This document shows positions 1 through 64,000 of a stretch of 64,000 nt of DNA, in pieces. The notes under the pieces were generated by a model. That model ran no database searches. It saw only the letters and a list, made by a program, of their open reading frames with translations, and was not told where the DNA came from. The stretch spans positions 64,022 through 128,021 of the forward strand of contig CAZWTT010000003.1 in the NCBI GenBank assembly GCA_964637315.1, in the 5' to 3' direction. Every line of letters starts with the position of its first letter. Position 1 is the stretch's first letter. Both the position numbers and the translations under genes were made by a program. This DNA comes from an uncultured Dehalococcoidia bacterium (GTDB lineage Bacteria > Chloroflexota > Dehalococcoidia > Lucifugimonadales > UBA2962).

Positions 1-72
1 CCCTGGCGAGCGAGGCAAAGAGTGGCCCGTGTCTGAAGATGACCCAAGAGCGAACGAAGTGAGCGGAGAACA

Positions 73-1116
73 ATGCGAACAATGAAAGCAGCTCTTTACC
101 AAGGCGACCGAAAGCTTGAGGTTAAGGATATTCCTGTGCCCGAAGTCGGACCAGGCGAGGTCCTCTCACGAGTGCGCGCCGAGGGCGTGTGCGGCTCCGA
201 CTTGCTCCTGTGGTGGGACAAAACCGAGCCGGAGGAGATACCGGGTGGCCATGAGGTAGCAGGTGAGATCGTCGAGGTCGGCGAAGGCGTTGACCTTGAC
301 CGTATTGGCGACCGCGTCGCCATCGATACCCTCGGTTTCGGCCTCAACTGCGGTATTTGTTTCTATTGTCGCCAGGGTCAACCCATCCAATGTCGCGACA
401 ATGAGTCCGACACCGGCGGCGGCTACGCACAGTACATCAAGCGCAACACGGCCGGCTGCTTTCCCATTCATGACAGCATGAATTGGGAGGAAGCGGCTCT
501 CGTCGAGCCACTCGCGGTATCCGTACACGGTTGTCGCAGGGGCAACCTCGAAGGTGGCGAGACCGTTCTCGTGTTGGGGGCCGGCAATATCGGTCAAACG
601 GCGGTCGCTGCGGCGAGGGCGATGGGCGCGGGCAAGATCATGATCACCGCCCGGCACGGTCACCAGGGTGAATTGGCGAAAACTCTTGGCGCGGACGTCG
701 TCCTTCCGGACACGGGGGACGAGCTTACCGACGCCATCGCTGAAGAGACCGATGGACGGGGCGCCGACGTCACGCTCGAATCGGTCGGAGGACGCACCGA
801 CGCCACCATCCAGCAGTCCATCCAGTTTACGCGGCCCCAGGGACGCATCGTCATTCTCGGCGGCTTCTGGGTGCCCATTGAGGTCGACTGGATGACACCG
901 TTACTCAAGGAGCAGTCTGTGATCTTTTCGTCCTGTTATTCGGTCTTGGACGGACGCCACGATTTCGAGATCGCCATCGACATGATGGGATCGGGCAGGG
1001 TGAATCTGAAGCCGATGGTCACCCACAAGTTTCCACTTGAGCAGGTTCAGAAGGCCATCGACACTGCATATGACAAATCCACAGGCTCCATCAAGGTCCA
1101 AGTACATCAGGTATAG
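73..1116 (+). CDS. Zn-dependent alcohol/polyol dehydrogenase (MDR superfamily), tandem paralog 1
   Basis: 347-aa ORF with a GGAG about 6 nt upstream of the ATG. It carries the catalytic-Zn region CGSDL...GHEVAGEIVEVGEGV, the structural-Zn cluster CGICFYCRQGQPIQC and the Rossmann motif GAGNIGQ. Confidence 0.85.
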   Translation: MRTMKAALYQGDRKLEVKDIPVPEVGPGEVLSRVRAEGVCGSDLLLWWDKTEPEEIPGGHEVAGEIVEVGEGVDLDRIGDRVAIDTLGFGLNCGICFYCRQGQPIQCRDNESDTGGGYAQYIKRNTAGCFPIHDSMNWEEAALVEPLAVSVHGCRRGNLEGGETVLVLGAGNIGQTAVAAARAMGAGKIMITARHGHQGELAKTLGADVVLPDTGDELTDAIAEETDGRGADVTLESVGGRTDATIQQSIQFTRPQGRIVILGGFWVPIEVDWMTPLLKEQSVIFSSCYSVLDGRHDFEIAIDMMGSGRVNLKPMVTHKFPLEQVQKAIDTAYDKSTGSIKVQVHQV

Positions 1117-1128
1117 GAGACCGTCCGA

Positions 1129-2175
1129 ATGCCCGAAACAATGAAAGCTGCCCTGTGGAACGGCAATGGAGCGATGGAACTTACCGAAGTCGACCGGCCT
1201 CCTGTAGGTTCCGACGATGCCCTGGTACGAGTGCGCGCCGAGGGCATATGCGGCTCCGATCTGCTCATCTACGCCGAGAAGACCGATCGGGAGACCATCC
1301 CTGCCGGGCATGAGATCGCGGGCGAGATAGTCGAAGTTGGTGGCAACGTCGACCCGGCCCATATCGGCGATCGAGTGGCGATTGAAGGCATCGGCCACGG
1401 CAAGGCCTGCCTCAACTGCTACCACTGCAACGGGGGGCAGTACTTCCTTTGCGAAAATATCGCGCCCGACACCGGTGGTGGCTACGCTGAGTTCGTCTCT
1501 CGTAAGGCCGTTGGTCTGTATCGGCTTAATGACGAAATGACGTGGGAAGAGGGTGCGCTGGTCGAACCCCTCGCCGTCGCGCTGCACGCGATGCGTCGAG
1601 GTGGACTGCGCGGTGGCGAGACGGTCGCCGTGCTCGGGTCCGGCACCATTGGTCTTTGCGCCACCGCCGCGGCCCGTGCAATGGGTGCCGGCACCATTGT
1701 GGCGACCGCTCGCTACCCACAGCAGGTTGATATGGCGACACAGATGGGCGCGGACATCGTCGTTGGATCCGACGACGATGAATTAAAGGGCGCGCTCGTC
1801 GATATCAGCGACGGCGTGGGAGCCGACCTGGTTGTTGAGACTGTCGGTGGCCGTTCCGACGCGGTCATGAACCAAGCTGTCGACGTGACCCGCAAGCAAG
1901 GCCGAATCGTCACCACCGGCAACTTCCACAGGCCCGTGAAGATTGACTGGTTCCAGTCCATCCTGAATGAGATATCGATAATCTGGTCCGCGACCTATGC
2001 AACGCAAAAGGGTCGCAACGAGTTTCGGATCGCGATCGATGAGATGGGATCGGGCAGGATGGACCTCAAGCCGCTGGTCACCCACCGCGTGACTCTAGAT
2101 GACATCCAGATGGGTTTCGACACATCTTTCGACAAGAAGACGGGCGCCATCAAGATCCAAATCCTCACCGCGTAG
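1129..2175 (+). CDS. Zn-dependent alcohol/polyol dehydrogenase (MDR superfamily), tandem paralog 2
   Basis: 348-aa ORF starting 12 nt after paralog 1 and collinear with it. Motifs: GHEIAGEIVEVGGNV, CLNCYHCNGGQYFLC, GSGTIGL. Confidence 0.85.
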   Translation: MPETMKAALWNGNGAMELTEVDRPPVGSDDALVRVRAEGICGSDLLIYAEKTDRETIPAGHEIAGEIVEVGGNVDPAHIGDRVAIEGIGHGKACLNCYHCNGGQYFLCENIAPDTGGGYAEFVSRKAVGLYRLNDEMTWEEGALVEPLAVALHAMRRGGLRGGETVAVLGSGTIGLCATAAARAMGAGTIVATARYPQQVDMATQMGADIVVGSDDDELKGALVDISDGVGADLVVETVGGRSDAVMNQAVDVTRKQGRIVTTGNFHRPVKIDWFQSILNEISIIWSATYATQKGRNEFRIAIDEMGSGRMDLKPLVTHRVTLDDIQMGFDTSFDKKTGAIKIQILTA

Positions 2176-2196
2176 CCTCCCACTTCAGGCTCCCTA

Positions 2197-2460
2197 GTCC
2201 GTCTCATATATTGGAGCGTTGAGGAGGCGTCCGGCCGGGTTGCTCTGCTGGAGTCGGCCGGGTTCGAAGTTCTCTACGACGTCCTAGCGACGAATGACGC
2301 ACCCAAAGTTCTGCTGTCGAACATGCCTGACGCCTACGTAATAGACCTGAGCCAACTTCCGAGCCTCGACCGGGGGATGGGCATGTTTCTGCATTAACAG
2401 AGGGCCTCGCGTCACGTGCCACTCATATTCGCGACCGGGCTTAGTAAGAGAATCGAGTAG
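2197..2460 (+). pseudogene. CheY-fold (receiver-like) domain remnant, copy 1, with no start codon and two in-frame stops
   Basis: The frame continuing from the ADH2 stop reads VRLIYWSVEEASGRVALLESAGFEVLYDVLATNDAPKVLLSNMPDAYVIDLSQLPSLDRGMGMFLH*QRASRHVPLIFATGLSKRIE*. There is a TAA at 2395-2397 and a TAG at 2458-2460. The sequence is collinear with copy 2. Confidence 0.5.
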
Positions 2461-2589
2461 ATAAGGCGCCTCCTCCCAGGCGCCACCTACACCCCCTCGG
2501 GAAATATCGACCCGGCTCTGGATGCTTATCTTGACTCCTCCATCGACGGTGGGTCTGCACCGTGGCCGACCAGCACTGGCGAAATATCC

Positions 2590-2876
2590 GTCCGACTCAT
2601 TCACTGGGATGCAGAAGGCTCGTCCGATCGCATCGCTCGACTGGAGAGTTCCGGTTACACAGTGATGTATGACGTGCTCTCTAAGAACGACGCAATGCGA
2701 GTTTTGCTCTCCGAAATTCCGGATGCCTTCGTCATCGATCTGAACAGTTTGCCGGCGCTAAGCCGACAGGTAGGCCTATTCTTGAGACTTCAAAGGACGA
2801 CGCCAAGCGTGCCACTCGTGTTCGTAGGCGGATTCTCCTGGACGCCGCCTACTCATCCTGGGAGAATGTCGGCTAG
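2590..2876 (+). pseudogene. CheY-fold (receiver-like) domain remnant, copy 2, frameshifted at the 3' end
   Basis: Same frame as copy 1: VRLIHWDAEGSSDRIARLESSGYTVMYDVLSKNDAMRVLLSEIPDAFVIDLNSLPALSRQVGLFLRLQRTTPSVPLVFVGG. The homologous tail (LLDAAYSSWENVG*, compare RLLPGATYTPSGNID in copy 1) continues only in another frame. The only canonical start is internal (track ORF 2662-2895). Confidence 0.45.
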
Positions 2877-2912
2877 GTCCTCGCTGGAACCATAGGCGCT
2901 GTAGTCGTCACG

Positions 2913-3393
2913 GTGGTCGCGCCTCCCCTGCTCGACTTGTCTCCAGACTTCCCGTTGCACATCTGTATTGACGTCGATCCCGGTTTCAGGGTTGGACTGG
3001 TGGGAGCCCTCGACGATTTTGAGACTTGGCTCGGCGACCTTCCTACGAGGGCCTCGATTACCAGACAGATTGACGGGCGATTCGACCGGATCGTTTGGTT
3101 CACCGCATCGCGTCTCGATCTACAGGCGAACGCGGAGGAGTTCTCAGAGATGCTCTCGGAGACAGGCGGTCGGTTTGATCGCATGATCTGGTTCGCCACC
3201 TCCCGTGCCGACCTGCGGTCGGAGGAGGGGGGGGTGCGGAATATGGGTCGCTTGGCCGAGTGTGCCCTCCGTCCTTCAGACCGATCTGGACGAGAACGTC
3301 GTCAGAGAAGTCGGTCTCGCGGTGCGCATGGTCGAGTGCAAGATCGCCGCCATTGATCCTGACTGGTCAACGATACTGCTCGCGCACCGGTAG
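2913..3393 (+). pseudogene. DUF3052-like protein, disrupted by a frameshift at a G8 tract and carrying an internal 93-nt tandem duplication
   Basis: The 5' part is in frame 0 (track ORF 2913-3356). The family-like C-terminus IWVAWPSVPSVLQTDLDENVVREVGLAVRMVECKIAAIDPDWSTILLAHR* is in frame +1 (track ORF 3205-3393). Removing one G from the G8 run at 3227-3234 joins the two parts. GRFDRIVWFTASRLDL (from 3075) and GRFDRMIWFATSRADL (from 3168) are a direct duplication. The DUF3052 assignment is from memory of that family's consensus. Confidence 0.5.
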
Positions 3394-3431
3394 GGCAACT
3401 GAGAGTCGGGCCCTACGGCCCGGCGTCGCCG

Positions 3432-4292
3432 TCAGTAGGGGTACTCTGGCACCTCCGTAGCCCCCTCATCTTCCGCGGACTCGGATTCGTCGGGGTTGGA
3501 ATCGGCTTCGGCCTCGTGCTCTGGCTCGTCAACATACAACTCGGTCAGGTCGGCCGCCGCCGCCTCTTGCCGGCGGATGGCTTGTTCCTGTTCGGCGATC
3601 ATCCGGCGCATCTGCTCTCCCACCCAGCGTTTTATCTCGTCCAGTGACGGCGGCGAGATGTAGAACACCTGGATGTCAGTCGGGAACTGTACCTGATGGT
3701 CTTCGTTGACCACGAACAGGCCCGCCTCGTCCGCCCCTAGCGTTTTGTCGATCACGTCGGCTATGTGTGCGTACCGTGTTTTGGTGGCCCGATCGAGGGA
3801 CTCTCTCACCGTGTCGCGGACGGTATCACTGATTAATCCCACCCCACTGCAACGCTGCCAATCGACGGCCTCCTCAAGCGCTTGGCGATGGTCCGTGGCC
3901 TCGAGTTTGGCCGTTGAGCGACACAGTACGTTGATGAACGAATGACCGTGGACGTTGACCTGTTCGATCTCCTCCAAGCCCCCGTCGCCGCCATCGAATA
4001 CTGATTCGTGGTACACGTGGGTCACACTGGTCAGGGTCCTCTCCAGGTTCTCTACCTGGCCGCGGACGTCGGTCCAGTATCGTTCGACTCTCTCCCTGAA
4101 ATCGTCCGGTATGTCGGCCATGACGAAAAAGGTCGGTACCAGATAGAGCTTGCGCCCCTCCCGGAAGCCCTCGGCCTCCGGCCTGGTAATCTCGCCTAGT
4201 GGCTCTCCGCTCGCTTGCGGCTCGCTCGTCATGGCTTCTTTGCGCGAGCGCTCATCGCTTTGGGGATTCACAGCCTCGGTATTTGCCGTCAT
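3432..4292 (-). CDS. hypothetical acidic protein, translationally coupled to fdsA
   Basis: 286-aa ORF whose ATG overlaps the fdsA stop (ATGA at 4289-4292). Residues about 6-30 are encoded by repeat copy A. The conserved-looking core runs GRKLYLVPTFF...VQFPTDIQVFYISPPSLDEIKRW. The C-terminal tail is very acidic. I recognised no family. Confidence 0.6.
   Translation of the reverse strand: MTANTEAVNPQSDERSRKEAMTSEPQASGEPLGEITRPEAEGFREGRKLYLVPTFFVMADIPDDFRERVERYWTDVRGQVENLERTLTSVTHVYHESVFDGGDGGLEEIEQVNVHGHSFINVLCRSTAKLEATDHRQALEEAVDWQRCSGVGLISDTVRDTVRESLDRATKTRYAHIADVIDKTLGADEAGLFVVNEDHQVQFPTDIQVFYISPPSLDEIKRWVGEQMRRMIAEQEQAIRRQEAAAADLTELYVDEPEHEAEADSNPDESESAEDEGATEVPEYPY
4204..4275 (+). repeat. 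~70-nt dispersed repeat, copy A (core GGCTTCTTTGCGCGAGCGCTCATCGCTTTGGGGATTCAC)
   Basis: Aligns base-for-base with copies at 7058-7137, 7329-7395 and 20470-20540, and inverted at 6694-6740. It lies inside the 5' end of the 3432-4292 ORF. Confidence 0.8.
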
Positions 4293-7048
4293 GCAATGAC
4301 CTCTATGCGCACCGCGCAGACCTTGTACTCGGGGATCTTAGACACCGGGTCGAACGCCGGGTTGGTGAGAAAGTTCGCGGCTGACTCCTTCAGTTTCACG
4401 AACGGCACAAACACCTGCCCTGCATCCGTCTTCTGGTCGAAATACACCCTAGCCTCCAGCGTCCCGCGGCGCGACTTGAGCTCCACCCTGTCGCCCTCTG
4501 CGATCCCGTATCGCTTGCCGTCTTCCTCGTTCATCGACAGCGGTATCTCGCTTGCGCGAGCCAGCAGAGTCGGTACCCGCCGCGTGAGGGTCCCGCCGTG
4601 CCAGTGGTAGAGGATGCGGCCGGTATTGAGGATCAGTGGAAACCTCTTGGTCGGCAGTTCCTCGGCGGCAGGACCCTGATCATGGGCGACGAATCGAGCC
4701 CTGGGCCCCCGCGGGAAGTCGCTTTCGTACAGATAGCGGGTGCCGGGATGGTCCGGGGTCGGGCAGGGCCACTGGATGCCACCCTCGCGGTCGAGCCGCT
4801 CATAACTAATGCCTGCGACGATGGGGGTTAGGGACGCCATCTCGTTCCATATCTGCGAGGGCTCAGAGAAGGAGAAATGATTCCCTATTCCCGAATTGCG
4901 CTTTTCTGAGATCCGGCGCGCCACGTCGCAGACGATCTCCCAATCTGGGCGGCTGTTGCCCACCGGCTTGATGGCTTGGCGCACCCGCTGGACACGGCGC
5001 TCGCTGTTGGTGAAGGTGCCATCTTTTTCGGCGAAGGAACTGGCGGGCAGGACGACGTCTGCGATCTCCGCCGTCTCGTGCAGGAAAATGTCCTGCACGA
5101 CGAGGAATTCGAGGCTCTTGAACGACTGCTTGGCATGAGTGAGGTCGGGCTCGGACAGCAGCGGGTTTTCGCCGGTGATGTACATGGCCTTGATGCGGCC
5201 GTTGTCCATCGCCTCAACCATCTCAGTGATGACAAGGCCCTTTTCAACGGGAAGGGCGTTGTCGCCCCAGGCGCTTTCGAATTTGGCGAGCGCCTCCGAA
5301 GCGACGTTCTGATAACCGGGGAGGTTGTCGGGAATACAGCCCGCGTCTCCGCAGCCCTGCACGTTGTTTTGGCCCCGCAGTGGCGAGATGCCTGCCCCCG
5401 GCTTTCCCAATTGACCGGATACTAGAGCGAGGTTTATCAGCCCGTGAGCGTTAGCCGTGCCGTTGGTGTGTTGCGTGATGCCCATGCCCCAGATCAGACA
5501 GGAGCCGGAGAACGGCGGGCTGGCGTAGATGCGGGCCGCGGCTTGTATATCCTTCGCCGGGACACCTGTTATCTTCTCGGCCTGGGTCAGGTTGTAGCAC
5601 TCCACCACGCTGCGCCAGTTTTCGTAGCCGTCTGTGCGATTTTTGACGAACTCCTCGTCGGCCAAGCCCTCGTCCAGTATGACTTTCGCGATCGCATTCA
5701 GGAGGGCCACGTCCGTGCCAGGTCTGGGACGTATCCAGATATCGGCGTAGTCGCACATATCGATACGTCTGGGGTTGATGACGATCAGCTTGGCGCCACG
5801 CTCGACCACGGCCCGCCGCATACGAGCGGCGGCGACAGGATGGTTGGAGTCAGCATCCGACCCGACGATCACCAGGCAGCCGGCCTCGTCGTAGTCGATG
5901 TAAGAGTTGGAGGTAGCGCCACTACCCAGGGCCACGAGCATCGCTTCTAACGAAGGTGAGTGACATAGGCGCGTACAATGGTCGATGTTATTGGAACCCA
6001 TCACCAGTCGGGCGAACTTCTGCTGGATGTAGCCGTCCTCGTTCGTGGCCTTGGCAGAGCACAGGGTGACGAACTCGCCGCCGTCGTACCCGGAAAGCTT
6101 CTCGGCGATCAAATCCAGCGCCTCGTCCCAAGACGCTGGTTGCAGGCTTCCTTCCTTGCGGACGAGTGGCGTGGTGAGTCGATCCTTGTGATGCACGAAC
6201 GTGTACCCGAACCGTCCCTTGACGCAGAGCATGCCCAGGCTTGATCGATTGTCCGGGTCGTCGAGCATCTCGACGATGGTGTCGCTGCCATCGACACGAA
6301 CTTTAATGCCACAGCCCACGCCGCAGTAGGGACAGGTGCTGGCGACGGTCTTGGCGATGTTCGTGACCGCTTCTTTCGTGCGGATCGCGCCGGTGGGGCA
6401 AACCGAAAGGCACTGCCCACAGGTGGTGCATGATGAGTCCATCAGGGGCTGGTCCATGAATGTGCCGATGCGGCTGGTCGCGCTCCCGGTCCCGAGGAAG
6501 TCGATGGCGCCGATGAGTTGATGGCCATCCTGGCAGGCCTGGGTGCACCGGCCGCACAGGATGCAGTCCTGCATCGCGATGTCGAAGACTGGGTTGGATA
6601 CGTCGGTAGCCTCCCGTCGCCGACCTGTCCACCTTGTCGAGGCGATTCCGTGGTGCTCCGCGGCGATGGTCAGTTCGCGGTGGTCCTCCGTGCCGTCCGT
6701 CGATTGCGAAAGCGATGAGCGTTTATGAAAAGAGCCTTTCGGGCCCACCTCTTCGCTGGGCTCGACCATAGCGAGAGTCAGTTCGATGACGCCGGCGCGG
6801 ATGTGTCGGACCTCGGGGGTGTCGGTTCGTACCGTGAGCCCCTCGGCCGCCGGCACCGAACACGAAGCTGGGTAACCACGCATCCCGTCCACCTGCACCA
6901 GGCAGGTGCGGCAGGAGCCGATCGGCTTCATATCCGGATCCTTGCAGAGCTGGGAGACGTAGGTCTCGGAGGCGTTGACCGCGTCCAGCACCGACGCCCC
7001 GTCGCTGACGGTCACCTCGCGCCCGTCGACGGTTAGAGTGACGGTCAT
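4289..7048 (-). CDS. fdsA: NAD-dependent formate dehydrogenase alpha (catalytic molybdopterin) subunit, Cys-type
   Basis: 919 aa. It has an N-terminal plant-type 2Fe-2S pattern (C35, C46, C49, C63), two ferredoxin 4Fe-4S motifs (CILCGRCTQAC, CTTCGQCLSVCP), the Mo-domain cluster CPYCGVGCG...C, and the active-site stretch IDHCTRLCHSPS. Cys362 (codon 5963-5965, TGT) sits where selenocysteine sits in Sec-type enzymes. Confidence 0.93.
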   Translation of the reverse strand: MTVTLTVDGREVTVSDGASVLDAVNASETYVSQLCKDPDMKPIGSCRTCLVQVDGMRGYPASCSVPAAEGLTVRTDTPEVRHIRAGVIELTLAMVEPSEEVGPKGSFHKRSSLSQSTDGTEDHRELTIAAEHHGIASTRWTGRRREATDVSNPVFDIAMQDCILCGRCTQACQDGHQLIGAIDFLGTGSATSRIGTFMDQPLMDSSCTTCGQCLSVCPTGAIRTKEAVTNIAKTVASTCPYCGVGCGIKVRVDGSDTIVEMLDDPDNRSSLGMLCVKGRFGYTFVHHKDRLTTPLVRKEGSLQPASWDEALDLIAEKLSGYDGGEFVTLCSAKATNEDGYIQQKFARLVMGSNNIDHCTRLCHSPSLEAMLVALGSGATSNSYIDYDEAGCLVIVGSDADSNHPVAAARMRRAVVERGAKLIVINPRRIDMCDYADIWIRPRPGTDVALLNAIAKVILDEGLADEEFVKNRTDGYENWRSVVECYNLTQAEKITGVPAKDIQAAARIYASPPFSGSCLIWGMGITQHTNGTANAHGLINLALVSGQLGKPGAGISPLRGQNNVQGCGDAGCIPDNLPGYQNVASEALAKFESAWGDNALPVEKGLVITEMVEAMDNGRIKAMYITGENPLLSEPDLTHAKQSFKSLEFLVVQDIFLHETAEIADVVLPASSFAEKDGTFTNSERRVQRVRQAIKPVGNSRPDWEIVCDVARRISEKRNSGIGNHFSFSEPSQIWNEMASLTPIVAGISYERLDREGGIQWPCPTPDHPGTRYLYESDFPRGPRARFVAHDQGPAAEELPTKRFPLILNTGRILYHWHGGTLTRRVPTLLARASEIPLSMNEEDGKRYGIAEGDRVELKSRRGTLEARVYFDQKTDAGQVFVPFVKLKESAANFLTNPAFDPVSKIPEYKVCAVRIEVIA
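6694..6740 (-). repeat. ~70-nt dispersed repeat, copy E (inverted relative to A-D), inside fdsA
   Basis: The reverse complement reads GGCTCTTTTCATAAACGCTCATCGCTTTCGCAATCGACGGA. This matches the core of copies A-D. It encodes FdsA residues about 104-120 (KGSFHKRSSLSQSTDGT). Confidence 0.7.
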
Positions 7049-7326
7049 GGCCTAGCCTCTCTGCGGTCTTCGCGAGACTTCGCCTCGCTCATCACGGCTT
7101 CTTCGGGCAAGCGCTCATCGCTTTGGGAATCGACGGCAGATCGGGTGTGAGCCGAGTTTCCATCACCGTTTGGCCGCTTAGGCTGAGACCAGACGACACC
7201 CAGTGCGGCGCCGATGCCGACTCCAATTGCGACTCCAATAGCCACCGAGTCCAGCGCCGCACCTATCGCCACACCGATGCCTATACCAACGGCGATCCCG
7301 CCACCCATGCGGCCGTTGCTGCTCAA
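7045..7326 (-). CDS. small glycine-zipper membrane protein embedded in the FDH operon
   Basis: 93-aa ORF whose stop overlaps the fdsA ATG (ATGA at 7045-7048). The N-terminal half is GGGIAVGIGIGVAIGAALDSVAIGVAIGVGIGAALGVVW (GxxxG-rich TM). The C-terminal roughly 30 aa are encoded by repeat copy B. Confidence 0.5.
   Translation of the reverse strand: MSSNGRMGGGIAVGIGIGVAIGAALDSVAIGVAIGVGIGAALGVVWSQPKRPNGDGNSAHTRSAVDSQSDERLPEEAVMSEAKSREDRREARP
7058..7137 (+). repeat. ~70-nt dispersed repeat, copy B
   Basis: Core GGCTTCTTCGGGCAAGCGCTCATCGCTTTGGGAATCGACGGC. On the minus strand it is translated as AVDSQSDERLPEEAVMSEAKS. The same frame of copy A gives AVNPQSDERSRKEAMTSEPQ. Confidence 0.8.
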
Positions 7327-7328
7327 GT

Positions 7329-7395
7329 TCTCCGCTCACTCCGTTCGCTCGTCAAGACTTCTTCGCGCAAGCGCTCATCGCTTCGCAATCGACGG
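7329..7395 (+). repeat. ~70-nt dispersed repeat, copy C (intergenic, between fdsB and the small ORF)
   Basis: TCTCCGCTCACTCCGTTCGCTCGTCAAGACTTCTTCGCGCAAGCGCTCATCGCTTCGCAATCGACGG. This is the only copy not inside an ORF. It fills most of the 83-nt gap 7327-7409. Confidence 0.8.
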
Positions 7396-7409
7396 TACTA
7401 GGCGTCTGT

Positions 7410-8990
7410 TCAAGCGTGCAATATCCCGGGAAAGAAGTGCAGAAAACTGGTTATGGGGGCCCCTGCCGCCTGACCCAGACCGCAGAGGGAGGTCGACCCA
7501 ACTATGTCAGCTAGGTAGGTCAACTCATCGAGGTCGGCCTGCGAGCCGTTGCCCGACGCCAGCCGGTCGATGGCTTCCACTATGCGAGGCGTTCCCTCGC
7601 GGCACGGTGTGCATTTGCCGCAAGACTCGTCTGCGTTGTACGCGGCTAGCGCCCTCATCGCCTCGACGACGCCGACGGACTCGTCCAGTGCGACCAACCC
7701 ACCTGCGCCCAGCATTATGCCAGACTCGTGCAGCATGCCGGGCATGATCTCGATATCAAGGGAAGTCGGCGGCAGAAGCCCGCTCGACGGCCCGCCGACC
7801 CCCAGTGCCGTCAGCGTCCGGCCCTCTCGCAAGTCGCCACCGACGCCCTCCACAACCTCACGCAGAGGAGTTCCGAATGGCACCTCGATCAGGCCCGGTC
7901 GTTCGACCGCCCCGGAAAGGCTCAGCACCTTGGTGCCCGAGGCTCCCTCGACACCGATAGCGGCGAAGGCATCCGGGCCGTCATTGATGATGAACGGCAG
8001 GTTGGACAGGGTTTCAGCGTTGTTAACGATGGTCGGTCTACCTAGGTAACCCGACTCGGTAGGGAAGGGAGGGCGCAGCCGGGGTTCCCGGCGGTAACCC
8101 TCCATCGTGTCCAGAAGCGTGGTCTCCTCTCCGCACACGTAGCCGCCTGCGCCCCTGCGGATCTCCATTCGAACGGGCCAGCCTGATCCGAGTACGTCGG
8201 TGCCAACGAGGCCGAGCGCCATCGCATCGGCCAGCGATCGTTCCATTCGCGCCGCCGAAAAATCGGCCTCGGCGTTGATGTAGATAAAGATCGCCTCGGC
8301 GCCCGCGGCGTAGGCGGCAATGAGCGCCCCTTCGATCACCCGGTGAGGCAGGCCCTCCATGAGGTGGCGGTCCTTGAACAGGCCTGGCTCGCCCTCTTCC
8401 GAATTGACGATGAGGTACCGAGGCTCGGCGGCGGCCTTACGCGCACTCTCCCATTTGAGGGCGACCGGAAAATACGCTCCGCCGCGCCCCCTGAGGCCGG
8501 ACTCTTTCACCCGGGCGATCAAGGCCTCCGGGGACTCTGATAGGGCTGCAGCGAGGCCGGCGTAACCACCCCCGGTGAGGTACTCGTCGATGCCGTCGGC
8601 GTCGATTTCGCCGCAGCCGTTTAGAACCACCCGCGTTTGGCCCGACAGGAAAGTCGAGTCGTCTACGTAGCGTAGGGGCGCCGCTCCGCCCTCAAGCGTC
8701 GTGGAGATACGTATCGCAGTGTCGATGTCGACTCGGGGTAGCCGTACCGCAACCCCGCCCTGGTCCGTAACCACCACTGTCGGAGCGTCGAAACAGGCCC
8801 CGTCGCAACCGGCCACAACGAGGTGGGAATTGTCCAGTAGGTCCTCTCGGAACGCCTTTACGATATCCTCGGCTCCCACAGAGGCGGAGCAATGGCCAAC
8901 CTGGACAGCGACCCGTAATTTCTTGGCATGAGCCGACAGACGAACTTCAGCGGTGCTACGGAGCCGCTCGAATGCCGTCCGCGCCGTCAC
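7410..8990 (-). CDS. fdsB: formate dehydrogenase beta subunit (NuoF-like NAD/FMN/4Fe-4S flavoprotein)
   Basis: 526 aa with GLRGRGGAYFPVALKWE (FMN/NADH site) and ESCGKCTPCREG (the N3-type 4Fe-4S motif). There is an N-terminal thioredoxin-like extension. The gene overlaps fdsG by 4 nt. Confidence 0.9.
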   Translation of the reverse strand: MTARTAFERLRSTAEVRLSAHAKKLRVAVQVGHCSASVGAEDIVKAFREDLLDNSHLVVAGCDGACFDAPTVVVTDQGGVAVRLPRVDIDTAIRISTTLEGGAAPLRYVDDSTFLSGQTRVVLNGCGEIDADGIDEYLTGGGYAGLAAALSESPEALIARVKESGLRGRGGAYFPVALKWESARKAAAEPRYLIVNSEEGEPGLFKDRHLMEGLPHRVIEGALIAAYAAGAEAIFIYINAEADFSAARMERSLADAMALGLVGTDVLGSGWPVRMEIRRGAGGYVCGEETTLLDTMEGYRREPRLRPPFPTESGYLGRPTIVNNAETLSNLPFIINDGPDAFAAIGVEGASGTKVLSLSGAVERPGLIEVPFGTPLREVVEGVGGDLREGRTLTALGVGGPSSGLLPPTSLDIEIMPGMLHESGIMLGAGGLVALDESVGVVEAMRALAAYNADESCGKCTPCREGTPRIVEAIDRLASGNGSQADLDELTYLADIVGSTSLCGLGQAAGAPITSFLHFFPGILHA

Positions 8991-9481
8991 GATGTCGCTC
9001 CGGTCGATAGCCGTTCGATGATCGCCGTCGTCCTCTCAAGGGTGGTGCGGCCGTGCCAGCGCCCGTCTATCTGCACCGCCGGGGCGACCCCGCAGAGGAA
9101 GCCGCAGGCGGTTCGCTCCAGCGTCACCGTTGTGTCGCTTGTATTCGCCGTTTCTCCCGTATCAACGCTGAGTAGGGCCTTGATTGCGTCCAAGACGCCA
9201 TCGCCACCGACCATACGACAGGAAAGACCTGTACAAACACGGACAACGTGCTCGCCCGGCCTTTCGACTCGTAATTCTGGGTAGCTGGTCACCGCCCCGT
9301 AGACCTCGCTGGTCGGGATACCCAGGTGCCAGGAAACGACCTCCATGCCCCAGTCGGGCAGGTGGCCGAACTCGTGTTGCAAATGATGGAGTGCGGGAAG
9401 AAGCTGTCCGTGCTCGCGTGGGAACCTCTCGCGCAGGTCTGCACGCAACTGGTTTCGAGACGATTTCGATAAGTCGTTCAC
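8987..9481 (-). CDS. fdsG: formate dehydrogenase gamma subunit (NuoE-like 2Fe-2S protein)
   Basis: 164 aa with VCTGLSCRMVGG and ACGFLCGVAPAVQIDG (the NuoE 2Fe-2S cysteine pairs). Confidence 0.88.
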   Translation of the reverse strand: MNDLSKSSRNQLRADLRERFPREHGQLLPALHHLQHEFGHLPDWGMEVVSWHLGIPTSEVYGAVTSYPELRVERPGEHVVRVCTGLSCRMVGGDGVLDAIKALLSVDTGETANTSDTTVTLERTACGFLCGVAPAVQIDGRWHGRTTLERTTAIIERLSTGATS

Positions 9482-9496
9482 TGTTATCCGATCACA

Positions 9497-9880
9497 CTAC
9501 CCACGGGCGACGATTGCTTTGTTAAGGGCCACGGTCACCCTGCTGATCCAATCCTCATCATCGGATGTTAGGGCCGCCGTTTCTCCGGCCTCCGTCGTGA
9601 GGACGACTTCGTACTGGACTGAAAGGCTCCGGTACCAAAAGATTCCGAGTCCGCCGACAATCGCTCCGGCCACAATGGTGGGGATGTCGCCTCCGTTTAG
9701 ACCGCCGAACAGGATGATTGCCCCTGCAGCGACCATGACGGTCGGCCACACTCGGTTCGCCTCCCTCTTGCGGTTGGAAACCGATGTGATCCCGTTGATC
9801 ACGTAGGTCTGAGAACGTACTACGAACCGGGTTCGAGTCACCGTTACAACCTCGTCCTGATAGATGGGTTCGTCTTCCAT
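9497..9880 (-). CDS. small two-TM membrane protein (possibly DUF6232-like)
   Basis: 127 aa. An N-terminal beta-like segment (VVTVTRTRFVVRSQTYVINGITSV) is followed by two Gly-rich TM helices and then a soluble tail. It lies between the AOR gene and fdsG with gaps of 9 and 15 nt. The family name is from memory only. Confidence 0.55.
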   Translation of the reverse strand: MEDEPIYQDEVVTVTRTRFVVRSQTYVINGITSVSNRKREANRVWPTVMVAAGAIILFGGLNGGDIPTIVAGAIVGGLGIFWYRSLSVQYEVVLTTEAGETAALTSDDEDWISRVTVALNKAIVARG

Positions 9881-9889
9881 CTTGCCGCT

Positions 9890-11776
9890 TTAAGCACCGG
9901 CCGCAACGGTCGATAACCGGCCTAGACCTAGGCTGACCAGCTTGGATGTGGGTATGGTGCCGTCGGGGTTCCAGCCGCGAGCCTCGTAATAGGAGTCGAT
10001 CATCAGCTTCAGGTCGTCTTCGGGCAGACCGACACCCACTCCGGGCCCATCGGGCAGATCGTCGGTCAGGATTCGCTGGGGCAGTGCATCTTCGGAGCGC
10101 TGCCAGCCCTCGCGGATGTTGAATAGCTTCTTGAGGTTGTTGATACGCTCGCCGGCGAGGCGCAACTCGTCGGGCGTGACGTTCCAGCCGGTGACGTGGG
10201 ACAGGACGATGGCGGACTCGGCGTAGAAGTCGTCGAACACCTTGCGCAGGAACTTGCACCACGCCAGCGAGTCAATCACGGCCGAGTAATCCTCGCCTTC
10301 GGCCGTGATTTCGCCCCTCTCCCAGTCGACGGCCAGTCTGTCCACCCGGTCGGAAAAATCGGCCTCATAGGCCGAGGAACGGTTGTGGCAGGCACCGCGT
10401 GTGCTGACGGCCAGCGCCAGCGCCATCGTCTTGAGGGACCGGGGCTCGTAGCCGGGCATCTCCAAGCCCTTGACGTGCATTGCCCAGGCCTCTGAGCCCT
10501 GGCCGACGCGCTCGGCTGCCCGGCGGCTGCCCTCCGCCAGCAGGTCGCCGAGGCCTCGCCTATGGGCGATGGCTTCCAGCGCCTTGAGGACGGTCTCGCC
10601 ATTGCCAAACCGTGGTGTAGATTCACCATCGAATAACCCTTTTGAAGCGCTTTCGGCGCACCAGGCGAGGGTGGCGCCGGCGCTGATCGTGTCCATGCCC
10701 AACTCGTCGCACATCACGGACGCCCGGAGCACCGCGTTGGGATCGGACACGCCGAGCAACGAGCCCAGCGCGAAGGCCGACTCGTACTCCATGCGTCCGG
10801 TCGCACGATTGCCGCTATCACCGGTTGTCATAACGTGCTCGCAACCGATCGTGCAGTTCACACAGTGGGCGTTCTTCACCCGGTGATGGGAATGGAACCG
10901 CTCGCCTCCGATGGCCGCGGCACCTTCGAAGGTCGAACTCTGGAAATTGCGAGTCGGCAGGCTTCCCAGGCGGCTGAAGACCTCGACGTTGGCCATTGTG
11001 CCCAGTGTTCGGTATTTCTCCGTCGCCGGTCCCAGGCTACGATGGCTCAGTTCCCGCCCGAGGCGGTTGAGGGCTTCCGGGTTGGCAACGGGCACCGGTG
11101 CGGCGCCGCGAACGGCGATGGCTTTAATGCCCTTGGACCCCATGACTGCGCCGACGCCGGTGCGACCGGCCTGCCTCCCGCCGTCGCTCCGGATGCTGGC
11201 GAAGCGGACAAGCGACTCTCCCGCCGGGCCGATGCATGCGACCCTGAATCGGCGGTCCAATCGTGCTTTGACGGCTTCCTCGGTCGCCGATGTGGATTTC
11301 CCGGACAGGTCGGCGGCGTCCAGCAACTCGACTTCGCCGTCTTCGATCTTGAGCAGGGTCGGACGGTCGCGAGCGCCTTTGATTACCAGAGCATCGAAGC
11401 CGCAGCGCTTTAGTTCGGTCGCCATGAAACTGGACGAGAGCGAGTCGCCGATGAAGCCTGTCAGGGGCGACTTGGCGACCACCGCGAACTTGCTTGATGT
11501 CGTCAGACGACTTCCAACCAGGGGACTGGTGACGAAGATGAGCGGGTTCCTGGGCCCGAGGGGATCGGCTCTCGACGGACAATGGCGGTAGAGCAGCCAG
11601 GCCCCCAGTCCGGTGCCGCCGATGAATGCGCGCAGGACCGCTTCGGGGATGGGCTCGAAACCCGCCTCGCCGGTGTCCAGGTCCACTACTAGGGCACGCC
11701 CTAGGTAGCCGAACAAGGGTCTGTCGGCGTTTGCGGAAGTCCCTTTCAGCGCAGCGGAACCGGTCGATACGGTCAT
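9890..11776 (-). CDS. aldehyde:ferredoxin oxidoreductase family (tungsto/molybdopterin) enzyme
   Basis: 628 aa with the AOR N-terminal signature GYLGRALVVDLDTGE...GGTGLGAWLL and the 4Fe-4S/pterin region KNAHCVNCTIGCEH. It overlaps the upstream moaD-like gene by 4 nt. Confidence 0.9.
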   Translation of the reverse strand: MTVSTGSAALKGTSANADRPLFGYLGRALVVDLDTGEAGFEPIPEAVLRAFIGGTGLGAWLLYRHCPSRADPLGPRNPLIFVTSPLVGSRLTTSSKFAVVAKSPLTGFIGDSLSSSFMATELKRCGFDALVIKGARDRPTLLKIEDGEVELLDAADLSGKSTSATEEAVKARLDRRFRVACIGPAGESLVRFASIRSDGGRQAGRTGVGAVMGSKGIKAIAVRGAAPVPVANPEALNRLGRELSHRSLGPATEKYRTLGTMANVEVFSRLGSLPTRNFQSSTFEGAAAIGGERFHSHHRVKNAHCVNCTIGCEHVMTTGDSGNRATGRMEYESAFALGSLLGVSDPNAVLRASVMCDELGMDTISAGATLAWCAESASKGLFDGESTPRFGNGETVLKALEAIAHRRGLGDLLAEGSRRAAERVGQGSEAWAMHVKGLEMPGYEPRSLKTMALALAVSTRGACHNRSSAYEADFSDRVDRLAVDWERGEITAEGEDYSAVIDSLAWCKFLRKVFDDFYAESAIVLSHVTGWNVTPDELRLAGERINNLKKLFNIREGWQRSEDALPQRILTDDLPDGPGVGVGLPEDDLKLMIDSYYEARGWNPDGTIPTSKLVSLGLGRLSTVAAGA

Positions 11777-12102
11777 CCGCCCGCCTGGCTGGAGAAGAGC
11801 AGCATCCGGTCGCCCGTTGTTATCCGTCTTCCCGAGTCGGACATGAACGAGGTTCCGTTCAGGTTGAGGATGTAGCTTGTCATCAAGCTCCCCTCAGGAT
11901 CCACGACTTCGCCGACCAGTTCGGGTACCTCTCTTGCCAGTCGCCCGGCCACGTCGGTCGCCGATACGTTTGTGGGAAGCTCCAGATGGACAGTGCTGCG
12001 CCCGGCCAACAGCCTGGCGTTGCCAAACAGTTCAACCACGGCGGAGACATTCGTCTTCCCAAGGTCTGAACCAGCCGAGTTTTGTGTGTTGAATAGCTTC
12101 AT
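11773..12102 (-). CDS. MoaD/ThiS-like ubiquitin-fold sulfur-carrier protein
   Basis: 109 aa ending in ...LLFSSQAGG (C-terminal Gly-Gly). It is sandwiched, with overlaps, between mobA and the AOR gene. Confidence 0.7.
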   Translation of the reverse strand: MKLFNTQNSAGSDLGKTNVSAVVELFGNARLLAGRSTVHLELPTNVSATDVAGRLAREVPELVGEVVDPEGSLMTSYILNLNGTSFMSDSGRRITTGDRMLLFSSQAGG

Positions 12103-12773
12103 GCGAGCGATTCGGAAGCGATCTCTGCGGCCCTAGCCCTCGCAAATTCCAAGTTTCTCTGCGTGTTTACGTTGAAGAAACTCCAGCGACCCGGGTCTAT
12201 CTCTTCCACCGTCTTCTGTGGGACATACTTTACCGCGACCGACCCGAAGAAGCCGGTAATTTTTAGGCGACCGGCGCGAATACTCTCTTCCATCGGCGCC
12301 AAGCACTTCTTTGAGTAGAGGGCGTGAGTGGGCTCGGGCCAGCCGTCCAGCACCGGTATGACGATATCAAATCCCGTCCTTGCGTTCGCCATGTGAGAGA
12401 GTAGCGGTTTGCTGAGGAAGGGCATGTCGCAGGCGACGACCACGACCCAATTTGAGTGTGCCTCGGTGAGGCCTGTGAAAATGCCGCCCAGCGCTCCCGA
12501 GTCCGGGAATAAGTCCTGAACGGTCCGTCCCCTGTCGGGTACGGGGAGGGTGTTCGCCTGGGCCTCGTCGGCGACCACCACCACCAAATCGGAAGTGACA
12601 GATTCCAGAACGGAAATCGCGAGGGAGACCAGCGGGACGCTGCCAACCAGTTCGAGCGCCTTGTTCCGGCCCAGCCTCGTGCTCCGGCCGCCGGCCAGCA
12701 CCACACCGGTGATGGGCGAGACGTCCACGGAGACCTTCCCCTCGGTGCCACCGCGCTCCGCTGCCATCGTCAA
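12099..12773 (-). CDS. mobA: molybdenum cofactor guanylyltransferase
   Basis: 224 aa. The N-terminal motif GVVLAGGRSTRLGRNKAL is typical of MobA. Confidence 0.85.
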   Translation of the reverse strand: MTMAAERGGTEGKVSVDVSPITGVVLAGGRSTRLGRNKALELVGSVPLVSLAISVLESVTSDLVVVVADEAQANTLPVPDRGRTVQDLFPDSGALGGIFTGLTEAHSNWVVVVACDMPFLSKPLLSHMANARTGFDIVIPVLDGWPEPTHALYSKKCLAPMEESIRAGRLKITGFFGSVAVKYVPQKTVEEIDPGRWSFFNVNTQRNLEFARARAAEIASESLA

Positions 12774-12804
12774 AGACTAACACGGTGAGGTGGTGGGGTG
12801 AGTC

Positions 12805-14877
12805 TTAGTCTTGCTTGCGGCGTGTCAGTGGTTTCGCCGGTAGCTGGTCGACGACCTCGCCTGTCTCAGTCGTGTCGTAGCCGCCCAGACTTTCTACTCT
12901 CGCTTTAAAATCTGGCGAACGGATCGCCTGTAGCACGGCGGCAACTGAATCCGTTTCAATCTCGTTCGCTGAGATGACCAGGTCATATCGCTCTTTCAAC
13001 AAGGGCACGAAGTCGAGACCGAACGCTCGCGCGGACGACTGGATGCCTAGGCTGACGTTGGCTCGGCCGGCGCTCACCGCCGCGGCGACCGCCAGGTGCG
13101 TGTACTCCTCATGGCCGTAGCCGCTGACGCTATCCGGCTCGATCCCGAGACGCGAGAGTTCGTGGTCGAGCAGGAGCCGTGTGCCCGAGCCCCGTTGCCG
13201 GTTGACGAACGTAGCAGAAGTCTCAGCAAGATCTTCGAAGGAGGTCACTCCGAGAGGATTTCCCTGTGTGACGATCAGGCCCTGAATCCGGTGGACTAGC
13301 GTCGTGACGACCACCGGCTTGGAAATGTGGCGGTCTACGTACGACAGGTTGTATTCGCCGGTCTCAGGATCGAGTAGATGAGTGCCGGCGATGTGTGCCT
13401 CACCGCGCTCGATGGCGACGAGCCCGCCCAGCGAGCCGACGCTTGCCGACGCAAGTCTGGGGCCTCCCCGTTCATCCAGCAGGTTCGCCAGCACGTCCAG
13501 GGTCATGTCGTGGCTGCCGGTTACGACCACTGTGCGATCTATCACGACCAGCGGCCGCAACAGGTCAATGCGCAGGGTGGAGCCGGCCTCGACTCCCTCC
13601 GAGAATCGAGGCAGCAGCGTGATTCCATCGGCCTCGACCAGCGACATGATCACTCCCGCGCCCCGGCGTATCGGAGTCGCTATCAACCTGCCGTCCACTC
13701 GGCCGAGCCTTACCCGGAGAAACTCGTCCTCCCCGGCTGGCGAGACGATCTTGCGGGTCGCGACCGCCTCGACCGTTTCGCCCTCAGAGCGTGAGCGCAG
13801 GACCTCCATCCCGGCAGTCGGAGTCCCCACGGTCCTTGTCACGGATGTTCCAAGGCAATCGTCAATGACTCGTCTTAAAAATAGTTCGGAAGTTACCAGG
13901 GCCGATACTGGGTAGCCCGGTATCCCTAGGACCGGCGTTTTTCCAACCACACCGAGTACCACCGGATGGCCGGGACGGACCGCGACGCCATGTACGGCCA
14001 GCTCGCCCAGCGCCTCCACGGCGCGGGCTGTGAAGTCCTCCGAACCGGCCGACGAGCCGGCGTTGATAACGACCACGTCGTGCGATCCGGCTGCCTGGCG
14101 GATGGCCGCCTCCACCAGTGCAAGGTCATCACGGACCGGGTCCAGGCGAACCGGCGCGCCGCCCCACTCGGCCACCTGGGCGGCGAGCATGATCGAGTTG
14201 TACTCGACGACCTGTCCCGGCGCAGCAGCAGTTCCCGGCTCCACCAGCTCGGTGCCGGTAGGTATGATCGCCACCGTTGGCTGCTTCCTGACCGAAACCT
14301 CCGCGACCCCGGCTGCGGCGCACGCTCCCAGGTCCTGCGGCCTCAGCCGGTGGCCGCCCGGCAGCACCAATTCGGTTGCCGCGATGTCCTCGCCGATCGG
14401 TCTTACGTGCTGGTAGGGAGCAGCGGGTGCGCGAATTCTCACGTGGTCCTGTTCGGGGCCGTCCACGTGCTCGATCATCACGACCGCGTCGAATCCTTCC
14501 GGCATCGGATCGCCGGTGTCCAGCCAGATCGCCGTTTTTCCAGGCGCTAGGCTGACGGGAGCAGTTTCAGTCGCTCCGGCGGTCTCGGCGGAGCGCACCG
14601 CGATCCCATCCATCGCGGCCGCGTCGTAGTGAGGGGACGACCTAAGGGCCCACACCGGCCCCGCCGTCACTCGGCCTGTGGCTTCGGCTAGTGGGATGGG
14701 CTCTGCCGCGGTCAGCAGCCCGACGCCGGCACGGTCGAGGGCGTCATCGAACCGACTCCCGGCCTCGTTCAGGGGCAGGTCCCGGAGGTAGTAGCGGCGA
14801 TGGCCCTTCTCCCCGTCTGTCGTGTCGGACCGGGCGTCCATATCAGAAAAGTGTGACCGGCACCGGTTCTCCCGCAT
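12805..14877 (-). CDS. moeA: MoeA-type molybdopterin molybdo/tungstotransferase fused to a C-terminal periplasmic-binding-protein-like (oxyanion-binding-like) domain
   Basis: 690 aa with MoeA motifs (SPHYDAAAMDGIAVRS, VVINAGSSAGSEDF, GVAVRPGHP). It has a C-terminal extension of about 250 aa (VVVTGSHDMTLDVLANLL...FVNRQRGSGTRLLLD) with a PBP type-2 look. Confidence 0.8.
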   Translation of the reverse strand: MRENRCRSHFSDMDARSDTTDGEKGHRRYYLRDLPLNEAGSRFDDALDRAGVGLLTAAEPIPLAEATGRVTAGPVWALRSSPHYDAAAMDGIAVRSAETAGATETAPVSLAPGKTAIWLDTGDPMPEGFDAVVMIEHVDGPEQDHVRIRAPAAPYQHVRPIGEDIAATELVLPGGHRLRPQDLGACAAAGVAEVSVRKQPTVAIIPTGTELVEPGTAAAPGQVVEYNSIMLAAQVAEWGGAPVRLDPVRDDLALVEAAIRQAAGSHDVVVINAGSSAGSEDFTARAVEALGELAVHGVAVRPGHPVVLGVVGKTPVLGIPGYPVSALVTSELFLRRVIDDCLGTSVTRTVGTPTAGMEVLRSRSEGETVEAVATRKIVSPAGEDEFLRVRLGRVDGRLIATPIRRGAGVIMSLVEADGITLLPRFSEGVEAGSTLRIDLLRPLVVIDRTVVVTGSHDMTLDVLANLLDERGGPRLASASVGSLGGLVAIERGEAHIAGTHLLDPETGEYNLSYVDRHISKPVVVTTLVHRIQGLIVTQGNPLGVTSFEDLAETSATFVNRQRGSGTRLLLDHELSRLGIEPDSVSGYGHEEYTHLAVAAAVSAGRANVSLGIQSSARAFGLDFVPLLKERYDLVISANEIETDSVAAVLQAIRSPDFKARVESLGGYDTTETGEVVDQLPAKPLTRRKQD

Positions 14878-16057
14878 ACAGGCCGCCGGAATCCAGTGGG
14901 ACGGATGCGATACCGTCGGCTCTCACTAGCGTGAAGATGAGGTTCGACTTTCCGAAAACGGGTTCGGCCACCGTGCCCCCGGTACCGGCCTTCAATCTGA
15001 CGGGAAAGAAGTCCTGGCGGCCGGAAACGGATGGAACGTCCCTCGTCAACGTCGCGGTCACGGTCGGTCTGATATCCGCAGAGCCCGAGCCAATCAGGGA
15101 GTGGATGACCGGCCGCACTAGCAGGTCGAAGACCACCATCGCCGACACCGGGTTGCCCGGCAGGCCGAAGACCGGCGTCCGCCCCGCGAGCCCGGCGATA
15201 GTGGGCTTGCCCGGTTTGATCGATATGCCGTGCACCAGTACACCAGGCTCGCCTAGCTCTGACAGCACAGCGGCCGTCATGTCCCGGCTGCCCACCGAGC
15301 TGCCGGCCGAGAAGACCACGACATCGCCCTTTCCCATCGCCTCGATTGCGGCTTTGCGCTGGCCGTCTAGGTCGTCGGGGAATAGTCCTATCGGTATTGG
15401 AGCGCCACCGGCCAGATCGACCAGGGCCGACACCGTGTGAGTATTGATGTCCCTCACTTGGCCGGGTGCCGGGGTCTCGCCGGGAGATACCACTTCGTCG
15501 CCGGTGGACACGATGGTCACCCGCGGTCGCTTCGCCACCTCTAACTCGGTCAGTCCGAGCGCGAGCAGCGCCCCGATGTCCTGAGGCCTCAGAGTGTGAC
15601 CGTTGGGAACGACCTCCTGACCCGGCGACACGTCCTCGTTTGGCTGGACGACGTTCTCTCCCGGCGCGACCGGCCGGGTCACTTCCAAGGTGCCGTCGTC
15701 TATCAGCTGGGTGTGCTCGACCATGACGACAGCGTCCGCGCCCTCTGCCAGCATGCCTCCGGTAAAGGCAGTCGCCGCTTGACCGGGCGCCAGCGTGACA
15801 TCGGGCGCTCGGCCCATCGGCACCTCGCCGGTGACTTCCAGATACGCCGGCAGTCCATCAGTTGCGCCGAACGTGTTCGCCGCCCGCACCGAATACCCGT
15901 CCATCGACGAGCGGGCAAAGGCGGGCAGGCCGGTAGGGGCTAGGGAACGGACAGCGGTGACCCGGCCGACGGCATCGACGGTGGAGACCGTCTCGGCGCC
16001 GACCCGAACATCCCCGATCCGCTCCAAGAGCAGCGCGAGCGCCTGGTCGGGCGGCAA
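14843..16057 (-). CDS. moeA: MoeA-type molybdopterin molybdenumtransferase (second paralog)
   Basis: 404 aa with PAFARSSMDGYSVRA, VVFSAGSSVGSRDM and GISIKPGKP. It has a TTG start. The frame is open back to the fhs stop, but no ATG or GTG lies upstream. It overlaps the downstream moeA fusion gene by 35 nt. Confidence 0.88.
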   Translation of the reverse strand: MPPDQALALLLERIGDVRVGAETVSTVDAVGRVTAVRSLAPTGLPAFARSSMDGYSVRAANTFGATDGLPAYLEVTGEVPMGRAPDVTLAPGQAATAFTGGMLAEGADAVVMVEHTQLIDDGTLEVTRPVAPGENVVQPNEDVSPGQEVVPNGHTLRPQDIGALLALGLTELEVAKRPRVTIVSTGDEVVSPGETPAPGQVRDINTHTVSALVDLAGGAPIPIGLFPDDLDGQRKAAIEAMGKGDVVVFSAGSSVGSRDMTAAVLSELGEPGVLVHGISIKPGKPTIAGLAGRTPVFGLPGNPVSAMVVFDLLVRPVIHSLIGSGSADIRPTVTATLTRDVPSVSGRQDFFPVRLKAGTGGTVAEPVFGKSNLIFTLVRADGIASVPLDSGGLYAGEPVPVTLF

Positions 16058-16102
16058 GAGGTTGAAGAGTTCGGCCAGCGTAGACTTCTTGAGCGGCCCT
16101 GG

Positions 16103-17725
16103 TTACAGGCCGATAATCCGGCCTTCGGCGTCCACGTCCAAGGAGCGTGGTTTTCCAGGCAACCCGGGCATCGTCACGATGTTGCCCGCGATCGGGTAGA
16201 TGAACCCGGCGCCAACCGAAGCTCGCACATCGCTCACCCGGAAGGTGTAATCGGAGGGACGGCCCTTTCTCCTAGCCTCGTGGCTGATCGAGAGGTGGGT
16301 CTTGGCCATGCATATGGGCAAGTCGCCCCAGCCAAGTGCCTCGAATCGACGTAGCCGCTTGCGAGCCGCTGGGGCCCAGGCCACGTCGCTGGCGTTGTAC
16401 ACACGGCGGGCTAGGCCGAGCACCTTATCTTCCAGGGAGTCGGTCAGCGGGTAGGCGTAGTTGATCGCCGGCACACCGTCCTTCGTTGCACTGATGAGGA
16501 CCTCCGCGAGGTCGGTGCACCCGGCGCCCCCTTCGGTGACCGGGTTGCTTTCTACCGCCGCTGTCGCACCGGCGTCTTCGCTGCCACTCTTGGCGATCAG
16601 CAGTTCACCAGGGGTGTCGGTGGGGAACCGATTGAGCGCCACCACCACCGGCAGTCCGAACGAGCGGATCACCCCGATCAGGTGCCGCAGGTTGGCCATA
16701 CCCGTCTCCACGGCCGCCTCGTTTGGAGACTCCAGATCGCGCATCTTCATACCGCCGTGGTACTTGAGCGCCTTGACCGTCGCAACGATCACCGCTCCAT
16801 GAGGTTGCATGCCGGATGAGCGAGCCTTGATGTGCATGAACTTTTCGAATCCCAGGTCGGCGCCGAACCCGGCCTCTGTAAGCACATAGTCGGCATATCC
16901 CAGAGCGAGCCGGTCGCCGATCACCGAGCTGCAGCCGTGTGCGATGTTGCCGAACGGCCCGGCGTGCACGATCACCGGTTGACCCTCGGTAGTCTGCACC
17001 AGGTTTGGCAGGATGGCGTGCCGCAGAAGCGACATCATAGAGCCCACGGCACCGACGTCTTCGGCGGTAATGGGGATGTCGTCGTCGGCAAACCCGACAA
17101 CCATTCTACCCAGCCTCGCCCGCAAGTCTTCCAGATCCGAGCTTAGAGCCAGTATCGCCATCACCTCCGAGGCTGTGACGATGTCGAAGCCGGTCTCCCT
17201 CACCGGTGCGTTGTTCGCACCACCCAAACCGGTCGCGACCTGCCGAAGCGATCGCTCCTCCATGTCGGAGACTCGTCGCAAAGTGACGCCAGCCGAAGTC
17301 AAACCGGGAATCTGGCCTCGCTGCACCGCGTTGTCGGTGAGAGCGGCCAGCAGGTTGTGTGCCGAGCCGACGGCGTGGGCGTCGCCGGTGAAGTGGACAT
17401 TCACCTCGTCTTCGGGAATTACCAGCGACTTGCCGCCGCCGGTACCGCCCCCCTTGATTCCGAATATGGGGCCCAGGGAGGGCTCTCGTAGTGTGGCGAC
17501 GGCATTGACCCCCAATCTACCGAGACCTTGAGTCAGGCCGACGGCAACGGTGGTCTTTCCCTCGCCTGCTGGGGTCGGCGTGATGCCGGTGACGATGATC
17601 AGCTTCCCATGGCCGGTTCCGTTGTTGATGGCCTCCAGAGGCACCTTGGCCTTGTTGTGGCCATAGGGGATGAGAGAGCCTGGGTCGAGTCCCAACTTCT
17701 TGGCGATGTCAGTGATTGGTCTCAC
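16103..17725 (-). CDS. fhs: formate--tetrahydrofolate ligase
   Basis: 540 aa with ITPTPAGEGKTTVAVGL (P-loop) and family-wide collinearity. It has a GTG start with AAAGGAG 11 nt upstream. Confidence 0.95.
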   Translation of the reverse strand: MRPITDIAKKLGLDPGSLIPYGHNKAKVPLEAINNGTGHGKLIIVTGITPTPAGEGKTTVAVGLTQGLGRLGVNAVATLREPSLGPIFGIKGGGTGGGKSLVIPEDEVNVHFTGDAHAVGSAHNLLAALTDNAVQRGQIPGLTSAGVTLRRVSDMEERSLRQVATGLGGANNAPVRETGFDIVTASEVMAILALSSDLEDLRARLGRMVVGFADDDIPITAEDVGAVGSMMSLLRHAILPNLVQTTEGQPVIVHAGPFGNIAHGCSSVIGDRLALGYADYVLTEAGFGADLGFEKFMHIKARSSGMQPHGAVIVATVKALKYHGGMKMRDLESPNEAAVETGMANLRHLIGVIRSFGLPVVVALNRFPTDTPGELLIAKSGSEDAGATAAVESNPVTEGGAGCTDLAEVLISATKDGVPAINYAYPLTDSLEDKVLGLARRVYNASDVAWAPAARKRLRRFEALGWGDLPICMAKTHLSISHEARRKGRPSDYTFRVSDVRASVGAGFIYPIAGNIVTMPGLPGKPRSLDVDAEGRIIGL

Positions 17726-17782
17726 GCTTGGAGTTACTCCTTTACGCGGTGCCGTCCACCTTCGCAGGTGAATCGCGGCCCG

Positions 17783-17791
17783 ATCTTAGCA
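17783..17791 (-). promoter_or_regulatory. candidate extended -10 (TGCTAAGAT) for the fhs-led operon
   Basis: The minus strand reads ...CATGTGCTAAGATCGGG about 55 nt upstream of the fhs GTG. No good -35 is present. Confidence 0.25.
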
Positions 17792-17810
17792 CATGGGCAC
17801 CGATGGAATT

Positions 17811-17826
17811 TTGACCCGCGCGTCAA
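17811..17826. promoter_or_regulatory. 16-bp palindrome TTGACCCGCGCGTCAA in the divergent fhs / enolase-fusion intergenic region
   Basis: Perfect 5-bp arms TTGAC/GTCAA around a GC-rich 6-mer. It sits about 25 nt upstream of the candidate fhs -10 on the minus strand. Confidence 0.3.
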
Positions 17827-18040
17827 GACCATGTCACCTCACTACCTCACCGATTTGTTTACGTACGCCTTTGCTGAAGACGCAACTGATGGTATTTAGC
17901 GATTGACGTGGCACAATCGGTGGTGTCCAATATCCTCCCCGGAAACTTTGGGAGACACTTCGGGGAACGCTGTGGGCTAGGCTTCTTAAGGAGGCGCTCA
18001 AATCCGGCTGGACAAGGGCTGGGTCATCGCCAACCACATT

Positions 18041-20536
18041 TTGGTGGCGTTCCATGCCGCGTTCATCCTCTCGTTGCTTTCCCTTCCACGCATCGAGTTA
18101 TGGTGGGTCCTGCGCCACCTCTTCGCCAGCTGGGAGACGCTCGTTGCCGTTGGCCTCTGGTATCTCACGTACCACGTCGCCATCTGGTGGCACGAGCGCG
18201 GTCACTACTGGCAGTCCGTCGCCTCCCGTACACTCCGTGAAGACCTCCTGCCCGCCGCTGAAAGCGCGATGCGGTCGGGTGGCGTCGGACGGTTCGTCTT
18301 TGAGTCCCGACTGTTCGCACTGGCACCCGTGGGACGGTTTCCGGGCATAAAGCGGCAGGGATTGGGTTACTACGTAGAGGCGCCGTTCAACCTCTCGGCC
18401 GCCGCAAAGGGGCCGGAGGCAAGCGGTCGGCTCGGTCTCCTGTTGCTACCGCTCGCCGGATTGTTGGTAGCGGTTGGCCTTGTCTGGGACGCCAGTTGGA
18501 CCGTCTTCATCGGCCGTTTGTTCTTTGGCATCGGAGCCGTCGCGCTGCTCGACTGTCTTCTCGCCGACCCGGGCAGGTATAGGGAGTTTCAACGGCAAGA
18601 GTCTCGTGCCCGTGCGGCGGCGGCAACGGTCCAAAAGACCGGGACTTGGCATGAAAAAGTAGCTTCCGTCGCGGAGACTATGCGCACCACCCGCTTGGCT
18701 GAGCGTCACTTCTCCGATGGCACCGTCGTCCGCGCTCCCTGGACTTTCCGGAACTCGGGCATGGGCGGCAGGCATACCGAGAGAGACTACCCGGAGAGCA
18801 ACATCAGCCTGCAAGAGTCGATGTTTGTCCCCCTGTCGGCTACGAGCTACGAAGACTCCCAGGAGATGACCGTGGCGCTACAGGGCCGCCTCAAGGAGAT
18901 CATCGACATCACCACCGGCTGCCGGGTCATGGGAATCGGCATGGAGGGTGGGCTGGCCGCCTACATTACGCCAGAACCAGGCGACGAAGTGCCCGAGCTT
19001 CGCCTATGGCGGATGATGCGGCGCGCTATTGAGGACAACGGCTACGCTGCGGGCACCGACGTGGCGATCGCCGTTGATGCCGCGGCATCCGAGCTTCAGC
19101 AGGCGTACCGGGAAACCTACGACCAGCCCGACGCCATCGGGTCGTACCTGTTCTGGCGTGACCAGAATCAGCAAATGAGCCGCGAAGAGATGCTCGCCCT
19201 ATACGAGAAGGCCATCTACGAACAGGATGTGCCCATCGTCAGTTTCGAGGACCCCTTCAGCGAGGACGACTGGGAGGGCTGGCAGGCCATGATGAATCGG
19301 CTGGGCGAACGGGTGCTCATCGTCGCCGACGACCTCGTCACGACCAAGGATTCCACGATCGAGAGAGCGTCCGCTAGGAACGCCGTCAATTCGGTGCTGG
19401 TCAAAGCCAACCAGATCGGCACACTGACCGAGACGACCGCCGCCATGGTGGTCGCCCTGGCGAAGGGCATGAACCTGATCGTCTCGCACCGCTCGCAATC
19501 GCCCAATGAGACGATGGAGGCTGAGATCGCCATGGCCGCCGGTTCGTTGGGGCTGAAGGCCGGCGGCGGAGCCAACACCGAGCGCTTGGTCAAATACGCA
19601 GCCGTGGCCGATGTCCTCAACGGACCCGACCAGCCGCCGCTCCAAGCCCCGCTCGACGGCGTGCCGACGGCCCTCGACTCCGCCGTCATCACGGAGATCA
19701 CCGCGAGAGAGGAGTACACCAACGCCGGTATGCCCACCGTCAGGGCGACCATCACCGCACGAGTGCCGGGAGACCCTCGCAAGCTGGTCTTCACCGGCTC
19801 CACGCCCCTCGGCACTTCGGCCGGATCCGACGAGGCGCGACATCTCGTCGATTCGGTCGTCGAACCGGGACCCATCGTCGATCGATATCCAGAGAAATTC
19901 GCGGTCCAGGCCGACGGCACCTACCGGTTTGTCGAGGGCCTCTCGGGTGAGCAGATCGACGGCGACCCTGAACTGGCGGAGTTGTGGAGAAGGGCGCGGC
20001 GCTTCAGCGGCAGGGGAGTCCTCAACGCAGTCGACAACGTCCGGGAGGTGCTTGGTCAGGCCTTTGTCGGCAAGGGGGCGCGCGAATTGGGTAGCCTCGC
20101 TGATATCGACCGGGCGCTGCTGCGCATCGAGCTTCAGACGGCGGGGGCGCGGGGCAAGGACTGCGGCGATCCGGTCGCGACCGGACAGCTCAAGGCGAAC
20201 ATGGGCATGAACGCCATCCTCTCAATGTCCCTGGCACTGGCCAGATTCAAAGCCTTCTCCGAGGGCAAGGAACTGTGGCAGCTGTTGCGGGAGCAGCTTA
20301 CGGGGACGCTTGAGGGGATTTCCAATAGCAGCCGGCGTAACGGGACCGGTCCATCGTTCGACCAGCTGGTCGCCAACGTGTGCTCGGCCAACCGGAGCGT
20401 CGAGGACAAGGGTGGACCGTTTTACGAGATCGTCAGGCAGCAGATGGCGATCTACGAGCCGGAGCCCGGTTCTCCACGAGGTGCAGCCTCGCTCGTCAGG
20501 TCTTCTTCGGCCGAGGCCTCATCGCTTCGGCAATAG
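18041..20536 (+). CDS. fusion protein: N-terminal 4-TM S2P/M50-like HExxH module + circularly permuted enolase (barrel domain first, N-terminal capping domain last)
   Basis: 831-aa uninterrupted ORF. Residues 41-57 read YLTYHVAIWWHERGHYW (compare RseP HEFGHFW). Residues about 218-525 carry the enolase barrel motifs in canonical order. Residues about 546-745 carry the enolase N-domain motifs. Details are in the findings. The TTG start at 18041 is uncertain. The frame is open from 17990. Confidence 0.75.
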   Translation: MVAFHAAFILSLLSLPRIELWWVLRHLFASWETLVAVGLWYLTYHVAIWWHERGHYWQSVASRTLREDLLPAAESAMRSGGVGRFVFESRLFALAPVGRFPGIKRQGLGYYVEAPFNLSAAAKGPEASGRLGLLLLPLAGLLVAVGLVWDASWTVFIGRLFFGIGAVALLDCLLADPGRYREFQRQESRARAAAATVQKTGTWHEKVASVAETMRTTRLAERHFSDGTVVRAPWTFRNSGMGGRHTERDYPESNISLQESMFVPLSATSYEDSQEMTVALQGRLKEIIDITTGCRVMGIGMEGGLAAYITPEPGDEVPELRLWRMMRRAIEDNGYAAGTDVAIAVDAAASELQQAYRETYDQPDAIGSYLFWRDQNQQMSREEMLALYEKAIYEQDVPIVSFEDPFSEDDWEGWQAMMNRLGERVLIVADDLVTTKDSTIERASARNAVNSVLVKANQIGTLTETTAAMVVALAKGMNLIVSHRSQSPNETMEAEIAMAAGSLGLKAGGGANTERLVKYAAVADVLNGPDQPPLQAPLDGVPTALDSAVITEITAREEYTNAGMPTVRATITARVPGDPRKLVFTGSTPLGTSAGSDEARHLVDSVVEPGPIVDRYPEKFAVQADGTYRFVEGLSGEQIDGDPELAELWRRARRFSGRGVLNAVDNVREVLGQAFVGKGARELGSLADIDRALLRIELQTAGARGKDCGDPVATGQLKANMGMNAILSMSLALARFKAFSEGKELWQLLREQLTGTLEGISNSSRRNGTGPSFDQLVANVCSANRSVEDKGGPFYEIVRQQMAIYEPEPGSPRGAASLVRSSSAEASSLRQ

Positions 20537-20540
20537 ACGG
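20470..20540 (+). repeat. ~70-nt dispersed repeat, copy D (3' end of the enolase-fusion ORF)
   Basis: TTCTCCACGAGGTGCAGCCTCGCTCGTCAGGTCTTCTTCGGCCGAGGCCTCATCGCTTCGGCAATAGACGG. It encodes the last about 22 aa. It also supplies the stop codon: CAATAGACGG here versus CAATCGACGG in copies B, C and E. Confidence 0.7.
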
Positions 20541-20562
20541 TTCACTTTTGCAGCCCGTCCAC

Positions 20563-21267
20563 TCACTCCGTCCGGACAAAGGTTTTTACGAATTCCAGCA
20601 CCGGTTGGAGTGATTCGAACGGGGTAAATGGAATGCCCGTCGAGCGGCAGTGTGTGGCGAGAGAGCGGCGGGCGAACAGCACGTCCACCTCCTTTGCGAC
20701 ACAGAAGTCCGACGCGCCGTCGCCCGCGAAGACCACCGTCCGTTCGGCGTCTTGGTGGACCCGCACCCGCGCGCACTTACACGCCCCAGCGTCGTTACAC
20801 ATCACGACGCCATCTGGGTAGGTCGTGACTGCTCGGTCACCCTGGCCGAAATCCGCGGTTAATGAGGTGACGGGGATACGCGGGATGCCGAAGTGCTCCA
20901 GCAGCGGGTCGATGTAGTTGCTGAGACCGCCGGAGACGATCTCGACCGGTATCGACCAGTCGAGGCAGTACCGGATTAGCTCCACCGCGCCTTTGCGGAC
21001 CTCCGCGTGTTCGAGGGCGAACCTCTCAATGTCGCATTCCTGCTCCGACGGCAGCAGTTCGTACTCACGCTCCAGCAGTATCCGGAACTCTGCACCGTTC
21101 TCCGGCCAGCCTCGTTCGATTGACATCCACTCGGGAGTTGCGAACTCGTCCATGATCATGTGGCCGACATCCACGTTCGTCAGCGTCCCGTCGAAGTCCA
21201 GTAGAACTGCGATTGTTCCGCCACGATTCGCCTCGTTCGACTTATCTCTCATGCTCTTGAGGGTCAA
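20563..21267 (-). CDS. HAD-superfamily phosphatase, MtnX-like (2-hydroxy-3-keto-5-methylthiopentenyl-1-phosphate phosphatase family)
   Basis: 234 aa with LLDFDGTLTNVD (DxDGT), FATPEWM, VSGGLSNYIDPLLE, a CKC cysteine pair and GDGASDFCVAKEVDVLFAR. It is collinear with Bacillus MtnX as I remember it. Confidence 0.75.
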   Translation of the reverse strand: MTLKSMRDKSNEANRGGTIAVLLDFDGTLTNVDVGHMIMDEFATPEWMSIERGWPENGAEFRILLEREYELLPSEQECDIERFALEHAEVRKGAVELIRYCLDWSIPVEIVSGGLSNYIDPLLEHFGIPRIPVTSLTADFGQGDRAVTTYPDGVVMCNDAGACKCARVRVHQDAERTVVFAGDGASDFCVAKEVDVLFARRSLATHCRSTGIPFTPFESLQPVLEFVKTFVRTE

Positions 21268-22565
21268 CTAATCTCTCTTAGCGTTCTTTGCGTGATCAGG
21301 ATCACGGATGTAGCCAGGAGCAACAGCACCGCCATCACTCCGATCACCAGCTGTCCGCCGAGATGCTCGATGGCGAACCCGATAGGCATGACGACCAGAG
21401 GTACGAGACCGAAGGTCATCAGGTAGAGGCTCATCGTCCGGCCCCTATACTCGGGGTCGCCGCGCTCCATTATCAACGTATGGGTGAGGGTACGGCGACT
21501 GGTGTCGGCCACACCGAGAACTACCATTAACAACGCGGTGACTGCAAAGACGGGCACGGCGGATATAACGAGCAAGGCAACGCTGGACAGCCCGCCAGCG
21601 AGGATCAGGATGACACCCCGCCTCGTTTTGCGCATCGACGCTAGCACGAGCGAGCCCGCCAACGACCCCATGCCCATGATGCTTACCAGCAGCCCCAGTG
21701 CCTCCGGTCCCCGTTCGTATACATCGACCACGAACACCGGCAAGACGAACCGGAAGGGTATCGCAAGTGATGCTGTGATGAGGGTCAACGTCAACAGCAG
21801 GCGAATCGTTGGAGTCCTTCCTACGTAGTCGAGTCCGGCCCTGATTTCGCTAAAGACCGCCCGGACCTTGTGCTCGGATGGCTTCAGGCTCGGTAGGGTA
21901 CCCGTGAGTGCCACGGACAGGAATCCGAGGCCTGCAATGAGGAAAAAAACGACGTCCGCACCCGCTAGGGCGTAGAGCGCGCCGCCGATGCCCGGGGCGA
22001 TAAGGAACGTGGTACTGAGCAGTGCGCCGTTCAAGGCTACGGCGTTGCCGACGTGGCGGCGGTCCACCACCTGCGGTATTGCGGCCTGCCTCGCTGGCAT
22101 GGTGACTGCGAACACCGTTCCGTAGACGAAGCCCATTGCGAGCAGGTGGATCCAGGTTGCCGTGTTCGTCCAGACCGTAAACGCAACGAAGAGGCCTACC
22201 GCCCCGGCCAGCAGTTGGCCCGCCTGCATCACCCGCTTACGGTCCAGGCGGTCGGCAACAACGCCACCGAAGAGCGCCAGCACCAACATCGGCACCGCCT
22301 GGGCCCCGTGGACGAGGCCGAGGCGGGTGGCGGAGCCGGTCAGGTCGTAGGCGAGGTATCCCATCGCCACGAACGACATCTGCACGCTACCCATGAACGC
22401 GAACATGGCGAACCACATGTAGCGGTAGTCCCGTTCGCCGAGGGAGCTGAAGGTGTGTCGCCACCATGCGGGCGGTCGTCTCCGGCGTCGGCTCCGCTGT
22501 GTTAACGACCGATCAGGGGTCGCCTCCTCAGATGATGCGACATCGGTCGGTAAATCGGGATCCAT
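21264..22565 (-). CDS. MFS transporter
   Basis: 433 aa with about 12 hydrophobic segments and a loop 2-3 motif GGVVADRLDRKRV. It overlaps the HAD gene by 4 nt. Confidence 0.85.
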   Translation of the reverse strand: MDPDLPTDVASSEEATPDRSLTQRSRRRRRPPAWWRHTFSSLGERDYRYMWFAMFAFMGSVQMSFVAMGYLAYDLTGSATRLGLVHGAQAVPMLVLALFGGVVADRLDRKRVMQAGQLLAGAVGLFVAFTVWTNTATWIHLLAMGFVYGTVFAVTMPARQAAIPQVVDRRHVGNAVALNGALLSTTFLIAPGIGGALYALAGADVVFFLIAGLGFLSVALTGTLPSLKPSEHKVRAVFSEIRAGLDYVGRTPTIRLLLTLTLITASLAIPFRFVLPVFVVDVYERGPEALGLLVSIMGMGSLAGSLVLASMRKTRRGVILILAGGLSSVALLVISAVPVFAVTALLMVVLGVADTSRRTLTHTLIMERGDPEYRGRTMSLYLMTFGLVPLVVMPIGFAIEHLGGQLVIGVMAVLLLLATSVILITQRTLREIS

Positions 22566-22624
22566 TCAACCCAGTCTAGGATCAGATAGGAGCCGGGGGC
22601 AAGGAGATTAAAGTACGGCAAAAA

Positions 22625-22705
22625 GGGTCCGGGCCACGAGGGACGCTCGCCCCGACGAGGCTGAGCCCTGTCAGGAAGGTCCTCGCGGGTGTTCGGCCCG
22701 GACCC
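22625..22705. other. 81-nt element closed by a perfect 11-bp inverted repeat (GGGTCCGGGCC ... GGCCCGGACCC) in the MFS/aroC divergent intergenic region
   Basis: The arms lie at 22625-22635 and 22695-22705. A nested imperfect second pair (CGAGGGAC / GTCCTCG) lies inside. Confidence 0.4.
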
Positions 22706-22768
22706 GCATTATCCGCTCTGCGCCGCACTGCCAAGGGGGCGACGACGATCTGATGTTACCATAGCGCG

Positions 22769-23842
22769 ATGGGCAGTACGTTCGGAAACCTCTTTCGCAT
22801 CACCACATGGGGCGAGTCCCACGGCGACGCCGTCGGGGTGATCGTCGACGGCTGCCCTCCCAACCTCGAGCTCGACGTCGTAGAGATCCAATCGGAGTTG
22901 GATCGTCGTCGGCCGGGCCAGAGCGACATCACCACCCAGCGTCGCGAACCCGACCGCGTCGAGATACTCTCTGGCGTCTTCGAGGGCCGCACGTTGGGGA
23001 CGCCGATCTCCATTGCCGTCCGAAACGAGGACGCTAAGGGCAAAGACTATGAGCACATGAGGACCGCCTTCCGGCCTTCCCACGCCGACTACACCTACCA
23101 GGCAAAGTACGGCATTCGCAACTGGAAGGGGGGCGGACGGGCAAGTGCTCGGGAGACCATCGGCCGGGTGGCCGCGGGCGCCATCGCCGCCAAGTTATTG
23201 GTGGCCGAGGGCGTGCAGATAGTCGGCTACGTCAAAAAGGTCTGGACCTTGGAGGCCGAGGTCGACCCCGACACTGTCACGCGCGGCGCGGTGGAAGCCA
23301 ATGTCGCCCGCGTACCGGACCCCGCAATGGCAGATCAAATCATTAACCGCATCAAGCAGGCACGCAAGGACGGCGACTCTCTCGGTGGTGTTATCGAGGC
23401 TGTCGCTAGGGGCGTACCCCCGGGCCTGGGCGAGCCAGTCTTCGACAAGCTGGAGGCCGATCTTGCTCGCGGTCTCCTGTCACTGCCCGCGTGCAAGGGC
23501 TTCGAGATCGGCTCCGGCTCCGCAGGCGCAGAGATGACCGGGTCAGCCCACAACGACCCCTTCTACTCCGAGGGGGGGCAGGTTCGCACACGTACGAACC
23601 GGTCTGGGGGCGTTCAGGGCGGCATCTCCAACGGCGAGAACATCGTCGTACGTGCCGTCTTCAAGCCGACCGCGACCATCGCGAAACAGCAGGACACGGT
23701 CGATGACCAGGGCAACGAGACCACCATCACCGGCCACGGCCGCCACGATCCGTGTGTCCTGCCGAGAGCCGTTCCAATGGTCGAGGCGATGGTCGCGCTA
23801 GTGCTGTGCGACCACCTGCTGATGCAAAGGGCCCTCCGCTAA
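22769..23842 (+). CDS. aroC: chorismate synthase
   Basis: 357 aa with the N-terminus [19 protein letters not shown] and later [13 protein letters not shown] and GRHDPCV. Confidence 0.95.
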
Positions 23843-23892
23843 CTTCGTTCGTTCTACACTCATCTTCGGCCCACGACCTCAGCCAGGTTCGT

Positions 23893-24757
23893 CTAAGGGC
23901 ATATCCTCCGAACTGCTTTTAGCGTTTCGCCGTCAGGGTAAACTTCAGCGCCTAGTAGTACAGTCACCTTCGCCTCATCGTCATCAGGCAGTATTAGACA
24001 TAACCGATCTTCTTCTTCTGCGTCGGGCAGCCAATTCCGATTGAGTCCGCAGCAAGCACATACCACTCGGTAGCGAACTAGTTTCTTGCCAATTGGGATA
24101 AGTCGCATGTACCTGTGGTTGCATTCCATAGGTGTATTGGTGTCTCCAATCGCACGTTGGAAGACGGGTGGGTCGAACCAACCGAAGATCTCTTTAAGCG
24201 CCAGTTGTCCACCGATATTTCAACGAGATAGGCCTCGCCTATCAAAGGACCGAACGAGCGATTGTAGATGAGTGATCTTTCTATCGCTTTTGTTCTCATC
24301 ACGCTGCCTCTGTGTCGTTCAGGCAGGTCGTGGAAATTCCCAGGGATAAACAGATACAAGACGACTAGGTCAAAGCATCTGTAGGATTCGATCTTCTCTT
24401 CGTATTGATCTGGAGAGTAATTTGTGGCTTGGACTTCAATCGCAATATCCGGAGCGTCTGATCGCACCACGTACACACCGGCTACGTGATCACTACTGCG
24501 TGTTCAATGAACGGTGTCCCAAGGTCAGTTTGATGGACTGCTGACTCGATCACGAGCTTTCCCTGCAAATGCTCCATGATCTCCGGTTCGGCTAGGACAC
24601 AGTTTGCTGCTGGTGCGTGCCGGAAATGTTTGGCGACTATCTGACCGTCGACCCAGTAGGCGCGGTGGTCGCATTGGGGGCAACGATATTCCTCAAGTCG
24701 CTGTTCAACTTCGTTGGCCCGTACTCGGACGCCGAGGTCATCAAGAGCGAATAGCAC
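23893..24757 (-). pseudogene. CoiA-like (competence protein CoiA family) nuclease gene, disrupted by an in-frame TAG and a frameshift
   Basis: GTG start at 24757 with GAGGAG 9 nt upstream. The N-terminus is YRCPQCDHRAYWVDGQIVAKHFRHAPAANC...MEHLQGK. A TAG at 24482-24484 is followed in the same frame by PVYVVRSDAPDIAIEVQATNYSPDQYEEKIESYRCFDLVVLYLF. The C-terminal part (LKEIFGWFDPPVFQR...CACCG...) continues in another frame from about 24210. Confidence 0.6.
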
Positions 24758-24831
24758 GCAGAGGACTCCTCAGATTCCTAGTTGGTGTTCGGCCACCGGC
24801 TAATGCAAGGAGCAGTGCAGGGCTAGCTCGG

Positions 24832-25614
24832 CTAAACCACAGGCGACATGCCTCCGTCGATGTTGACGGCGGTGCCGGTGATGTAGGCGGCGCGGTCGGA
24901 CACTAGGAACGCGATCAGGTCGGCAGCCTCCTCGGCCTCGCCGACGCGACCCAGGGGCACTTTCGTGCCCATCTGCTCGTACCATTCGTCCAGGGTTAGG
25001 TCGCGGCCGGAACTCTTCCACCAGCGCTCGTGCTGCATGCTCTTGATCAGGCCGATGCAGACGGTGTTGACGGTGATGCCGTCACCGGCGTAGTCCAGCG
25101 ACATCGCCTTGGTAAGCGCGATCCCCGCCGCCCGTGACACGGACGTGGGCACCGTTCCACCGCCCGGCGCCTTACCGGATGGCGTCGTGATGTTGACGAT
25201 GCGGCCGCCGCCCTGTTTGCGCATGTGTGGGGCGGCCGCGCGAGAGCCCCTTACTGCCGCCATTAGCTTTAGGTCGACGTCCTCCCGCCACACTTCATCA
25301 TCGACCATGTCGACGTGGTCGGCGGCCGATTTACCCGCGTTGCTGACGAGTATGTCGAGGCGGCCGAAGGCGGCGGCGGCCTCGGAGACCACCGACTCCA
25401 CCTGGGCGGGGTCGATCATGTCACCAGGCAGCGCCAGCACCCGGCCGCCGGTCGCGGTCCGGATCTCTTTAACGGCCGCATCCAGGTGCTCGGCGCGGCG
25501 CGCGGTGATGGCGACCGAGACGCCCTCCTCCGCCAGTCGATGGGTGGCGGCCTTACCTATCCCGTCGCTGCCGCCGGTCACGAGGGCGGCTTTTCCACTG
25601 AGTCCTAAGTTCAT
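24832..25614 (-). CDS. SDR-family oxidoreductase
   Basis: GKAALVTGGSDGIGKA (TGxxxGxG), NAG and the YxxxK region are present. I place the start at MNLGLSGK (25614). The track ORF extends to 25695 through an Arg-rich stretch that overlaps glcF. Confidence 0.85.
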   Translation of the reverse strand: MNLGLSGKAALVTGGSDGIGKAATHRLAEEGVSVAITARRAEHLDAAVKEIRTATGGRVLALPGDMIDPAQVESVVSEAAAAFGRLDILVSNAGKSAADHVDMVDDEVWREDVDLKLMAAVRGSRAAAPHMRKQGGGRIVNITTPSGKAPGGGTVPTSVSRAAGIALTKAMSLDYAGDGITVNTVCIGLIKSMQHERWWKSSGRDLTLDEWYEQMGTKVPLGRVGEAEEAADLIAFLVSDRAAYITGTAVNIDGGMSPVV

Positions 25615-27013
25615 TGCGCTCTTCCTCCCACGGCGAATCTGACCAAGGCGAATCCGCGTCGCCCGGCTCTCTCGGCGGTCTGGCTTTGGTGCCAACCGAA
25701 TTCTCGGCGGAATAGGCTTCGTCCAGCAGATCGGTCACGTACTTAACCGTCACCGGGGGGCCGTTACGGTCGGAGCCGTATTGTAGCTGGATGAGACAGC
25801 CGGGATTGCCGGTGGCCACGACCGTCGCACCGGTCTCTCCGATGGCGGACATCTTGTCGTCGAGCAGCCTCAGGGACATTTCCCGTTCGGTAATCGTGTA
25901 GGTGCCACCGGCGCCGCAGCACTTGGTCGAGTTCCGCATCTCGACCAGCTTTAGACCGGGTATCGACTCCAGCAATGCGCGTGGCTGCGCCCCGATGCCC
26001 TGCGTGTGCGAGAGGTGGCAGGCGTCCTGGTAAGTGACCTCGTAGTCGAGCCGGCCTTCGGGAGGGATGATCGGCAGGTCGTATAGGAACTCGTGGATGT
26101 CACGGACCTTGCCGGAAAGTTCGGCCGCGCTCTCGGCGTACTCAGGATCGTCATTTAGTAGCTCACCGTACTCCTTCATGCGAGTGCCGCAGCCTGCCGA
26201 GGCCGTGACCACGGCGTCTACCGGCAGCGCGAGGAAGGTGTCGATATTGTGTCGGGCCATCTCCCGCGTTCGGTCGAGGTCGCCGACATGAGTGTGGATG
26301 GCGCCGCAGCAAACCTGCCCCTGGGGTACCATCACCTCGACGCCGTTGCGGTTCAGCACCCCGGCCACAGTTCGCATCTCCGGCCCGTGCACCAGTGGCA
26401 TGACGCAGCCGGAGAGCAACGCCACAGAGGTGCGCGGCTCGCCGTGCGCGTGATAGACCTGCCCCTGGGGTGCGAAGAAGGCGTTTGGTATTCGAGACAG
26501 CGAGCTTTCCAGCTCCGCCATTCCTCCTGGGATCAGCTTAAGTAGCCGGCTCGCTCGGACGACGGCCTGCATCCCCGAATTCTGGTACAGGCGAAGTGCA
26601 CCCACCAGGCCGGTAAGGGCTGCCTGATCCGGCAGGATCTTACTCAGCACGAGCCAGGACATGAAGCGGCCGAACAAAGAGGCCTTGCGGCGCCTCTCCA
26701 CCTGCACCATGGTGTTTGCGATCAGCCATCCGTAGGGCACTCCCGAGGGGCAAACGTCCTCGCAGGCGCGGCACTGGATGCACATGTCCCAGTGCCTGTA
26801 GACATCTTCTCCGAGGCCGATCCGGCCCTCGTTGACGGCCTTCATCAGCGCAATGCGTCCACGGGGCGACTCGGTCTCCAGTCCGGTCTGCACGTAGGTG
26901 GGGCAGGCCTGCAGACAAAAGCCGCAGTGGACGCACTTGTAGAGGTCCTCTTCGGCCGGTACGTCGGGCTCCAAGAACCCTGACGGCGGCGATGCACCGC
27001 CCTTAAATACCAT
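25553..27013 (-). CDS. glcF: glycolate oxidase iron-sulfur subunit
   Basis: 486 aa with CVHCGFCLQACPTY and CIQCRACEDVCPSG (2x 4Fe-4S) and two CCG-type Cys-rich repeats (CCGAIH, KCCGAGG). Confidence 0.88.
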   Translation of the reverse strand: MVFKGGASPPSGFLEPDVPAEEDLYKCVHCGFCLQACPTYVQTGLETESPRGRIALMKAVNEGRIGLGEDVYRHWDMCIQCRACEDVCPSGVPYGWLIANTMVQVERRRKASLFGRFMSWLVLSKILPDQAALTGLVGALRLYQNSGMQAVVRASRLLKLIPGGMAELESSLSRIPNAFFAPQGQVYHAHGEPRTSVALLSGCVMPLVHGPEMRTVAGVLNRNGVEVMVPQGQVCCGAIHTHVGDLDRTREMARHNIDTFLALPVDAVVTASAGCGTRMKEYGELLNDDPEYAESAAELSGKVRDIHEFLYDLPIIPPEGRLDYEVTYQDACHLSHTQGIGAQPRALLESIPGLKLVEMRNSTKCCGAGGTYTITEREMSLRLLDDKMSAIGETGATVVATGNPGCLIQLQYGSDRNGPPVTVKYVTDLLDEAYSAENSVGTKARPPREPGDADSPWSDSPWEEERNELRTQWKSRPRDRRQRRDR

Positions 27014-28274
27014 CGATATACCGCCCCGGATTCAAGACGTTGCCGGGGTCATACTGTGTTTTAAGCCGACGCATTATCGCCATCGCTCCTCCTCCTCCGT
27101 CCCAAACCTCTATGCGGCGCTTCGCGTCCGGTGGAGCCTGTTCTAGGGTTGCTGTGCCACGATGCTGCCGGGCCAATTTTCGTGTGTCTGTCACGACTTG
27201 AGCCAGGCTATCGTCGTCAATGCCTTCGCCCGGGGAAAACAAGTTTAGCAACACGGTTCCGGCGGCGAGGTGGGCGACGATCGCCGGCATTAGGCCCCGT
27301 GTCGTCGCGACGCTCTCCAGCGAAGCCAGCACCTCACCGGCGGTCGCCGGGGGGAGCGATATGCGCAATGACGCGGCGGGCCGGGTGGCATCGTCCCAGC
27401 CGAAATCGGCCATTTTGCGCCATAAGGAGTCGTGCTGAGCGCCATAGACGCGATCCGACTCGACCGGTCCGATCCCTTCGCAGGCTGCGTTGACCTCGTC
27501 CACCATGCGGGCGAGTGTCCTGGGTCGCCCGGCCAGCCTTACGGCGAGGTGATGGCTGCTGTTGCGGGCTAGGCCCAGTTTCTGGGCCGCCACCGGGCTC
27601 AGCCAGGTGAGCGCAAGTGGTGATGATCGACCGTGGAATACCGACATGCCCGCCGCGAAGGCATCGGAGGCTCTGGGGAACGAGGCAGTGACGGTCGCCT
27701 GGCCGTCGGGCAGGGGAGTCAATTTAACCGACACCTCGGCTATGACGCCGAGCGTCCCCAGGCCGCCTACATGGAGCCGTGACATGTCGTATCCGCTGAC
27801 GTTTTTTACCACCCGGCCACCGCTCCTAGTAAGTACGCCTTTCGGCGTGGCCACCGTCATTCCAATTACCAGGTCCCGCGTTCCCCAGCCCTGCCACCTG
27901 AGCGGCCCGGGCGAACCGACCGCCAGAGTGCCTCCAACCGTTGCGCGGTCGGGCAGGGGAGGATCGACGGCGAGGAACTGTCCGTGCTCCGACAGCTTTG
28001 CCTGCAAGGCGAAAATCGTCATGCCGGTCTGTACCGTGGCCGTCAGATCTCCAGCGTTGTGGGCGACGAGACCATCGAGGCTAGTCATATCCACCGCAGC
28101 GTCGTAGCGCGTGGGGGGCCTGCCGATCGCGGTCCGGGTGAGGCCGCCGAGCGGAGCCATCGTCAACCCGTCTCGCGAGCACGCCGCCAGCGCCTCGGAG
28201 AGCCCGTCGAGAGAGGTGGGTGCGAGAACCGTGGACGGGGTGATCCCGTCTATGGCGTGTGCTTCGCTTGACAC
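27003..28274 (-). CDS. glcE: glycolate oxidase FAD-binding subunit
   Basis: 423 aa with a PCMH-type FAD-binding domain (VVKNVSGYDMSRLHVGGLGTLGVI). It lies between glcD and glcF and overlaps glcF by 11 nt. Confidence 0.85.
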   Translation of the reverse strand: MSSEAHAIDGITPSTVLAPTSLDGLSEALAACSRDGLTMAPLGGLTRTAIGRPPTRYDAAVDMTSLDGLVAHNAGDLTATVQTGMTIFALQAKLSEHGQFLAVDPPLPDRATVGGTLAVGSPGPLRWQGWGTRDLVIGMTVATPKGVLTRSGGRVVKNVSGYDMSRLHVGGLGTLGVIAEVSVKLTPLPDGQATVTASFPRASDAFAAGMSVFHGRSSPLALTWLSPVAAQKLGLARNSSHHLAVRLAGRPRTLARMVDEVNAACEGIGPVESDRVYGAQHDSLWRKMADFGWDDATRPAASLRISLPPATAGEVLASLESVATTRGLMPAIVAHLAAGTVLLNLFSPGEGIDDDSLAQVVTDTRKLARQHRGTATLEQAPPDAKRRIEVWDGGGGAMAIMRRLKTQYDPGNVLNPGRYIDGI

Positions 28275-28279
28275 GTGTC

Positions 28280-29722
28280 TCAGACGTGAGCCCCGGCGCC
28301 GGTCTTTCCGACCGGTCCACCCTGGGCGATCTGACTCTCGTCCGCACCCTGAGGAAAGATCTTTCCCGGATTCAGAGCGTCGCGAGTGTCGAATGCAGGC
28401 TTGAGCCCGGCCATCGCCGACAGGTCGTCCTCGTTGAACATGTACGGCATGTACTCTCGCTTCTCTATGCCGATGCCGTGCTCTCCAGACAGGGCACCGC
28501 CTTCGGCGACACAGAGCTTCAGAATCCGACCCCCCAGTTCGAGCACCCGTTCGGTTTCTCCGGTCTTGCGCTCGTCGAAGAGAATGGACGGGTGCAGGTT
28601 ACCGTCGCCGGCATGAAGCACGTTGGCGATGGGGAAGCCAGACTCGTCCGACATCTCCTTAATTCGTGCCATCACGTCTACCAGCCGCGTCCTCGGTATC
28701 GTTCCGTCGATCAGGTAGTAGTTGGGGGCCAGTCTCCCGAGGGCTCCCAGGGCGCCCTTGCGGCCAGCCCACAGGCGCGCTCGCTCATCGGCATTCCTGG
28801 CGATCCTGACCTCCAAGGGGCGGTGTCTCTCCATCACCGACTCCACCAGCTCCGACTCCTCCTCCACCGACTCGGCCAGTCCGTCCACCTCCACTAGCAG
28901 CACGGCTCCGGCGTCTTCCGGGTACCCGGCGTGTACCGCCGGCTCGGCCGCCGCGATGGCGAGGTCGTCCATCATCTCCATGGCCGCCGGCACTATGCCC
29001 GAGCCAATAACGTCCGAGACGACGGCGCTCGCTTGATCCAGCTTTTCGTAGACGGCAAGCATCGTCTTGACCGCCTCGGGCCGCCGAAGTAGCCGTACGA
29101 CCACCTTCGTGATCACTGCCAGCGTCCCTTCGGAGCCAATCACGATGCCGCGCAGGTCGTAGCCGGGAGCCTCGCCGGTCCGGTCGCCCAGCCAGACCAC
29201 GGTTCCGTCCGCCAGCACCACCTCGACACAGAGCACGTGATTGGTGGTGACCCCATATGCAAGGCAATGCGGACCGCCGGAGTTCTCGGCCACGTTGCCG
29301 CCGATCGTGCAGGCCTGCTGGCTCGACGGGTCGGGGGCGTAATAGAGATCGTGCTCGGCCGCAGTCGCTGACAGGTCCAGGTTCACGACACCCGGTTCCA
29401 TCACGGCGAGTCGGTTGGCCGGGTCGACCTCGACGACCCTGTTCATCCGCGTCAGCGACAACACCAGTCCGCCTTGGCTGGGTATCGCACCGCCGCTCAG
29501 CCCGGTGCCCGCGCCGCGGGCGACCAGCGGCACGCCGTGCTCCCGGACGGTCGCCATGACTTCGGACACCTCCGAGGTAGAAGTCGGAAGCACCACCGCC
29601 GCGGGCATCGCGCGGTCGACCGATCCGTCGTACTCGAAGGCAATCAGGCCGTCCGGCTCGTGCACGACATAGTCGTCACCGACGATCGACTTCAGACGGG
29701 CTATTAGATGCTTGTGATTCAT
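28280..29722 (-). CDS. glcD: glycolate oxidase subunit GlcD (FAD-linked oxidase)
   Basis: 480 aa with ARGAGTGLSGGAIP, the FAD-oxidase C-terminal domain and GEHGIGIEKREYM. Confidence 0.92.
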   Translation of the reverse strand: MNHKHLIARLKSIVGDDYVVHEPDGLIAFEYDGSVDRAMPAAVVLPTSTSEVSEVMATVREHGVPLVARGAGTGLSGGAIPSQGGLVLSLTRMNRVVEVDPANRLAVMEPGVVNLDLSATAAEHDLYYAPDPSSQQACTIGGNVAENSGGPHCLAYGVTTNHVLCVEVVLADGTVVWLGDRTGEAPGYDLRGIVIGSEGTLAVITKVVVRLLRRPEAVKTMLAVYEKLDQASAVVSDVIGSGIVPAAMEMMDDLAIAAAEPAVHAGYPEDAGAVLLVEVDGLAESVEEESELVESVMERHRPLEVRIARNADERARLWAGRKGALGALGRLAPNYYLIDGTIPRTRLVDVMARIKEMSDESGFPIANVLHAGDGNLHPSILFDERKTGETERVLELGGRILKLCVAEGGALSGEHGIGIEKREYMPYMFNEDDLSAMAGLKPAFDTRDALNPGKIFPQGADESQIAQGGPVGKTGAGAHV

Positions 29723-29796
29723 ACAGGGTTGGCTATGTTAGGTGGGGCGGGCCGTGCCAGCCTATGATATGGGGAGCCGTCCGACCGTCGCAATCG

Positions 29797-29802
29797 TATA
29801 AT
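29797..29802 (+). promoter_or_regulatory. candidate -10 box TATAAT placed for a leaderless transcript
   Basis: A perfect TATAAT lies 6 nt upstream of the in-frame ATG at 29809 (MERPLLLL...). No Shine-Dalgarno sequence fits in that gap. The -35 is poor. Confidence 0.35.
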
Positions 29803-29808
29803 CGGGCG

Positions 29809-32187
29809 ATGGAGAGACCCCTACTCCTGCTCATAAGGGTGGGCCTCATGCTCGTCCTGCTCGTGCCGTTGCTGGTTGCACAGGAACCTCTGCCCAGCAC
29901 TTTCTTTCCTTACATCGTGGGAAAAGCATTGTATGCGCGCACGCTTATCGAGATCGTCTTCGGCCTGTGGATTATCCTCATCACCGCCTACCCGGCTTAC
30001 CGTCCTCCACGTTCGTGGATCGTGGCGACCTTCGCGATTCTCCTGCTCGGCAGCCTTGTCGCCGCACTCGCCGGCGTAAGCGTCACTCGCAGCCTGTGGT
30101 CCAACTACGAACGGATGCAGGGGGTTGTGGACCTTCTCCACTGGTTCGGCTTCGTGCTGGTGGCGGCCTCGACGCTGCGGTCGTTTGTCTCTTGGAGGAT
30201 GTTTCTGAACGCCAACGTGGCCGTCAGCGTGGTCGTTGCCATCATGGGCATCACCCAGAGCTTTGATGTCAGACTTTTGCCCCACCTGTTGGATCGCGAC
30301 CGCATCGACATCACCCTCGGTAACCCCGTGTATGTCGGTGCATACATGCTCGTCGCGTTGACGACCGCTTTGGCGCTCCTCGCACAGTCGTTCGAGCGTT
30401 CTGGGGTTGTCGCCACACCGGCCTCCGGCTCGCGCGCCCGGCGGCGGCGAAGGCGGAGGCAGTCGGGATGGGAGGGGCAGGCGGACGCTCGTTGGCTGTG
30501 GCGGGCGTTCTGGACGACCGCGGTGATCCTGGACTTCGTCGTGCTTCTCATGGCCGGCGCCAGGGGTGCACTCATAGGCCTCGCGGTGGCACTCGGGACC
30601 GTCTCGATCGTATTCATTGTGCAGTCGGTGATTGCCGCCAAGAACGAAGGTTCGATTCAGGACGCTTCACGATATCTGTTCAACCGTTCTCCCGACTGGC
30701 GCAAAGCCGGGTCCGAACTTCGCTATTTCTCCCTCGCCGGACTGCGGCACCTGACAGCCGGTCCAAACTGGTGGCTCAAGTCCGGCGCCGTGCTCGGGCT
30801 CCTGCTAATCGTCGCCGTCGTATTCACGCTGGGCCTGGCACGCGACTCCGCCTTCGTCCAGCGGCTCGCCCAGGAAAACCGCATGGTGGCCCAGTTGGCC
30901 TCGTTCGGAACCGGGGAAGACAGCACCAACACCAGGCTCAACTCGACGAAAATGGGGCTGGTGGCCTTCGCCCAACGTCCGCTGGTCGGTTGGGGGCCGG
31001 AAAACTTCGCGGTCGCCTATGACCGCAATGTGGGTGCGGAGCGGTTCTCATTTCAGAACGAATCCTACGACCAGGCTCATAACAAGGTCGTTGAGGAGTT
31101 GACCACCAAGGGGCTCGTGGGATTCGTGCCGTTCGCGGCCATGTGGCTGCTGGTGGCATGGACGTATATCAAGACGCTACGCCGTCGCGACCTGAGGTCG
31201 GAGCATTTTACGCTGCTCATGGGTGCGGCCACTCTGGGCTATTTCGTGCAGAACCTGTTCCTGTTCGATACCCCCGCCACCGCCCTGCAAATCTACCTGC
31301 TCTTGGGCTTCGCTATAGCCCTGGAGGTCAATCTGCAACGCGATCCGGAGCTATTGGGGGAGGTAAGCCCGGCAGCCGAACCCTCGCCGAGGTCGGATGC
31401 AGAGGAGGTGGCCCCCACTGACATGCAGTGGCTGGAGCGATTTGGGTGTGGCGAAAAGGTGATAATCGCCGGCAAGTGGATGAAGCATCTCTGGAAAATG
31501 CCCGAATTCCACATTCCGGTCGTGCTGGCCCTCGTCGTGTTGGCCGTAGTGTTTCTCAACGTCAGGGCCTTCGATGCCTCCAGGTTGGTTGGTACGGCAC
31601 TGGTTGGCAACATCACTTTCGAGGAGCGAATCGACAGGTTTGAGCGGGGGATCAACGCGTTCCCGGTCCTCGGCAATCAGCCCAGGCTCACGCTGTTCAA
31701 TCATCTGGCCTCCGAGTTTCCGTCACTGACCCCGGAACAGCGCCAAATCGCAGTCAATTTCGCAAGCCACGAATTGGAGGCCGCCAGGCGCGCCGAGCCG
31801 CAGGAGTGGAGGGTCTACGTTCGGGCTGCTTTCTTCTTGTTGACCGCCGCCAACTGGGACCCTAGCCTACTGGAATTGTCCCGTGAACTGGTGGATGAGG
31901 CCGCCCGGTTAGCGCCGGAGCGAGTAGAAATTTACGACGCGCTGGCCTCACAGTTCGTCATGGAAGGAGACTTCGTGAGAGCTCAAGCCATTCTCGACGA
32001 GTACCTGGAGATGAACCCCGAATCCAGCTTTCTGCTTCAAATCCGCATCAACCAAGTGTCATCCGCGCTGGCGCAGAGCGTCGCACCTCAGTCGCCGTCG
32101 GAGGGCCTCCAGCCGGTCACCAGCGCGTCCAACTCGGTGCAGAACCAGCGGTCACCGACCGTCACGTCGACGAACACAGAGCCGTAA
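29809..32187 (+). CDS. O-antigen ligase/polymerase-like polytopic membrane protein with C-terminal TPR-like domain
   Basis: About 12 TM segments with a Wzy_C-like core (GARGALIGLAVALG...RLNSTKMGLVAFAQRPLVGWGPENF). A C-terminal soluble helical-repeat region follows. The track ORF starts at 29764. I prefer the start at 29809. Confidence 0.72.
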   Translation: MERPLLLLIRVGLMLVLLVPLLVAQEPLPSTFFPYIVGKALYARTLIEIVFGLWIILITAYPAYRPPRSWIVATFAILLLGSLVAALAGVSVTRSLWSNYERMQGVVDLLHWFGFVLVAASTLRSFVSWRMFLNANVAVSVVVAIMGITQSFDVRLLPHLLDRDRIDITLGNPVYVGAYMLVALTTALALLAQSFERSGVVATPASGSRARRRRRRRQSGWEGQADARWLWRAFWTTAVILDFVVLLMAGARGALIGLAVALGTVSIVFIVQSVIAAKNEGSIQDASRYLFNRSPDWRKAGSELRYFSLAGLRHLTAGPNWWLKSGAVLGLLLIVAVVFTLGLARDSAFVQRLAQENRMVAQLASFGTGEDSTNTRLNSTKMGLVAFAQRPLVGWGPENFAVAYDRNVGAERFSFQNESYDQAHNKVVEELTTKGLVGFVPFAAMWLLVAWTYIKTLRRRDLRSEHFTLLMGAATLGYFVQNLFLFDTPATALQIYLLLGFAIALEVNLQRDPELLGEVSPAAEPSPRSDAEEVAPTDMQWLERFGCGEKVIIAGKWMKHLWKMPEFHIPVVLALVVLAVVFLNVRAFDASRLVGTALVGNITFEERIDRFERGINAFPVLGNQPRLTLFNHLASEFPSLTPEQRQIAVNFASHELEAARRAEPQEWRVYVRAAFFLLTAANWDPSLLELSRELVDEAARLAPERVEIYDALASQFVMEGDFVRAQAILDEYLEMNPESSFLLQIRINQVSSALAQSVAPQSPSEGLQPVTSASNSVQNQRSPTVTSTNTEP

Positions 32188-32891
32188 GCGTTGTCCCCCG
32201 GCTTGTGGTAGACGCCGGTTCCGGTGGAACGATCCGCGATCCCCTTGATAACCGGCTGGGCTGTTCCGGAGAACTCGCAGATCGTGATCTCTTCGCCGCT
32301 CGGACGCGAGGGGATCGTGCCCCCGCTAAACGACTCGGGTGTGATTGGCGTGGGCGCCGACTCGGACGCCCAGACGCCTTGGCTCAGGGCCCTGGCCCTC
32401 TCCTGCGCGAGTATCAGCCTGTCCCGGTACCTGAATTCATCCGGGAAGCCGGACACGAAGGCGTGACCGCTCGCCAGCAGAACCTCGTTGACCATCTCCC
32501 CGGCCACGTAGACGTATCGCAAGGCTCTGCCTGAGGTATCCGCCTGAATCACATCGATCTCCAGTTCAACGGTCCGACCCTCTACTAGATGCCTGTTTTG
32601 TTCAACGGCGGCGGCGGCGCTGAGATCGGGGATCTCGATCCCCAGATAGCGCACCTCGAAGGTCTCTCCGTCACGACTGACGAGTATCGTCGAGCCGTCT
32701 ATGACCTCGGCCACCGTGGCCGAGACCAGGAACTCTGACTGGACGCTGGGCGTACCCATCCAGGTTGTCCGATCGGAATCTGTCAGAACGGGCGTCCCGT
32801 CACCGCACGCGGTGGCCAGTGCGGACAACGATGTCAGGGCGATGAGCAACCCGACCCTGGAGATCGCGGTGCCGGACGAGGGTGTGGGCAC
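32088..32891 (-). CDS. secreted/lipoprotein thermonuclease (SNase-like) with C-terminal sunset-type domain
   Basis: Signal/lipobox-like ALTSLSALATAC. SNase core VIDGSTILVSRDGETFEVRYLGIEIPD...GRALRYVYV...NEVLLASGHAFV. C-terminal VIKGIADRSTGTGVYHKPGDNAYGSV...RWFCTELDALVTGWRPS. Confidence 0.8.
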   Translation of the reverse strand: MPTPSSGTAISRVGLLIALTSLSALATACGDGTPVLTDSDRTTWMGTPSVQSEFLVSATVAEVIDGSTILVSRDGETFEVRYLGIEIPDLSAAAAVEQNRHLVEGRTVELEIDVIQADTSGRALRYVYVAGEMVNEVLLASGHAFVSGFPDEFRYRDRLILAQERARALSQGVWASESAPTPITPESFSGGTIPSRPSGEEITICEFSGTAQPVIKGIADRSTGTGVYHKPGDNAYGSVFVDVTVGDRWFCTELDALVTGWRPSDGD

Positions 32892-32897
32892 GAGCCG

Positions 32898-34547
32898 TCA
32901 GTCGGGTAGGGGAAGGCTCTGGATGACTTCGGCTACGATCGAGTTCTCGTACAAGCCCTCAGCACCGCCCGCGGTGAAATTGCCGAATGGATCGATGGTG
33001 CCGGCGGAGGGATCAGTGACACGCCAGAGCACGGTGAGGCCGGTCAGATCGTTGCCCTGTTGGTCTCTTGATGACACGGCGAAGTGTATTGTCCGACCCG
33101 GCACGACGGTGGCCAGGTCGGGTTCAATTATCACCGTGCTCAGGCGCCCGGTGATAATGACATCGATGAGCCGGGTCAGAGTTATCGACTCGTCTCCCAC
33201 TCCCTGCATGGCGGTCACCTTCAGCGCCCTGGTGTAGATGCCCGGTTCGCCGGTCAGTTTCAAGCTACCCGCGTCGTTGATCTCCCCGACCAGCGAATCG
33301 AGCGCCTCCAAGACGAAGATCGTGTCCGGGGCTGGTAAACCGGATTCATCGATTCCCTGGACAATCATCACCAACCTCGACCCGGTGGGTGCGACGAGCG
33401 TACCGGGGACGACCTTGATTGCGGCGAGCGGTCGAATGACGTCTTCGTCGAGCACCACGACCGTCGCGAAATCCACGGCTCTAAGGACCTCTCCCGACTC
33501 GTCCAAGGAGACGGCTTCCACGCTCACGGCTTCGGTGTAGATCCCTGTGCTTTCTGCGGCGGTGAACAGGCCGTCACCGTCTATCGAGCCGGCCTCTGGA
33601 TCGACCACGCTCCACCTGATCTGTGCGGTTCGAACAATCTGGCCCAATGCGTCCAGGGCGACCGCGGTCAGTTGAAGCTGGTCACCGGAGTGCAATCGGA
33701 AGGTTTCGGGAAGGGCCTGAACGGTCAGGAAGTCGTCTGATCCTGCCAGGTCCGTCACGGACACATCGACCGTCTTGGTGATCGTCTCACCCTCCCAGAT
33801 CGCCGTCACGGTCACCGACCGCTGGTAGGTTCCCTCGTCCCCGAGAACCGTCAGGTATCCGAGTTGATTGATCCGGCCCAGGGCGGGCACATCGACCGAC
33901 CACAAAAGGTTCACCTGCGGAATCAGTTGCCCGTCCTCGTCGAAAGCAGCCGCTCTCATCCTGTATACCTCGTTTTTGGACACCGTGGTCTGTCCAGGAA
34001 ACACGCTGACCGAGGCCAACTTTCGGCGAATCGGATCGCCGACCACGGTCACGTCCACCGATGAGGCGATCGACTGGATGCCTCGTGCGGAGTTTCGCAC
34101 CGCGGTGACCGTCACCGCGTCGCGGTAGGTCCCTGGAATTGGGCCGGCGATCAGCTGCCCGATCCCGTTGACGTTGCCCACCCTCGGATCGGTGACGCTC
34201 CAGATCAGCTGCACGTCGTCGAACCGGCCACCGGCGCCGTCGTACGCAGTCGCCGTAAGGGACGTGGCGGCACCGACGTCCAAGACTACCTGGGAGGGTT
34301 CTACCTGGATCGTCTCGATCGTACGGACATCACCCGGCTCGCCGGTGACGAGGACGGAGGCCTTGGCCAGCAATCTGATCGTTTCCGTCTGGACCGGGAT
34401 CGGGACGGACGCCGCCGGGACGGGGTCGGGGCCGATGCAAGCCACCGTGACGGCGACCGTGACAACGGCCAGCAACGCTCCCCACGCGGGCAGCAAGGGC
34501 CGCCGACCCGAGTGGGTCGTACGCAAGAAGATGGAGGGGTCTAGCAT
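32898..34547 (-). CDS. secreted protein with about six tandem bacterial Ig-like (Big_2-type) domains
   Basis: 549 aa with an N-terminal TM/signal segment. Modules of about 85-90 aa each end in a ...VTVTA.../...VDVTV... pattern. Confidence 0.72.
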   Translation of the reverse strand: MLDPSIFLRTTHSGRRPLLPAWGALLAVVTVAVTVACIGPDPVPAASVPIPVQTETIRLLAKASVLVTGEPGDVRTIETIQVEPSQVVLDVGAATSLTATAYDGAGGRFDDVQLIWSVTDPRVGNVNGIGQLIAGPIPGTYRDAVTVTAVRNSARGIQSIASSVDVTVVGDPIRRKLASVSVFPGQTTVSKNEVYRMRAAAFDEDGQLIPQVNLLWSVDVPALGRINQLGYLTVLGDEGTYQRSVTVTAIWEGETITKTVDVSVTDLAGSDDFLTVQALPETFRLHSGDQLQLTAVALDALGQIVRTAQIRWSVVDPEAGSIDGDGLFTAAESTGIYTEAVSVEAVSLDESGEVLRAVDFATVVVLDEDVIRPLAAIKVVPGTLVAPTGSRLVMIVQGIDESGLPAPDTIFVLEALDSLVGEINDAGSLKLTGEPGIYTRALKVTAMQGVGDESITLTRLIDVIITGRLSTVIIEPDLATVVPGRTIHFAVSSRDQQGNDLTGLTVLWRVTDPSAGTIDPFGNFTAGGAEGLYENSIVAEVIQSLPLPD

Positions 34548-34579
34548 CGCCGACCGTCTAGCACTACCGATTAGAGGGC

Positions 34580-37159
34580 TCAGTTTCTCGCATTTACAGC
34601 GGCTGGGGAGGTGAAAATCACCTCTAAGAGGATATCATTCGTCTGGGAGAACTCGAACCTGACAGTGGCCGCCGTTTGGACGGATGGCTCCGAGGATGCT
34701 GAATCTAGGCTGAAGCCCTCCGGGGCCTTCAACTCCACCGAGATGCCCCGGCGGGGTACACCCGGCTGTTTTTGCAACAGCAATCTGTACGTCAACCGGC
34801 CCTCTTCGACTTCCAGTGTCGAACCCGGCAGGTCATAGGCCAGCACGATCTCCCTGCTCGTCCCGGCTTCCACGATCGCCAGACCGGAGAAGACCGTCAT
34901 GCCGTGGCCGGCGGACAGCCTAGCCGTCTCTTGATCCGGCGTGCCAAACCCTGCCTCCACCGAGACGCTCTGCCCCGGCAATGGCAGCTCGCTATTTGCG
35001 AGCAGCCGCACGCCCTCCGGCATTAGAACTCGCACGTAGTTCCAATAGCAGGCATTTTTCAGAGTGCTGTAATCGGTTCCTCGATAGCGCCACTGTGGCT
35101 CGCAGGGAGGCGAGCCCGAATCACTATGGTTTTGGTAGCTCAGGCGCAGACTCGCCCGCGGACTCGCGGGGTCTGCGAGGTCGACAGCGTAGTCCAAGTT
35201 CCGCTGTATGTTGCGATCGACCTTGCTCCAACCGACGTTGGAGTCGAACACACCGAGGTAGTCGTGATCAACTGCCAGCAGTTCGCCACTCCACCCCTGT
35301 GCCCTGATGACCTCAGTCGCGTCCTCGTCGTTGACCTGGATCATCAAATCGCGGCTTTGTAGCGCGCGAAGGGTGGCCGAGGCGATGTCCAGGAGTTGTG
35401 ACAGGCCCTGGGGCCGCTTGAGCGAATCGAAGAGACCGCGGACCACCAGGTCCGAGTAGGACCTCCCGTGCTCGTCCGTGCCTCGCTCCATCAGGCTGAG
35501 GAAGTTCCGTTGGGTGATCGGCTCACCCCTGTCCGGTGAGGCCACCGAGCCCAGGGCCTGCACAAGCTCCAACATTCCCCACTGGTTTATGGCGATTACG
35601 CCGTCTACCGTGCGACGTTGACCGAGCTTGAATATGTCCTGTGCCGTCACCGCGCTGGTGGGGAAATCGGGATCCCAGGACACATCCCGCATGAGCCACA
35701 CCCAGCCGTTCATGTGCTCTTCCAGCCCCGGTGGACCTACGGGGTAGAGGGCAATACGGTCAAAGTCGTCGACCCGAACAACGTCGAAGTACTCAACTTG
35801 CTCTATGGCGCCTTGCGACAACGCTATGACCCATACAGCCGACACGAAGCCTCCGGTAGCCCGCAGCTCGTCCGCCGATTGCCCCAGCACTAGGTAGCTA
35901 CGATCCGCATCCGTGCCAAACAGGGTGCCGCCGATGCTTGATAGGCCGGAGACCAGGCCCAAACCCTCGTGAAAAGATCGAGCCGCCGCTGCGAGATCGG
36001 AGACCGGCCCGCGAAGCAGCGACGAGACGCCCTCCCGTTGCAGTTCGTCCAGGGAATCGGCTACCGCCTCGGACTGTTCAATCGCCACGTCGAGGCGTTC
36101 CACGTTCTGCGCTATCGAGTCGAGCGCAGCGGCCAGGCCCTCTCCACTCAGCAGGCCCCGTGCCTCGTCGGACGCCAGATCGAGCACCGGACGCAAGACC
36201 TCGATTCCCATGCCGGCGGCCGAAGTTAGATCGCCTGTCGATGCCAACAAGATGTTCAACGCCGCGAGGTCGCTCCGCAGGGCGTCAACGTCTCCGAGCC
36301 CATCGAGCATGTCGGCGATCCGTCCGACCAGCCTTTCGGCTTCTTCGGAACTCCCCTCGATCGCGGCAAGTATGCTAGCCAGATCGTTGCTGTCGGGAAG
36401 TTCGGAGTCGTTCCCGCCGAGGATCGGACCGACGATTGGCTTGGCCTGCTCGGCAATTTCCAGTGCGACGTCAAGGAGGTCGGTGGTTGCTAGCCCCACT
36501 CCGCCGGCGGCTATCATGCGGGTCTCGACGGACCTTATGCGGTCCATCGACGACCGGACTCCGGGCAGCCCAAGCGCCACGCCTCCAGGATTGGAACGCG
36601 GCCAACCATGATCTAGAAGGTCGGTCGCCCGGGTGAATTCGTCGCGAGCCTTGTCTACGGTTCTTTTCGTGTTTTCAACCGCGTCGCCGGAGAAGGCGAC
36701 TCCCACAGCCCCGGACGCCCCGGTCATGGCCTCGTCTCCCGCAATGAGGGCGCGTGCGGCCTCCACGTTGCGCTCAGCACGAGTGGCGGCAATCTCCCAT
36801 GAGGTCAGTTCCCGTTCCAGTAGGGGCACCCACGAGAGTCCTTTGGACATCTGACCCACCCAGCGAAACGCGATAGTGGTGGCCGAGAGGTCTGAACGTA
36901 GGTCATCCACGTCACGACGCAGGCTTTCCAACCCGACCGGATCGGGGCCATACAGCGAGGAGGACGAGACCGATGTCAGCCTGTCGACTCGATCGCCCGC
37001 GGTTACCGCCAGCGGGATCATGTAGGCGGCCGCGCTCCAGACCGCCAGCCCCACAGCCACCATCGATAGGGCGAGCGGTAACTGCCAGCGCAGGTCGAGC
37101 GATGGAGGCGCGGAGGATGTGGATGGCCGGGACCGGCCATTTGAGGTGTCTGAATTCAC
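34580..37159 (-). CDS. DUF4012-domain membrane-anchored protein
   Basis: 859 aa with one N-terminal TM and a long helical region. The core reads YLVLGQSADELRATGGFVSAVWVIAL, typical of DUF4012 as I remember it. Confidence 0.78.
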   Translation of the reverse strand: MNSDTSNGRSRPSTSSAPPSLDLRWQLPLALSMVAVGLAVWSAAAYMIPLAVTAGDRVDRLTSVSSSSLYGPDPVGLESLRRDVDDLRSDLSATTIAFRWVGQMSKGLSWVPLLERELTSWEIAATRAERNVEAARALIAGDEAMTGASGAVGVAFSGDAVENTKRTVDKARDEFTRATDLLDHGWPRSNPGGVALGLPGVRSSMDRIRSVETRMIAAGGVGLATTDLLDVALEIAEQAKPIVGPILGGNDSELPDSNDLASILAAIEGSSEEAERLVGRIADMLDGLGDVDALRSDLAALNILLASTGDLTSAAGMGIEVLRPVLDLASDEARGLLSGEGLAAALDSIAQNVERLDVAIEQSEAVADSLDELQREGVSSLLRGPVSDLAAAARSFHEGLGLVSGLSSIGGTLFGTDADRSYLVLGQSADELRATGGFVSAVWVIALSQGAIEQVEYFDVVRVDDFDRIALYPVGPPGLEEHMNGWVWLMRDVSWDPDFPTSAVTAQDIFKLGQRRTVDGVIAINQWGMLELVQALGSVASPDRGEPITQRNFLSLMERGTDEHGRSYSDLVVRGLFDSLKRPQGLSQLLDIASATLRALQSRDLMIQVNDEDATEVIRAQGWSGELLAVDHDYLGVFDSNVGWSKVDRNIQRNLDYAVDLADPASPRASLRLSYQNHSDSGSPPCEPQWRYRGTDYSTLKNACYWNYVRVLMPEGVRLLANSELPLPGQSVSVEAGFGTPDQETARLSAGHGMTVFSGLAIVEAGTSREIVLAYDLPGSTLEVEEGRLTYRLLLQKQPGVPRRGISVELKAPEGFSLDSASSEPSVQTAATVRFEFSQTNDILLEVIFTSPAAVNARN

Positions 37160-37265
37160 CGAGGGATGGGCTCCGCGAAAAGTATACGTGCTGGGGAGTC
37201 AACCTAACCCCCGCCCACACCCTCCGCGCGTTCCGATGCCCAAGCCGCAGACACCACGAAACCGC

Positions 37266-37294
37266 TTGACGATGCGCTGGAGGGGCAATATAGT
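37266..37294 (+). promoter_or_regulatory. sigma70-type promoter TTGACG-17 nt-TATAGT placed for a leaderless transcript of the wHTH regulator
   Basis: TTGACG at 37266-37271, a spacer of exactly 17 nt, and TATAGT at 37289-37294. The ATG at 37302 lies 7 nt after the -10. Confidence 0.5.
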
Positions 37295-37301
37295 CCGAAT
37301 C

Positions 37302-37991
37302 ATGCGTTCGGACCGTGAACATAGCGTCGCTTCTACCGTCGCCCTGAGGGAGTTACAAGTGTTGGAAGAGGTCAGCCACCGACCCCACGTCAGCCAGCGC
37401 CAACTCGCCGATCGCCTTGGCGTAGCTCTCGGAGCCACCAATGTCCTGATCCGCCGACTCGCCGATCAAGGCTACATTCAGGCGTCTAAGGTCGGCTGGC
37501 GGCGCTGGTCCTACGCGATAACGGCCACGGGTGTCACACACAAAGCCTTCCTCGCACAGGGAGTCGTCGAGCGGTTCCTGCATAGGTACAACTCTTTCCG
37601 GGCCGCCGTCAGGGCGGAGCTGGAGGAGGCTGGAATCTCGAAAAAATCTCGCGTGGCGGTGGTCGGCTCGGAGGAGATGACCGAGTTGGTGTACTTGGCC
37701 CTTACTGATCTCGGGATCGACGACATCGTATTTTACGCGGCGCAGCCGCCGTCGGCCGGCGCATCGGCGAAGCGTAAGGTACTGGGCCGGCCGATGCAGC
37801 ACCTCGATGCGATCATCGGCGCTACGGAGTCGCCCGAGCACGGCGCAGTCGTCGTTGCGACCGCCGGTAACCCGGCCGACCTGGTCGCATGGCTGAAAGA
37901 CAACGGAGTGTGCGAGGACCGCGTCGTGACACTTTTCAGTAGCAGGGTTGGAGAGTTGACTGCTAACTCTCCGGATCGTGACGGGTTTTAG
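37302..37991 (+). CDS. winged-helix (MarR-like, EPS-locus-associated) transcriptional regulator with C-terminal Rossmann-like extension
   Basis: LQVLEEVSHRPHVSQRQLADRLGVALGATNVLIRRLADQGYI (wHTH). The track ORF starts at 37119, but that start overlaps the divergent DUF4012 gene and is Pro/Arg-rich. The promoter geometry supports 37302. Confidence 0.65.
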   Translation: MRSDREHSVASTVALRELQVLEEVSHRPHVSQRQLADRLGVALGATNVLIRRLADQGYIQASKVGWRRWSYAITATGVTHKAFLAQGVVERFLHRYNSFRAAVRAELEEAGISKKSRVAVVGSEEMTELVYLALTDLGIDDIVFYAAQPPSAGASAKRKVLGRPMQHLDAIIGATESPEHGAVVVATAGNPADLVAWLKDNGVCEDRVVTLFSSRVGELTANSPDRDGF

Positions 37992-38054
37992 GTTTCGGCG
38001 GGTGGACGATAGTTGCCCCGGTCGGAACGCGGCAAACACAACCTGGGGATTTGA

Positions 38055-39374
38055 GTGAAGCAGCAGTTCCTCCATAAGCTGGAAAAACAAGATGCGGTGG
38101 TGGCGGTAGTCGGCGTCGGCTATGTCGGCCTCCCTCTCGCCCTCGCCTTCGCCGAGGGAGGCATGGAGGTGATTGGCGTTGACTTGGATTCGAGCAGGGT
38201 GGAAGCTCTCAACGCCGGGATCAGCCACATCCCGGACGTCTCGCACGAGAGCCTGTCCAAACGGGTGGATACTGGCTCGCTCCGGGCCACGACCGAATTC
38301 GATGCGCTCAACGAGGCGGACGCCGTCATCATCTGCGTTCCCACGCCACTGGCGAAGACCAGGGAACCAGACCTGTCGGCGGTCGTGTCGGCCTGCGACG
38401 AGGTGGCCGGTCGCCTGCACCCGGGGATGGTCGTGGTGCTGGAGAGCACCACGTACCCCGGTACGACGGAAGAGGTGATACTGCCCAGGCTTTCCTCGCC
38501 ATCGTGCAACTGGGGCATGGAGGTCGGCAGGGACTACTTCGTGGCGTTCTCGCCGGAGCGGATAGACCCCGGCCGTACCGATTACACTGTCCGGACGACA
38601 CCCAAGGTGGTCGGAGGCATGACCGGTGACTGCACGGAGGTCGCGGTGGCGCTGTACGAGACCGCAATCGACAGGGTCGTTCCCGTCTCCTCTCCCAAGG
38701 TCGCCGAGATGGTCAAGCTGCTTGAAAATACCTTTCGAGCCGTCAACATCGGACTGGTGAACGAGGTCGCGATCATGTGCGACCACCTGGGCATCGACGT
38801 ATGGGAGGTGATCGACGCCGCCGGTAGCAAACCGTTCGGGTACGTGCCTTTCTACCCGGGTCCGGGTCTCGGTGGCCACTGCATCCCCGTAGACCCCCAC
38901 TACCTGTCATGGAAGCTGCGGACGCTCAACTACGACGCCCGGTTCATCGACCTAGCGGCGCAGGTAAACATGAGTATGCCACAGTACGTCGTCCAGAAGG
39001 TGGCCGACGCTCTGAACCGGACCGGTCGGTCTCTGAACGGATCGCGCATCCTGCTCCTCGGCGCCGCCTACAAGGCCGACGTATCTGACACGCGCGAGTC
39101 CCCGAGCTTGGAGTTGATCTCCCATCTTAAAGCGCGGGGTGCAACCGTCGTATACAACGACCCTTACGTGCCGCAAATAGACGTGGAAGGCGTTCCGATG
39201 GAGTCGGTGGAACTCACGGATCAGGAGTTGGGAGCGGCGGACTGTGTGGTGATCGCGACCAATCACTCCTCATACGACTGGGAGCAAATACTGGAGGCGA
39301 GCAGCTTGGTAATGGACACGCGAAACGCAACAGGGGCACTGGCCGCCGACCAGAACAAGGTGGTGAAGCTGTGA
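38055..39374 (+). CDS. nucleotide-sugar 6-dehydrogenase (UDP-glucose/GDP-mannose dehydrogenase family; UDP-N-acetyl-hexosamine type likely)
   Basis: 439 aa with VVGVGYVGLPLALAFAEGG (NAD) and the catalytic Cys in GPGLGGHCIPVDP. Confidence 0.9.
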   Translation: MKQQFLHKLEKQDAVVAVVGVGYVGLPLALAFAEGGMEVIGVDLDSSRVEALNAGISHIPDVSHESLSKRVDTGSLRATTEFDALNEADAVIICVPTPLAKTREPDLSAVVSACDEVAGRLHPGMVVVLESTTYPGTTEEVILPRLSSPSCNWGMEVGRDYFVAFSPERIDPGRTDYTVRTTPKVVGGMTGDCTEVAVALYETAIDRVVPVSSPKVAEMVKLLENTFRAVNIGLVNEVAIMCDHLGIDVWEVIDAAGSKPFGYVPFYPGPGLGGHCIPVDPHYLSWKLRTLNYDARFIDLAAQVNMSMPQYVVQKVADALNRTGRSLNGSRILLLGAAYKADVSDTRESPSLELISHLKARGATVVYNDPYVPQIDVEGVPMESVELTDQELGAADCVVIATNHSSYDWEQILEASSLVMDTRNATGALAADQNKVVKL

Positions 39375-40387
39375 CTGTCGCCGGCTCTCATTCGGGCGAT
39401 TCGATTAACCGGGGCGGCCGCGCACTCATCACCGGTGGCGCCGGCTTCGTCGGATCCCACCTCGCCGAAGTCCTGCTGGCTCGTGGCTACCGGGTCACCG
39501 CGATCGACGACGTGACCACCGGGCGCCTGAACAACGTCGAGCACCTGCGTAGCGCGGACGGGTTCTCGCTTGTCGTCGACTCCATTACAAACGAGGTTGT
39601 GATGGACCGACTGGTCAGCGAGTCCGACATCGTCTTTCACTTGGCGGCGGCCGTGGGGGTGGACCTGATTATCAACGACGCGGTTCACGTAATCGAAACC
39701 AACATACTGGGTACACACGCGGTCTTGAACGCTGCCGCCCGCTACCGGAGCAAGGTCATGCTGGCCTCCACGTCGGAGATCTACGGCAAGAGCGAGTCAC
39801 CGCCATTCGCCGAGGACGACGATCGGCTCATGGGGCCCACGACCAGGTCACGCTGGTGCTACGCAGCCTCCAAGGCGGTCGACGAGTTTCTGGCCTTGGC
39901 GTACTTCAAGCAGAAGGGTTTGCCGGTGACCATCTTCCGGCTCTTCAATACCGTCGGCCCCCGCCAGACGGGGATGTACGGCATGGTCGTGCCACGGTTT
40001 GTAAAACAGGCCGTTAAGGGTGATGCGCTTACCGTCTACGGTGACGGGACTCAGACCCGGTGTTTTTGCGATGTCAGGGACGTGGTCCGCGCGATCGTCG
40101 GCCTGGCCGAGTCGGACGCCGCGGTGGGAGGTGTTTTCAACATCGGTTCGGAGCGAGAAATCTCGATCATGGACCTCGCCCTGCTTGTGCGCCGTGTCGT
40201 CGGGTCCGGTGCCGAGCCGACTCTTGTGTCGTATGAGGAAGCCTACAGTCCTGGTTTCGAGGACATGGTGAGAAGAATTCCCGACACCTCCAGGATTAGG
40301 GAGGTGATCGACTGGATGCCCGAGATCGACCTGGAAACCACCATCTCCGACGTCGCGGCCGACCTTTCAACTGTCCGATCGCCCTAG
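39371..40387 (+). CDS. NAD-dependent sugar-nucleotide epimerase/dehydratase (extended SDR)
   Basis: 338 aa with ITGGAGFVGSHL and the YAASK catalytic pair. It overlaps the upstream gene by 4 nt. Confidence 0.88.
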   Translation: MTVAGSHSGDSINRGGRALITGGAGFVGSHLAEVLLARGYRVTAIDDVTTGRLNNVEHLRSADGFSLVVDSITNEVVMDRLVSESDIVFHLAAAVGVDLIINDAVHVIETNILGTHAVLNAAARYRSKVMLASTSEIYGKSESPPFAEDDDRLMGPTTRSRWCYAASKAVDEFLALAYFKQKGLPVTIFRLFNTVGPRQTGMYGMVVPRFVKQAVKGDALTVYGDGTQTRCFCDVRDVVRAIVGLAESDAAVGGVFNIGSEREISIMDLALLVRRVVGSGAEPTLVSYEEAYSPGFEDMVRRIPDTSRIREVIDWMPEIDLETTISDVAADLSTVRSP

Positions 40388-40394
40388 TGGCCGT

Positions 40395-41495
40395 TTGAGA
40401 GTAGTACACATAGTGGGCGCCCGACCCAACTTCATGAAGATCGCCCCGGTCATCGACGCCCTGAGTGGCCTGGGCGAGGACGTTGGTCAGACGCTCGTTC
40501 ATACCGGCCAGCACTACGACGAAGAGATGTCACAGGTCTTCTTCCGGGACCTGGGACTGCGGTCGCCCGACGTCAATCTGGAGGTCGGCTCCGGCAGCCA
40601 TGCGGCCCAGACGGCGGCCGTCATGAGCGCCTGTGAGCCTGTTTTCGAACGGGAGCGCCCCGACTGGGTCGTGGTCGTGGGCGACGTCAACTCGACGCTG
40701 GCGGGGGCGCTGACCGCCAGTAAAATGGGCATTCGCGTGGCGCATGTGGAGGCCGGATTGCGGTCCTTTGACAGGACGATGCCGGAAGAGCACAATCGGA
40801 TCGTCACCGACCATCTCGCCGACCTGCTCCTCACCCCGTCGCGGGACGCCGACGTCAATTTGTCCCGCGAGGGCATAGCCCCGGAACGCATCAGATTCGT
40901 CGGTAACGTGATGATCGATACTCTTGTCCGCCTACTGCCGGCCGCCGCCGCCCTGTGGCCGGGGCTGTCCGACCGACTCGGTGGACTGGAGCGAGGTGGA
41001 TACGCGTTGGTCACCCTGCACCGTCCGTCCAACGTAGACCGGCCCGAATCCCTGAAGGCGATCATGGCCGACCTAGCATTTTTTGCGGAGTCGATTCCCG
41101 TGATATTCCCGGTCCACCCCCGTACCCGTGGCCGCCTAGAGGCCCAGGGCGGTTCCGACCTGAGTAAGTATCTGGAAATGGTCGAACCACTTGGTTACCT
41201 CGACTTCTTGTCGCTCCAAAGCAACGCCCGCCTAGTCGTGACCGACTCCGGTGGACTCCAGGAGGAAACCACTTTTATGGGGGTGCCGTGCGTCACCGTG
41301 CGGGAGAACACCGAGAGGCCGATCACCATAGAGCAGGGGACCAACACACTGGCTCCGCCATCTCGACTGCGCAAGACTCTTCACTCGGCGCTCTCTGAGG
41401 CGGTGCCGTCTGGCCAGCCCGAATTGGAGTTCTGGGACGGCCAGGCTGGGAAGCGCGTGGCCCGGGCTCTAACCGAGGCCCCGAGAGGCCGCTGA
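40395..41495 (+). CDS. wecB: UDP-N-acetylglucosamine 2-epimerase (non-hydrolysing)
   Basis: 366 aa with VGARPNFMKIAPV, HVEAGLRSFD and TDSGGLQEE. Confidence 0.9.
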   Translation: MRVVHIVGARPNFMKIAPVIDALSGLGEDVGQTLVHTGQHYDEEMSQVFFRDLGLRSPDVNLEVGSGSHAAQTAAVMSACEPVFERERPDWVVVVGDVNSTLAGALTASKMGIRVAHVEAGLRSFDRTMPEEHNRIVTDHLADLLLTPSRDADVNLSREGIAPERIRFVGNVMIDTLVRLLPAAAALWPGLSDRLGGLERGGYALVTLHRPSNVDRPESLKAIMADLAFFAESIPVIFPVHPRTRGRLEAQGGSDLSKYLEMVEPLGYLDFLSLQSNARLVVTDSGGLQEETTFMGVPCVTVRENTERPITIEQGTNTLAPPSRLRKTLHSALSEAVPSGQPELEFWDGQAGKRVARALTEAPRGR

Positions 41496-41496
41496 A

Positions 41497-43407
41497 GTGT
41501 GTGGGTTCGTCGGCGCCTTTTTCGCGCCCGGTAACGGAGGGGTCGACCGGACGGCGCTTGACCGCTCCACCGAGACGCTCCTGCATCGCGGCCCCGACGA
41601 CTCTGGAAGCTTCGTCTCTGGAGACTGTCGCTACGGCGTCGGCTTTCGGCGGCTGAGCATCATCGACCCCGCCAGGGGCCACCAGCCGATCATCGGCTCG
41701 GACGGCGACATCTGCGTGACCGTGAACGGTGAAATCTACAACCACACCGAGCTTCGATCGGAGCTTGAGCGTCTGGGCCACCACTATCGCACGGACTCGG
41801 ACTCCGAGGCGGTCCTGCACGGCTACGAAGAGTGGGGCGACGCCATGGTGGACCGGTTGCGTGGCATGTTCGCGCTGGCGGTCTTTGACGGCCGCCAGAA
41901 CGGAGCCGGACGACTTCTGCTCGCCCGTGACCGACTGGGTGTTAAGCCGCTCTACCATCGCTCGACGCCGGACGGGCTGGTCTTCGCATCGGAGATCAAG
42001 GCGATACTGACGTGGCCCGGCGTCTCGGCGGAGGTCGACGATTTGGCCCTGGGCCACTACCTCACACTGTCCGCGACCCCGGCTCCTCGCACGATGTTCG
42101 AGGGAATCTCCAAGCTCCGACCGGGCCACCGGCTGACCGTCGATTCGGACTGCCGCGTCGAGACCCGGCCCTACTGGGACCCGACGTCCGGAATTTTCGA
42201 CCTGGGCGACGCATCCGAACACCAAGTCGCGGGACTGGTGCGGGACGGCCTGCGCGAGTCTATAGGCCTGCGCATGATGAGTGACGTGCCGTTTGGCGTC
42301 TTTCTTAGCGGCGGCGTCGACTCCAGCCTCAACGTGGCGATGATGAGCGAGATGATGGGCAGGCCGGTTGACACCTTCTCCGTCTCACTCCAGGGCGACC
42401 CCGAATCGGACGAGCGCGAGCACGCGCGCCGGGTGGCCAAGCACTTCGGAGCCAAACACAGAGAAGTCGAGGTCACGCCGGATCAATTCGTGGAGTTCCT
42501 GCCGCGCATGGTCCACCACCAGGATGAGCCCCTCGCCGATCCCGTCTGTGTGCCCCTCTACTTTGTGAGCAAGCTGGCGAAGGACAGTGGGACCACCGTC
42601 GTACAGGTGGGAGAGGGGGCGGACGAGCTGTTCGCCGGCTACAACGGCTACGCGGTGATGAGCGACTTCCACCGCCGCCTCTTCGGACCGTTCGCCCGGC
42701 TACCCGCACCGGTCAAACGGATCGCCGCCGCCGCCGTGCCGGGCCTTATGCGCGGTCGCAGGGCGGAGTACATGCGCAGGGCCGCCGAGGATGAAGAGTT
42801 GTTTTGGGGTGGAGCCGTCGTCTTCTCCGACAGAGAAAAAACCAAGTTGGTCCGCATCAGTGGTGGCGAAGGTAGTTACAGGGAGATTATTTCCGGGTAC
42901 TACGCAGAGTACGACCGGGCCAAGCCGGGAATGCCGTTCCTCGACCGGGCCATCCACGTCGAGTTGCGCCACCGTCTGCCGGAGCTGCTGCTCATGCGCG
43001 TTGACAAGATGAGCATGGCCGCCTCGGTGGAGGCGCGGGTGCCGTTCCTCGACCACAAGCTGGTCGAACTGGCGCTGTCCATCCCGTCGTCCCTGAAGTA
43101 CAAACACGGTCGGACCAAGCACATCCTCAAGGAGGCGGCCGGACCGCTGTTGCCGTCCGACGTCATCGATCGGCCGAAAAAGGGTTTTTGCGGAGGAACC
43201 ACCAACATGATCGGTCCGGCGGTGGCGGACTACGCGACTGGCGTCATCCGCTCGTCCGACTTCCTCGCCAGCCGACTTCAAATGTCCCGTGTCGACGCCA
43301 TAGTCGACGAGCATCGGTCCGGTAAGGCGAATCGGGGTGCTGAGGTCTGGTCTCTGATGAACTTGGCCCTGTGGCACCGGGTCTGGATAGAGGGTCGCGA
43401 CTCTTGA
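41497..43407 (+). CDS. asparagine synthase (glutamine-hydrolysing)-like amidotransferase
   Basis: 636 aa with an N-terminal MCGF (Cys2 nucleophile) and the PP-loop FLSGGVDSS. In this context it is probably a glycan amidotransferase (inference). Confidence 0.88.
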   Translation: MCGFVGAFFAPGNGGVDRTALDRSTETLLHRGPDDSGSFVSGDCRYGVGFRRLSIIDPARGHQPIIGSDGDICVTVNGEIYNHTELRSELERLGHHYRTDSDSEAVLHGYEEWGDAMVDRLRGMFALAVFDGRQNGAGRLLLARDRLGVKPLYHRSTPDGLVFASEIKAILTWPGVSAEVDDLALGHYLTLSATPAPRTMFEGISKLRPGHRLTVDSDCRVETRPYWDPTSGIFDLGDASEHQVAGLVRDGLRESIGLRMMSDVPFGVFLSGGVDSSLNVAMMSEMMGRPVDTFSVSLQGDPESDEREHARRVAKHFGAKHREVEVTPDQFVEFLPRMVHHQDEPLADPVCVPLYFVSKLAKDSGTTVVQVGEGADELFAGYNGYAVMSDFHRRLFGPFARLPAPVKRIAAAAVPGLMRGRRAEYMRRAAEDEELFWGGAVVFSDREKTKLVRISGGEGSYREIISGYYAEYDRAKPGMPFLDRAIHVELRHRLPELLLMRVDKMSMAASVEARVPFLDHKLVELALSIPSSLKYKHGRTKHILKEAAGPLLPSDVIDRPKKGFCGGTTNMIGPAVADYATGVIRSSDFLASRLQMSRVDAIVDEHRSGKANRGAEVWSLMNLALWHRVWIEGRDS

Positions 43408-45392
43408 AAACCTCCGGGTTCGCCAGTCTAGCTGGGCACTACTTCGCCGTTTTCGGTCCCTATGGCTTAGTGCTCCTGGCCGATCGTGTGGGTCGTCGCC
43501 TGTTACCCGGATGGCTTTACCGCCGCACCTGGGGCAGGCGGGACCGCTGGGACACCAGTGCGCCCGTGGGCGCGATCCCGGATCGACTCGACTCGAAGGT
43601 CTTTCTGGACCGGTTCCCCGAGGCCGTCCGTCAGATAACCGCCGCCGCCGACGAAGTCACAGGCCACAGCTTCGATTTTCTCGGGACCGGGGTATCCGAT
43701 TGGGGCAGCACCATCCGTTGGAACCGGGACGTCAACAGCGGCTATTCCTGGCCGGCAAACTTCTATACGGATCTGGATATCCGTGATGTTTACGGCACCG
43801 GCGTCGACGTCAAAATCCCGTGGGAACTGAGCCGGTTCCACCATGCTGTGGTCTTGGCTCAGGCCCATTGCCTTTCGGAGGGAGATGGATATGCCGACGA
43901 ACTCGCCGAGCAATGGGGCTCGTGGCGGGAAGCCAATCCGTTCCCTTATGGCGTGAACTGGATTTCGGCGATGGAGGCCTCGATACGGGCCGTTAATGTG
44001 CTCTACTCCGCCGCCCTCATCTCCTCCGATGCAAACGGTGAACGGCGGAGCTTGGATTCGCTTTCGACGAGCATGCGAGAGCACGGTACATTCATAGAGC
44101 GAAACCTCGAGGTCGGAGCGGGTCCGGAAGGCTTGGTCACTGGCAACCATTACCTGGCCAACCTGTGCGGGCTCGCCTGCATCGGCCTGGCACTGCCCGA
44201 TCTGCCCGAATCCGGTCGGTGGCGTCGAGCGGGTCTTTCCGGTCTCGAAAGTGAGGCCCGGCGGCAGGTGCTGCCCGATGGTTTCTTTTGGGAAGGCTCC
44301 ACGTCTTACCATCGCCTTGTGCTCGAGCTCTTGTTGGTCCCGGCTCTGATTGCCCGCCGCACCGGTGTGGACTTGGGAATCGGGTATTGGGCAACACTGG
44401 AGAGGATGTGTGAGGTGGTCATGCGCCTGATCGGTCCGGCTGGCGGAGTTCCCATCATCGGCGACAACGACGACGGACGGCTGCTCATAACCTCCGGCTA
44501 TCCGGGCTGGCGGCGTAGCGATCACCGCTACCTACTCGCGATAGGGGCCGCGCTCTTCTCCCGGCCCGACATGAAGGGGGCCGCGGGTCCAGCGCATCCC
44601 GACTTGTTCTGGCTACTGGGTGAGGACGGGGTGCGTGACTTCGAAGCGTTGCCTTCCAAGCCGTCCAGCGTGCCAAGTCAGGCCTTCGTGGACGGCGGCC
44701 TGTGTGTCCTACGAGGAGACCGCGACGGCGATTTCGCGGTGCTGCGATCAGGTGGCGCGGTACACGGCGCTCCCACCGGCCACCTGCACAACGACGCCCT
44801 GTCGCTTGAGTTATGGCTCGACGGGGAGGCGGTGACAGTCGATCCGGGAACACTCGCTTACACCTCCGACTCGGTGGCACGGGACGAACTGCGTTCGACG
44901 CTCGCTCACGCCACGGTTTCGTTGAACGGCGGCGAGCAGAACTGCATGGTTCCCGGTTCCCCCTTCGAGCTTGGTATCGAAACCGATGTCGAGCTACTCG
45001 AATGCCGGACTAATGAAACCACATCCGTCGCCACGGTGAGAGCCTATTGGCGCGGTGGCGGAACCCACGTCCGGAGGGTAGCGCACGACCGCCATACCGG
45101 AGACTGGCGTGTGGAGGACACGGTGACGGGTGCCGACAGGGCCACGTGGAGTTGGCCGTTGGCCCCGGGCAGGGCGGCCCTGGGAGCCCGTGTGGAGGCC
45201 AACTTCCCGTGGGCAGAGTCCGTCCAACAAGGCCGTATGGCGCCCTCATACGGTGTTGAAGCTCCGATCCGCATAATTCGGCATGAAGGCACGCTACATG
45301 GAGAGGGCAGGGCGATCTTCACCTTCCAGGTTCCTCATAAAGCGACCGACCGGTCCACGACTGGCGGCAGCAAGGTGGGCGCTCGTGAGTAA
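43404..45392 (+). CDS. heparinase II/III-like (alginate-lyase-fold) protein
   Basis: FDFLG...WELSRFHH (N-domain) and GHLHNDALSLELWLDGEAVTVDPGT (C-domain). TTG at 43404 overlaps the asnB-like stop (TTGA). The track start at 43371 is an alternative. Confidence 0.7.
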   Translation: MKTSGFASLAGHYFAVFGPYGLVLLADRVGRRLLPGWLYRRTWGRRDRWDTSAPVGAIPDRLDSKVFLDRFPEAVRQITAAADEVTGHSFDFLGTGVSDWGSTIRWNRDVNSGYSWPANFYTDLDIRDVYGTGVDVKIPWELSRFHHAVVLAQAHCLSEGDGYADELAEQWGSWREANPFPYGVNWISAMEASIRAVNVLYSAALISSDANGERRSLDSLSTSMREHGTFIERNLEVGAGPEGLVTGNHYLANLCGLACIGLALPDLPESGRWRRAGLSGLESEARRQVLPDGFFWEGSTSYHRLVLELLLVPALIARRTGVDLGIGYWATLERMCEVVMRLIGPAGGVPIIGDNDDGRLLITSGYPGWRRSDHRYLLAIGAALFSRPDMKGAAGPAHPDLFWLLGEDGVRDFEALPSKPSSVPSQAFVDGGLCVLRGDRDGDFAVLRSGGAVHGAPTGHLHNDALSLELWLDGEAVTVDPGTLAYTSDSVARDELRSTLAHATVSLNGGEQNCMVPGSPFELGIETDVELLECRTNETTSVATVRAYWRGGGTHVRRVAHDRHTGDWRVEDTVTGADRATWSWPLAPGRAALGARVEANFPWAESVQQGRMAPSYGVEAPIRIIRHEGTLHGEGRAIFTFQVPHKATDRSTTGGSKVGARE

Positions 45393-46644
45393 GCCCCCGG
45401 ATGAGCCTACAAACAAAAAGGTGCTGTTCATGCACCGGGGCGGCGGTATCGGAGGCGCCCCGGTAAGCCTTCTGCAATTGGCGGCACGTCTCGACCCGGA
45501 CGATTACACTGCGAAAATCATCTTCTCGGAGCCGGGTGCGATGATCGACCTGGCCGACCGGGCGGGCGTCGCTACCGGGCTGCTGCCCATGCGGGGGGCG
45601 TTCCTCTACGGAGCACAGGTGCCGATCAGGCCTCGCAGGCTGTTGCCCGCTCTGGCCGGCTTCCGGGGCACCGTCGCGGGGGCGAGTACTCTGCTGCGGG
45701 CCGAGCGTCCGGACCTCGTTCACCTCAACACCGCCGGACTGCTGCCCCTCGGCGTCGCTGCCCGGAGGGAGGGGGTGCGGATCGTCTGGCATATCAGGGA
45801 GGTAGTCAACCCGGGTACGGCGGTCGGCCGCTGGCTGGCTGGCCGGATATTCCAGATGGCCGACCAGGTGGTCGCAGCCTCGGAGTACGTGGCTTCCGGC
45901 CTGCCCTCAGGTGACAAGGTGTCGGTGGTGTACAACGCCGTGGATTCATCCCATTTCGACCCAGACAGGGTAGACGGGACCGAGGTCCGCTCTCGCCTGG
46001 GAATCGACGAATCGGCTGTCGTGGTGGGTATACTGGGCTCCGTGCAGAACGTAAAAGGGCACTTCGTGCTCGTTGATGCAGCGCGCAAGATGCTGTCGAA
46101 AAACCCGAACATGGTTTTCATGGTCGTCGGCGGAGGTGCCTCTGAAGGCTACCGGCAGAGTTGGAGGGGCCGGCTGAAGTCGACCCTCGGTATGCCGAGG
46201 GACAACGAGGAGCGTCTCAGGCGTGTCGTCGGCCACGACGGGACGAGTCAGAACTTCCGGTTTTGCGGGTACCAGGCCGACGTGGCGCCGTTCGTGGCCG
46301 CGATGGACGTGGTCGCCTCGCCCAACCTGGCACCGGAGGGATTTGGGAGACCTCTCATAGAGGCCATGGCGATGGCCCGCCCGGTGGTGGCCTCGGACAT
46401 AGGCCCGAGCCGGGAGATATTGGGCGACGGAACCAGTGTGTTTTGCGATCCTGGGGACGCCGATAAGCTGGTGCAGGCACTCGACCGCCTGGCGTCCGAT
46501 CCCGCCCTCGCACATGGCATGGGCCAAACCGGTCGAGAGCGTGCCGTGAGCATGTTCGATATCGACCGCCATGTGCGTGCTGTGAGCGGTGTGTACGAAG
46601 TGGCGCTGAGCGCCGAAAAGACTGCCCCGGTTCCGGCGGTATAA
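45385..46644 (+). CDS. GT4-family glycosyltransferase
   Basis: EGFGRPLIEAMAMARPVVASDIGPSREIL (E-x7-E). GTG at 45385 overlaps the upstream stop. The track start at 45283 lies inside the previous gene. Confidence 0.85.
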   Translation: MSKPPDEPTNKKVLFMHRGGGIGGAPVSLLQLAARLDPDDYTAKIIFSEPGAMIDLADRAGVATGLLPMRGAFLYGAQVPIRPRRLLPALAGFRGTVAGASTLLRAERPDLVHLNTAGLLPLGVAARREGVRIVWHIREVVNPGTAVGRWLAGRIFQMADQVVAASEYVASGLPSGDKVSVVYNAVDSSHFDPDRVDGTEVRSRLGIDESAVVVGILGSVQNVKGHFVLVDAARKMLSKNPNMVFMVVGGGASEGYRQSWRGRLKSTLGMPRDNEERLRRVVGHDGTSQNFRFCGYQADVAPFVAAMDVVASPNLAPEGFGRPLIEAMAMARPVVASDIGPSREILGDGTSVFCDPGDADKLVQALDRLASDPALAHGMGQTGRERAVSMFDIDRHVRAVSGVYEVALSAEKTAPVPAV

Positions 46645-46667
46645 TTACGATTTACGGTTTAAGTTAG

Positions 46668-47582
46668 GTGCAAGTGAAAAGCCATACGAGCGTTAATACA
46701 GGGGGTGATAGCGTGACGGTCGTCATTCCCGCCTTCAATGAAGAGGATGCCGTTGCGACCGTCGTTGAGGCCCTGCTAAAGGTCCTGGAAAACTCCGGTT
46801 TGCGCCACGAGGTGCTTGTGGTGGACGACGGTTCTTCAGACTCGACGGCTGACGCCGCCGAAGGCGCCGGTGCGAGGGTCGTGCGGCATCGCATCAACCG
46901 TGGTTACGGGGCGGCCATCAAGTCTGGCATGAGAGCCGCGGCTTACGACCTTATCTGCATCACCGACGCCGATGGTACATACCCGTCAGAAGCCATCCCA
47001 GCACTGGTCGAGGCCGCCCACGACGGGGCCGATATGGCCGTCGCCTCCCGTACCGGTGCGAATGTCAGCATCCCGCTGGTGCGGCGACCGGCCAAATGGG
47101 TCATCCGCAAGATGGCGGAAGCCGTCGCAGGCATACCCATTCCAGACATCAATTCAGGGCTCCGTGTATTCCGCCGTAGTCAGGCCAGAGCCTATCTTGG
47201 CATCCTTCCTGACGGCTTTTCCTTTACCACCACCATCACCCTTGCCTTGCTGAGCGATGGCTACGAGGTTGCCTACCGGTCCATCGACTACGGCGAGAGG
47301 GTGGGGCGATCTAAGATTCGACCCGTGCGTGACACCCTCAATTTCGCCGGCCTAGTTGTGCGCATCGCGTTGTACTTCGTCCCACTCAAGTTCTTCCTGC
47401 CCGTTAGCGCCTTCCTGCTCGCCGTGGCCGTCGCCTGGGCGCTCGTGAGCAAGCTCGTGCTCGGCGCCCTGGCCGACGTCTCCAGCGTGATACTGGTGAT
47501 GGTCGCGATACAGGTGGCGGTTGTGGGACTTCTGGCCGAGATGATCAACCGGCGGCTGCCGGGCCGCTACAAGGACAGCTAG
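46668..47582 (+). CDS. GT2 polyprenyl-phosphate glycosyltransferase (DPM1/GtrB-like) with two C-terminal TM helices
   Basis: VTVVIPAFNEE, VVDDGSSDST, ITDADG (DxD) and a C-terminal TM pair. An alternative GTG start at 46713 is preceded by GGGGGTGA. Confidence 0.88.
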   Translation: MQVKSHTSVNTGGDSVTVVIPAFNEEDAVATVVEALLKVLENSGLRHEVLVVDDGSSDSTADAAEGAGARVVRHRINRGYGAAIKSGMRAAAYDLICITDADGTYPSEAIPALVEAAHDGADMAVASRTGANVSIPLVRRPAKWVIRKMAEAVAGIPIPDINSGLRVFRRSQARAYLGILPDGFSFTTTITLALLSDGYEVAYRSIDYGERVGRSKIRPVRDTLNFAGLVVRIALYFVPLKFFLPVSAFLLAVAVAWALVSKLVLGALADVSSVILVMVAIQVAVVGLLAEMINRRLPGRYKDS

Positions 47583-49252
47583 TGCCAGACGGCCGAGCCC
47601 CTCGCGAAGCCTACGCACGCCTGGCCCTGGATCAGGTGCCCCGACTGCTGGGCAACCTGGACCGCAACCCGTTCTCACCTACCTACGGATGCTTTCACCG
47701 CGACTACTGGCTCGAAAAAACCTCCGACTTCCCGGACGCAGTCAGGCAGTTCTCCGTCCACGCCCTGGCGCTGGTCTACTCGCACGACATGCCGGGCAAC
47801 CCGTACAGAGGCAACGCTCACGTCCGGGACTGGACCGTAGCGGCACTCGACTTCTGGGCGAACATTCAGCACGGGGACGGCAGCTTCGACGAGTTCTATC
47901 CCTACGAACGGGGCTGGGTCGGCCCCTCCGCATTCACGGCCTATGCAAGTGCGGAGGCTTTCGCCCTGCTCCGTGACGAGATGCCCGACGGCGTCTCAGC
48001 CCGCGTTACGACCGCTTTGCGAAAGGCGGCCCTGTTCATTGGGGCCGGTGAATCGGAGCAGGACCACCTCGGCAATCACCACGCCATGGCCTGCTTGGCG
48101 GTGAATACGGTGTCTCGTGTGCTCGACGACGACACTCTGGAGCCGGCCTACCAGCGCCTGTGGCAGGGCTTCCTGACCTACTACGACTGGGACGAAGGCT
48201 GGTGCCGGGAGTACGACGGCCCGGACCCGGGTTACCTTTCCGCGGTCGTGTCGTTTTTAGGCAAGATCTACGCCCACAATCCGGAACCGGAGCTGAAAGA
48301 GGTAATCGAGGGCGCGGTCCGCACCTGTGCTCACTTCCTCTACCCGGACGGAGGCTACGCCGGTACCCTGGGAAGTCGAAACACGGTTCATTTCTACCCC
48401 CACGGCTTCGAACTCATGGCGCCGGACGTTCCCCTGGCCGCAGCCATCGCTGAGAAGGCGCTGGTGTCCATCGCCTGGGGCGGACTGGTGCCACCGCCTG
48501 TCATGTCCGACCGCTACGTCGTGTACAGGGTGCCCGAGTACCTGCAGGCGTACCTGGACTACGGCGCAAGGCCAACACAGTTGCCTCCGTTACCCTCGGA
48601 AACCGAAGGACAGCGCACGGTCCTAGCCAGGGCCGGTGTCGCCTCCCGCACCGAGGGTCGGATGTACACGGTCGCCAACCTGGCGAAGGGGGGTCCCCTA
48701 AAGGTGTTTGACCGCACGAGGGGCCGCTCTCTACTGAACGACGCCGGGTTGATCGGTAGGCTGGCCTCCGGACGCACCTTCACCACGCAGTGGATAGACT
48801 CGGACAACCGGGTGTCCATCGAGGACGATAGGTGGTCGGTAGACGGCATCGCGGGCTACGTTCCCTCGGCGAAAGTCTTCACGCCCTTGAAGGGGCTCAT
48901 CTTCCGGGCCGTCATGGTCGCGGTGGGTTGGAACCCAGGCCTCTCGCACCTGGTTAAAGGCCGGATCAGGAAAACGCTTATCCTGACCCGTAAGCAGGCT
49001 CCGGTGCGCTTTTCACGCTTGCTGGCGTTCGAAAAGGACTCGGTGAGGGTTACCGATACCGTGATGCTTGACGCCGGTGCCCATGTCCAGAGCATGCGCA
49101 TAGGGGGAGAGTTCCACGTCCGCTACGTTCCCCAGAGCCGCTACTTCCAGCCGCACGAGCTAGACGACGGAGCCCTCCACCTCACCGATTCCGAACTGGC
49201 CTCCCTAAACAACGATCGCCGTTTGACCATTGAGAGGGTGGTCTCGCCTTGA
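47582..49252 (+). CDS. hypothetical protein (possible alpha/alpha-toroid N-domain + beta-rich C-domain)
   Basis: 556-aa ORF with a GTG start overlapping the GT2 stop by 1 nt. I recognised no family. The sequence has a periodic aromatic/Gly pattern (HGDGSFDEFYPYERGW...YPDGGYAGTLGSRN). Confidence 0.6.
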   Translation: MPDGRAPREAYARLALDQVPRLLGNLDRNPFSPTYGCFHRDYWLEKTSDFPDAVRQFSVHALALVYSHDMPGNPYRGNAHVRDWTVAALDFWANIQHGDGSFDEFYPYERGWVGPSAFTAYASAEAFALLRDEMPDGVSARVTTALRKAALFIGAGESEQDHLGNHHAMACLAVNTVSRVLDDDTLEPAYQRLWQGFLTYYDWDEGWCREYDGPDPGYLSAVVSFLGKIYAHNPEPELKEVIEGAVRTCAHFLYPDGGYAGTLGSRNTVHFYPHGFELMAPDVPLAAAIAEKALVSIAWGGLVPPPVMSDRYVVYRVPEYLQAYLDYGARPTQLPPLPSETEGQRTVLARAGVASRTEGRMYTVANLAKGGPLKVFDRTRGRSLLNDAGLIGRLASGRTFTTQWIDSDNRVSIEDDRWSVDGIAGYVPSAKVFTPLKGLIFRAVMVAVGWNPGLSHLVKGRIRKTLILTRKQAPVRFSRLLAFEKDSVRVTDTVMLDAGAHVQSMRIGGEFHVRYVPQSRYFQPHELDDGALHLTDSELASLNNDRRLTIERVVSP

Positions 49253-49929
49253 CCGACGCGCTGCCCCACGGCGTCTACGGTCCCGAGTACTACTACGGTC
49301 GCCTCGATAATCGGGCGCTCAAATACCGCCTCCGACGCCGCACCGACGAGGTCCGCAGAGCGGTGGAGACCCACCTGGATAGGCCACCGGCCACGGTCAT
49401 AGATGTCGGCACCGCAGACGCCCTCATGCTCGGCCTGCTGGACGGTGGCTGGCCTGGTGCCACCTTCGTTGGTCTGGAGATGAACGGCGACCTGCTCCGC
49501 GCTTCGGAAGTACCCGGCGCACACAAGGTCATTGGCGATGCGGTCCACCTGCCGTTGGCGAGCGGCGTCGCGGATGTGGTGGTTGCGACGGCGGTCATCG
49601 AGCACCTGGACGAGCCAGGTCTCCTAGTCGCCGAATGCCGCCGCGCGCTCGCCCCCGGCGGGGTGCTGGTCATCACCACGCCCGACCCGATGATGGAGCG
49701 CATCTCCGTCGCAGTCGGCCTGCTTAAGGGGGCCGGGCACCAACACACCTTCGACCTCAAGTCTCTGCGCTCGACAATTACAGAGGCTGGTCTGACCGTT
49801 GTCGAAACACGGAAATTCATGTTTTCGCCAGTCGGTTTCCCGGCCGAGCGCTCGATCGAGCGTGTTTTCGGTCCGCTCGGGCTGAGCCTGGTCATGGCCA
49901 ACCAGATCGCCGTTGGCAGAGCCGGCTAG
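49249..49929 (+). CDS. class I SAM-dependent methyltransferase
   Basis: VIDVGTADA (motif I) and LAPGGVLVITTP. The TTG start overlaps the upstream stop (TTGA). Confidence 0.8.
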   Translation: MTDALPHGVYGPEYYYGRLDNRALKYRLRRRTDEVRRAVETHLDRPPATVIDVGTADALMLGLLDGGWPGATFVGLEMNGDLLRASEVPGAHKVIGDAVHLPLASGVADVVVATAVIEHLDEPGLLVAECRRALAPGGVLVITTPDPMMERISVAVGLLKGAGHQHTFDLKSLRSTITEAGLTVVETRKFMFSPVGFPAERSIERVFGPLGLSLVMANQIAVGRAG

Positions 49930-50889
49930 ATGAAACTGGTTTTGAGGAACTGGCCCCGGCTGCTCGGTGTGGCGCTGGTCGTGGTTTTGCTCGTGAGAAT
50001 CGATCTGGCTGGCGTCTCCGACACATTGGGTGACGCCCACGTCGTCGGCCTTCTCATCGCCTTCGTGCTTTTGCTGCCGCTGGTTCTGCTCAAGTCGATG
50101 CGTTGGCAGCTCATCCTGGCCGTGCAGGGGGTCCGCCTCGGCACGATTCCCGCCTATCTCTCGTATCTGGGCAGCATGTTTCTCGGCGTCGTGACTCCGG
50201 GGCGGGTAGGGGAGTTCGCCCGCATCTTCCACGTCACCGAGAAGCATGGGGTGTCACGTACGTTGGCCTTCTCCAGCATCTTGGCCGACCGACTCTTCGA
50301 TCTCTACCTGCTATTGATCCTGGGCGCGTTGGCGCTCGCTGCGATCACGGATGGGGGAGTGCGGATCGTGGTCATCGTCGCCATAGCGGTCGCGGCCGGT
50401 ATCCCCCTGGTCGCCGTCGCTAGCGACAGGGTCTTCGGCTGGGCCCTGGTACCGGTGCGGTGGGGTAGGGCGCGTGTCCACAAAATGCCCTGGCGGCTGT
50501 TCGATCTGCTGGTCGAGGTACGAACCGGTCTGCGGTCCGTCACCGGTCCGGCCTTGGTGGTCTCGGCCCTTCTCACAGTCGCCGCGTATGCGGTGTTCTT
50601 TACTCAGGCCTACATCATCGCCCGTTCGGCGGGTATCGACGCCGGCTTCGTGACCGTTAGCTTGGTCATCGCTCTGGGGAGTTTGGTCGCCGTCCTCCCG
50701 ATATCGATATCGGGCTTGGGTACGAGAGACGCGGTGATCGTTGCCTATCTCGGCGCGGAGGGCGTAGCAGGGGATTCCGCGTTGGGTTTCTCGATCCTCA
50801 TCTTCCTCGTTTTCGTCGTCGGCAGCGGTCTCATCGGCGCTGCGGCATGGCTCGTAAAGCCCGTGAAACTCGGTGCGCTCAAGCCGTGA
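49930..50889 (+). CDS. flippase-like polytopic membrane protein (lysyl-PG synthase TM-region / UPF0104-like)
   Basis: 319 aa with about 8 TM segments, KSMRWQLIL and TPGRVGEFAR. The ATG directly abuts the methyltransferase stop. Confidence 0.72.
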   Translation: MKLVLRNWPRLLGVALVVVLLVRIDLAGVSDTLGDAHVVGLLIAFVLLLPLVLLKSMRWQLILAVQGVRLGTIPAYLSYLGSMFLGVVTPGRVGEFARIFHVTEKHGVSRTLAFSSILADRLFDLYLLLILGALALAAITDGGVRIVVIVAIAVAAGIPLVAVASDRVFGWALVPVRWGRARVHKMPWRLFDLLVEVRTGLRSVTGPALVVSALLTVAAYAVFFTQAYIIARSAGIDAGFVTVSLVIALGSLVAVLPISISGLGTRDAVIVAYLGAEGVAGDSALGFSILIFLVFVVGSGLIGAAAWLVKPVKLGALKP

Positions 50890-51038
50890 AGGGTCTGCGA
50901 AAGCTCGTCGAGAGCCGGGTCGGGATGATCGGATTGACCATCGCAGTCGCCTGGATTGGAGCCGTCTTCGGTTTCTACTTCTCTTTCAAAGCGAGGGAGA
51001 TCTGGCCCAAGGTGGTCGAGGTGCTCGGGGGCGGCTGA
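50886..51038 (+). CDS. small single-TM protein S1 (paralogous to S2 and S3), immediately upstream of GT-C 1
   Basis: GTG overlaps the upstream stop (GTGA). Sequence: VKGLRKLVESRVGMIGLTIAVAWIGAVFGFYFSFKAREIWPKVVEVLGGG*. The track lists a longer version, 50847-51038. Confidence 0.5.
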   Translation: MKGLRKLVESRVGMIGLTIAVAWIGAVFGFYFSFKAREIWPKVVEVLGGG

Positions 51039-51039
51039 A

Positions 51040-52845
51040 TTGTTCGTCGTCGACCTGTTGGTGGCCGGGCTGGTGGCGATGTCCGCCTGGGGACTCGGCC
51101 GCATCCTGCTGAAGCTGTCGGGATTGGCTCCGAGCCACCGTTCGACCCGTGTCGTCCTGTCGGCCGGACTCGGCTTCGGTGTGCTCGTATACCTGCAGAT
51201 GATATTGGGGTTCGCTGGCGCCTTCGACCGCTCTGTGGCCTGGGGCGTGCTCGGCAGCATGGCCCTCGTGGGCCTGGCCGGTGCGGTCCGATGGCGCCCG
51301 GTTCTCCCATCGCCCGGCATCCGTGGTGTGACAATTGGCCGCCACTGGCCGTACCTCGGCGTCGGCGCGGCGATCGTGGTGTACGCGGTTGGCTACCTGA
51401 TAGTGGCGATGGCGCCGACGTTGGAGGGCGACTCGCTGGCCGGGTATCTCGTCACCGCCAGGGACTACGCCCGCGAGGGGGCCATCGTGCCGGTGGAGTA
51501 CGCCTATAACAGCGTCTTCCCTGCCAACGGCCAGATGCTGTCGACCTTCGGTTACCTGCTGAAGGGCCAGATCGCCGCCCAGCTTATTCTCAGCTGGACA
51601 ATGGGGATATTGGCGGCCGGCGTCGTGTACACCATCGGCCGGACCTGGCTCTCCAGTCGGGCCGCGCTCGTGGGCGTCGGGCTCTGGTACGCGATGACCT
51701 CGGTCGCGTACTTGGCCGCGTCCGGCAAGATAGACCTCGCTTGGGCGGCGTTCGACCTGTTGTCGCTGCTTGCCTTTAGCCACTGGTACTTCGCCACAAA
51801 GGGTTGTCGTGACTGGCGCTGGCTGGCGCTTGCGGGCCTGTTCTTGGGCCTTGCCGGTGGTGTCAAACAGGCGAGTGTCTTTACCGCCTTCGCCATGGCC
51901 GTTGGCATCTCCTATCGCCTCGTGTTAGATCGTGATACCGACGTTCGCAGCTGGACGCTGGCCTACGTTCCCCTGGCGCTGCTGGCCGTCCCCGCCGTCA
52001 TCTGGGTGGCCCGGGCTCTGGTGCTGGCCGACTCGCTCGGCTTCACCGGGGCGAACCTGAATAACGACAGCGGCGCGGGAGGCTTTTTCAAGGCGATCTG
52101 GGACATGTCGATGCTGGGCAACGCCGGTGATACCGAGGGCCCCAACGGAAAGTCGATCGGTCCGACCGTACTGGCCGTCGTGCCGTTGCTCATAGTGTTC
52201 CGCAACGTGGATCGCCGGATTTGGCACATGCTCGCCTTCGCCCTGTTGATGGTCATCGTGTGGTTCTTCGCCGTCCAGCGTGCGCGCCATCTGCTGCCGA
52301 CACTCGGCCTGCTGGCCCTGGTCGCCGGGTACGTGGTGGCGCTCATGATCGAGTGGCGGCCCATGGTCGGTCGTACGCTGACGCTCGTCCTTTTGGCTGC
52401 ATTGACAGTCAACTTCGCGACCTGGGGTTGGGTGAACTTCGTGTCCCTAGATCATGCGACGAGGGCCTTCAACGTTAAGACCGACGACGAGTTCTTCCGG
52501 CGCAACCTTCCGGAGCTGCCCTGGTATCCGAACGCGACCGTCACAGCCTTCGCGCGCGATGAGACCCCGGTCACCGCGGTACTGGCAGCGCCCTCGGGCT
52601 CCAACGGCCTCTACATGGAGCGAACACTGCTCCAGAACCGGTTCCAGTCGGAGGCCGACGTGGCCGACGCGGACGAGTTCGTGGCCGGGCTCAGGGCCGA
52701 CGGAGTGACCCACGTCTATGTAAACGACTTCGTGGTCGGCCAGCGCGGCCACGAGCAGGCTTGGCTAGCTCGACTCGATTTCCAGGCTCGCTATCTGACC
52801 GAACTGGCGTGCGATGCCGGCCAGTGCCTCTACGAGCTGAAGTGA
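51040..52845 (+). CDS. GT-C-fold-like polytopic membrane glycosyltransferase, paralog 1 (ArnT/PMT-like)
   Basis: More than 10 TM segments. The first-loop acidic motif is APTLEGDSLAGYL...Y.REG. The C-terminal soluble domain contains GVTHVYV. TTG at 51040 follows the S1 stop by 1 nt. The track start at 50956 overlaps S1. Confidence 0.7.
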   Translation: MFVVDLLVAGLVAMSAWGLGRILLKLSGLAPSHRSTRVVLSAGLGFGVLVYLQMILGFAGAFDRSVAWGVLGSMALVGLAGAVRWRPVLPSPGIRGVTIGRHWPYLGVGAAIVVYAVGYLIVAMAPTLEGDSLAGYLVTARDYAREGAIVPVEYAYNSVFPANGQMLSTFGYLLKGQIAAQLILSWTMGILAAGVVYTIGRTWLSSRAALVGVGLWYAMTSVAYLAASGKIDLAWAAFDLLSLLAFSHWYFATKGCRDWRWLALAGLFLGLAGGVKQASVFTAFAMAVGISYRLVLDRDTDVRSWTLAYVPLALLAVPAVIWVARALVLADSLGFTGANLNNDSGAGGFFKAIWDMSMLGNAGDTEGPNGKSIGPTVLAVVPLLIVFRNVDRRIWHMLAFALLMVIVWFFAVQRARHLLPTLGLLALVAGYVVALMIEWRPMVGRTLTLVLLAALTVNFATWGWVNFVSLDHATRAFNVKTDDEFFRRNLPELPWYPNATVTAFARDETPVTAVLAAPSGSNGLYMERTLLQNRFQSEADVADADEFVAGLRADGVTHVYVNDFVVGQRGHEQAWLARLDFQARYLTELACDAGQCLYELK

Positions 52846-53021
52846 TCCAGCGACTGTTAAAAAAAAGAACCACACCCGGCCCCCGCGCTAGGCGTGCGTT
52901 CCTGATCGCCGCCGCACTGTGGCTGGTGGGCATCCAGATCTACTTCTACGTCGACCTGCTCATCGAGCGTCGCGGCCAGGTGTCGAGCGTGCTCAGCAGG
53001 CTCGTGGACCTGTTCGGCTGA
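52842..53021 (+). CDS. small single-TM protein S2
   Basis: GTG overlaps the GT-C 1 stop (GTGA). Sequence: VIQRLLKKRTTPGPRARRAFLIAAALWLVGIQIYFYVDLLIERRGQVSSVLSRLVDLFG*. It contains an A8 run at 52859-52866. Its stop overlaps the GT-C 2 ATG (TGATG). Confidence 0.5.
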   Translation: MIQRLLKKRTTPGPRARRAFLIAAALWLVGIQIYFYVDLLIERRGQVSSVLSRLVDLFG

Positions 53022-54940
53022 TGGAACACTTTATCAATCTTTTGCTGGTCGCCGCCATGCTCGTTGCCGGGAGTGGCGTCGGGCTGCTGGTGCTGAAAAG
53101 CCTCGCGCTGAAGGGCACTGACCGCCCCCAGCAGGTCTTGCTGGCCTCTGGGCTGGGCCTGGGATTGATCGGCTACGTGCCGTTCGTTCTGGGTGTTTCC
53201 GGCGGCCTGACGACAGCCGGGTTGCTGGCCACTATCCTTGTGGCAATCGGCGCGGGTCTGGGTGGCTGGTACAGCTTCGTCTGGCCCGCCGACCTGCGCA
53301 GTGTCTCAGGCCTTCCCGGTCGGCTATGGAGGCGACTCCGGCGTCTGGACCCGGCCAGTTGGGTGCTTGTCGGATTCATCGCGCTGATGGGCCTGCTTAA
53401 TTTGCTGGCCGCGATGGCGCCGGTGATCGGAATCGACGAGCTGATCTACCGCGTGCGGCTCCCTGATCTGTACTTGGAGCAAGGCGGCTTTTCTTACCTG
53501 CCGACGCTGGAGGTTCACCAGCAGCCTCAACAGGTGCAGATGCTTCAAATGTGGCTGATGGGGCTGGGTAGCGACTCGGCAACCCAACTAGTGCAATGGG
53601 CGATGGGCCTTCTGCTGGTGGCCGCGGTCGTTGACCTGGCCCGGCGCTGGGTGCCCGTAACGATCGCTCTCGCGGCGGGCGCGGTCTTCTACGGTGTCAG
53701 CGACGTGGTGGTCTTGTCCGCACGGGCTGTCCCCGACCTAGCCAACGGCCTATTCCTGTTCCTCGCCTTCGTGGCGTTCGTCCGGTGGATGGACACCGAC
53801 GAGGACCGGTGGCTCGTCGTCGTCGGCGTCCTCGCCGGGCTCTTCGCGGCGGGGTCCAGGTTGCCGGGGGCTTACGGCGCCATCGGCCTCGCTGCCCTCG
53901 CCATCCTTTACGCTTGGCGTCGGCCGGACCGGGGCCCGGTGCGTGTGGTTGGCGCCGGCGCCATCGTGGGCGTGGCAGCCCTGGTGATGGTCGTGCCGTG
54001 GTTCGCCAAGGCCTGGGCGCATACAGGCAACCCGCTATGGCCGTATCTTGGTGGGATCTTCGGAGCCAGGGACTTCAACGAGTCCGCAGCCGCTTACATG
54101 GCGGCCAATCAAGAGCGAGATGTGGGGCCCTGGCGCTCGGCGTCCTGGATACTGGCGTCTCCCTGGGACCTTGTGTTCGATCCCAAGAAGTTCCGTAGCG
54201 GAGTGATGGGTCCGTTCATTCTGGCCGCCATCCCCCTGCTCGCGGTTGTGAAGGTGGACAAGCGCATCTGGTACCTGTCGGCAGGGGTGGTGACGACCGG
54301 CGCCCTGTGGTACTGGACGTTCGTCAGGCTGCGTTCGTTCATCCCCGTGATCGCCCTCATGGTTGTCATCGCCGCCTACCTCATCTGGGTCTTGTGGCGT
54401 TCTGAAGAACTACCGGAACTGGCGAGAAAGGCGCTGGTGGGCTTGATGGCCACGTCGTTGGCGCTCTGGATACTATTTGCACTCGGAACAGTTGCTCGAT
54501 TCCACACCGCCTCGATCGTGGCAACGATCACAGGACAGGACGACGATGAGTTCCTCTCACAGCGGCTCAACGAGGACGACATGGGCTTTCCCTGGTACCT
54601 CGACTACCTGGCCCTGAACGAAACTCTCCCGGCCGGAAGCTCCCTGCTCCTCTGGGACACCCGTAGCTACTACCTCAACTTCGAGACGGAAAGACACTAC
54701 CTGATAGCTAGAAAGGACCCCTTTCCGGAGAGTATGAAAGACCCGGCCTATGTTAGAGCCCGGGTCGAGGAGCTCGGGAGCGACTACGTCGTGCTGTGGC
54801 CCGAGGTACGCTACGTGACCGAGTACCCGCCCGGCATGTGGGTCGAGGACAGCCTGCACGCGTTGTGCGGCGAGGAGTGGCCGGTGGTCTATTTGAGTGA
54901 GAATATGATGGTGTGCGAGGTATCGACGGGTGGTAAATAG
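53021..54940 (+). CDS. GT-C-fold-like polytopic membrane glycosyltransferase, paralog 2
   Basis: Starts MEHFINLLLVAAML. The first loop reads APVIGIDELIYRVRLPDLYLEQG. The C-terminal soluble domain is collinear with those of paralogs 1 and 3. The track start at 52919 overlaps S2. Confidence 0.72.
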   Translation: MEHFINLLLVAAMLVAGSGVGLLVLKSLALKGTDRPQQVLLASGLGLGLIGYVPFVLGVSGGLTTAGLLATILVAIGAGLGGWYSFVWPADLRSVSGLPGRLWRRLRRLDPASWVLVGFIALMGLLNLLAAMAPVIGIDELIYRVRLPDLYLEQGGFSYLPTLEVHQQPQQVQMLQMWLMGLGSDSATQLVQWAMGLLLVAAVVDLARRWVPVTIALAAGAVFYGVSDVVVLSARAVPDLANGLFLFLAFVAFVRWMDTDEDRWLVVVGVLAGLFAAGSRLPGAYGAIGLAALAILYAWRRPDRGPVRVVGAGAIVGVAALVMVVPWFAKAWAHTGNPLWPYLGGIFGARDFNESAAAYMAANQERDVGPWRSASWILASPWDLVFDPKKFRSGVMGPFILAAIPLLAVVKVDKRIWYLSAGVVTTGALWYWTFVRLRSFIPVIALMVVIAAYLIWVLWRSEELPELARKALVGLMATSLALWILFALGTVARFHTASIVATITGQDDDEFLSQRLNEDDMGFPWYLDYLALNETLPAGSSLLLWDTRSYYLNFETERHYLIARKDPFPESMKDPAYVRARVEELGSDYVVLWPEVRYVTEYPPGMWVEDSLHALCGEEWPVVYLSENMMVCEVSTGGK

Positions 54941-55733
54941 CGCTGTCGGCTATGGTGTCAGCAAGGCCATAAGTGGCCTCCTCGAAAGGGGGATGGCTAA
55001 CGCTTACTATCGAACGGTGCGAATGCTCCGCCGACCCATGGCCAGACTCGGAGTATTGCGTTACCTGGAGGGCAGGAAAGAGAACAGGGCCTTTTTATTC
55101 CTGAGAAGTATCTTTTCGATCTGGGACCCCGAGGACCTCGTCAACCTGGACCTCCCATGGTGGACTTTCGAAGCCACAAGGGTGGTCGATGGATACCTTC
55201 GGTCCCTCCACGGCCGGGCGGTCGTGTTCGAGTATGGCGGGGGGGCCAGCACCGCTTGGCTGGCAAAGCGGTGTGCCAAGGTCTACAGCTTGGACCACGA
55301 TCCGAAGTGGACTCGTCTGACGGCCAAGTTGTGCGAGACCTCTACAAACGTCACCTTTTTGACGCGTCCACCCGATCCGGACTCAGAACACACAGATGAG
55401 CGCTTCAGCTCCGGGAAGGTGGGTTACAGAGGGTTGACGTTCAAGAGTTATGTGGACTCCATTCGGTCGGTCAATCGCAGGTTTGACATGATAGTGATCG
55501 ATGGGAGATGCAGGTCCGAAAGCCTGTTGGCCGCGGTGCCCGCTATCAAGGAGACTGGAATCATCGTGTTCGATGACAGCAGCAGGAAGCGGTATCAGCG
55601 GACGCTTCGCGAGAGTGGACTTGAGCTCAAGAGGCATCGTGGCCTTACCCCGGGGGCGCCTATTCGAACCGAGACATCGATACTTGCTCCCAGTTCCGAC
55701 ACTCTGGAGCACCTATGCGAAATCGCGAACTAG
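54930..55733 (+). CDS. putative class I SAM-dependent methyltransferase (Methyltransf_24-like)
   Basis: VVFEYGGGASTAWLAKRC (E-x-G-x-G-x-S-T), YSLDHD and FDMIVIDGR. The start is uncertain (GTG 54930 or ATG 54993). Confidence 0.6.
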   Translation: MVNSAVGYGVSKAISGLLERGMANAYYRTVRMLRRPMARLGVLRYLEGRKENRAFLFLRSIFSIWDPEDLVNLDLPWWTFEATRVVDGYLRSLHGRAVVFEYGGGASTAWLAKRCAKVYSLDHDPKWTRLTAKLCETSTNVTFLTRPPDPDSEHTDERFSSGKVGYRGLTFKSYVDSIRSVNRRFDMIVIDGRCRSESLLAAVPAIKETGIIVFDDSSRKRYQRTLRESGLELKRHRGLTPGAPIRTETSILAPSSDTLEHLCEIAN

Positions 55734-55803
55734 CTGCGATTCAACGAAAGGGTTTGGCTGGTTACCGCCATCACCTGGACCCCTTTGAGAGCAGTCAAGT
55801 AAC

Positions 55804-56739
55804 TTGAGCAACGAACCCCGATCTGCCGAGCAAGCCACAGGTGAACCCTCCCTAACGGTGGGCCTGCCCGTCTACAATGAAGTCCAGGCCGTCCGGTCCA
55901 CCATCCTGTCCGTCCGTGACGTGGTCGAAGGGATGGGGGTGAGCTACGAGATACTGGCGGTCGATGACGGCTCGGACGACGGCACATCGGAAGAACTCGA
56001 CGAGCTGGCGTCTAGGCTGGACGGCGTGCTCACCGTTATCCGACACCCCTACAATCTTGGTAACGGCTCTTCGGTCAAGACTGCCATACGCGCGGCGCGA
56101 GGCGAGGTGCTGGTGCTGATGGACGCAGATGGCCAGCACGACCCGGCCGACATCCCCCGACTGTACGAGCGTGTGGGACCCTACGACCTGGTCGTCGGCG
56201 CCAGGACGCGCAAGACGAAGGGCGAGTGGCCACGCCGTTTTGCCAACCTCGTGTTCGACGCGCTGGCCTCCTATCTGACCGACTTTAAGATAAGGGACCT
56301 GACGTCGGGTTTCCGGGCGTTCAAGACCGAAGTCGTCCTGGACTTCGTGCACCTGTTGCCGAATAAGTTCTCCTACCCGACGACCAGCACCATGGCCTTC
56401 GTCAAGGCGGGATACGCGGTCGACTTCGTCACCGTCGAGGCGTCTCCACGAGAAGGGAAGAGCAAGGTACGCCCGGTGCGGGACGGAGTCCGCTTCCTCG
56501 TCATCATCGGCAAGATGGTGATGCTGTTTGAGCCCATGCGCGTCTTCATGCCTGCAGCGCTGGTGCTGCTCCTCATGGCCGTCGCCTCGTTCGTCTTCAC
56601 CGTCGTCGATGAGAGCCGCCTGCATATACCCAACTCGGCCGTGTTCCTGGCCGTGTCGGCCGTGATCGTGTTCCTGATCGGCATGGTGGCCGCGCAGGTG
56701 GCCGATCTGAGAGTTTCTCTGGGCTCTCGTCGCCGCTGA
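55804..56739 (+). CDS. GT2 polyprenyl-phosphate glycosyltransferase (DPM1/GtrB-like), second copy
   Basis: LTVGLPVYNE, AVDDGSDDGT, LMDADGQHD and two C-terminal TM helices. It is collinear with the gene at 46668-47582. Confidence 0.88.
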   Translation: MSNEPRSAEQATGEPSLTVGLPVYNEVQAVRSTILSVRDVVEGMGVSYEILAVDDGSDDGTSEELDELASRLDGVLTVIRHPYNLGNGSSVKTAIRAARGEVLVLMDADGQHDPADIPRLYERVGPYDLVVGARTRKTKGEWPRRFANLVFDALASYLTDFKIRDLTSGFRAFKTEVVLDFVHLLPNKFSYPTTSTMAFVKAGYAVDFVTVEASPREGKSKVRPVRDGVRFLVIIGKMVMLFEPMRVFMPAALVLLLMAVASFVFTVVDESRLHIPNSAVFLAVSAVIVFLIGMVAAQVADLRVSLGSRRR

Positions 56740-56741
56740 CG

Positions 56742-56921
56742 GTGGGATCTATCAGGTCAGTCCTGACCGGACTCTGGCTCATTCGGTTCGTCAGGGAGCA
56801 CTGGCGCCCGCTGGCCTTCTCAGTTTGGGCAATTGGTGTGCTGGTGGCGTACCTGGGCCAGTTCGCAGGCTCTCTGGACGGAATCCGCAAAGTCCTTGAC
56901 CGCATCTTCGGCGGAGGCTGA
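56742..56921 (+). CDS. small single-TM protein S3 (below the ORF-track length cutoff)
   Basis: My own translation from the GTG at 56742: VGSIRSVLTGLWLIRFVREHWRPLAFSVWAIGVLVAYLGQFAGSLDGIRKVLDRIFGGG* (stop at 56919-56921). It has the same architecture and C-terminal ...VL.R(I/L).GG(G) ending as S1 and S2. It ends 5 nt before the GT-C 3 start. Confidence 0.45.
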   Translation: MGSIRSVLTGLWLIRFVREHWRPLAFSVWAIGVLVAYLGQFAGSLDGIRKVLDRIFGGG

Positions 56922-56926
56922 GGCGC

Positions 56927-58987
56927 TTGACCGCGGACATCCTCGTCGCACTTGCGTTCAACGCCGGCCTCATGGCCTTCAGCTATGGCGTGGGCCGTTC
57001 CATCATCCCGGCCTTCGGCGCCACCGGCCCGGTGGGTCTCAGGCTGGTCGACCGTTCGCTCATGGCGGTCGCGCTCGGCTTCGCCGCCATCACGGCCGTG
57101 TACCTGTTTCTTGGACTCGGCGATTCGCTGACCGAACCTGCTGCCTGGGCGGTATACGCTGCCGCCGGGACGATAACCCTCGCTCAGTATCGAGTGCTGG
57201 TGAAAGAGTCGAGGAGCGTCTTAAAGCGCCTGAAGCACCTGCGACCTCCATTCTGGGCGATGGCACTGGCTGCTGTGATCGCGATCCACGCGTTTTTAAA
57301 CCTGATCGGCGCGATCGCCCCGCCGAGCATGGCGGACCCCCTGCGACACCACTTGGCGTCTCCCGCGTACTACGCTGAGGTCGGCGGCTTTCCCTTCGTG
57401 CCGATCATTTTCTGGAACGTGCCCGGTGTCCTGCACGTCGACTACACGGTCGAGTTGCTGATCGCGAGTGACATAGCCCCGGCCGTAACTCACTTCTCGT
57501 TTTCGATACTGACCGCCGCCGCCGTGTTCGTTCTGGGGCGTCGTTTCGCGGGTTGGCGTGTGGGACTCGCCGCTGCCGCCGTCTTCTATTCGTTGCCCAT
57601 GACCACCGAGCTGGCCGCGTCCCCGATGGTGGAGATGGGCGCGGCGTTTTTCGCCGTCCTGTCGGTGTATGCCTTGCTCACGGTGGGCAAGGGGGCGGAC
57701 CTGCGCTGGATATTGCTCGCCGGTCTGCTCGGCGGGCTAGCCGGCGCCACCAAGATGTGGGCCTTGCTCGCGGGACCGGCCGGATTGGCCGTGATACTAG
57801 TGGCACAGGGGACCGGTGTCCTACAAAAACCGCGCGAGACGGCGTACTCACTCATTGCGTTTTCCCTCGCGTTCGGGCTGATACTGAGCCCCTGGCTCAT
57901 CCGCAACTTCGCGTCTGCTGGCGACCCGTTGTGGCCCATCGGCTACCAAGTATTCCACGGCGACATGTGGACAGCTTGGCATTTCGAGAAGTTTTCGGCA
58001 TGGGAAACGGGCCCGGGGAAGTCGGTGGTCGACTTCATATTGGGCCCGTGGAACCTCACCAACGACGTTGGCCTGTTTACGCAGGACCGGGGGCCTCTCA
58101 GCGGCGCGCTGCTTACTCCTGTCCTGCTCATCTTCATCCCCGCCGCCTGGCTGTTCGGGGCCGCACGAGACCGGGCGGTCCCGAACCGTGCGGTCGTAAC
58201 CATGCTCGCGGCCCTTGCGGCCTTCGCGGTGTTGTCGTACGTGGTGTGGTTCGCCGGATACCAGCAGCCCAGGTACATCCAGGTCGTCCATCCTCTCTTG
58301 GCGGTAATCGCGGCGGTGGGAGTGGTGGCGGTGGTCGGCGTCAACCACCGCTGGCTCACCATGACCGCCAAGGTCCTTTTCGCGCTTTCTCTTGTCGGCA
58401 CCCTGGGCGTGGGCATCGCATTCAACTCCGGATTCTTCCCGGTGGTGTTTGGGGCCGAGTCACGAGAGGAGTTTCTCGAGGCCAAGGTCTCGAATATCTC
58501 CTCGATTGTCTGGGTGAACCAAAACCTCCCGGATGACGCCAAGGTTTTGGTGATGGGCCTCGCCGCCTGGTACTACTCCGAGCGTGACTGGCTCGTGGGG
58601 GACTCGGCCTACCAGGGCCACCTCGCCTACCATGACATGAACCATCCAGATGGTCTGATGAGGAAATTACGCGAAGTGGGCGTTACACATGTATTGGTCC
58701 AGGGCGCGACTGATGCCGAGCCGACGCTGCTCGGCTGGGCCGCCCGCGTCGGTGGACCGGGATATCGAGATCGGACCATGACGCAGCTACTGGAGGACAT
58801 GCGGTCCACGCCGGTTACGCCGAACGATTTTGAGGCGAGGCCATTCGTCCTGCTCGCCGGACTGGAGGCCGATGGCCGACTGGCCCTGCTGCACCGGGGA
58901 GAGGAGACGGTCGTGCGCAGCCGCACGTTCGGCGGTGCGGACACCGTCGAGTTTCTCGTCTACGAGCTGGTTGGGGCTGAGGATTGA
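56927..58987 (+). CDS. GT-C-fold-like polytopic membrane glycosyltransferase, paralog 3
   Basis: 686 aa with a TTG start. The first loop reads APPSMADPLRHHLASPAYYAEVG. The C-terminal soluble domain contains GVTHVLV. Confidence 0.72.
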   Translation: MTADILVALAFNAGLMAFSYGVGRSIIPAFGATGPVGLRLVDRSLMAVALGFAAITAVYLFLGLGDSLTEPAAWAVYAAAGTITLAQYRVLVKESRSVLKRLKHLRPPFWAMALAAVIAIHAFLNLIGAIAPPSMADPLRHHLASPAYYAEVGGFPFVPIIFWNVPGVLHVDYTVELLIASDIAPAVTHFSFSILTAAAVFVLGRRFAGWRVGLAAAAVFYSLPMTTELAASPMVEMGAAFFAVLSVYALLTVGKGADLRWILLAGLLGGLAGATKMWALLAGPAGLAVILVAQGTGVLQKPRETAYSLIAFSLAFGLILSPWLIRNFASAGDPLWPIGYQVFHGDMWTAWHFEKFSAWETGPGKSVVDFILGPWNLTNDVGLFTQDRGPLSGALLTPVLLIFIPAAWLFGAARDRAVPNRAVVTMLAALAAFAVLSYVVWFAGYQQPRYIQVVHPLLAVIAAVGVVAVVGVNHRWLTMTAKVLFALSLVGTLGVGIAFNSGFFPVVFGAESREEFLEAKVSNISSIVWVNQNLPDDAKVLVMGLAAWYYSERDWLVGDSAYQGHLAYHDMNHPDGLMRKLREVGVTHVLVQGATDAEPTLLGWAARVGGPGYRDRTMTQLLEDMRSTPVTPNDFEARPFVLLAGLEADGRLALLHRGEETVVRSRTFGGADTVEFLVYELVGAED

Positions 58988-60201
58988 GCAACTCTTACGT
59001 CTTCCTGTACGGCCCAACTTGGGACGCACCGTCGCAGGTAAGCAAGCACCATCTCGCGCGGTACTGGGCGGCTCGGGGCGACCGCGTGCTCTACGTCGAG
59101 TCGCAATTCCACCCGCTTTCGTTGCTCACGCGGCGACGTGAAGTGAGTCGTTTGTGGGGCCGCTTCATTGGGGGTCCGGTCGAAGTCGCAGACCGCCTGT
59201 GGGTGCAGGCGTATCCGTCACTAGTGCCTTACCGCGCCGGAGTGCCGCTGGCCGGTTCCGCCGTTGCACACTGGGCCAACCAAGTCGTCCCCGCTTCGCT
59301 CATCGGCCGTGCCGCTCGTCGCGCAGGAGGCGTGGATCGACCCGTCGTCGTGGTGGGCACGGCGACGGCGCTGCCCCTTGTCGCCGGTCTCGACCCGAGC
59401 CTTGTCGTCTATCACTGCAGCGACGATTACGCCAGCCAGCCCAACTTCCCGACCTCGTTCCTATCCCTGGAGCGATCTTTGATGGACAGGGCCGATCTGG
59501 TGATCTGCACGGCCGAGGAACTGGCCCGGGTAAAGGCGCCCCTGCATCCAAATACGCACACCGTGACCAACGGCGCCGATGTGGAGCACTTCCTGTCCAC
59601 CCAGAGTCCGACGACCGGTATCGCGCCGGATGTCGCTGGTCTGCCCGGCCCGGTGATCGGCTATATCGGCACCATCTTCGAGTGGGTTGACGTCGAGATG
59701 CTGGCCCGGGCGGCGAAAGCGCGTCCCGAATGGAGTTTCGCATTCGTCGGCCCGGTGGCCACGGACGTGAGCTCGATTGAGAACCTGCCGAACGTCTACC
59801 TGCTCGGACCGAGGCCATACGCCGATCTGCCGGGCTACCTGAAGGGCTTCGATGTGGCCACCGTGCCGTTCATATTCCACGACGTGACGCTGAGGGCCAG
59901 TCCGGTCAAGTTCTACGAGTACCTTGCCTCCGGCGTGCCAACGGTCGCCACACGGCTTCCTGACCTGAGCCGTTTCAAAGGGCTGGTGGAGCTGTTTTCC
60001 GGTTACGACGAGTTCATGGCCGCGCTGGATCGCGCGGTCGTGAACCGGTCCACCGAGAAGCGTGAAGCCCGGATGGATGCGGCAAGAGAGAATTCCTGGA
60101 CGACCAGATTCGCCCTGATCGACGACCTGATCCTCGAAGCAATGTCTCGTCTGGACGGTGTGGTCGTAGAGGGCGTGACGGAGGGTCGGCCGAGTGGTTG
60201 A
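58984..60201 (+). CDS. GT1/GT4-clan glycosyltransferase (TuaH-like)
   Basis: 405 aa with the N-terminus YVFLYGPTWDAPSQVSKHHLARYWAARGDRVLYVE and the C-terminal FYEYLASGVPTVATRLPDL. It overlaps the upstream gene by 4 nt. Confidence 0.78.
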   Translation: MSNSYVFLYGPTWDAPSQVSKHHLARYWAARGDRVLYVESQFHPLSLLTRRREVSRLWGRFIGGPVEVADRLWVQAYPSLVPYRAGVPLAGSAVAHWANQVVPASLIGRAARRAGGVDRPVVVVGTATALPLVAGLDPSLVVYHCSDDYASQPNFPTSFLSLERSLMDRADLVICTAEELARVKAPLHPNTHTVTNGADVEHFLSTQSPTTGIAPDVAGLPGPVIGYIGTIFEWVDVEMLARAAKARPEWSFAFVGPVATDVSSIENLPNVYLLGPRPYADLPGYLKGFDVATVPFIFHDVTLRASPVKFYEYLASGVPTVATRLPDLSRFKGLVELFSGYDEFMAALDRAVVNRSTEKREARMDAARENSWTTRFALIDDLILEAMSRLDGVVVEGVTEGRPSG

Positions 60202-61360
60202 GGGCGGCGTTCGATCTCTCCATGTGGCCCAGACATTCGGCCTGTACGACGCCGAGGGCCGCACCAGTCATATCGCGCCGCTCGTCCGGAGGCTGGCGGA
60301 TCGGGAACACGAGGTGTCGGTCGTCGCCGCCGCCTACCCGCCCCACAGTCCGCCTGGGACCGCAGTTGTCGGCGACGGCGATGGGAGCTTCCCTGTGACC
60401 TACATACGCAGTGGTTTTCGCTATCGCACCATGACCGTGAACCCGGGCGCCAGGACCCTGTTTGAGGAACGAATCGGAGGGGTCGACCTGGTCCACGTCC
60501 ACGGCCTGTACGACTTGCTGGGGCCCTCTGTAGCGGCGATCTGTCGCCAAAGGGGGGTGCCCTATGTCGTCGAGACGATGGGGATGTTCAGGCCGGTAGC
60601 AGGAGGAAGTGTGCAAAAACGGCTTTTCATGCGCCTGTTCGGGCGGGTGATGATGCGAGGCGCGGCACGCTTCGTCGCCACCTCCGGACGTGAGGCCGAC
60701 GATCTCGTTGACGGCGGCATCTTGGGAAGCCGTGTCGTCGTCCGCCACAACGGCGTCGAGCCGGCGGCGGTGGCAGATGGTCACGGCCGTGAATTCAGGG
60801 CGGCCCATGGCATAGGCCCGGAGATACCTTTCGTGCTCTTCCTGGGTCGAATTTCCCCAGTGAAAAACATCGAGCTGTTGCTGGCCGCGTTTGCGCGACT
60901 GTCGGCGAGAGACGCGGTGCTGGTGATCGCCGGTCCGGCCGAGGGCTCACGATATCTCGGTCGGCTGCGCGAAATCACTCGATCCTCCCAACTTGGGGAC
61001 CGGGTGAGGTTCGTCGGCCCCGTCTACGGTGATGCCAAAGCCGCCGCGCTTGCTCAGGCAACGATGTTGGTCCTCCCGTCGCTGAACGAGAACTTCGGCA
61101 CGGTTGCTCTGGAGGCGATGGCCGTCGGTACCCCCGCGGTCGTAACCGAGACCTGCGGATTTGCCGAGCACCTGCGCGACGGCGGGGGACTGGTGGTAGG
61201 CTTGGACGCCGAGGACATGCGGGCCGCGATAGACAGCCTACTGGCGAACGAAGAGATGAGAACCGAACTGAGTGACCGCGCCCGGGCCACAGCGTCCGGG
61301 CTCACTTGGGAGGCGGCGGCCAAGCTGACGACCGAGATGTATGAGCAGGTACTGAGTTGA
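60194..61360 (+). CDS. GT4-family glycosyltransferase
   Basis: 388 aa with ENFGTVALEAMAVGTPAVVTETCGFAEHL (E-x7-E). It overlaps the upstream gene by 8 nt. Confidence 0.85.
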   Translation: MVEGGVRSLHVAQTFGLYDAEGRTSHIAPLVRRLADREHEVSVVAAAYPPHSPPGTAVVGDGDGSFPVTYIRSGFRYRTMTVNPGARTLFEERIGGVDLVHVHGLYDLLGPSVAAICRQRGVPYVVETMGMFRPVAGGSVQKRLFMRLFGRVMMRGAARFVATSGREADDLVDGGILGSRVVVRHNGVEPAAVADGHGREFRAAHGIGPEIPFVLFLGRISPVKNIELLLAAFARLSARDAVLVIAGPAEGSRYLGRLREITRSSQLGDRVRFVGPVYGDAKAAALAQATMLVLPSLNENFGTVALEAMAVGTPAVVTETCGFAEHLRDGGGLVVGLDAEDMRAAIDSLLANEEMRTELSDRARATASGLTWEAAAKLTTEMYEQVLS

Positions 61361-61372
61361 AGGAAACCACGG

Positions 61373-63094
61373 TTGTACGTCCTCGGCCTTAACGCCTATC
61401 ACGGCGATGCCTCGGCGGCCATCCTGCTTGATGGCAATCTCCTCGCGGCTGTGGAGGAGGAACGTTTCACCCGGGTAAAGCACACCGCCGGCTTCCCATC
61501 CAACGCGGTCCGCTACTGCCTGGAGGTCGCCGACATCGATCTGGACGACGTGGATCACGTCGTCGTGCCGCGCAAGCTCTCCGCGCAGCTACTGAGAAAA
61601 GCGCTATGGGCGGCCAGGTCTCCCCGCTTCGCGCTGGGTCGGGCCAAGGCGTGGCGCAGCTTCGGCGGGGTGCGTGATGCTCTGGCGGCAGCGGGTGGAA
61701 CCACTCCGGCAAAGCTGAAGGCGAGACTCCACTTCGTCGAGCATCACGTCGCTCACGCGGCCAGCGCATATTACTGCTCTCCCTTTGACGAGGCAGCTGT
61801 GCTTTCGCTGGACGGGCTCGGGGACTTCGCCAGCATGCTCTGGGGCACCGCGTCGGCGGAGGATATGGAGGTCGGCGGTAGAGTGATGTTCCCGCACTCC
61901 CTCGGCCTCTACTACACGGCCGTTACACAGTATCTGGGCTTTCTCAGGTACGGCGACGAGTACAAGGTCATGGGCCTCGCGCCCTACGGCGAGCCACGCT
62001 ATGGGGATGTCTTCGACCGCATCGTGCGCATGCGTGGCGAGCTGAGCTTCGAGCTTGGTATGGACTATTTCAGGCACCAAAAGGTCGGGCCTGAGGTCTC
62101 GTGGCATTCGGGTGAGCCCAAGATGCCCACCCTGTTTGGCCAGGGCCTGATCGATGCGCTGGGACCGGCGCGTGCCCCGGGCGAGCCGTTAACTCAACAC
62201 CACTACGACGTGGCGGCCACCCTGCAGGACAGGCTCGAATCTGTCGTTTACGACCTGGTCGGCCAACTGGCGGAGCGCACGGGACGCAAGAATCTGGCCT
62301 ATGCTGGGGGTGTCGCCTTTAACTGTGTCGCCAACGGCCGCATACTCGATCGCACGTCCTTCGAGAACCTGTACGTCCAGCCTGCGGCGGGTGATGCCGG
62401 CCTCGCCGTAGGGGGCGCTCTCTATGTCCACCATTCGATACTCGGCCGGCCCAGGACGGGCTTCGTAATGGACCATGCCTACTGGGGCCCCGAGTACCCG
62501 GTGGAACGCATGAGAGCCGCGCTGGTGGCCGAGGGCCTGGCCTGCAAGGAGCGCTCCGAGGACGACCTTGTTAGGTCCGCCGCGCGGCGGATCGCGGATG
62601 GCGACGTGCTCGGCTGGTACCAGGGGCGATCCGAATGGGGGCCACGCGCGCTAGGCAACCGCAGCATCGTGGTGGACCCCCGCCGAGCGGAGATGAAAGA
62701 CATCCTCAACAGCCGGGTGAAGCACCGCGAGGCTTTCCGGCCGTTCTCTCCGTCGATACTCGCCGAAAGGGTAGGCGAGTGGTTCGAGAGCGAGTACCCG
62801 TCCCCGTTCATGCAGATGACCTATCAAGTCAGAGATGACAAGAGAGACTCCATCCCGGCTCCCACCCACGTCGACGGCTCCGGCAGGCTTCAGACCGTCA
62901 CCCTGGATTCCAACCCCCTGTATCACGGCCTGATCCGGGAGTTTGAGAACCTAACCGGTGTCCCGGTTCTGCTCAACACCTCGTTCAACGACAACGAGCC
63001 GGTCGTCAACACCCCCGAGGAGGCGGTCGCCAGCTTCCTGCGCACCAAGATGGACACCCTGGCCCTCGGCCCCTTTCTGGTCACCAGAAAATGA
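61373..63094 (+). CDS. carbamoyltransferase (NodU/CmcH family)
   Basis: 573 aa with YVLGLNAYHGDASAAILLDGNLLAAVEEERFTRVKH and the C-terminal NTSFNDNEPVV. Confidence 0.92.
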   Translation: MYVLGLNAYHGDASAAILLDGNLLAAVEEERFTRVKHTAGFPSNAVRYCLEVADIDLDDVDHVVVPRKLSAQLLRKALWAARSPRFALGRAKAWRSFGGVRDALAAAGGTTPAKLKARLHFVEHHVAHAASAYYCSPFDEAAVLSLDGLGDFASMLWGTASAEDMEVGGRVMFPHSLGLYYTAVTQYLGFLRYGDEYKVMGLAPYGEPRYGDVFDRIVRMRGELSFELGMDYFRHQKVGPEVSWHSGEPKMPTLFGQGLIDALGPARAPGEPLTQHHYDVAATLQDRLESVVYDLVGQLAERTGRKNLAYAGGVAFNCVANGRILDRTSFENLYVQPAAGDAGLAVGGALYVHHSILGRPRTGFVMDHAYWGPEYPVERMRAALVAEGLACKERSEDDLVRSAARRIADGDVLGWYQGRSEWGPRALGNRSIVVDPRRAEMKDILNSRVKHREAFRPFSPSILAERVGEWFESEYPSPFMQMTYQVRDDKRDSIPAPTHVDGSGRLQTVTLDSNPLYHGLIREFENLTGVPVLLNTSFNDNEPVVNTPEEAVASFLRTKMDTLALGPFLVTRK

Positions 63095-64000
63095 GGGTCC
63101 TGCTAATCAACCAGTACTACCCTCCGGACACCAGCGCCACGGCTACTGTGGCCGAGGGCATGGCACGGGCGCTGGCCGAGCAGACCGATGTCATGGTGCT
63201 CGCCGGTCGGCCTTCCTACGCCCCCACCGAAAGGCACGGCTACTATCTGACGAGAAGCGAGACCTCCGGGGGCGTGGACGTGGAACGGGTCGGCTCGACC
63301 GGGTACGATCGCTTGTCGCCGATAGGCCGCCTGGCCAACTACGTCACGTACCTGTTACTCGTGCCGTTTCGAGCGTTGACGCTCAAACCTCGCCCCGACA
63401 TAGTCGTCGGCATGACCGATCCTCCGGTCGTCTCCATAGTCGCCGCGCTTGTCAGTAAGCTCATGGGCGTGCCTTTCGTCCACACAGTCCAAGATCTCCA
63501 CCCCGACATGGCCGTCGCTGCCGGCGCCCCCATACCCTCACCATTGGCGAGTTTATGGGATCGGGCGCACCGCTGGGCCCTGCGCGGAGCAAAAAAAGTG
63601 ATCGTCCTAGGAGACGACATGGCACGTCGCATGGAAGCTAAGGGCGTCGCTCCGAACGACATCGCTGTCGTCCGAAGCGGCTCGGTCCCGTTGCCCGAAC
63701 CCGAGACCGATGGCACGGCGATAAGGACACAGATACGTGAAGGCTTTGATTTCGTCGTGATGCACGCAGGCAACCTCGGCTACTCCGGAGATTTTAGCGC
63801 CCTCGTCGCGGCCGCCCGCGATCTCGACCATGGCATCGGTCTGGTGTTTATCGGTGGGGGCGCCAGGCGAGACGAACTGCGACGGTCGGCCGGAGACATC
63901 TCGAACCTACGGTTCCTTGACTACTTCCCCGCCGGTGAGCTTCGCCACGTGCTGGAGGCGGGCGATCTCCATGTCGTGTCGATCAGGTCCGGCTTGGAGG
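63091..64000 (+). CDS. GT4-family glycosyltransferase (WcaI-like), 3'-truncated by the window end
   Basis: Not in the ORF track because there is no stop in the window. The ATG overlaps the carbamoyltransferase stop (ATGA). My translation, MRVLLINQYYPPDTSATATVAEGMARALAEQ...VVMHAGNLGYSGDF...LRFLDYFP, stays open to position 64000. Confidence 0.8.
   Translation, partial: MRVLLINQYYPPDTSATATVAEGMARALAEQTDVMVLAGRPSYAPTERHGYYLTRSETSGGVDVERVGSTGYDRLSPIGRLANYVTYLLLVPFRALTLKPRPDIVVGMTDPPVVSIVAALVSKLMGVPFVHTVQDLHPDMAVAAGAPIPSPLASLWDRAHRWALRGAKKVIVLGDDMARRMEAKGVAPNDIAVVRSGSVPLPEPETDGTAIRTQIREGFDFVVMHAGNLGYSGDFSALVAAARDLDHGIGLVFIGGGARRDELRRSAGDISNLRFLDYFPAGELRHVLEAGDLHVVSIRSGLE

Follow-up and report, generated by a model that had tools for sequence, protein, structure and literature searches.

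REP/BIME sequences of enterobacteria and pseudomonads are imperfect palindromes of ~ 35 nt, which usually form inverted pairs and are associated with RAYT genes. Neisseria REP2 is devoid of terminal inverted repeats, contains two internal stem-loops, a ribosome-binding site and a start codon, and often lies immediately 5' of ORFs with its translational start fused to them; a promoter has also been reported (PMC3184786). MIRU, in the account of Supply et al. 1997 as relayed in PMC3184786, are 40-100 bp long, located between operon genes, co-transcribed and found in tandem arrays, and the same account describes small ORFs overlapping the flanking stop/start as well as tetranucleotide direct repeats at filled sites. 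RPE are palindromic elements of ~ 100-150 bp, nearly half of which are inserted into ORFs (PMC10969869). By analogy, these last three appear to be the closest known kinds to the repeat family described here, REP2 and MIRU seeming closer than RPE. The family is so far undescribed and belongs to an already known kind of small interspersed repeat. It was studied in a stretch of 64,000 nucleotides from an uncultured Dehalococcoidia bacterium (the window), in which five segments of 70-85 bases belong, with good confidence, to a non-autonomous, lineage-specific interspersed repeat carried by SAR202 (Dehalococcoidia) genomes.

Identification of the repeat family

A dispersed repeat with five copies, A to E, had been proposed by a sequence-only reading of the window. 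For a non-circular test, an HMM was built from 66 copies, all taken from genomes other than that of the window. This external HMM recovers the five copies where they had been placed, with E-values of 2.3e-19 for D, 3.4e-17 for B, 1e-13 for A, 6.7e-13 for C and 8.7e-6 for E, as compared with a best match of E = 3.7 in ten shuffled windows. The covariance model gives 73-84 bits for A-D and 21.6 bits for E (E-value 2e-4), and the exact core pattern matches four times in the window against 0 expected from shuffles. Independent repeat finding in the window places A, B, C and D in a single family and finds E to be an inverted repeat of B over 28 nt, with 89% complementarity. Rfam shows no match at gathering scores over the whole window, and the single match at E <= 10 in positions 7000-7450 is a chance snoRNA. 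Neither an element missing elsewhere whose peptides are conserved in distant orthologues, nor a similarity that dissolves under a significance test, the two outcomes on which the sequence-only reading had been staked, was found; the element is abundant in other genomes and the segments are missing from orthologues. The count of five stood but was incomplete, two decayed copies forming the inverted-repeat pair I1 being present as well. One of them, also recognised from its sequence, is partly tandem and cut by the window edge (1..71, minus strand), and an alcohol-dehydrogenase gene begins (ATG at 73) directly after its GAGCGGAGAACA end. The other (23834..23880, plus strand) is found at the 3' end of ORF 22769-23842 and its HMM match alone is weak (E 1.3).

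Copies in the window and their genes

The formate dehydrogenase operon, on the minus strand, comprises fdsB for the NADH-binding subunit (7410..8990; the called gene has Pfam Complex1_51K and NADH_4Fe-4S), glyZ for a small Gly-zipper membrane peptide (7045..7326), fdsA for the alpha subunit (4289..7048) and a conserved hypothetical gene downstream of fdsA (3432..4292). Copy C (7321..7402, plus strand; 73.4 bits) occupies the intergenic space that separates the fdsB stop (7410) from the glyZ start, a TTG at 7326. Copy B (7059..7145, plus strand; 80.1 bits) supplies the tail of glyZ, namely its last ~ 30 codons, and reaches the ATGA overlap with fdsA. Copy A (4196..4280, plus strand; 76.0 bits) has its model orientation antisense to the operon and lies within the 5' end of the hypothetical gene, a 286-aa ORF, of which it forms residues 6-30 as an N-terminal extension; this gene could start at 4292 (ATGA-coupled) or at the in-element ATG at 4232. 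Copy E (6690..6772, minus strand) is an old copy whose 5' half is gone; placed in-frame within a variable linker of FdsA, it encodes residues ~ 93-119, with the model orientation as the coding strand. Copy D (20463..20547, plus strand; 83.8 bits) is found in the convergent gap between an enolase-like ORF and a HAD-like gene. It lengthens the C-terminus of the former (18041..20536, plus strand, 831 aa) by 22 codons and provides its TAG stop, where B, C and E read TCG. These assignments, based on longest-ORF calls, agree with the sequence-only reading, including its observation that the E segment of FdsA is encoded by the element's opposite strand. Open reading frames do run through the element in both orientations, as had been claimed, and the repeat-encoded segments are predicted to be translated.

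Structure of the element

In the model orientation the element consists of TCTCC, hairpin S1, TCGTCAGGGCTTCTTCG, hairpin S2 and CTCATCGCTTTGGCAATCGACCGT. S1 is a ~ 7 bp hairpin located 5' of TCGTCAGGGC, free in sequence with its pairing kept, and S2 is a 3-bp hairpin of the form GSS-N4-SSC. In copy B, S1 is at 7072-7078/7082-7088 and S2 at 7105-7107/7112-7114; in copy D they are at 20477-20482/20486-20491 and 20509-20511/20516-20518 respectively. Over S1 and S2, 87.6% of the pairs are formed against 70% in shuffles (0/500), doubly-changed cells number 115 against 39, and slid controls are 28-55% paired. An independent MAFFT alignment gives 77% against 62% (0/500). The linear core is nearly invariant in the family alignment, only 10 of ~ 75 positions are paired, and about a third of the copies, copy C included, are of a subtype without S1. 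Covariation does exist in S1 and S2, but the window copies, folded one by one, are no stabler than shuffles (z -1.5 to +1.2), and for the 5-bp dyad AAGCG/CGCTT noticed earlier covariation is absent, with 64.4% pairing as compared with 64.6% in shuffles. In the alignment, the ends TCTCCGCG... and ...ATCGACCGT (also given as ...AATCGACCGT) are not complementary, so no terminal inverted repeat is found. No terminator was found in the element. The sigma-70 scan of 4100-7500, whose rules do not cover Chloroflexota promoters, gave no promoter match.

The model orientation is stop-free in all frames. In the reverse orientation one frame is usually open (..SDExxxEEALTSE..), with a stop there in a few copies; this strand finishes with GGAG and includes an ATG plus a CTG/ATG/GTG/TTG codon. 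Given these features, a copy at a gene boundary would be readily absorbed into an ORF.

Filled and empty sites in relatives

Syntenic operons from three relatives served as the comparison set. At the copy A site the relatives begin the protein at MTEQLxEITRPK and the window has the element end AGC GGA in place of the native ATG ACC; copy A has overwritten the native start of this hypothetical gene. The glyZ gene of L027 is repeat-free and ends in ...QPKSASGNDENDEEPDA*, and copy B has replaced this GlyZ tail in the window. In the same locus fdsB and glyZ overlap by ATGA with the element absent, and copy C occupies this former junction. Homologues of the enolase-like ORF end in ...YPV, ~ 22 aa earlier and without the tail. 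The copy E site is filled in the window, L026 and L027 and empty in L029/L030 (P0003/P0004); the ADH/HpcH junction, where the decayed copy at 1..71 lies, is filled in the window and L029/L030 and empty in L026 and L027. Close relatives differ in whether a given site carries the element. Since the repeat-encoded peptide segments are absent from orthologues, they are insertions and not ancestral protein features, and the comparison shows the ORF overlaps of the window, in fdsA as in the flanking ORFs, to be lineage-specific insertions.

Distribution and genomic context

The exact core pattern was found in three Dehalococcoidia species genomes among 185,579 species, one of them a complete 2.65-Mb chromosome (OZ252295.1) with 13 exact matches, as well as in 42 marine metagenome loci and in no viral contig. 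The host range is a narrow group of SAR202/Dehalococcoidia genomes. In 523 kb of fetched loci, nhmmer finds 93 unique sites, and the covariance model gives 88 matches in 465 kb; densities and context fractions are biased because most of these loci were picked for containing a copy. With genes called by a crude GC3-based heuristic, ~ 70% of the sites (about 65/93) are intergenic, in short gaps, typically at 0-30 nt from the flanking gene, and about half of the copies are outside operons. Copies are found both ways round. The formate dehydrogenase operon does carry a local cluster, as had been pointed out, but in relatives comparable clusters are seen elsewhere, at loci unrelated to it (L011, L012, L034 and L068).

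Variable-number tandem arrays are also observed, in L034 (5267-5443; 4.0 head-to-tail copies, period 45 nt, 92% matches), L064 and L068. The length, the intergenic siting in operons and the tandem arrays (45 nt being 15 codons) are reminiscent of MIRU. So is the overlap of small ORFs with flanking genes: in B and C the mini-ORF stops right at the start of the following gene, on ATGA and TTGA respectively, and an open-frame stop abuts a long-ORF start in 16/76 copies family-wide, although the pattern is not universal. Unlike MIRU, the element shows no consistent direct repeat at filled sites, has about half of its copies outside operons and takes both orientations with respect to flanking genes.

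A resemblance to RPE had been suggested by the intragenic copies. It is borne out by the true in-frame insertion of E at a tolerated position of FdsA, and the terminal fusions A, B and D likewise affect unrelated metabolic genes. However, the family is mainly intergenic and the fdsA site is the only robustly internal one among the 93, four other 'internal' calls being actually upstream of real gene starts; the large in-frame fraction of RPE is therefore not seen. Terminal fusions (17 possible N-terminal, at least 4 C-terminal) are commoner than internal inserts.

Translation signals and absorption into genes

In the window, absorption into ORFs took place four times. Copy A gave the gene downstream a new N-terminus and start, B a new C-terminal tail to GlyZ with the ATGA coupling to fdsA retained, D a C-terminal extension with a new stop, and E an old in-frame linker insert to FdsA. 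The intergenic copy C brings a Shine-Dalgarno-like GGAG, its GGAGAAC preceding the glyZ TTG, together with a 10-codon TTG...TGA mini-ORF whose stop overlaps the glyZ start (cTTGAg). Family-wide, 29/76 copies either have their GGAG 3-11 nt ahead of a long-ORF start or contain the start themselves, a tally given as printed in which a few entries are one site counted twice.

With the terminal GGAG, the internal ATG, the NTG codon, the covarying S1/S2, the lack of terminal inverted repeats and this frequency at starts, the element resembles Neisseria REP2 by description alone. It differs in being found in both orientations, in convergent gaps, at gene 3' ends and once inside a gene, and in having no promoter detectable by a sigma-70 scan to which Chloroflexota promoters are foreign; the host phylum is also different.

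It is possible, if only tentatively, that the repeat is a selected cis-acting expression module whose spread is secondary to function, an explanation compatible with that of an interspersed repeat. The reverse-orientation hairpin and GGAG on a polycistronic mRNA would re-initiate or insulate downstream translation, or stabilise or process the transcript. Besides the frequent GGAG or start position and the ends of the B and C mini-ORFs, this is consistent with the change of the element's CTG into ATG, GTG or TTG in A, B and C, as compared with CTG kept in 78/88 other copies, although such start-codon variants are too scarce for statistics. The constraint is also uneven, the core being nearly invariant and S1 varying only with compensation, which is not uniform decay; compensatory changes in DNA palindromes are however possible without RNA function. 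Against this reading, both orientations occur among co-directional gene pairs (23 against 14 copies, p = 0.19), 31/68 classified copies are in convergent (21) or divergent (10) gaps where no downstream cistron is served, and relatives do without the element at the corresponding junctions.

Spread of the copies

Mobilisation by a RAYT (IS200/IS605-like Y1 transposase), as for a REP/REPIN-type element, is rather unlikely. Like REP/BIME, the repeat is short, intergenic and in high copy, with G+C-rich hairpins showing compensatory variation, no target duplications and enrichment at gene 3' ends, moderate in convergent gaps, which account for 31% of the copies and 18% of the gene pairs. However, the unit of 70-85 nt is mostly non-palindromic with a conserved linear core, no single stable stem-loop palindrome is formed, and the hairpin foot has no GTAG-like conserved tetranucleotide. 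Neighbouring copies are moreover head-to-tail (L012 303/377, L011 5757/5842 and the 45-nt array in L034), and no REPIN/BIME-like inverted pairs were met.

The size, the non-coding nature and the filled/empty site polymorphism would suit a classical MITE on which a DDE transposase acts in trans, and L027 carries an rve-family integrase gene at its edge. This origin is nevertheless very unlikely, given that the ends TCTCCGCG... and ...ATCGACCGT do not form an inverted repeat, that no split halves surround an IS-sized insert, and that the target-site duplication looked for in 24 copies with both ends intact is not seen: no direct repeat is consistent, only 3-6-nt matches at variable offsets.

Chance similarity is excluded by the core-pattern shuffles and the external HMM, and a shared peptide module arising from coding-level duplication is highly implausible, having already been refuted by the orthologue comparisons, in which the segments are missing. 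Peptides from A and B are alike, as are those from D and E, but the majority of copies are intergenic, stops interrupt the 'SDE' frame in several of them (L006, L019, L007) and the middle codons of the mini-ORF shift radically with S2 covariation (SACA, RPWP, RRKP). Finally, a small self-cleaving ribozyme can be virtually discounted: by direct sequence reading, the reverse-strand CUGACGAG and the covarying hairpin after it are arranged like the CUGANGA + stem II of a hammerhead core, but GGAGA stands in place of the essential GAAA after the hairpin, stems I and III are not evident and Rfam gives, apart from the chance snoRNA, no match even at E <= 10.

We return to the non-autonomous interspersed repeat. 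No mobilising enzyme was found for it, nor a longer 'parent' element with the same ends in 523 kb. With these, a terminal inverted repeat and a consistent target duplication all missing, mobility is deduced solely from the presence/absence patterns. Copies may have spread by single-stranded or hairpin-dependent transposition or recombination leaving no target duplication, and gene conversion would homogenise them; they might be tolerated as the element carries its own ribosome-binding site.

Possible significance

An unlikely reading is that the element acts as a mobile 'translation-junction cassette', a transposable or convertible unit with hairpin, Shine-Dalgarno and start codon that would repeatedly replace the native junctions of a streamlined marine genome, its copies being kept uniform within each genome by gene conversion. 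If true, such a cassette would rewrite the starts, stops and terminal peptides of core metabolic genes, the catalytic formate dehydrogenase subunit included, and would represent a selected genome-wide layer of translational organisation instead of passive junk.

Recovery of the five copies and distribution of the element

The sequence-only reading had placed five copies, A to E, of a repeat of about 70 nt in the window. A repeat search of the window recovered A (4204-4274), B (7067-7137), C (7327-7397) and D (20471-20541), all on the forward strand, as one direct-repeat family, and B and E (6690-6772, reverse strand) as an inverted repeat pair of 28 nt with 89% complementarity. Furthermore, the core pattern CTCRTCAN3CTTCTTN10CTCATCGC showed 4 window matches against 0.00 expected from shuffles. 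A profile HMM was made from 66 copies of other genomes only, so that the test on the window is non-circular, and gave E-values of 2.3e-19 for D, 3.4e-17 for B, 1e-13 for A, 6.7e-13 for C and 8.7e-6 for E, the best match of the same profile on ten shuffled windows being E = 3.7. The covariance model of the element scored A-D at 73-84 bits and E at 21.6 bits. Two more copies, both decayed, were observed at 1-71 and 23834-23880. The reverse-strand end of the former reads GAGCGGAGAACA-ATG, the same GGAG-then-start arrangement as in other copies. A separate 150-nt direct repeat (952-1101 and 2011-2160, 71% identity) probably represents two adjacent zinc alcohol-dehydrogenase paralogues, since two such genes adjoin in a related locus (L022).

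When one genome per species was scanned (185,579 species), the core pattern was found at 18 loci in three Dehalococcoidia MAGs, 12 of them on the complete 2.65-Mb chromosome OZ252295.1, and elsewhere as three isolated matches. A related pattern matched 42 marine metagenome contigs and gave 0 matches in the viral contigs scanned. Where the source of an FdsA homologue is named, it is SAR202 cluster or Chloroflexi bacterium, and the nearest homologues are 83-84% identical to the FdsA of the window, one of them being on OZ252295.1. Among the loci fetched, nhmmer found 93 non-redundant element sites in 523 kb and the covariance model 88 hits in 465 kb, densities that are biased, since carrying a copy was the reason for fetching most of these loci. 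The less biased samples are the window, with 5 copies in its 64 kb, and the relatives' loci L026, L027 and L029, with 2-3 copies for each 22.7 kb; extrapolation from these, rather than a count, puts the copy number of a genome on the order of 10^2. The element is abundant outside the window, where its absence would have counted against the sequence-only reading.

Anatomy and structure of the element

From an alignment of 32 copies, the layout in the model orientation is (G)YTCTCC - S1 - TCGTCAGGGCTTCTTCG - S2 - CTCATCGCTTTGGCAATCGACCGT, where S1 and S2 are small hairpins. Nine columns are invariant and another 17 are at least 90% conserved, all within the linear core. S1 is a hairpin of ~ 7 bp whose sequence varies from copy to copy with pairing retained (GCGAGGC/GCCTCGC, GTGGGC/GCCCAC, GGGCGGC/GCCGCCC, GCGAAC/GTTCGC and GCGCG/CGCGC), while S2, GSS-N4-SSC, takes the forms GCG/CGC and GGC/GCC. 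In the MAFFT alignment 77% of stem cells are paired compared to 62% in shuffles (0/500). With 88 model-aligned copies the values are 87.6% and 70%, with 115 doubly changed cells against 39 (0/500), in an alignment which is structure-fitted and so leans towards structure; slid controls on it are 28-55% paired. About a third of the copies miss S1, being of the types TCTCCGCCGGGCTCG and TCTCCGCTCACTTCGTTCGCTC, and C belongs to the latter.

Single window copies fold no more stably than shuffled sequence, RNAalifold gives only -3.8 kcal/mol, and G-T versus A-C mismatches in S1 (8 vs 6) are uninformative as to the strand of the structure. The dyad AAGCG/CGCTT, proposed earlier as the conserved one, displays no covariation and is unsupported. 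In a longer hairpin considered as an alternative, GCCAA..TTGGC, the 3' side is invariant. A near-invariant core against a freely covarying S1 is uneven constraint, which may stem either from a protein that recognises the core, for mobilisation or binding, or from a role at the RNA level.

No terminal inverted repeats were found in the element and no consistent target-site duplications around its copies. Searches of Rfam at gathering and permissive thresholds gave no match, a sigma-70 scan gave no promoter match, and an intrinsic-terminator scan gave one terminator-like site only, inside E, which is fewer than the shuffle expectation. The element also occurs in head-to-tail arrays, with a 45-nt period repeated four times in L034. 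Arrays of this 45-nt (15-codon) sub-unit are located at L034 5267-5443, L064 326-482 and L068 11227-11338, with the 5' leader ..ATTGCCAAAGCGATGA present once per array.

Genomic context of the copies

According to crude GC3-based gene calls, about 65 of the 93 sites are intergenic, and the element usually occupies the entire gap, with 0-30 nt to either neighbour. Between co-directional genes 23 copies lie in the reverse orientation and 14 in the model orientation, no significant difference (p = 0.19); 21 copies are in convergent and 10 in divergent gaps. Convergent gaps hold 31% of copies compared to 18% of gene pairs in the loci examined. Three of the seven copies called internal are the orthologous fdsA site, and the other four (L070, L011, L068 and L048) were rejected, being located upstream of real gene starts.

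Orthologous sites in relatives

Syntenic operons were fetched for the FdsA homologues P0001 (L026, on OZ252295.1), P0002 (L027) and P0004 (L029/L030). At E, FdsA (4289-7048, reverse strand) has a linker from ..ELTxAM to HRELTIAAEHH, of 8-35 aa across homologues. In the window, L026 and L027 this linker contains SS[R/A/K][E/R][R/A/S]SS[S/L]SQS.., and the DNA there aligns to the element, the L027 copy reading GGCTCTTCGGCCGAGGCCTCATCGCTTTCGCAATCGACCG; the segment is missing from P0003 and P0004. By pairwise FdsA identity the other four group to the exclusion of the window, which makes an old insertion, later lost in the P0003/P0004 line, the simplest history. R. capsulatus FdsA (6tg9) carries the cluster motif HPLDCxxCxxxGxC at the position of the linker and the SAR202 proteins are without it. 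Over residues ~ 88-135 (window 6700-6790) the SAR202-type FdsA has the variable 8-35-aa linker where R. capsulatus FdsA (6tg9/6tga) has a His/Cys3 [4Fe-4S] motif after its 2Fe-2S domain.

The protein encoded downstream of fdsA (3432-4292, reverse strand) begins MTE[Q/K]L[A/T]EITRPK in all three relatives. The homologous window codons read ..SGEPLGEITRPE, with the end of A, AGC GGA, in place of the native ATG ACC, and either the ATGA-coupled ATG (4292) or an ATG within the element (4232) is now the start of the ORF. In L027 fdsB, glyZ and fdsA are all ATGA-coupled without a repeat and GlyZ ends in QPKSASGNDENDEEPDA. In the window C is at the junction of fdsB (7410-8990) and glyZ, which starts with TTG, and B takes the place of the GlyZ tail and is open as far as the fdsA ATGA. 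L026 and L029 have no glyZ and a single element between fdsB and fdsA. This gene of the fdsB-fdsA interval (window 7045-7326, reverse strand; L027 9801-10004) encodes a small Gly-zipper membrane peptide.

Enolase-like homologues stop at ..YPV, and the window protein runs 22 aa further through D, where a TCG to TAG difference ends the 831-aa ORF, as first read. This ORF (18041-20536, forward strand) has a long hydrophobic N-terminal extension, and its homologues, mostly from short metagenome contigs, are at most 49% identical. After D, the fdsB stop of L026 (OZ252295.1, 9915-9925), which lies within the element (GGTCGATTGCC -> GGTTGATTACC), is a second case of a stop codon supplied by the repeat. 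Moreover, a composite copy at the 3' end of L027 fdsA gives a 25-aa FdsA tail, its GGAGAACA preceding the next ATG, and the ADH/HpcH junction carries the element in the window and in L029/L030, the site being empty in L026 and L027.

This comparison shows the ORF overlaps in the window to be lineage-specific insertions, not ancestral protein features. The earlier assignments of A, B, D and E to ORFs, with C intergenic, hold under longest-ORF calls. Upstream of the fds genes (L022, L026, L027 and L029; window above ~ 9500), MoeA-like genes, NTP_transf_3, aldehyde:ferredoxin oxidoreductase (AFOR), DUF6232 and fdsG/B/A are conserved, with FTHFS further upstream, and the neighbourhood resembles a cluster of Mo/W-cofactor and C1 genes.

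Reading frames and translation signals

In the model orientation none of the three frames has a stop. In the reverse orientation one frame is usually open (..CQSDE[R/A]L[R/A]EEALTSE..), with stops in some copies; the second contains an 8-codon ATG...TGA mini-ORF and the third a TGA. The mini-ORF peptide is not conserved and its middle tracks the S2 covariation (SACA, RPWP, RRKP). Owing to these frame properties the element is readily absorbed into ORFs, candidate repeat-encoded peptides being the FdsA insert SSLSQSTDGTEDHR, the GlyZ tail SQSDERLPEEAVMSEAK and the enolase tail GAASLVR. A search of 5.8 billion proteins for annotated ORF fusions, with a composite peptide query covering every open frame, returned nothing at E <= 10, the segments being too short.

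The reverse orientation terminates in GGAG(A), and a long ORF starts 3-11 nt past GGAG, or within the element, in 29 of 76 copies as printed, a few rows being the same site twice. It is possible that the element acts as a functional junction cassette comprising a hairpin, a Shine-Dalgarno-like GGAG and a start codon. A CTG within CTGACGAG (reverse strand, open frame) is replaced by ATG in A (4230-4232), GTG(ATG) in B (7094-7096; ATG 7091-7093) and TTG in C (7351-7353), compared to replacement of the ATG/GTG/TTG type in 10 of 88 copies elsewhere, the other 78 retaining CTG. However, the element is found in both orientations and in many convergent gaps, and relatives do without it.

B 7100-7144 and E 6688-6733 are mutually inverted. 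In the minimum-energy fold predicted for the mRNA from 7200 to 6600 they pair along 37 bp with the fdsA start enclosed, and the computed duplex energy is about 5 sd below shuffles. Such an inverted pair is also present in L026, and not in L027 or L029.

Nature and significance of the element

Together, the data agree with an interspersed repeat that is lineage-specific, non-autonomous and located at the gene junctions of a compact genome. A classical MITE is argued against by the lack of inverted ends and target duplications, and a classical REP/REPIN by the head-to-tail arrays and the non-palindromic body. A hammerhead-like reading of the CUGACGAG-hairpin is rejected for lack of the GAAA core, and an integron attC site is dismissed by the absence of GTTRRRY/RYYYAAC core sites and by flanking genes that form a core operon. 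For the interspersed repeat no parent element was seen in the 523 kb, split halves around an IS-sized insert giving weak matches only (E >= 0.06). GACGG is common to B, C, D and the old intragenic E, GACCG being found in 46 of 64 other copies (Fisher p = 0.005), and orthologous E-site copies differ in S2 subtype, which together hint at gene conversion or concerted evolution among copies.

The element resembles Neisseria REP2 in having no TIRs, two internal stem-loops and an RBS plus ATG upstream of ORFs, and MIRU in being intercistronic, in tandem arrays and with ORF ends overlapping neighbours (PMC3184786). It also resembles RPE by in-frame insertion into a metabolic gene (PMC10969869). It shares behaviour with each and is a member of none, and the literature search turned up no account of this kind of repeat in SAR202. 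No general principle is changed, since REP2, MIRU and RPE are known to behave in comparable ways.

In the dark ocean SAR202 is among the most abundant groups of bacteria. To our knowledge it has no cultured representatives, hence its genome dynamics are known from assemblies only. A high-copy repeat on gene boundaries affects gene calling, causing wrong extensions or wrong starts at start sites, C-termini and small ORFs such as glyZ; it can also break or mis-join metagenome assemblies, and provides a strain-typing marker. Finally, the FdsA site, occupied in three lineages but not in a fourth, offers a clean natural example of repeat DNA becoming protein sequence, and the element one of a repeat apparently assuming ribosome-binding and start-codon roles.

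Follow-up and report, generated by a model that had tools for sequence, protein, structure and literature searches.

The locus raises the question of what a formate dehydrogenase alpha subunit that lacks one of its expected iron-sulfur clusters represents. In the 64,000 nucleotides of Dehalococcoidia DNA analyzed here (the window), an initial annotation had noticed that the fdsA product is devoid of the His/Cys3 motif (H-x3-C-x2-C-x5-C) that holds a [4Fe-4S] cluster, and that a Cys-free segment partly derived from a repeat lies in its place. It had proposed two readings: either this lineage transfers electrons with the cluster missing, or the alpha subunit is functionally altered. The genes and cofactor sites concerned are the following:

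8987..9481, minus strand: fdsG-like NuoE-type [2Fe-2S] subunit, 164 aa (PF01257, E 1e-31)
7410..8990, minus strand: fdsB-like NuoF-type subunit (FMN/NADH binding, [4Fe-4S]), 526 aa (PF01512, PF10589, PF10531)
4289..7048, minus strand: fdsA, alpha subunit of an NAD-linked, NuoEFG-related formate dehydrogenase, intact ORF of 919 aa
6818..7048, minus strand: N-terminal [2Fe-2S] domain of FdsA, aa 1-77, ligands C35/C46/C49/C63 (PF13510, E 6e-20)
6398..6565, minus strand: two ferredoxin-type [4Fe-4S] sites, C162/165/168/172 and C207/210/213/217 (Pfam Fer4 families)
6224..6334, minus strand: Mo/W-domain [4Fe-4S] site, C239/C242/C246/C275 (PF04879, E 1e-14)
5960..5965, minus strand: active-site Cys362-His363 (RLCHS, residues 360-364, aligned to RLCH of MeFDH1, the formate dehydrogenase of Methylorubrum extorquens AM1)

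FdsA scored 756 bits against TIGR01591 (Fdh-alpha; cut-off 666), and its Pfam content comprises Fer2_4, a Fer4 dicluster, Molybdop_Fe4S4, Molybdopterin (PF00384) and Molydop_binding (PF01568). PF10588 (NADH-G_4Fe-4S_3) was not found in it by the Pfam search, the H-x3-C-x2-C-x5-C motif is absent from its sequence and there is no Cys between C63 and C162; the missing motif is thus confirmed. Every Cys that had been named for the [2Fe-2S] domain (C35, C46, C49 and C63), and C162 as the next one, is correctly placed. A residue check and an alignment of 51 sequences bear out that the downstream ferredoxin-type and Mo-domain clusters and Cys362 are intact: the remaining 16 cluster-ligand Cys are invariant across the aligned sequences, and the columns of the active-site C and H and of the conserved Arg (R558, in PLRGQNN) are nearly invariant and align to MeFDH1. 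Compared with the G004 orthologue over 913 codons, fdsA has a whole-gene dN/dS of 0.108 and is under purifying selection. The genome also has a paralogue outside this locus, on contig C1, that retains the His/Cys3 motif, as HPHGCLTCHRIELC.

The fdsG and fdsB ORFs overlap by 4 nt, and a small conserved ORF, which contains no Cys, lies between fdsB and fdsA. Both larger ORFs matched the corresponding families below cut-off (E 8e-126 against TIGR01959 for the fdsB-like ORF, E 5e-33 against NF004638, formate dehydrogenase gamma, for the fdsG-like ORF). Upstream, on the same strand, are two MoeA genes, a MobA-like gene and an AFOR gene. A search for the FdhD/FdsC sulfurtransferase (PF02634) gave a match in 0 of 6 genomes from the genus (completeness 88% for G000 and 93-97% for the other five); the control search was positive in 8 of 14 reference genomes. 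This negative result leaves cofactor maturation unexplained. FdhD is an accessory gene and does not define the enzyme. FdsD (PF11390) had no match in G000, a result that is uninformative as the control search also gave 0 of 14 genomes. After fdsA, in 11 of 11 orthologous loci, lies an uncharacterized conserved ORF with a ChaN/EreA-like fold. Pfam and NCBIfam returned nothing for it at default thresholds and a single match at 0.19 at lenient thresholds, and in the ESM Atlas it falls in unnamed clusters only, mostly from Chloroflexota.

We then looked at the site of the missing cluster, which corresponds to one feature:

6683..6766, minus strand: Cys-free hypervariable loop, aa 95-122, where RcFDH-type FdsA and NuoG hold the His/Cys3 ligands

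It lies within window positions 6674-6772, which code for FdsA aa 93-125. The spacer from the last [2Fe-2S] Cys to the first ferredoxin-type Cys ranges from 78 to 118 residues among homologues, and this variation is mostly located between ELTxAM and [HY]REL. In an AF2 model of residues 1-300, the overall pLDDT is 87 and drops to 45-52 in the stretch 101-120, which is flanked by helices 78-95 and 124-132. The loop is therefore predicted to be disordered. A Foldseek search with this model gave the alpha subunits of RaFDH, MeFDH1 and RcFDH as top matches. The dN/dS of the loop is 0.66 over 23 codons.

To which extent is the missing motif specific to this gene? Our comparison showed that the His/Cys3 motif occurs in 0 of 12 orthologues from the order, three of which (L003, L004 and L006) have a single stray Cys, and in 0 of 121 close homologues. 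In the stretch matching residues 63-162, 112 of these 121 have no Cys at all and one more has a single Cys; for the other eight, the Cys shown there is only part of the next ferredoxin motif. A wider survey covered 150 representatives clustered at 50% identity. The N-terminal [2Fe-2S] motif is present in 102 of them; it is accompanied by the His/Cys3 motif in 67 of these, and in 22 the site holds 0-2 Cys. On a FastTree phylogeny, FdsA falls in a clade of 15 rows (SH-like support 97), 14 of them cluster-less and one partial. This tree is a quick one with weak deep branches, and it requires at least 5-6 state changes.

The sequence of MeFDH1 is itself outside the tree, and we infer its place from representative P0138, which falls inside the 15-row clade, by PDB searches with P0138 and P0134. 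P0138 matches MeFDH1 (7vw6_A) with 973 bits as against 613 bits for RcFdsA. Four short MeFDH1 motifs read from the alignment were not found among the collected proteins. Loss of the cluster is likely shared by descent with MeFDH1. As judged from these sequences, the absence of the cluster is a lineage trait of the MeFDH1-type clade and not a peculiarity of the fdsA studied here. As far as their accessible parts show, the papers on formate dehydrogenase in SAR202/Chloroflexi are not about the His/Cys3 cluster.

By sequence, the best solved match to FdsA is the alpha subunit of MeFDH1 (680 bits, residues 2-915; PDB 7vw6, 7e5z, 7xqw, 8j83), compared to 607-622 bits for Rc-type FdsA structures. 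MeFDH1 is an active tungsten enzyme whose alpha subunit, according to the accessible text of PMC10869683, carries three [4Fe-4S] and one [2Fe-2S] clusters forming a complete relay; the same text describes the cluster of the RcFDH dimer interface as absent from solved MeFDH1. Both alpha subunits share the domain order and are without the His/Cys3 cluster, and the MeFDH1 segment aligned to the FdsA loop has no Cys either. They differ at the N-terminus, where MeFDH1 is longer by about 67 aa, and in the loop, whose sequence in MeFDH1 is unrelated and without the repeat insert. Moreover, the single, fused beta subunit of MeFDH1 resembles the FdsB-FdsG heterodimer of RcFDH (PMC10869683, accessible text), whereas fdsG and fdsB are separate genes here.

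The Rhodobacter enzymes (R. capsulatus FdsABGD, PDB 6tg9 and 6tga, and Rhodobacter aestuarii FDH, 9ktl) share the overall architecture and are the top fold matches to residues 1-300, with a TM of about 0.8. As at our locus, FdsG, FdsB and FdsA of RcFDH are encoded separately. In contrast, the HPLDCLTC...C motif of RcFdsA binds a cluster, A4, at the dimer interface where our FdsA has its predicted disordered loop. The position is homologous to that of cluster N5 (PF10588) of complex I NuoG/Nqo3, after the [2Fe-2S] domain and flanked by the same pair of helices. N5 is part of the main electron chain in complex I. In the formate dehydrogenase geometry, the N5-homologous cluster is off the electron path: the available part of the RcFDH paper gives its ligands as H117, C121, C124 and C130 and places it outside the chain from bis-MGD to FMN (PMC7171172). 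It is named A4 in that paper and A5 in the accessible text of the 2024 MeFDH1 paper.

Our preferred reading, to which we give a probability of about 85%, is that this gene encodes a working NAD-linked FdsA of the MeFDH1-type clade, in which the cluster was lost long ago, the loop is variable and a repeat fragment is tolerated. The clade that holds MeFDH1 would have lost the His/Cys3 [4Fe-4S] cluster (A4/A5, the homologue of complex I N5) long ago, and this loss would be tolerated because the cluster sits on a side branch, at the interface of the FdsA-FdsA dimer, and the main chain does not pass through it. Electrons would run from Mo/W-bisMGD to the Mo-domain [4Fe-4S], the two ferredoxin-type [4Fe-4S], the [2Fe-2S], the FdsB [4Fe-4S] and finally FMN. 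At the site, a surface loop between two helices would be left, whose length and sequence can change freely. The species studied here, together with one or more sister species, has in this loop 48 nt from a dispersed repeat that is about 80 nt long and confined to part of the genus; the fragment is in frame and antisense to fdsA, and it would be tolerated. From its sequence, FdsABG is presumably an active enzyme, and it would probably not dimerize in the RcFDH manner. Of the two readings first proposed, electron transfer without the cluster is thus the one supported, by 12 of 12 orthologues, 121 of 121 homologues and MeFDH1, all lacking it.

The repeat was analyzed with a profile built from 62 genomic matches and searched against the window and 12 loci, about 132 kb. 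It concerns four places around fdsA:

6686..6733, minus strand: in-frame insert of 16 codons, aa 106-121, SFHKRSSLSQSTDGTE, derived from the dispersed repeat (5' half), antisense to fdsA
7065..7140, minus strand: full repeat copy close to fdsA on its upstream side, with which the small ORF overlaps at the 3' end (nhmmer E 3.5e-20, profile positions 3-78)
7325..7398, minus strand: full repeat copy just downstream of fdsB (nhmmer E 6.4e-18)
4201..4275, minus strand: full repeat copy just downstream of the fdsA stop codon (nhmmer E 7.6e-17)

Within fdsA, the profile matched window positions 6695-6733 on the plus strand, coding for aa 106-118, with E 5.7e-6 and 23.1 bits. Since the match covers just 39 nt, about half of the profile (positions 5-43 of 82), and since other members of the genus have loops of similar length without repeat similarity, one may ask if the resemblance arose by chance or convergence in a loop that is merely a fast-evolving, low-complexity linker. 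We consider this improbable. The E value was obtained in about 132 kb, and the orthologous site of the closest complete relative (L002) independently matches the profile with E 8e-4. A three-way DNA alignment of our locus (L001), L002 and the repeat consensus showed that the two loci keep different consensus bases. Furthermore, the G005 orthologue (L013) is without the insert and the piece that it misses is exactly the 48 nt. Finally, the repeat family is restricted to four genomes of the genus (G000, G003, G004 and G005) out of 16 searched, with 62 BLAST matches in the 1.76-Mb assembly and 24-42 in each of three sister genomes. These results show that the insert is homologous to the repeat, and its 16 codons are presumably translated.

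The Cys-free loop is ancient, and the insertion of the repeat is recent and secondary. The repeat origin proposed for aa 104-120 or so therefore stands as to the similarity, which is beyond chance at aa 106-118, but the repeat did not replace the motif: its role had been overstated, because only 16 of about 28 residues of the already Cys-free loop come from the recent insertion. On 411 loop-free columns, the branching of G000, G004 and G005 is an unresolved polytomy, so that the insert was gained either once in the ancestor of G000 and G004, or earlier with a loss in G005.

As to its nature, the insert combines a multi-copy dispersed family, a preserved reading frame and a conserved host gene, as expected of MITE/RPE-like elements. 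Rickettsia palindromic elements and other MITE-like repeats are described as in-frame insertions into protein-coding genes in the accessible text of PMC10969869, and here too an enzyme gene has taken up a short dispersed repeat without a frameshift, at a point that the fold can accommodate. In contrast to these elements, the insert amounts to half a copy (48 nt), and the host belongs to a Chloroflexota lineage instead of being an obligate intracellular bacterium. RNAalifold on the 62 matches gave only a small internal hairpin of 3 bp, with two compensatory variants; a second hairpin suspected by eye was not recovered. Hammerhead-like CUGAnGAG strings had also been suspected by eye, but Rfam returned 0 matches over window positions 3000-21000 with E up to 1, so that the repeat belongs to no known RNA family.

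A mobile-looking repeat within a coding region, three further copies flanking the operon genes and a genome in which FdhD was not found could also mean that the alpha subunit is damaged, with cluster loss and insertion impairing electron transfer in a gene on its way to becoming a pseudogene. We find such decay very improbable. The ORF is intact over its 919 aa with the low whole-gene dN/dS of 0.108, neither the other cluster ligands nor the active-site Cys-His vary, two species keep the insert and its reading frame, and the Cys-free state is common to all 121 homologues and to active MeFDH1. The functionally altered subunit proposed at first is likewise unsupported, given that active MeFDH1 also lacks the cluster and that the RcFDH cluster is off the path. 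MeFDH1 is a functional homologue that naturally lacks the motif, the very observation named at the outset as refuting, and the reading of the locus as an anomaly is not supported.

It is scarcely credible that the cluster is present with ligands taken from elsewhere in FdsA or in trans from a neighboring small protein, as the His of the loop and its flanks (H108, H123, H132 and H133) and the small conserved ORF between fdsB and fdsA might suggest, since that ORF has no Cys, the interval from residue 63 to 162 is Cys-free in 112 of 121 homologues, disorder is predicted for the loop and the MeFDH1 structures show three [4Fe-4S] only in alpha (PMC10869683, accessible text).

Coming back to the preferred reading of a working MeFDH1-type FdsA, a bolder version of it is possible, though we hold it doubtful: the loop of the lost cluster would readily accept insertions of a young repeat, confined to the subclade, that is translated in an active enzyme, and this formate dehydrogenase would be matured without FdhD, perhaps by the ChaN/EreA-like partner of the operon.

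The FdsA studied here is an ordinary member of known enzyme kinds, and the absence of the cluster is a normal trait of its family. When genomes are annotated, the lack of the NADH-G_4Fe-4S_3 domain should not be taken as a defect of an FdsA-type gene, the cluster-less state being found in a large Chloroflexota/SAR202-related family and in many other lineages (22 of the 102 diverse representatives with an N-terminal [2Fe-2S]). Our results support the published view that the cluster is dispensable for the relay from Mo/W to FMN and goes with the RcFDH-type dimer. The insert provides a small and clean case of mobile DNA taken up by a surface loop with the frame kept. The negative search for FdhD in the genus and the uncharacterized conserved gene after fdsA may merit more follow-up than the missing cluster.

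The initial annotation described an FdsA, the alpha subunit of a NAD-linked, NuoEFG-related formate dehydrogenase, without the complex I N5-type His/Cys3 motif (H-x3-C-x2-C-x5-C), and our analysis confirmed this description of the sequence. As claimed, the cysteines at positions 35, 46, 49 and 63 are followed by a Cys-free stretch up to position 162, the downstream clusters are intact (Cys 162/165/168/172, 207/210/213/217 and 239/242/246/275) and the active-site C362-H363 is present. Pfam finds the [2Fe-2S], ferredoxin-type dicluster, Mo-domain Fe4S4 and both molybdopterin domains in FdsA and does not find PF10588 (NADH-G_4Fe-4S_3), which holds the His/Cys3 cluster. The catalytic part matches TIGR01591 (Fdh-alpha) above cut-off in NCBIfam. 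The gene and its surroundings in the window are as follows:

3432-4292, minus strand: 286-aa ORF directly after fdsA (conserved part about 3432-4202)
4289-7048, minus strand: fdsA, 919 aa (6674-6772 encode residues 93-125)
7045-7326, minus strand: small ORF between fdsB and fdsA, its stop codon overlapping the fdsA start
7410-8990, minus strand: NuoF-like gene (fdsB), upstream of fdsA (Pfam/NCBIfam)
8987-9481, minus strand: NuoE-like gene (fdsG), upstream of fdsA (Pfam/NCBIfam)
9497-9880, minus strand: DUF6232 gene, upstream of fdsA
9890-11776, minus strand: aldehyde:ferredoxin oxidoreductase (AFOR) gene, upstream of fdsA
12099-12773, minus strand: MobA-like gene, upstream of fdsA
12805-14877, minus strand: MoeA fused to a PBP-like domain, upstream of fdsA
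14843-16057, minus strand: second MoeA, upstream of fdsA
4201-4275, 7065-7140 and 7325-7398 (full copies, around fdsA) and 20468-20544: copies of a dispersed repeat

A search of the window's own genome and 30 relatives (31 in all) yielded 11 full-length FdsA orthologues, which are 67-84% identical and belong to several families within the same order. The comparison with orthologues of close relatives, proposed as a check in the initial annotation, bears out the absence of the motif, which occurs in 0/12 aligned FdsA sequences of the order; a single stray Cys is seen in three (L003, L004 and L006). These 12 sequences share the conserved flanks RxGVxELTxAM and [HY]RELxxAAxxH, with a loop between them that varies in both length and sequence. 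A search with FdsA residues 1-240 against 5.8 billion proteins returned 1067 at E <=0.001. PF10588 is listed for none of the best 120, and none of these 120 nor the query carries the motif (0/121). The segment lacks any Cys in 112 of the 121 and has a single one in 1; in the remaining 8 the regex-bounded segment runs into the following ferredoxin motif, which supplies the only Cys there. The distance between the final [2Fe-2S] Cys and the Cys that opens the ferredoxin motif is 78 to 118 residues in the 121 sequences, varying mostly in the central stretch between the two conserved flanks. The few named homologues among these best 120 belong to SAR202 and Chloroflexi metagenome-assembled genomes.

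Across 51 aligned sequences, none of the 16 remaining ligand Cys varies. Compared with the orthologue of G004, a genome of the same genus, dN/dS is 0.108 over 913 codons for fdsA and 0.66 over 23 alignable codons for the loop. The AlphaFold2 model of residues 1-300 has a mean pLDDT of 87; residues 101-120 (pLDDT 45-52) are flanked by helices 78-95 and 124-132. By fold, it best matches the alpha subunits of the Rhodobacter aestuarii (RaFDH), Methylorubrum extorquens (MeFDH1) and Rhodobacter capsulatus (RcFDH) enzymes (TM ~0.8).

Part of the loop derives from the dispersed repeat. Window positions 6697-6724 are an inverted match to 7109-7136 and 7369-7395, and BLAST matches to the family number 62 across the 1.76-Mb assembly (a shorter query gave 42). 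An nhmmer profile of 82 positions, made from the 62 matches, recovers the three full copies around fdsA (E 1e-17 to 1e-20) and an antisense match within the gene at 6695-6733 (profile 5-43, E 5.7e-6). The orthologous site of G004 also matches (E 8e-4), the consensus bases retained differing between the two loci. The orthologue of G005, another genome of the genus, has a short loop, VPEPKGDISHREL, with no intragenic match; a full copy lies immediately before the gene. Compared with this orthologue, there are exactly 48 additional nucleotides in the window, encoding SFHKRSSLSQSTDGTE (aa 106-121). The family occurs in 4 of 16 related genomes searched (G000, G003, G004 and G005), all of one genus. 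No branching order was recovered among G000, G004 and G005; the insert may have been gained once, or gained and later lost. The in-frame fragment resembles the intragenic MITE/RPE insertions described in passages of PMC10969869. Thus the proposal of a repeat-derived segment stands for the insert at aa 106-121, but the cluster motif was not displaced by the repeat, which entered a loop that had by then lacked Cys for a very long time.

The repeat itself is about 80 nt long, with conserved strings AAGCGATGAG and CTGACGAGCGAGG and no Rfam match. Two compensatory variants of its small hairpin are seen, GCGCTTGCGC and GGCCTTGGCC (pair counts CG 30/GC 23 and GC 28/CG 25). The small ORF at its predicted ends, and the ORF downstream of fdsA at its start, overlap with copies of the repeat. 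The small ORF has a glycine-zipper-like hydrophobic N-terminal half (GIAVGIGIGVAIGAAL...) and a C-terminal third encoded by a repeat copy; its first ~50 residues are kept in five genus loci (L003-L007), not in that of G004 (L002), and its Pfam matches are sub-threshold only.

The position of the 286-aa ORF is kept in 11/11 orthologous loci, with 42-68% identity from about residue 31. It has no family in Pfam or NCBIfam, matches only unnamed, mostly Chloroflexota clusters in the ESM Atlas, and ends in an acidic tail (final residues EYPY). Its confident AF2 model (pLDDT 81) best matches ChaN (2g5g, Z 9.2, Foldseek E 6e-3), followed by HopBA1 (Z 8.2) and erythromycin-esterase-like proteins (Z 7.0), with EreC and two succinoglycan-biosynthesis proteins also among the matches; Z values of 7.0-9.2 support a shared fold only. 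The model suggests an EreA/ChaN-like fold, and the product is possibly an FDH accessory or maturation factor.

Upstream, 9497-16057 (minus strand) is a Mo/W cofactor and enzyme island, which fits a cluster of expressed genes for a molybdenum or tungsten enzyme. Tungsten may be the metal used, given the AFOR gene and the relatedness to tungsten MeFDH1. The FdhD/FdsC sulfurtransferase (PF02634) was found in 0/6 genus genomes (G000, G001, G002, G004, G006 and G007; five are 93-97% complete), each of which has an fdsA orthologue, and in 8 of 14 reference genomes searched as a control. Elsewhere in the window's genome, a paralogous NuoG/FdhA-like protein (C1:115365-117965, 36% identical to FdsA) retains the His/Cys3 motif, as HPHGCLTCHRIELC, with an extra Cys-rich insert C-terminal to it.

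The best solved sequence match of FdsA is tungsten MeFDH1 (7vw6/7e5z, 680 bits, residues 2-915), followed by Rhodobacter-type FdsA (607-622 bits). Like FdsA, MeFDH1 is Cys-free in the aligned segment, whereas the Rhodobacter-type chain has HPlDCltC...C there. In RcFDH, according to section 8 of PMC7171172, the direct route linking bis-MGD with FMN runs through clusters A1, A2, A3, A5 and B6, and the cluster bound by Cys121, Cys124, Cys130 and His117 lies off this path, at the dimer interface. Passages of PMC10869683, whose cluster numbering differs, give MeFDH1 alpha three [4Fe-4S] and one [2Fe-2S] and a complete relay from W-bisMGD to FMN; the absent dimer-interface cluster is the main difference from RcFDH, and its authors infer that it is unnecessary. 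The motif is thus naturally missing from a demonstrably functional homologue, and the framing of FdsA as an anomaly, which the initial annotation had itself tied to there being no such homologue, does not hold.

An exhaustive HMMER search, with representatives clustered at 50% identity, places this loss in the wider family. Among the best 150 listed, 102 have the N-terminal [2Fe-2S] motif by regex; of these, 67 carry H-x3-C-x2-C-x4-6-C, 22 have 0-2 Cys at the site, 6 a variant Cys spacing, 6 are GltD-type fusions and 1 misses the ferredoxin domain. A FastTree phylogeny was built from 88 full-length rows, all of 840-1010 aa and with both anchor motifs; the cluster is present in 57, absent from 28 and partial in 3. 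Here the query belongs to a 10-row clade (support 100) nested in a 15-row clade (support 97) of 14 cluster-less rows and 1 partial. Over this tree, whose deep branches are weak, the cluster-less state requires at least 5-6 changes. Since the representative P0138 lies in the 15-row clade and scores 973 bits to MeFDH1 vs 613 to RcFdsA, the loss would most simply be shared with the MeFDH1 lineage, as placed through P0138. The apparent anomaly is explained by known biology: the cluster is off-pathway, and a characterised, active member of the same clade lacks it.

Follow-up and report, generated by a model that had tools for sequence, protein, structure and literature searches.

Small single-helix peptides encoded beside three paralogous GT-C glycosyltransferases of a Dehalococcoidia bacterium, and their putative role as partner subunits

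The locus and its three large membrane proteins

We have analysed a 64,000-nt stretch of DNA (the window) from an uncultured Dehalococcoidia bacterium (Chloroflexota; assembly GCA_964637315.1, contig CAZWTT010000003.1, positions 64,022-128,021). An initial annotation of this DNA described three small ORFs (S1, S2 and S3), each preceding the gene of a large membrane protein (L1, L2 and L3). All six ORFs were found where they had been placed, and the features of the locus are summarized in Table 1. The same gene set is found again in loci of Dehalococcoidia, SAR202 and Gemmatimonadota.

Table 1. Features of the locus, with coordinates in the window.
Feature	Position	Strand	Description
GT2a	46668..47582	+	GtrB/DPM1/AglJ-like family-2 glycosyltransferase with hydrophobic C-terminus; candidate polyprenyl-phosphate sugar synthase; PF00535, E = 5e-30
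X556	47582..49252	+	Conserved 556-aa protein, function not assigned by sequence match
MT226	49249..49929	+	SAM-dependent methyltransferase; Pfam Methyltransf_23/11
Flp	49930..50889	+	Flippase-like polytopic membrane protein, PF03706 (UPF0104, LPG_synthase_TM); candidate lipid-linked-sugar flippase
S1	50886..51038	+	50-aa single-TM peptide; basic N-terminus, invariant Trp in TM helix; tail EIWPKVVEVLGGG
L1	51040..52845	+	GT-C (PMT_2/ArnT-like) glycosyltransferase; ~14 TM helices and C-terminal periplasmic alpha/beta domain
S2	52842..53021	+	59-aa single-TM peptide; tail VSSVLSRLVDLFG; overlaps L1 stop (GTGA) and L2 start (TGATG)
L2	53021..54940	+	GT-C (PMT_2) glycosyltransferase, paralog of L1 and L3; PF13231, 26.8 bits
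MT24	54930..55733	+	Methyltransf_24-type methyltransferase; PF13578, E = 2e-6
GT2b	55804..56739	+	Second GtrB/DPM1-like GT2 with C-terminal membrane anchor; PF00535, E = 1.7e-29
S3	56742..56921	+	59-aa single-TM peptide; tail GIRKVLDRIFGGG; GTG start 2 nt past GT2b stop
L3	56927..58987	+	GT-C (PMT_2) glycosyltransferase, most divergent paralog; PF13231, 27.7 bits

The two GT2 enzymes and the UPF0104 flippase-like protein that had been read into the locus are borne out by profile matches. The best NCBIfam matches of GT2a are AglJ, dolichyl-P-hexose transferase, PpgS and ArnC, all under the equivalog cut-offs, and those of GT2b are AglJ, PgfS and ArnC, likewise under the cut-offs. Flp matches PF03706 with E = 3e-37 and the TIGR00374 'flippase-like domain' with E = 1e-21. 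GT2a is kept in related loci. X556 gave no sequence match in Pfam, NCBIfam or PDB; its homologs (47-83% identity) are present in seven related loci (L005, L007, L009, L011, L012, L013 and L015), directly 3' of the GT2a homolog in each (7/7).

On their BLASTP matches L1, L2 and L3 are distant paralogs, as had been proposed. L1 and L2 share 25% identity (E = 3e-20), L2 and L3 22% (E = 2e-16) and L1 and L3 24% (E = 1e-5), and the pairwise matches are collinear across ~520-620 residues. The three-way alignment contains the expected first-loop motif, with A125, P126, D131, L133, Y143 and G147 invariant (L1 numbering), and E484/F485 and W495 are also invariant. The aspartate D131 is unchanged across 31 orthologs. 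The proposed GVTHV(Y/L)V motif is shared by L1 and L3 only, and L2 has AYVRARV at that place.

Each of the three exceeds the Pfam gathering score for PMT_2 (PF13231), L1 with 32.3 bits against a cut-off of 26.1; the C-terminal part of L3 has in addition a weak match to DUF1420. AlphaFold2 models of L1 (pTM 0.86) and L2 (pTM 0.82) had ArnT as the best Foldseek match (L1 with 5f15, E = 3e-7; L2 with E = 1.3e-5), and their fold relatives are ArnT, STT3, AglB, AftA and ALG9, the first three being the top matches of both models. These models indicate that L1 and L2 have the GT-C fold. A different predicted fold had been set beforehand as an outcome against the GT-C assignment of the large proteins. 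In L1 three extra TM helices, modeled with pLDDT 89-97, precede the canonical TM1 and the Asp loop. Loops a-b and c-TM1 of L1 carry a net positive charge and the Asp loop a net negative one; from this charge bias L is predicted to be N-out, its canonical GT-C core being preceded by three additional helices. The public gene call for L1 begins 13 residues downstream of 51040.

The small genes and their reality

The GTG codons of S1 (at 50886) and S2 overlap the upstream stop codons, that of Flp (TGA) in the case of S1, and S3 begins just past the GT2 stop, all as originally described. An in-frame ATG at 50847 would extend S1 to 63 aa, and the start may be there. The 63-aa form is annotated on a 133,089-bp NCBI contig that also carries L1, L2 and S2 of the window, with S2 listed as a hypothetical protein (P0075), and public gene calls cover both the 50-aa and 63-aa forms. 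The exact 59-aa S3 product is absent from the public protein collection.

With a profile HMM of S we searched all six-frame ORFs of 30 aa or more (6209 in total) in the window and 29 related loci. It matched only on the strand of the L genes and adjoining them, and the matches end at the L start with two exceptions, the S2 of L005 and a weak downstream S of L015, both just past L1. Exactly three matches lie in the 64-kb window (S1 4.7e-16, S2 8.3e-13 and S3 1.9e-14), and the next-best score among the 6209 ORFs had E > 1. Orthologs of S1 lie upstream of L1 in nine loci (L005-L007, L009-L013 and L016), orthologs of S2 were found in related loci, and those of S3 precede L3 in at least 15 loci, including loci retrieved by L3 homology alone. 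Independent gene callers report 32 S-like proteins of 43-68 aa, and the reading frame is preserved across genomes of ~29% to 64% GC. In 10 pairwise comparisons dN/dS was 0.13-0.54 (S1 0.36 against L005, S2 0.32-0.48 and S3 0.21-0.54). S1, S2 and S3 are real genes under purifying selection. A lack of selection, or of conservation beside L genes, had been named beforehand as an argument against them, and both are present.

Could the small ORFs instead be chance ORFs, or pieces of the L N-terminus split off by sequencing frameshifts or wrong starts? The longest ORFs of L1 and L2 do extend far enough upstream to cover part of S in a different frame, and a fusion of S with L would be continuous in topology. 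Yet in more than 20 independent assemblies, drawn from several phyla, S keeps its frame, its stop and its frame offset to L, and dN/dS is below 1. A further test set beforehand was whether the true L starts lie upstream, reading through S. In the orthologs a stop codon lies in frame 0-8 codons ahead of the L start, so that L cannot read through S. No S::L fusion was found among 40 loci or among 1.84 billion representative proteins. The explanation that these are not separate genes is thus effectively refuted.

The Trp in the TM helix is invariant in 25 of 25 S sequences. Each subfamily has its own TM motif (W..G/A.VFG.YF in S1, YFY.DLLIERR in S2 and QF in S3), and the amphipathic tails are conserved. 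The hhalign probabilities between subfamilies are 85% for S2-S3, 75% for S1-S3 and 38% for S1-S2. Comparison of the sequences thus places S1, S2 and S3 in one undescribed family, marked by a single invariant Trp. S has no match in Pfam, NCBIfam or PDB, in agreement with the initial annotation, and only 21 clusters match it among the 1.84 billion representatives. The N-terminal segment of S has a net charge of +2.8 compared with +0.3 for the C-terminal segment, a bias present in 21 of 25 sequences, from which an N-in/C-out orientation is predicted.

Linkage of small and large genes across genomes

In contigs from Dehalococcoidia/SAR202 and Gemmatimonadota each S is again found beside an L of its own subfamily. 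Of 40 L genes for which there is upstream sequence, 36 have an S that stops between -20 and +19 nt from the predicted start of L, which together with the conservation, selection and HMM results upholds the proposal that the small genes are real and tied to the large ones. An L1 ortholog from Acidobacteriota (L014) has no S within its 3.3-kb contig. The subfamily of S equals that of L in every case, including loci outside the profile building and L015. The gene preceding S may be Flp, MT226, L1, GT2b or some other methyltransferase, while L stays beside it, and S therefore tracks L. The S-L pair was duplicated as one unit, and each S subfamily has been kept with its L subfamily since. Each L thus comes with its own S, most likely a small partner subunit.

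The junctions are tight. In the window the gaps from S to L are +1 (S1-L1), -1 (S2-L2) and +5 nt (S3-L3), and 25 junctions with assigned starts have gaps of -4, -1, +1, +4, +5 and +7 nt, with +14 once. In this subset a Shine-Dalgarno-like site often lies inside the S tail codons; in S3 the Gly codons of the tail hold a GGAGG site for L3 (junction ggcggaggcTGAggcgcTTG). S might then be a translated leader acting in cis, whose signal-anchor helix draws the ribosome and mRNA to the membrane while coupling starts L, the peptide having little function afterwards. The overlaps or gaps of 7 nt or less in nearly all pairs and the sites within the tail codons would suit such a leader, as would the weak TTG or GTG starts of L1 and L3 and the predicted N-out orientation of L with its unusual first helix. 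But a leader needs hydrophobicity only, whereas S has the invariant Trp, the subfamily TM motifs and the conserved amphipathic tails, with dN/dS far below 1. Moreover the S1-type gene of L015 is 3' of L1, and in L005 a methyltransferase gene corresponding to MT24 parts L2 from S2, which stays with L1; coupling to L is impossible in both. We regard the leader as an unlikely explanation.

Another possibility is that S is a partner of Flp, acting either with the flippase alone or as an adaptor tethering it to the GT-C for direct handover of the flipped lipid-linked sugar. S1 comes directly after Flp and overlaps its stop in the window and in L005, L006, L010, L011, L013 and L016, and S3 follows Flp in L010. 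The sole fusion of S that was found joins it to the flippase-like protein: in L017 a single ORF of 395 aa encodes both Flp and an S3-type peptide, and an L3-like gene comes next with a 4-nt overlap. The topology of this fusion fits S being N-in. It is however known from a single 2.5-kb contig only. There are three S genes to one or two Flp genes per locus, and S2 never adjoins Flp. In the SAR202 loci L007, L009 and L012 S1 follows MT226, and in L007, the one checked, a flippase-like gene lies past L2; in L015 Flp abuts L1 on the side opposite to the S1-type gene. A role with Flp is therefore rather improbable, though it deserves a little more weight than the leader.

Small membrane proteins that stimulate GT2 enzymes are known, such as GacJ with GacI, and S3 in the window starts 2 nt past GT2b. 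Like GacJ/Rv3632 (DUF2304), S is a small membrane protein encoded in a three-component glycosylation locus. Those proteins partner and stimulate GT2 polyprenyl-phosphate sugar synthases rather than GT-C enzymes; they are of ~110 aa with several helices, compared with the one TM helix of S. S matches neither DUF2304 nor any other Pfam family, and its position goes with that of the GT-C. S genes outnumber GT2 genes by three to two, S1 and S2 never adjoin a GT2, and S3 follows a methyltransferase in L006 (= L002). It is very improbable that S activates a GT2.

A possible role in extracytoplasmic glycosylation

We favor, with moderate confidence, S as a translationally coupled small subunit of its cognate GT-C in a Gtr-like pathway using lipid-linked sugars. 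The domain families suggest that the locus would decorate a cell-surface glycan outside the cytoplasmic membrane. The two GT2 enzymes would place sugars on polyprenyl phosphate at the cytoplasmic face, the lipid-linked sugar would cross the membrane via the PF03706 protein or another flippase, and L1, L2 and L3 would each transfer sugar to a different position or acceptor at the outer face. We infer the donor sugars, the acceptor and the flippase role of the PF03706 protein from family membership only.

Through translational coupling S would be made 1:1 with L and would insert N-in/C-out. The TM helix of S, together with a short amphipathic tail in the periplasm, may pack on the L-specific N-terminal three-helix extension, so that four helices would form an accessory module on the core of the GT-C. 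As a small subunit S would then help to stabilise or assemble the enzyme, in the manner of Ost4 with STT3, and would not be a catalyst. AlphaFold2 models of direct S1+L1 and S2+L2 fusions from unpaired alignments gave pLDDT values of only 34-57 and 43-69 in the S region. Other observations that speak against a subunit of L are that natural fusions join S to the flippase-like protein and never to L in the loci and proteins searched, that the L1 ortholog of L014 lacks an S on its contig, and that S2 and L2 are separated in L005.

The initial annotation held that such a partner could not be attached to anything described. This stands for S itself, which belongs to no described family, but there are precedents for the arrangement in Ost4 and in the predicted ML0614-MptB pair. 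Ost4 is a mini-subunit of ~36 aa with a single TM helix that binds the GT-C catalytic subunit STT3 of the eukaryotic oligosaccharyltransferase. S is likewise very small, spans the membrane with one helix and goes with a GT-C enzyme, and the L1 and L2 models have STT3 as one of their best structural matches. Unlike Ost4, S has in addition an amphipathic tail on the periplasmic side and a basic N-terminus on the cytoplasmic side, and is co-encoded and translationally coupled with its enzyme, its binding to L being putative. There is no sequence relationship between the two, and the S profile has no relevant match among PDB chains.

In Gtr-type systems, three-component extracytoplasmic glycosylation combines a GtrB-like GT2, a flippase and a GT-C, as in GtrABC, CsbB/GtcA/YfhO, GacI/J/K/L and C. 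youngae ORF15/14/12 (PMC11127046, PMC8035078). The locus resembles these in its membrane-anchored GT2s, candidate flippase and GT-Cs with an outside Asp loop, within a larger surface-glycan cluster, and would share their logic, in which the donor is lipid-linked and the transfer takes place outside the membrane. It differs in that its flippase candidate is of PF03706 (MprF-flippase-like) and not GtrA/SMR, Wzx or MATE, and in having three GT-Cs, each with three additional helices predicted at its N-terminus and a small single-TM peptide of its own. A keyword search of papers on Gtr-type systems turned up no small single-TM partner of the GT-C component.

A parallel in bacteria is ML0614/Rv2401A with the mycobacterial GT-C mannosyltransferase MptB, proposed from AlphaFold3 prediction and genetics in a July 2026 preprint (bioRxiv 10.64898/2026.07.15.738315). 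ML0614 has 95 aa, a single TM and a short periplasmic helix, and is predicted to bind MptB beside TM1, TM2 and TM14, an architecture of the same kind as we infer for S. It is actinobacterial and longer, is likened to S by description rather than sequence, and as far as the preprint text shows is not a duplicated, subfamily-specific gene pair. The conclusion of the preprint is that dependence on protein partners is almost universal among mycobacterial GT-Cs. If S is a subunit of its cognate L, it would belong with the small partner subunits for bacterial GT-C enzymes, a kind only now being recognised.

The gene run and its surroundings

The three genes encoding the large membrane proteins L1, L2 and L3 lie within a run of co-directional genes on the + strand between 46.6 and 59 kb, most of which overlap (see the table below). 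Each is accompanied by a small open reading frame (S1, S2 and S3) encoding a peptide of 50-60 residues with a single transmembrane (TM) helix. The three share the run with genes for two family-2 glycosyltransferases resembling GtrB and DPM1 (GT2a and GT2b), and with that of a flippase-like protein (Flp). Related loci have kept this arrangement, the closest of them being in metagenome-assembled genomes labelled Dehalococcoidia and SAR202, with 77-81% protein identity. Downstream of L3 are GT4 glycosyltransferases and a carbamoyltransferase, while upstream of the run are genes encoding an asparagine synthase, a heparinase II/III-like protein, a GT4 glycosyltransferase, a Wzy_C protein and a DUF4012 protein. 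The S-L module is therefore part of a large surface-glycan cluster.

Genes of the co-directional run, with positions in the window
Feature	Position	Strand	Remarks
GT2a	46668-47582	+	PF00535, hydrophobic C-terminus
556-aa protein, function unassigned	47582-49252	+	
Methyltransferase	49249-49929	+	
PF03706 flippase-like membrane protein (Flp)	49930-50889	+	
S1	50886-51038	+	
L1	51040-52845	+	
S2	52842-53021	+	
L2	53021-54940	+	
Methyltransf_24 protein	54930-55733	+	
GT2b	55804-56739	+	PF00535, hydrophobic C-terminus
S3	56742-56921	+	
L3	56927-58987	+	

The 556-aa protein is soluble, and is a conserved component of the cluster. It has no sequence match in Pfam, NCBIfam or the PDB. It directly follows the GT2a homolog in all seven of the related loci where it was detected (47-83% identity), which come from Chloroflexota, Gemmatimonadota and one low-GC uncultured bacterium. 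Elsewhere in the window an 831-aa ORF (18041-20536, +) has an unusual domain order in Pfam, with Enolase_C (252-522) preceding Enolase_N (550-749). This could be a fusion or misjoining of two enolase-superfamily genes, or an over-long ORF.

The small open reading frames as genes coupled to L

We fetched related loci by homology to L alone, 13 from genomes and 15 from metagenomes. A profile of the S sequences was built without the metagenome loci, so that these provide independent validation. Of the 40 L genes for which 160 nt or more of upstream sequence was available, 36 have an S-profile ORF that ends between −20 and +19 nt from the predicted start of L. The S-L pairs recur in loci selected without reference to S, and the small ORFs are tied to the large genes as the initial annotation had proposed. 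A SAR202 contig whose L1 ortholog has only 50% identity contains the same three pairs. When the profile was compared with 6209 six-frame ORFs from the window and related loci, every match with E < 1e-3 was an S ORF adjoining L. The sole other match below E = 1 was a weak S1-type ORF following L1 in the locus L015 (E = 0.004), and in the 64-kb window there are exactly three matches. Ten pairs of S orthologs gave dN/dS values from 0.13 to 0.54. Given this constraint and the specificity of the profile, the small ORFs are real genes, and the suggestion that they are an artefact of annotation is contradicted by the data.

In public gene calls there are 32 S-type proteins of 43-68 aa, all termed hypothetical and lacking a Pfam domain, and only 21 S clusters emerged when 1.84 billion representative proteins were scanned in full with HMMER. 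The S family is thus under-annotated in public data. A 133,089-bp NCBI contig carries the L1, L2 and S2 of the window; there S2 is called as here, and S1 is called as 63 aa from an in-frame ATG at 50847. This codon, an alternative candidate for the true start, is 39 nt upstream of 50886 and overlaps the end of the Flp gene. The 63-aa form of S1 is also found in close relatives, while distant orthologs have 41-52 aa. The exact S3 product was not found in the public protein collection.

S1-S3 have no match in Pfam or NCBIfam at E ≤ 0.1, and searching 25 S sequences against Pfam gave only scattered chance matches (E ≥ 0.011). The S profile compared with all PDB chain sequences, including those of the OST complexes, returned two chance matches to a GPCR with E = 0.36 or worse. 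As judged by sequence, S is a member of no family so far described, in agreement with the initial annotation.

Two ways in which S might be part of L were rejected. Translation of L from an upstream start through the S region is excluded, because orthologs have in-frame stops 0-8 codons before the start of L. An alternative genetic code concealing a fused S in L015 (29% GC) is ruled out by an in-frame TAA.

The gap between S and L lies between −4 and +7 nt in 24 of 25 tabulated junctions, and is +14 nt in the remaining one. These are the junctions of translational coupling. Glycine codons in the tail of S form Shine-Dalgarno (SD)-like sequences for L, and because these codons double in function the conservation of the tail may be partly at the level of the RNA. 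Examples are ggcggaggcTGA...TTG (window 56905-56929) and taggaggcacttag...ATG (9975-10003 of locus L007). A pure cis-acting leader for the translation of L would account for the coupling. However, it does not explain the specific conservation of the S sequence, nor two uncoupled arrangements (in the loci L005 and L015 described below), and we regard this as a distinctly unlikely role for S.

Subfamilies of S and their matching to L

One tryptophan in the TM helix is invariant in all 25 aligned S sequences. The profiles of the three S subfamilies are collinear around it, with hhalign probabilities of 85%, 75% and 38%. This gives modest support for a single S family, as expected for proteins of 50 residues. 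S1 is always found with an L1-type protein, S2 with L2 and S3 with L3, and this holds in loci outside the training set. Each S subfamily therefore accompanies its own L subfamily, bearing out the earlier proposal that the pair was kept through the duplications. The most economical history would be that an S-L pair was duplicated and that S and L then diverged together. Upstream of S the neighbouring gene differs between loci, being that of the flippase-like protein, a methyltransferase, L1 or GT2b. The position of S tracks L rather than its other neighbours.

There are exceptions to the usual order. In L005, S2 remains after L1, with a methyltransferase gene between S2 and L2. L015 has no S before L1; an S1-type ORF directly follows L1, and no L2 comes after it (9950-10000; 11865-12011). 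No S was seen in the short contig of the Acidobacteriota locus L014. S thus normally adjoins L, though not always on the upstream side, and some L loci may lack it.

Some features of individual sequences may be added. Near the homologous N-terminus, the L1 of L015 lacks an ATG, GTG or TTG start codon, and an ATT ~7 nt after GAGG is its likely start. In locus L011 (13834-14307) a divergent L2-like protein with 33% identity to L2 has a short ORF ahead of its gene. This encodes a basic stretch and one Trp-containing TM helix (VRILLVAWFTIVGVAVLVAIF). With a score of just 4 bits against the S2 profile, the peptide may represent an S that has diverged very far. The tail of S2 (LSRLVDL) resembles the first residues of L2 (M-E/S-H-L/I-x-D/N-L) at 52995-53045 of the window and in orthologs, and MAFFT repeatedly placed the S2 tail onto the start of L2. 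This likeness may be due to chance, or could be the trace of a shared origin.

The gene orders also bear on other possible partners of S. GacJ/Rv3632 (DUF2304) would be a precedent for an activator of a GT2 enzyme. Yet none of the 25 S sequences has a match to DUF2304 or another Pfam family, and S lacks a constant adjacency to GT2, being next to it only for S3 in some loci. Together the gene order and counts contradict a GacJ-like function. Alternatively, S might be a partner or adaptor of the PF03706 flippase-like protein. Flp and S1 are often adjacent, and there is one Flp::S fusion with an L3-like gene after it. As the main role of S this is unlikely, since gene counts and gene orders are against it; it could coexist with an association of S with L. 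The fusion occurs in L017 (80-1267 of a 2456-bp contig, Logan SRR22387860), where one 395-aa ORF (P0106) encodes a flippase-like protein joined to an S3-type peptide and overlaps the following L3-like gene by 4 nt. The fusion may be natural, or may reflect a frameshift in this contig of low coverage.

The fold of L and a possible role for S

L1, L2 and L3 score 32.3, 26.8 and 27.7 bits respectively against PF13231 (PMT_2), above the Pfam gathering cut-off of 26.1 bits, and public homologs of L1 and L2 are annotated with PF13231 and/or PF02366. As was noted in the initial annotation, the three are mutual paralogs; they are collinear, with 22-25% identity (E = 3e-20 to 1e-5). AlphaFold2 models were obtained with pTM = 0.86 for L1 and 0.82 for L2. 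The best structural match for both is ArnT (5f15/5ezm), with further fold matches to STT3, AglB, DPY19, AftA, ALG9/12, PglB, AftB, PimE, Pmt and Emb. On these models L1 and L2 have the GT-C fold, as had been suggested, a helical bundle that crosses the membrane many times, with an outside loop following TM1 and its C-terminal domain outside. L3 is assigned to it by paralogy only.

Asp131 (L1 numbering), in the first outside loop, is invariant across L1, L2, L3 and 31 orthologs of L1, within the motif AP(T/V/P)x3-5D. This loop has a net negative charge, consistent with a location outside the membrane. The PMT_2 match in L1 begins only at residue 170, and the L1 model has three confident helices (pLDDT 89-97) ahead of the helix leading into the Asp loop. 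These we take to be an N-terminal extension relative to ArnT. In L1 the charge bias puts two loops (a-b and c-TM1) on the inside and the Asp loop on the outer side, which should leave the N-terminus of L outside as well. For S, the bias places the N-terminus inside (net charge +2.8) and the tail outside (+0.3). S is an undescribed family of small peptides that was duplicated together with, and is matched by subfamily to, a clade of N-terminally extended GT-C proteins.

AlphaFold2 was also applied to fusions of S and L, in both cases lacking inter-chain covariation. With S1+L1, run without homologs in the S region, S had pLDDT 34-57. With S2+L2, using unpaired S2 and L2 rows in an alignment where the first seven residues of L2-only rows were misplaced, S had pLDDT 43-69 and an unstructured tail. 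The confidence for S was thus low to intermediate in these two runs.

Three-component Gtr-type systems follow the same pathway logic as that proposed here, and use other flippase families (PMC11127046). The GT2 candidates of the window have PF00535 and hydrophobic C-termini; their best NCBIfam matches are AglJ, dolichyl-P-hexose transferase, PpgS, ArnC and PgfS, none of which comes close to its equivalog cut-off. The place expected of the flippase is taken by a PF03706/TIGR00374 'flippase-like domain' protein, and no GtrA/SMR, Wzx or MATE flippase is present among the ORFs scanned at 43-64 kb (at least 200 aa, plus S1-S3). The GT-C is co-encoded with the other components, here in three copies. 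From just the fold and the neighbouring GT2 genes we infer that the donor for L is a polyprenyl-phosphate-linked sugar. The GtrB/DPM1-like GT2 pair and the flippase-like protein on which the initial annotation based its lipid-linked-donor route are present in the locus, as candidates for these roles.

A small partner of a GT-C protein, Ost4, is known in eukaryotes. S has no sequence relationship to it in the comparison with PDB chains. For mycobacteria, a July 2026 preprint (bioRxiv 10.64898/2026.07.15.738315) predicts that MptB is bound by a single-TM protein of 95 aa that has a short helix on the periplasmic side, and argues that GT-C enzymes there nearly always require partner proteins. In the keyword-searched literature we saw no peptide partner described for the GT-C of Gtr-type systems nor, for SAR202 or Dehalococcoidia, any small protein described as a partner of PMT_2/GT39 enzymes. 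The view of the initial annotation that such a partner can be tied to no described family holds for the sequence of S, but small partners of GT-C enzymes are known in eukaryotes and predicted in mycobacteria.

We infer that S is a physical subunit of L. S and L would be produced in equal amounts and in the same place, and the helix and amphipathic periplasmic tail of S would pack on the three-helix extension of L to give a four-helix accessory module. S would then stabilize or assemble the enzyme, in the manner of Ost4 with STT3. Polyprenyl-phosphate sugars would come from GT2a and GT2b, the PF03706 protein would flip them, and the three GT-C enzymes would add sugars at three positions of a surface glycan. 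A more elaborate and rather doubtful version is that S is an obligate co-translated TM subunit of a distinct GT-C clade, and that the four-helix module docks the PF03706 protein so that the sugar passes directly from flippase to transferase. If this docking were true, a natural Flp::S fusion would capture this complex. As far as genomics reaches, the interpretation made in the initial annotation is supported.

Bacterial GT-C enzymes build and decorate cell envelopes, and both their assembly and the supply of their lipid-linked donors are poorly understood. The locus provides an independent and purely genomic example of a probable GT-C partner, from uncultured hosts and in a phylum other than that of the mycobacterial one. 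It nominates PF03706 proteins as candidate flippases for polyprenyl-phosphate sugars, and its three co-duplicated, matched pairs are a natural experiment in partner specificity.
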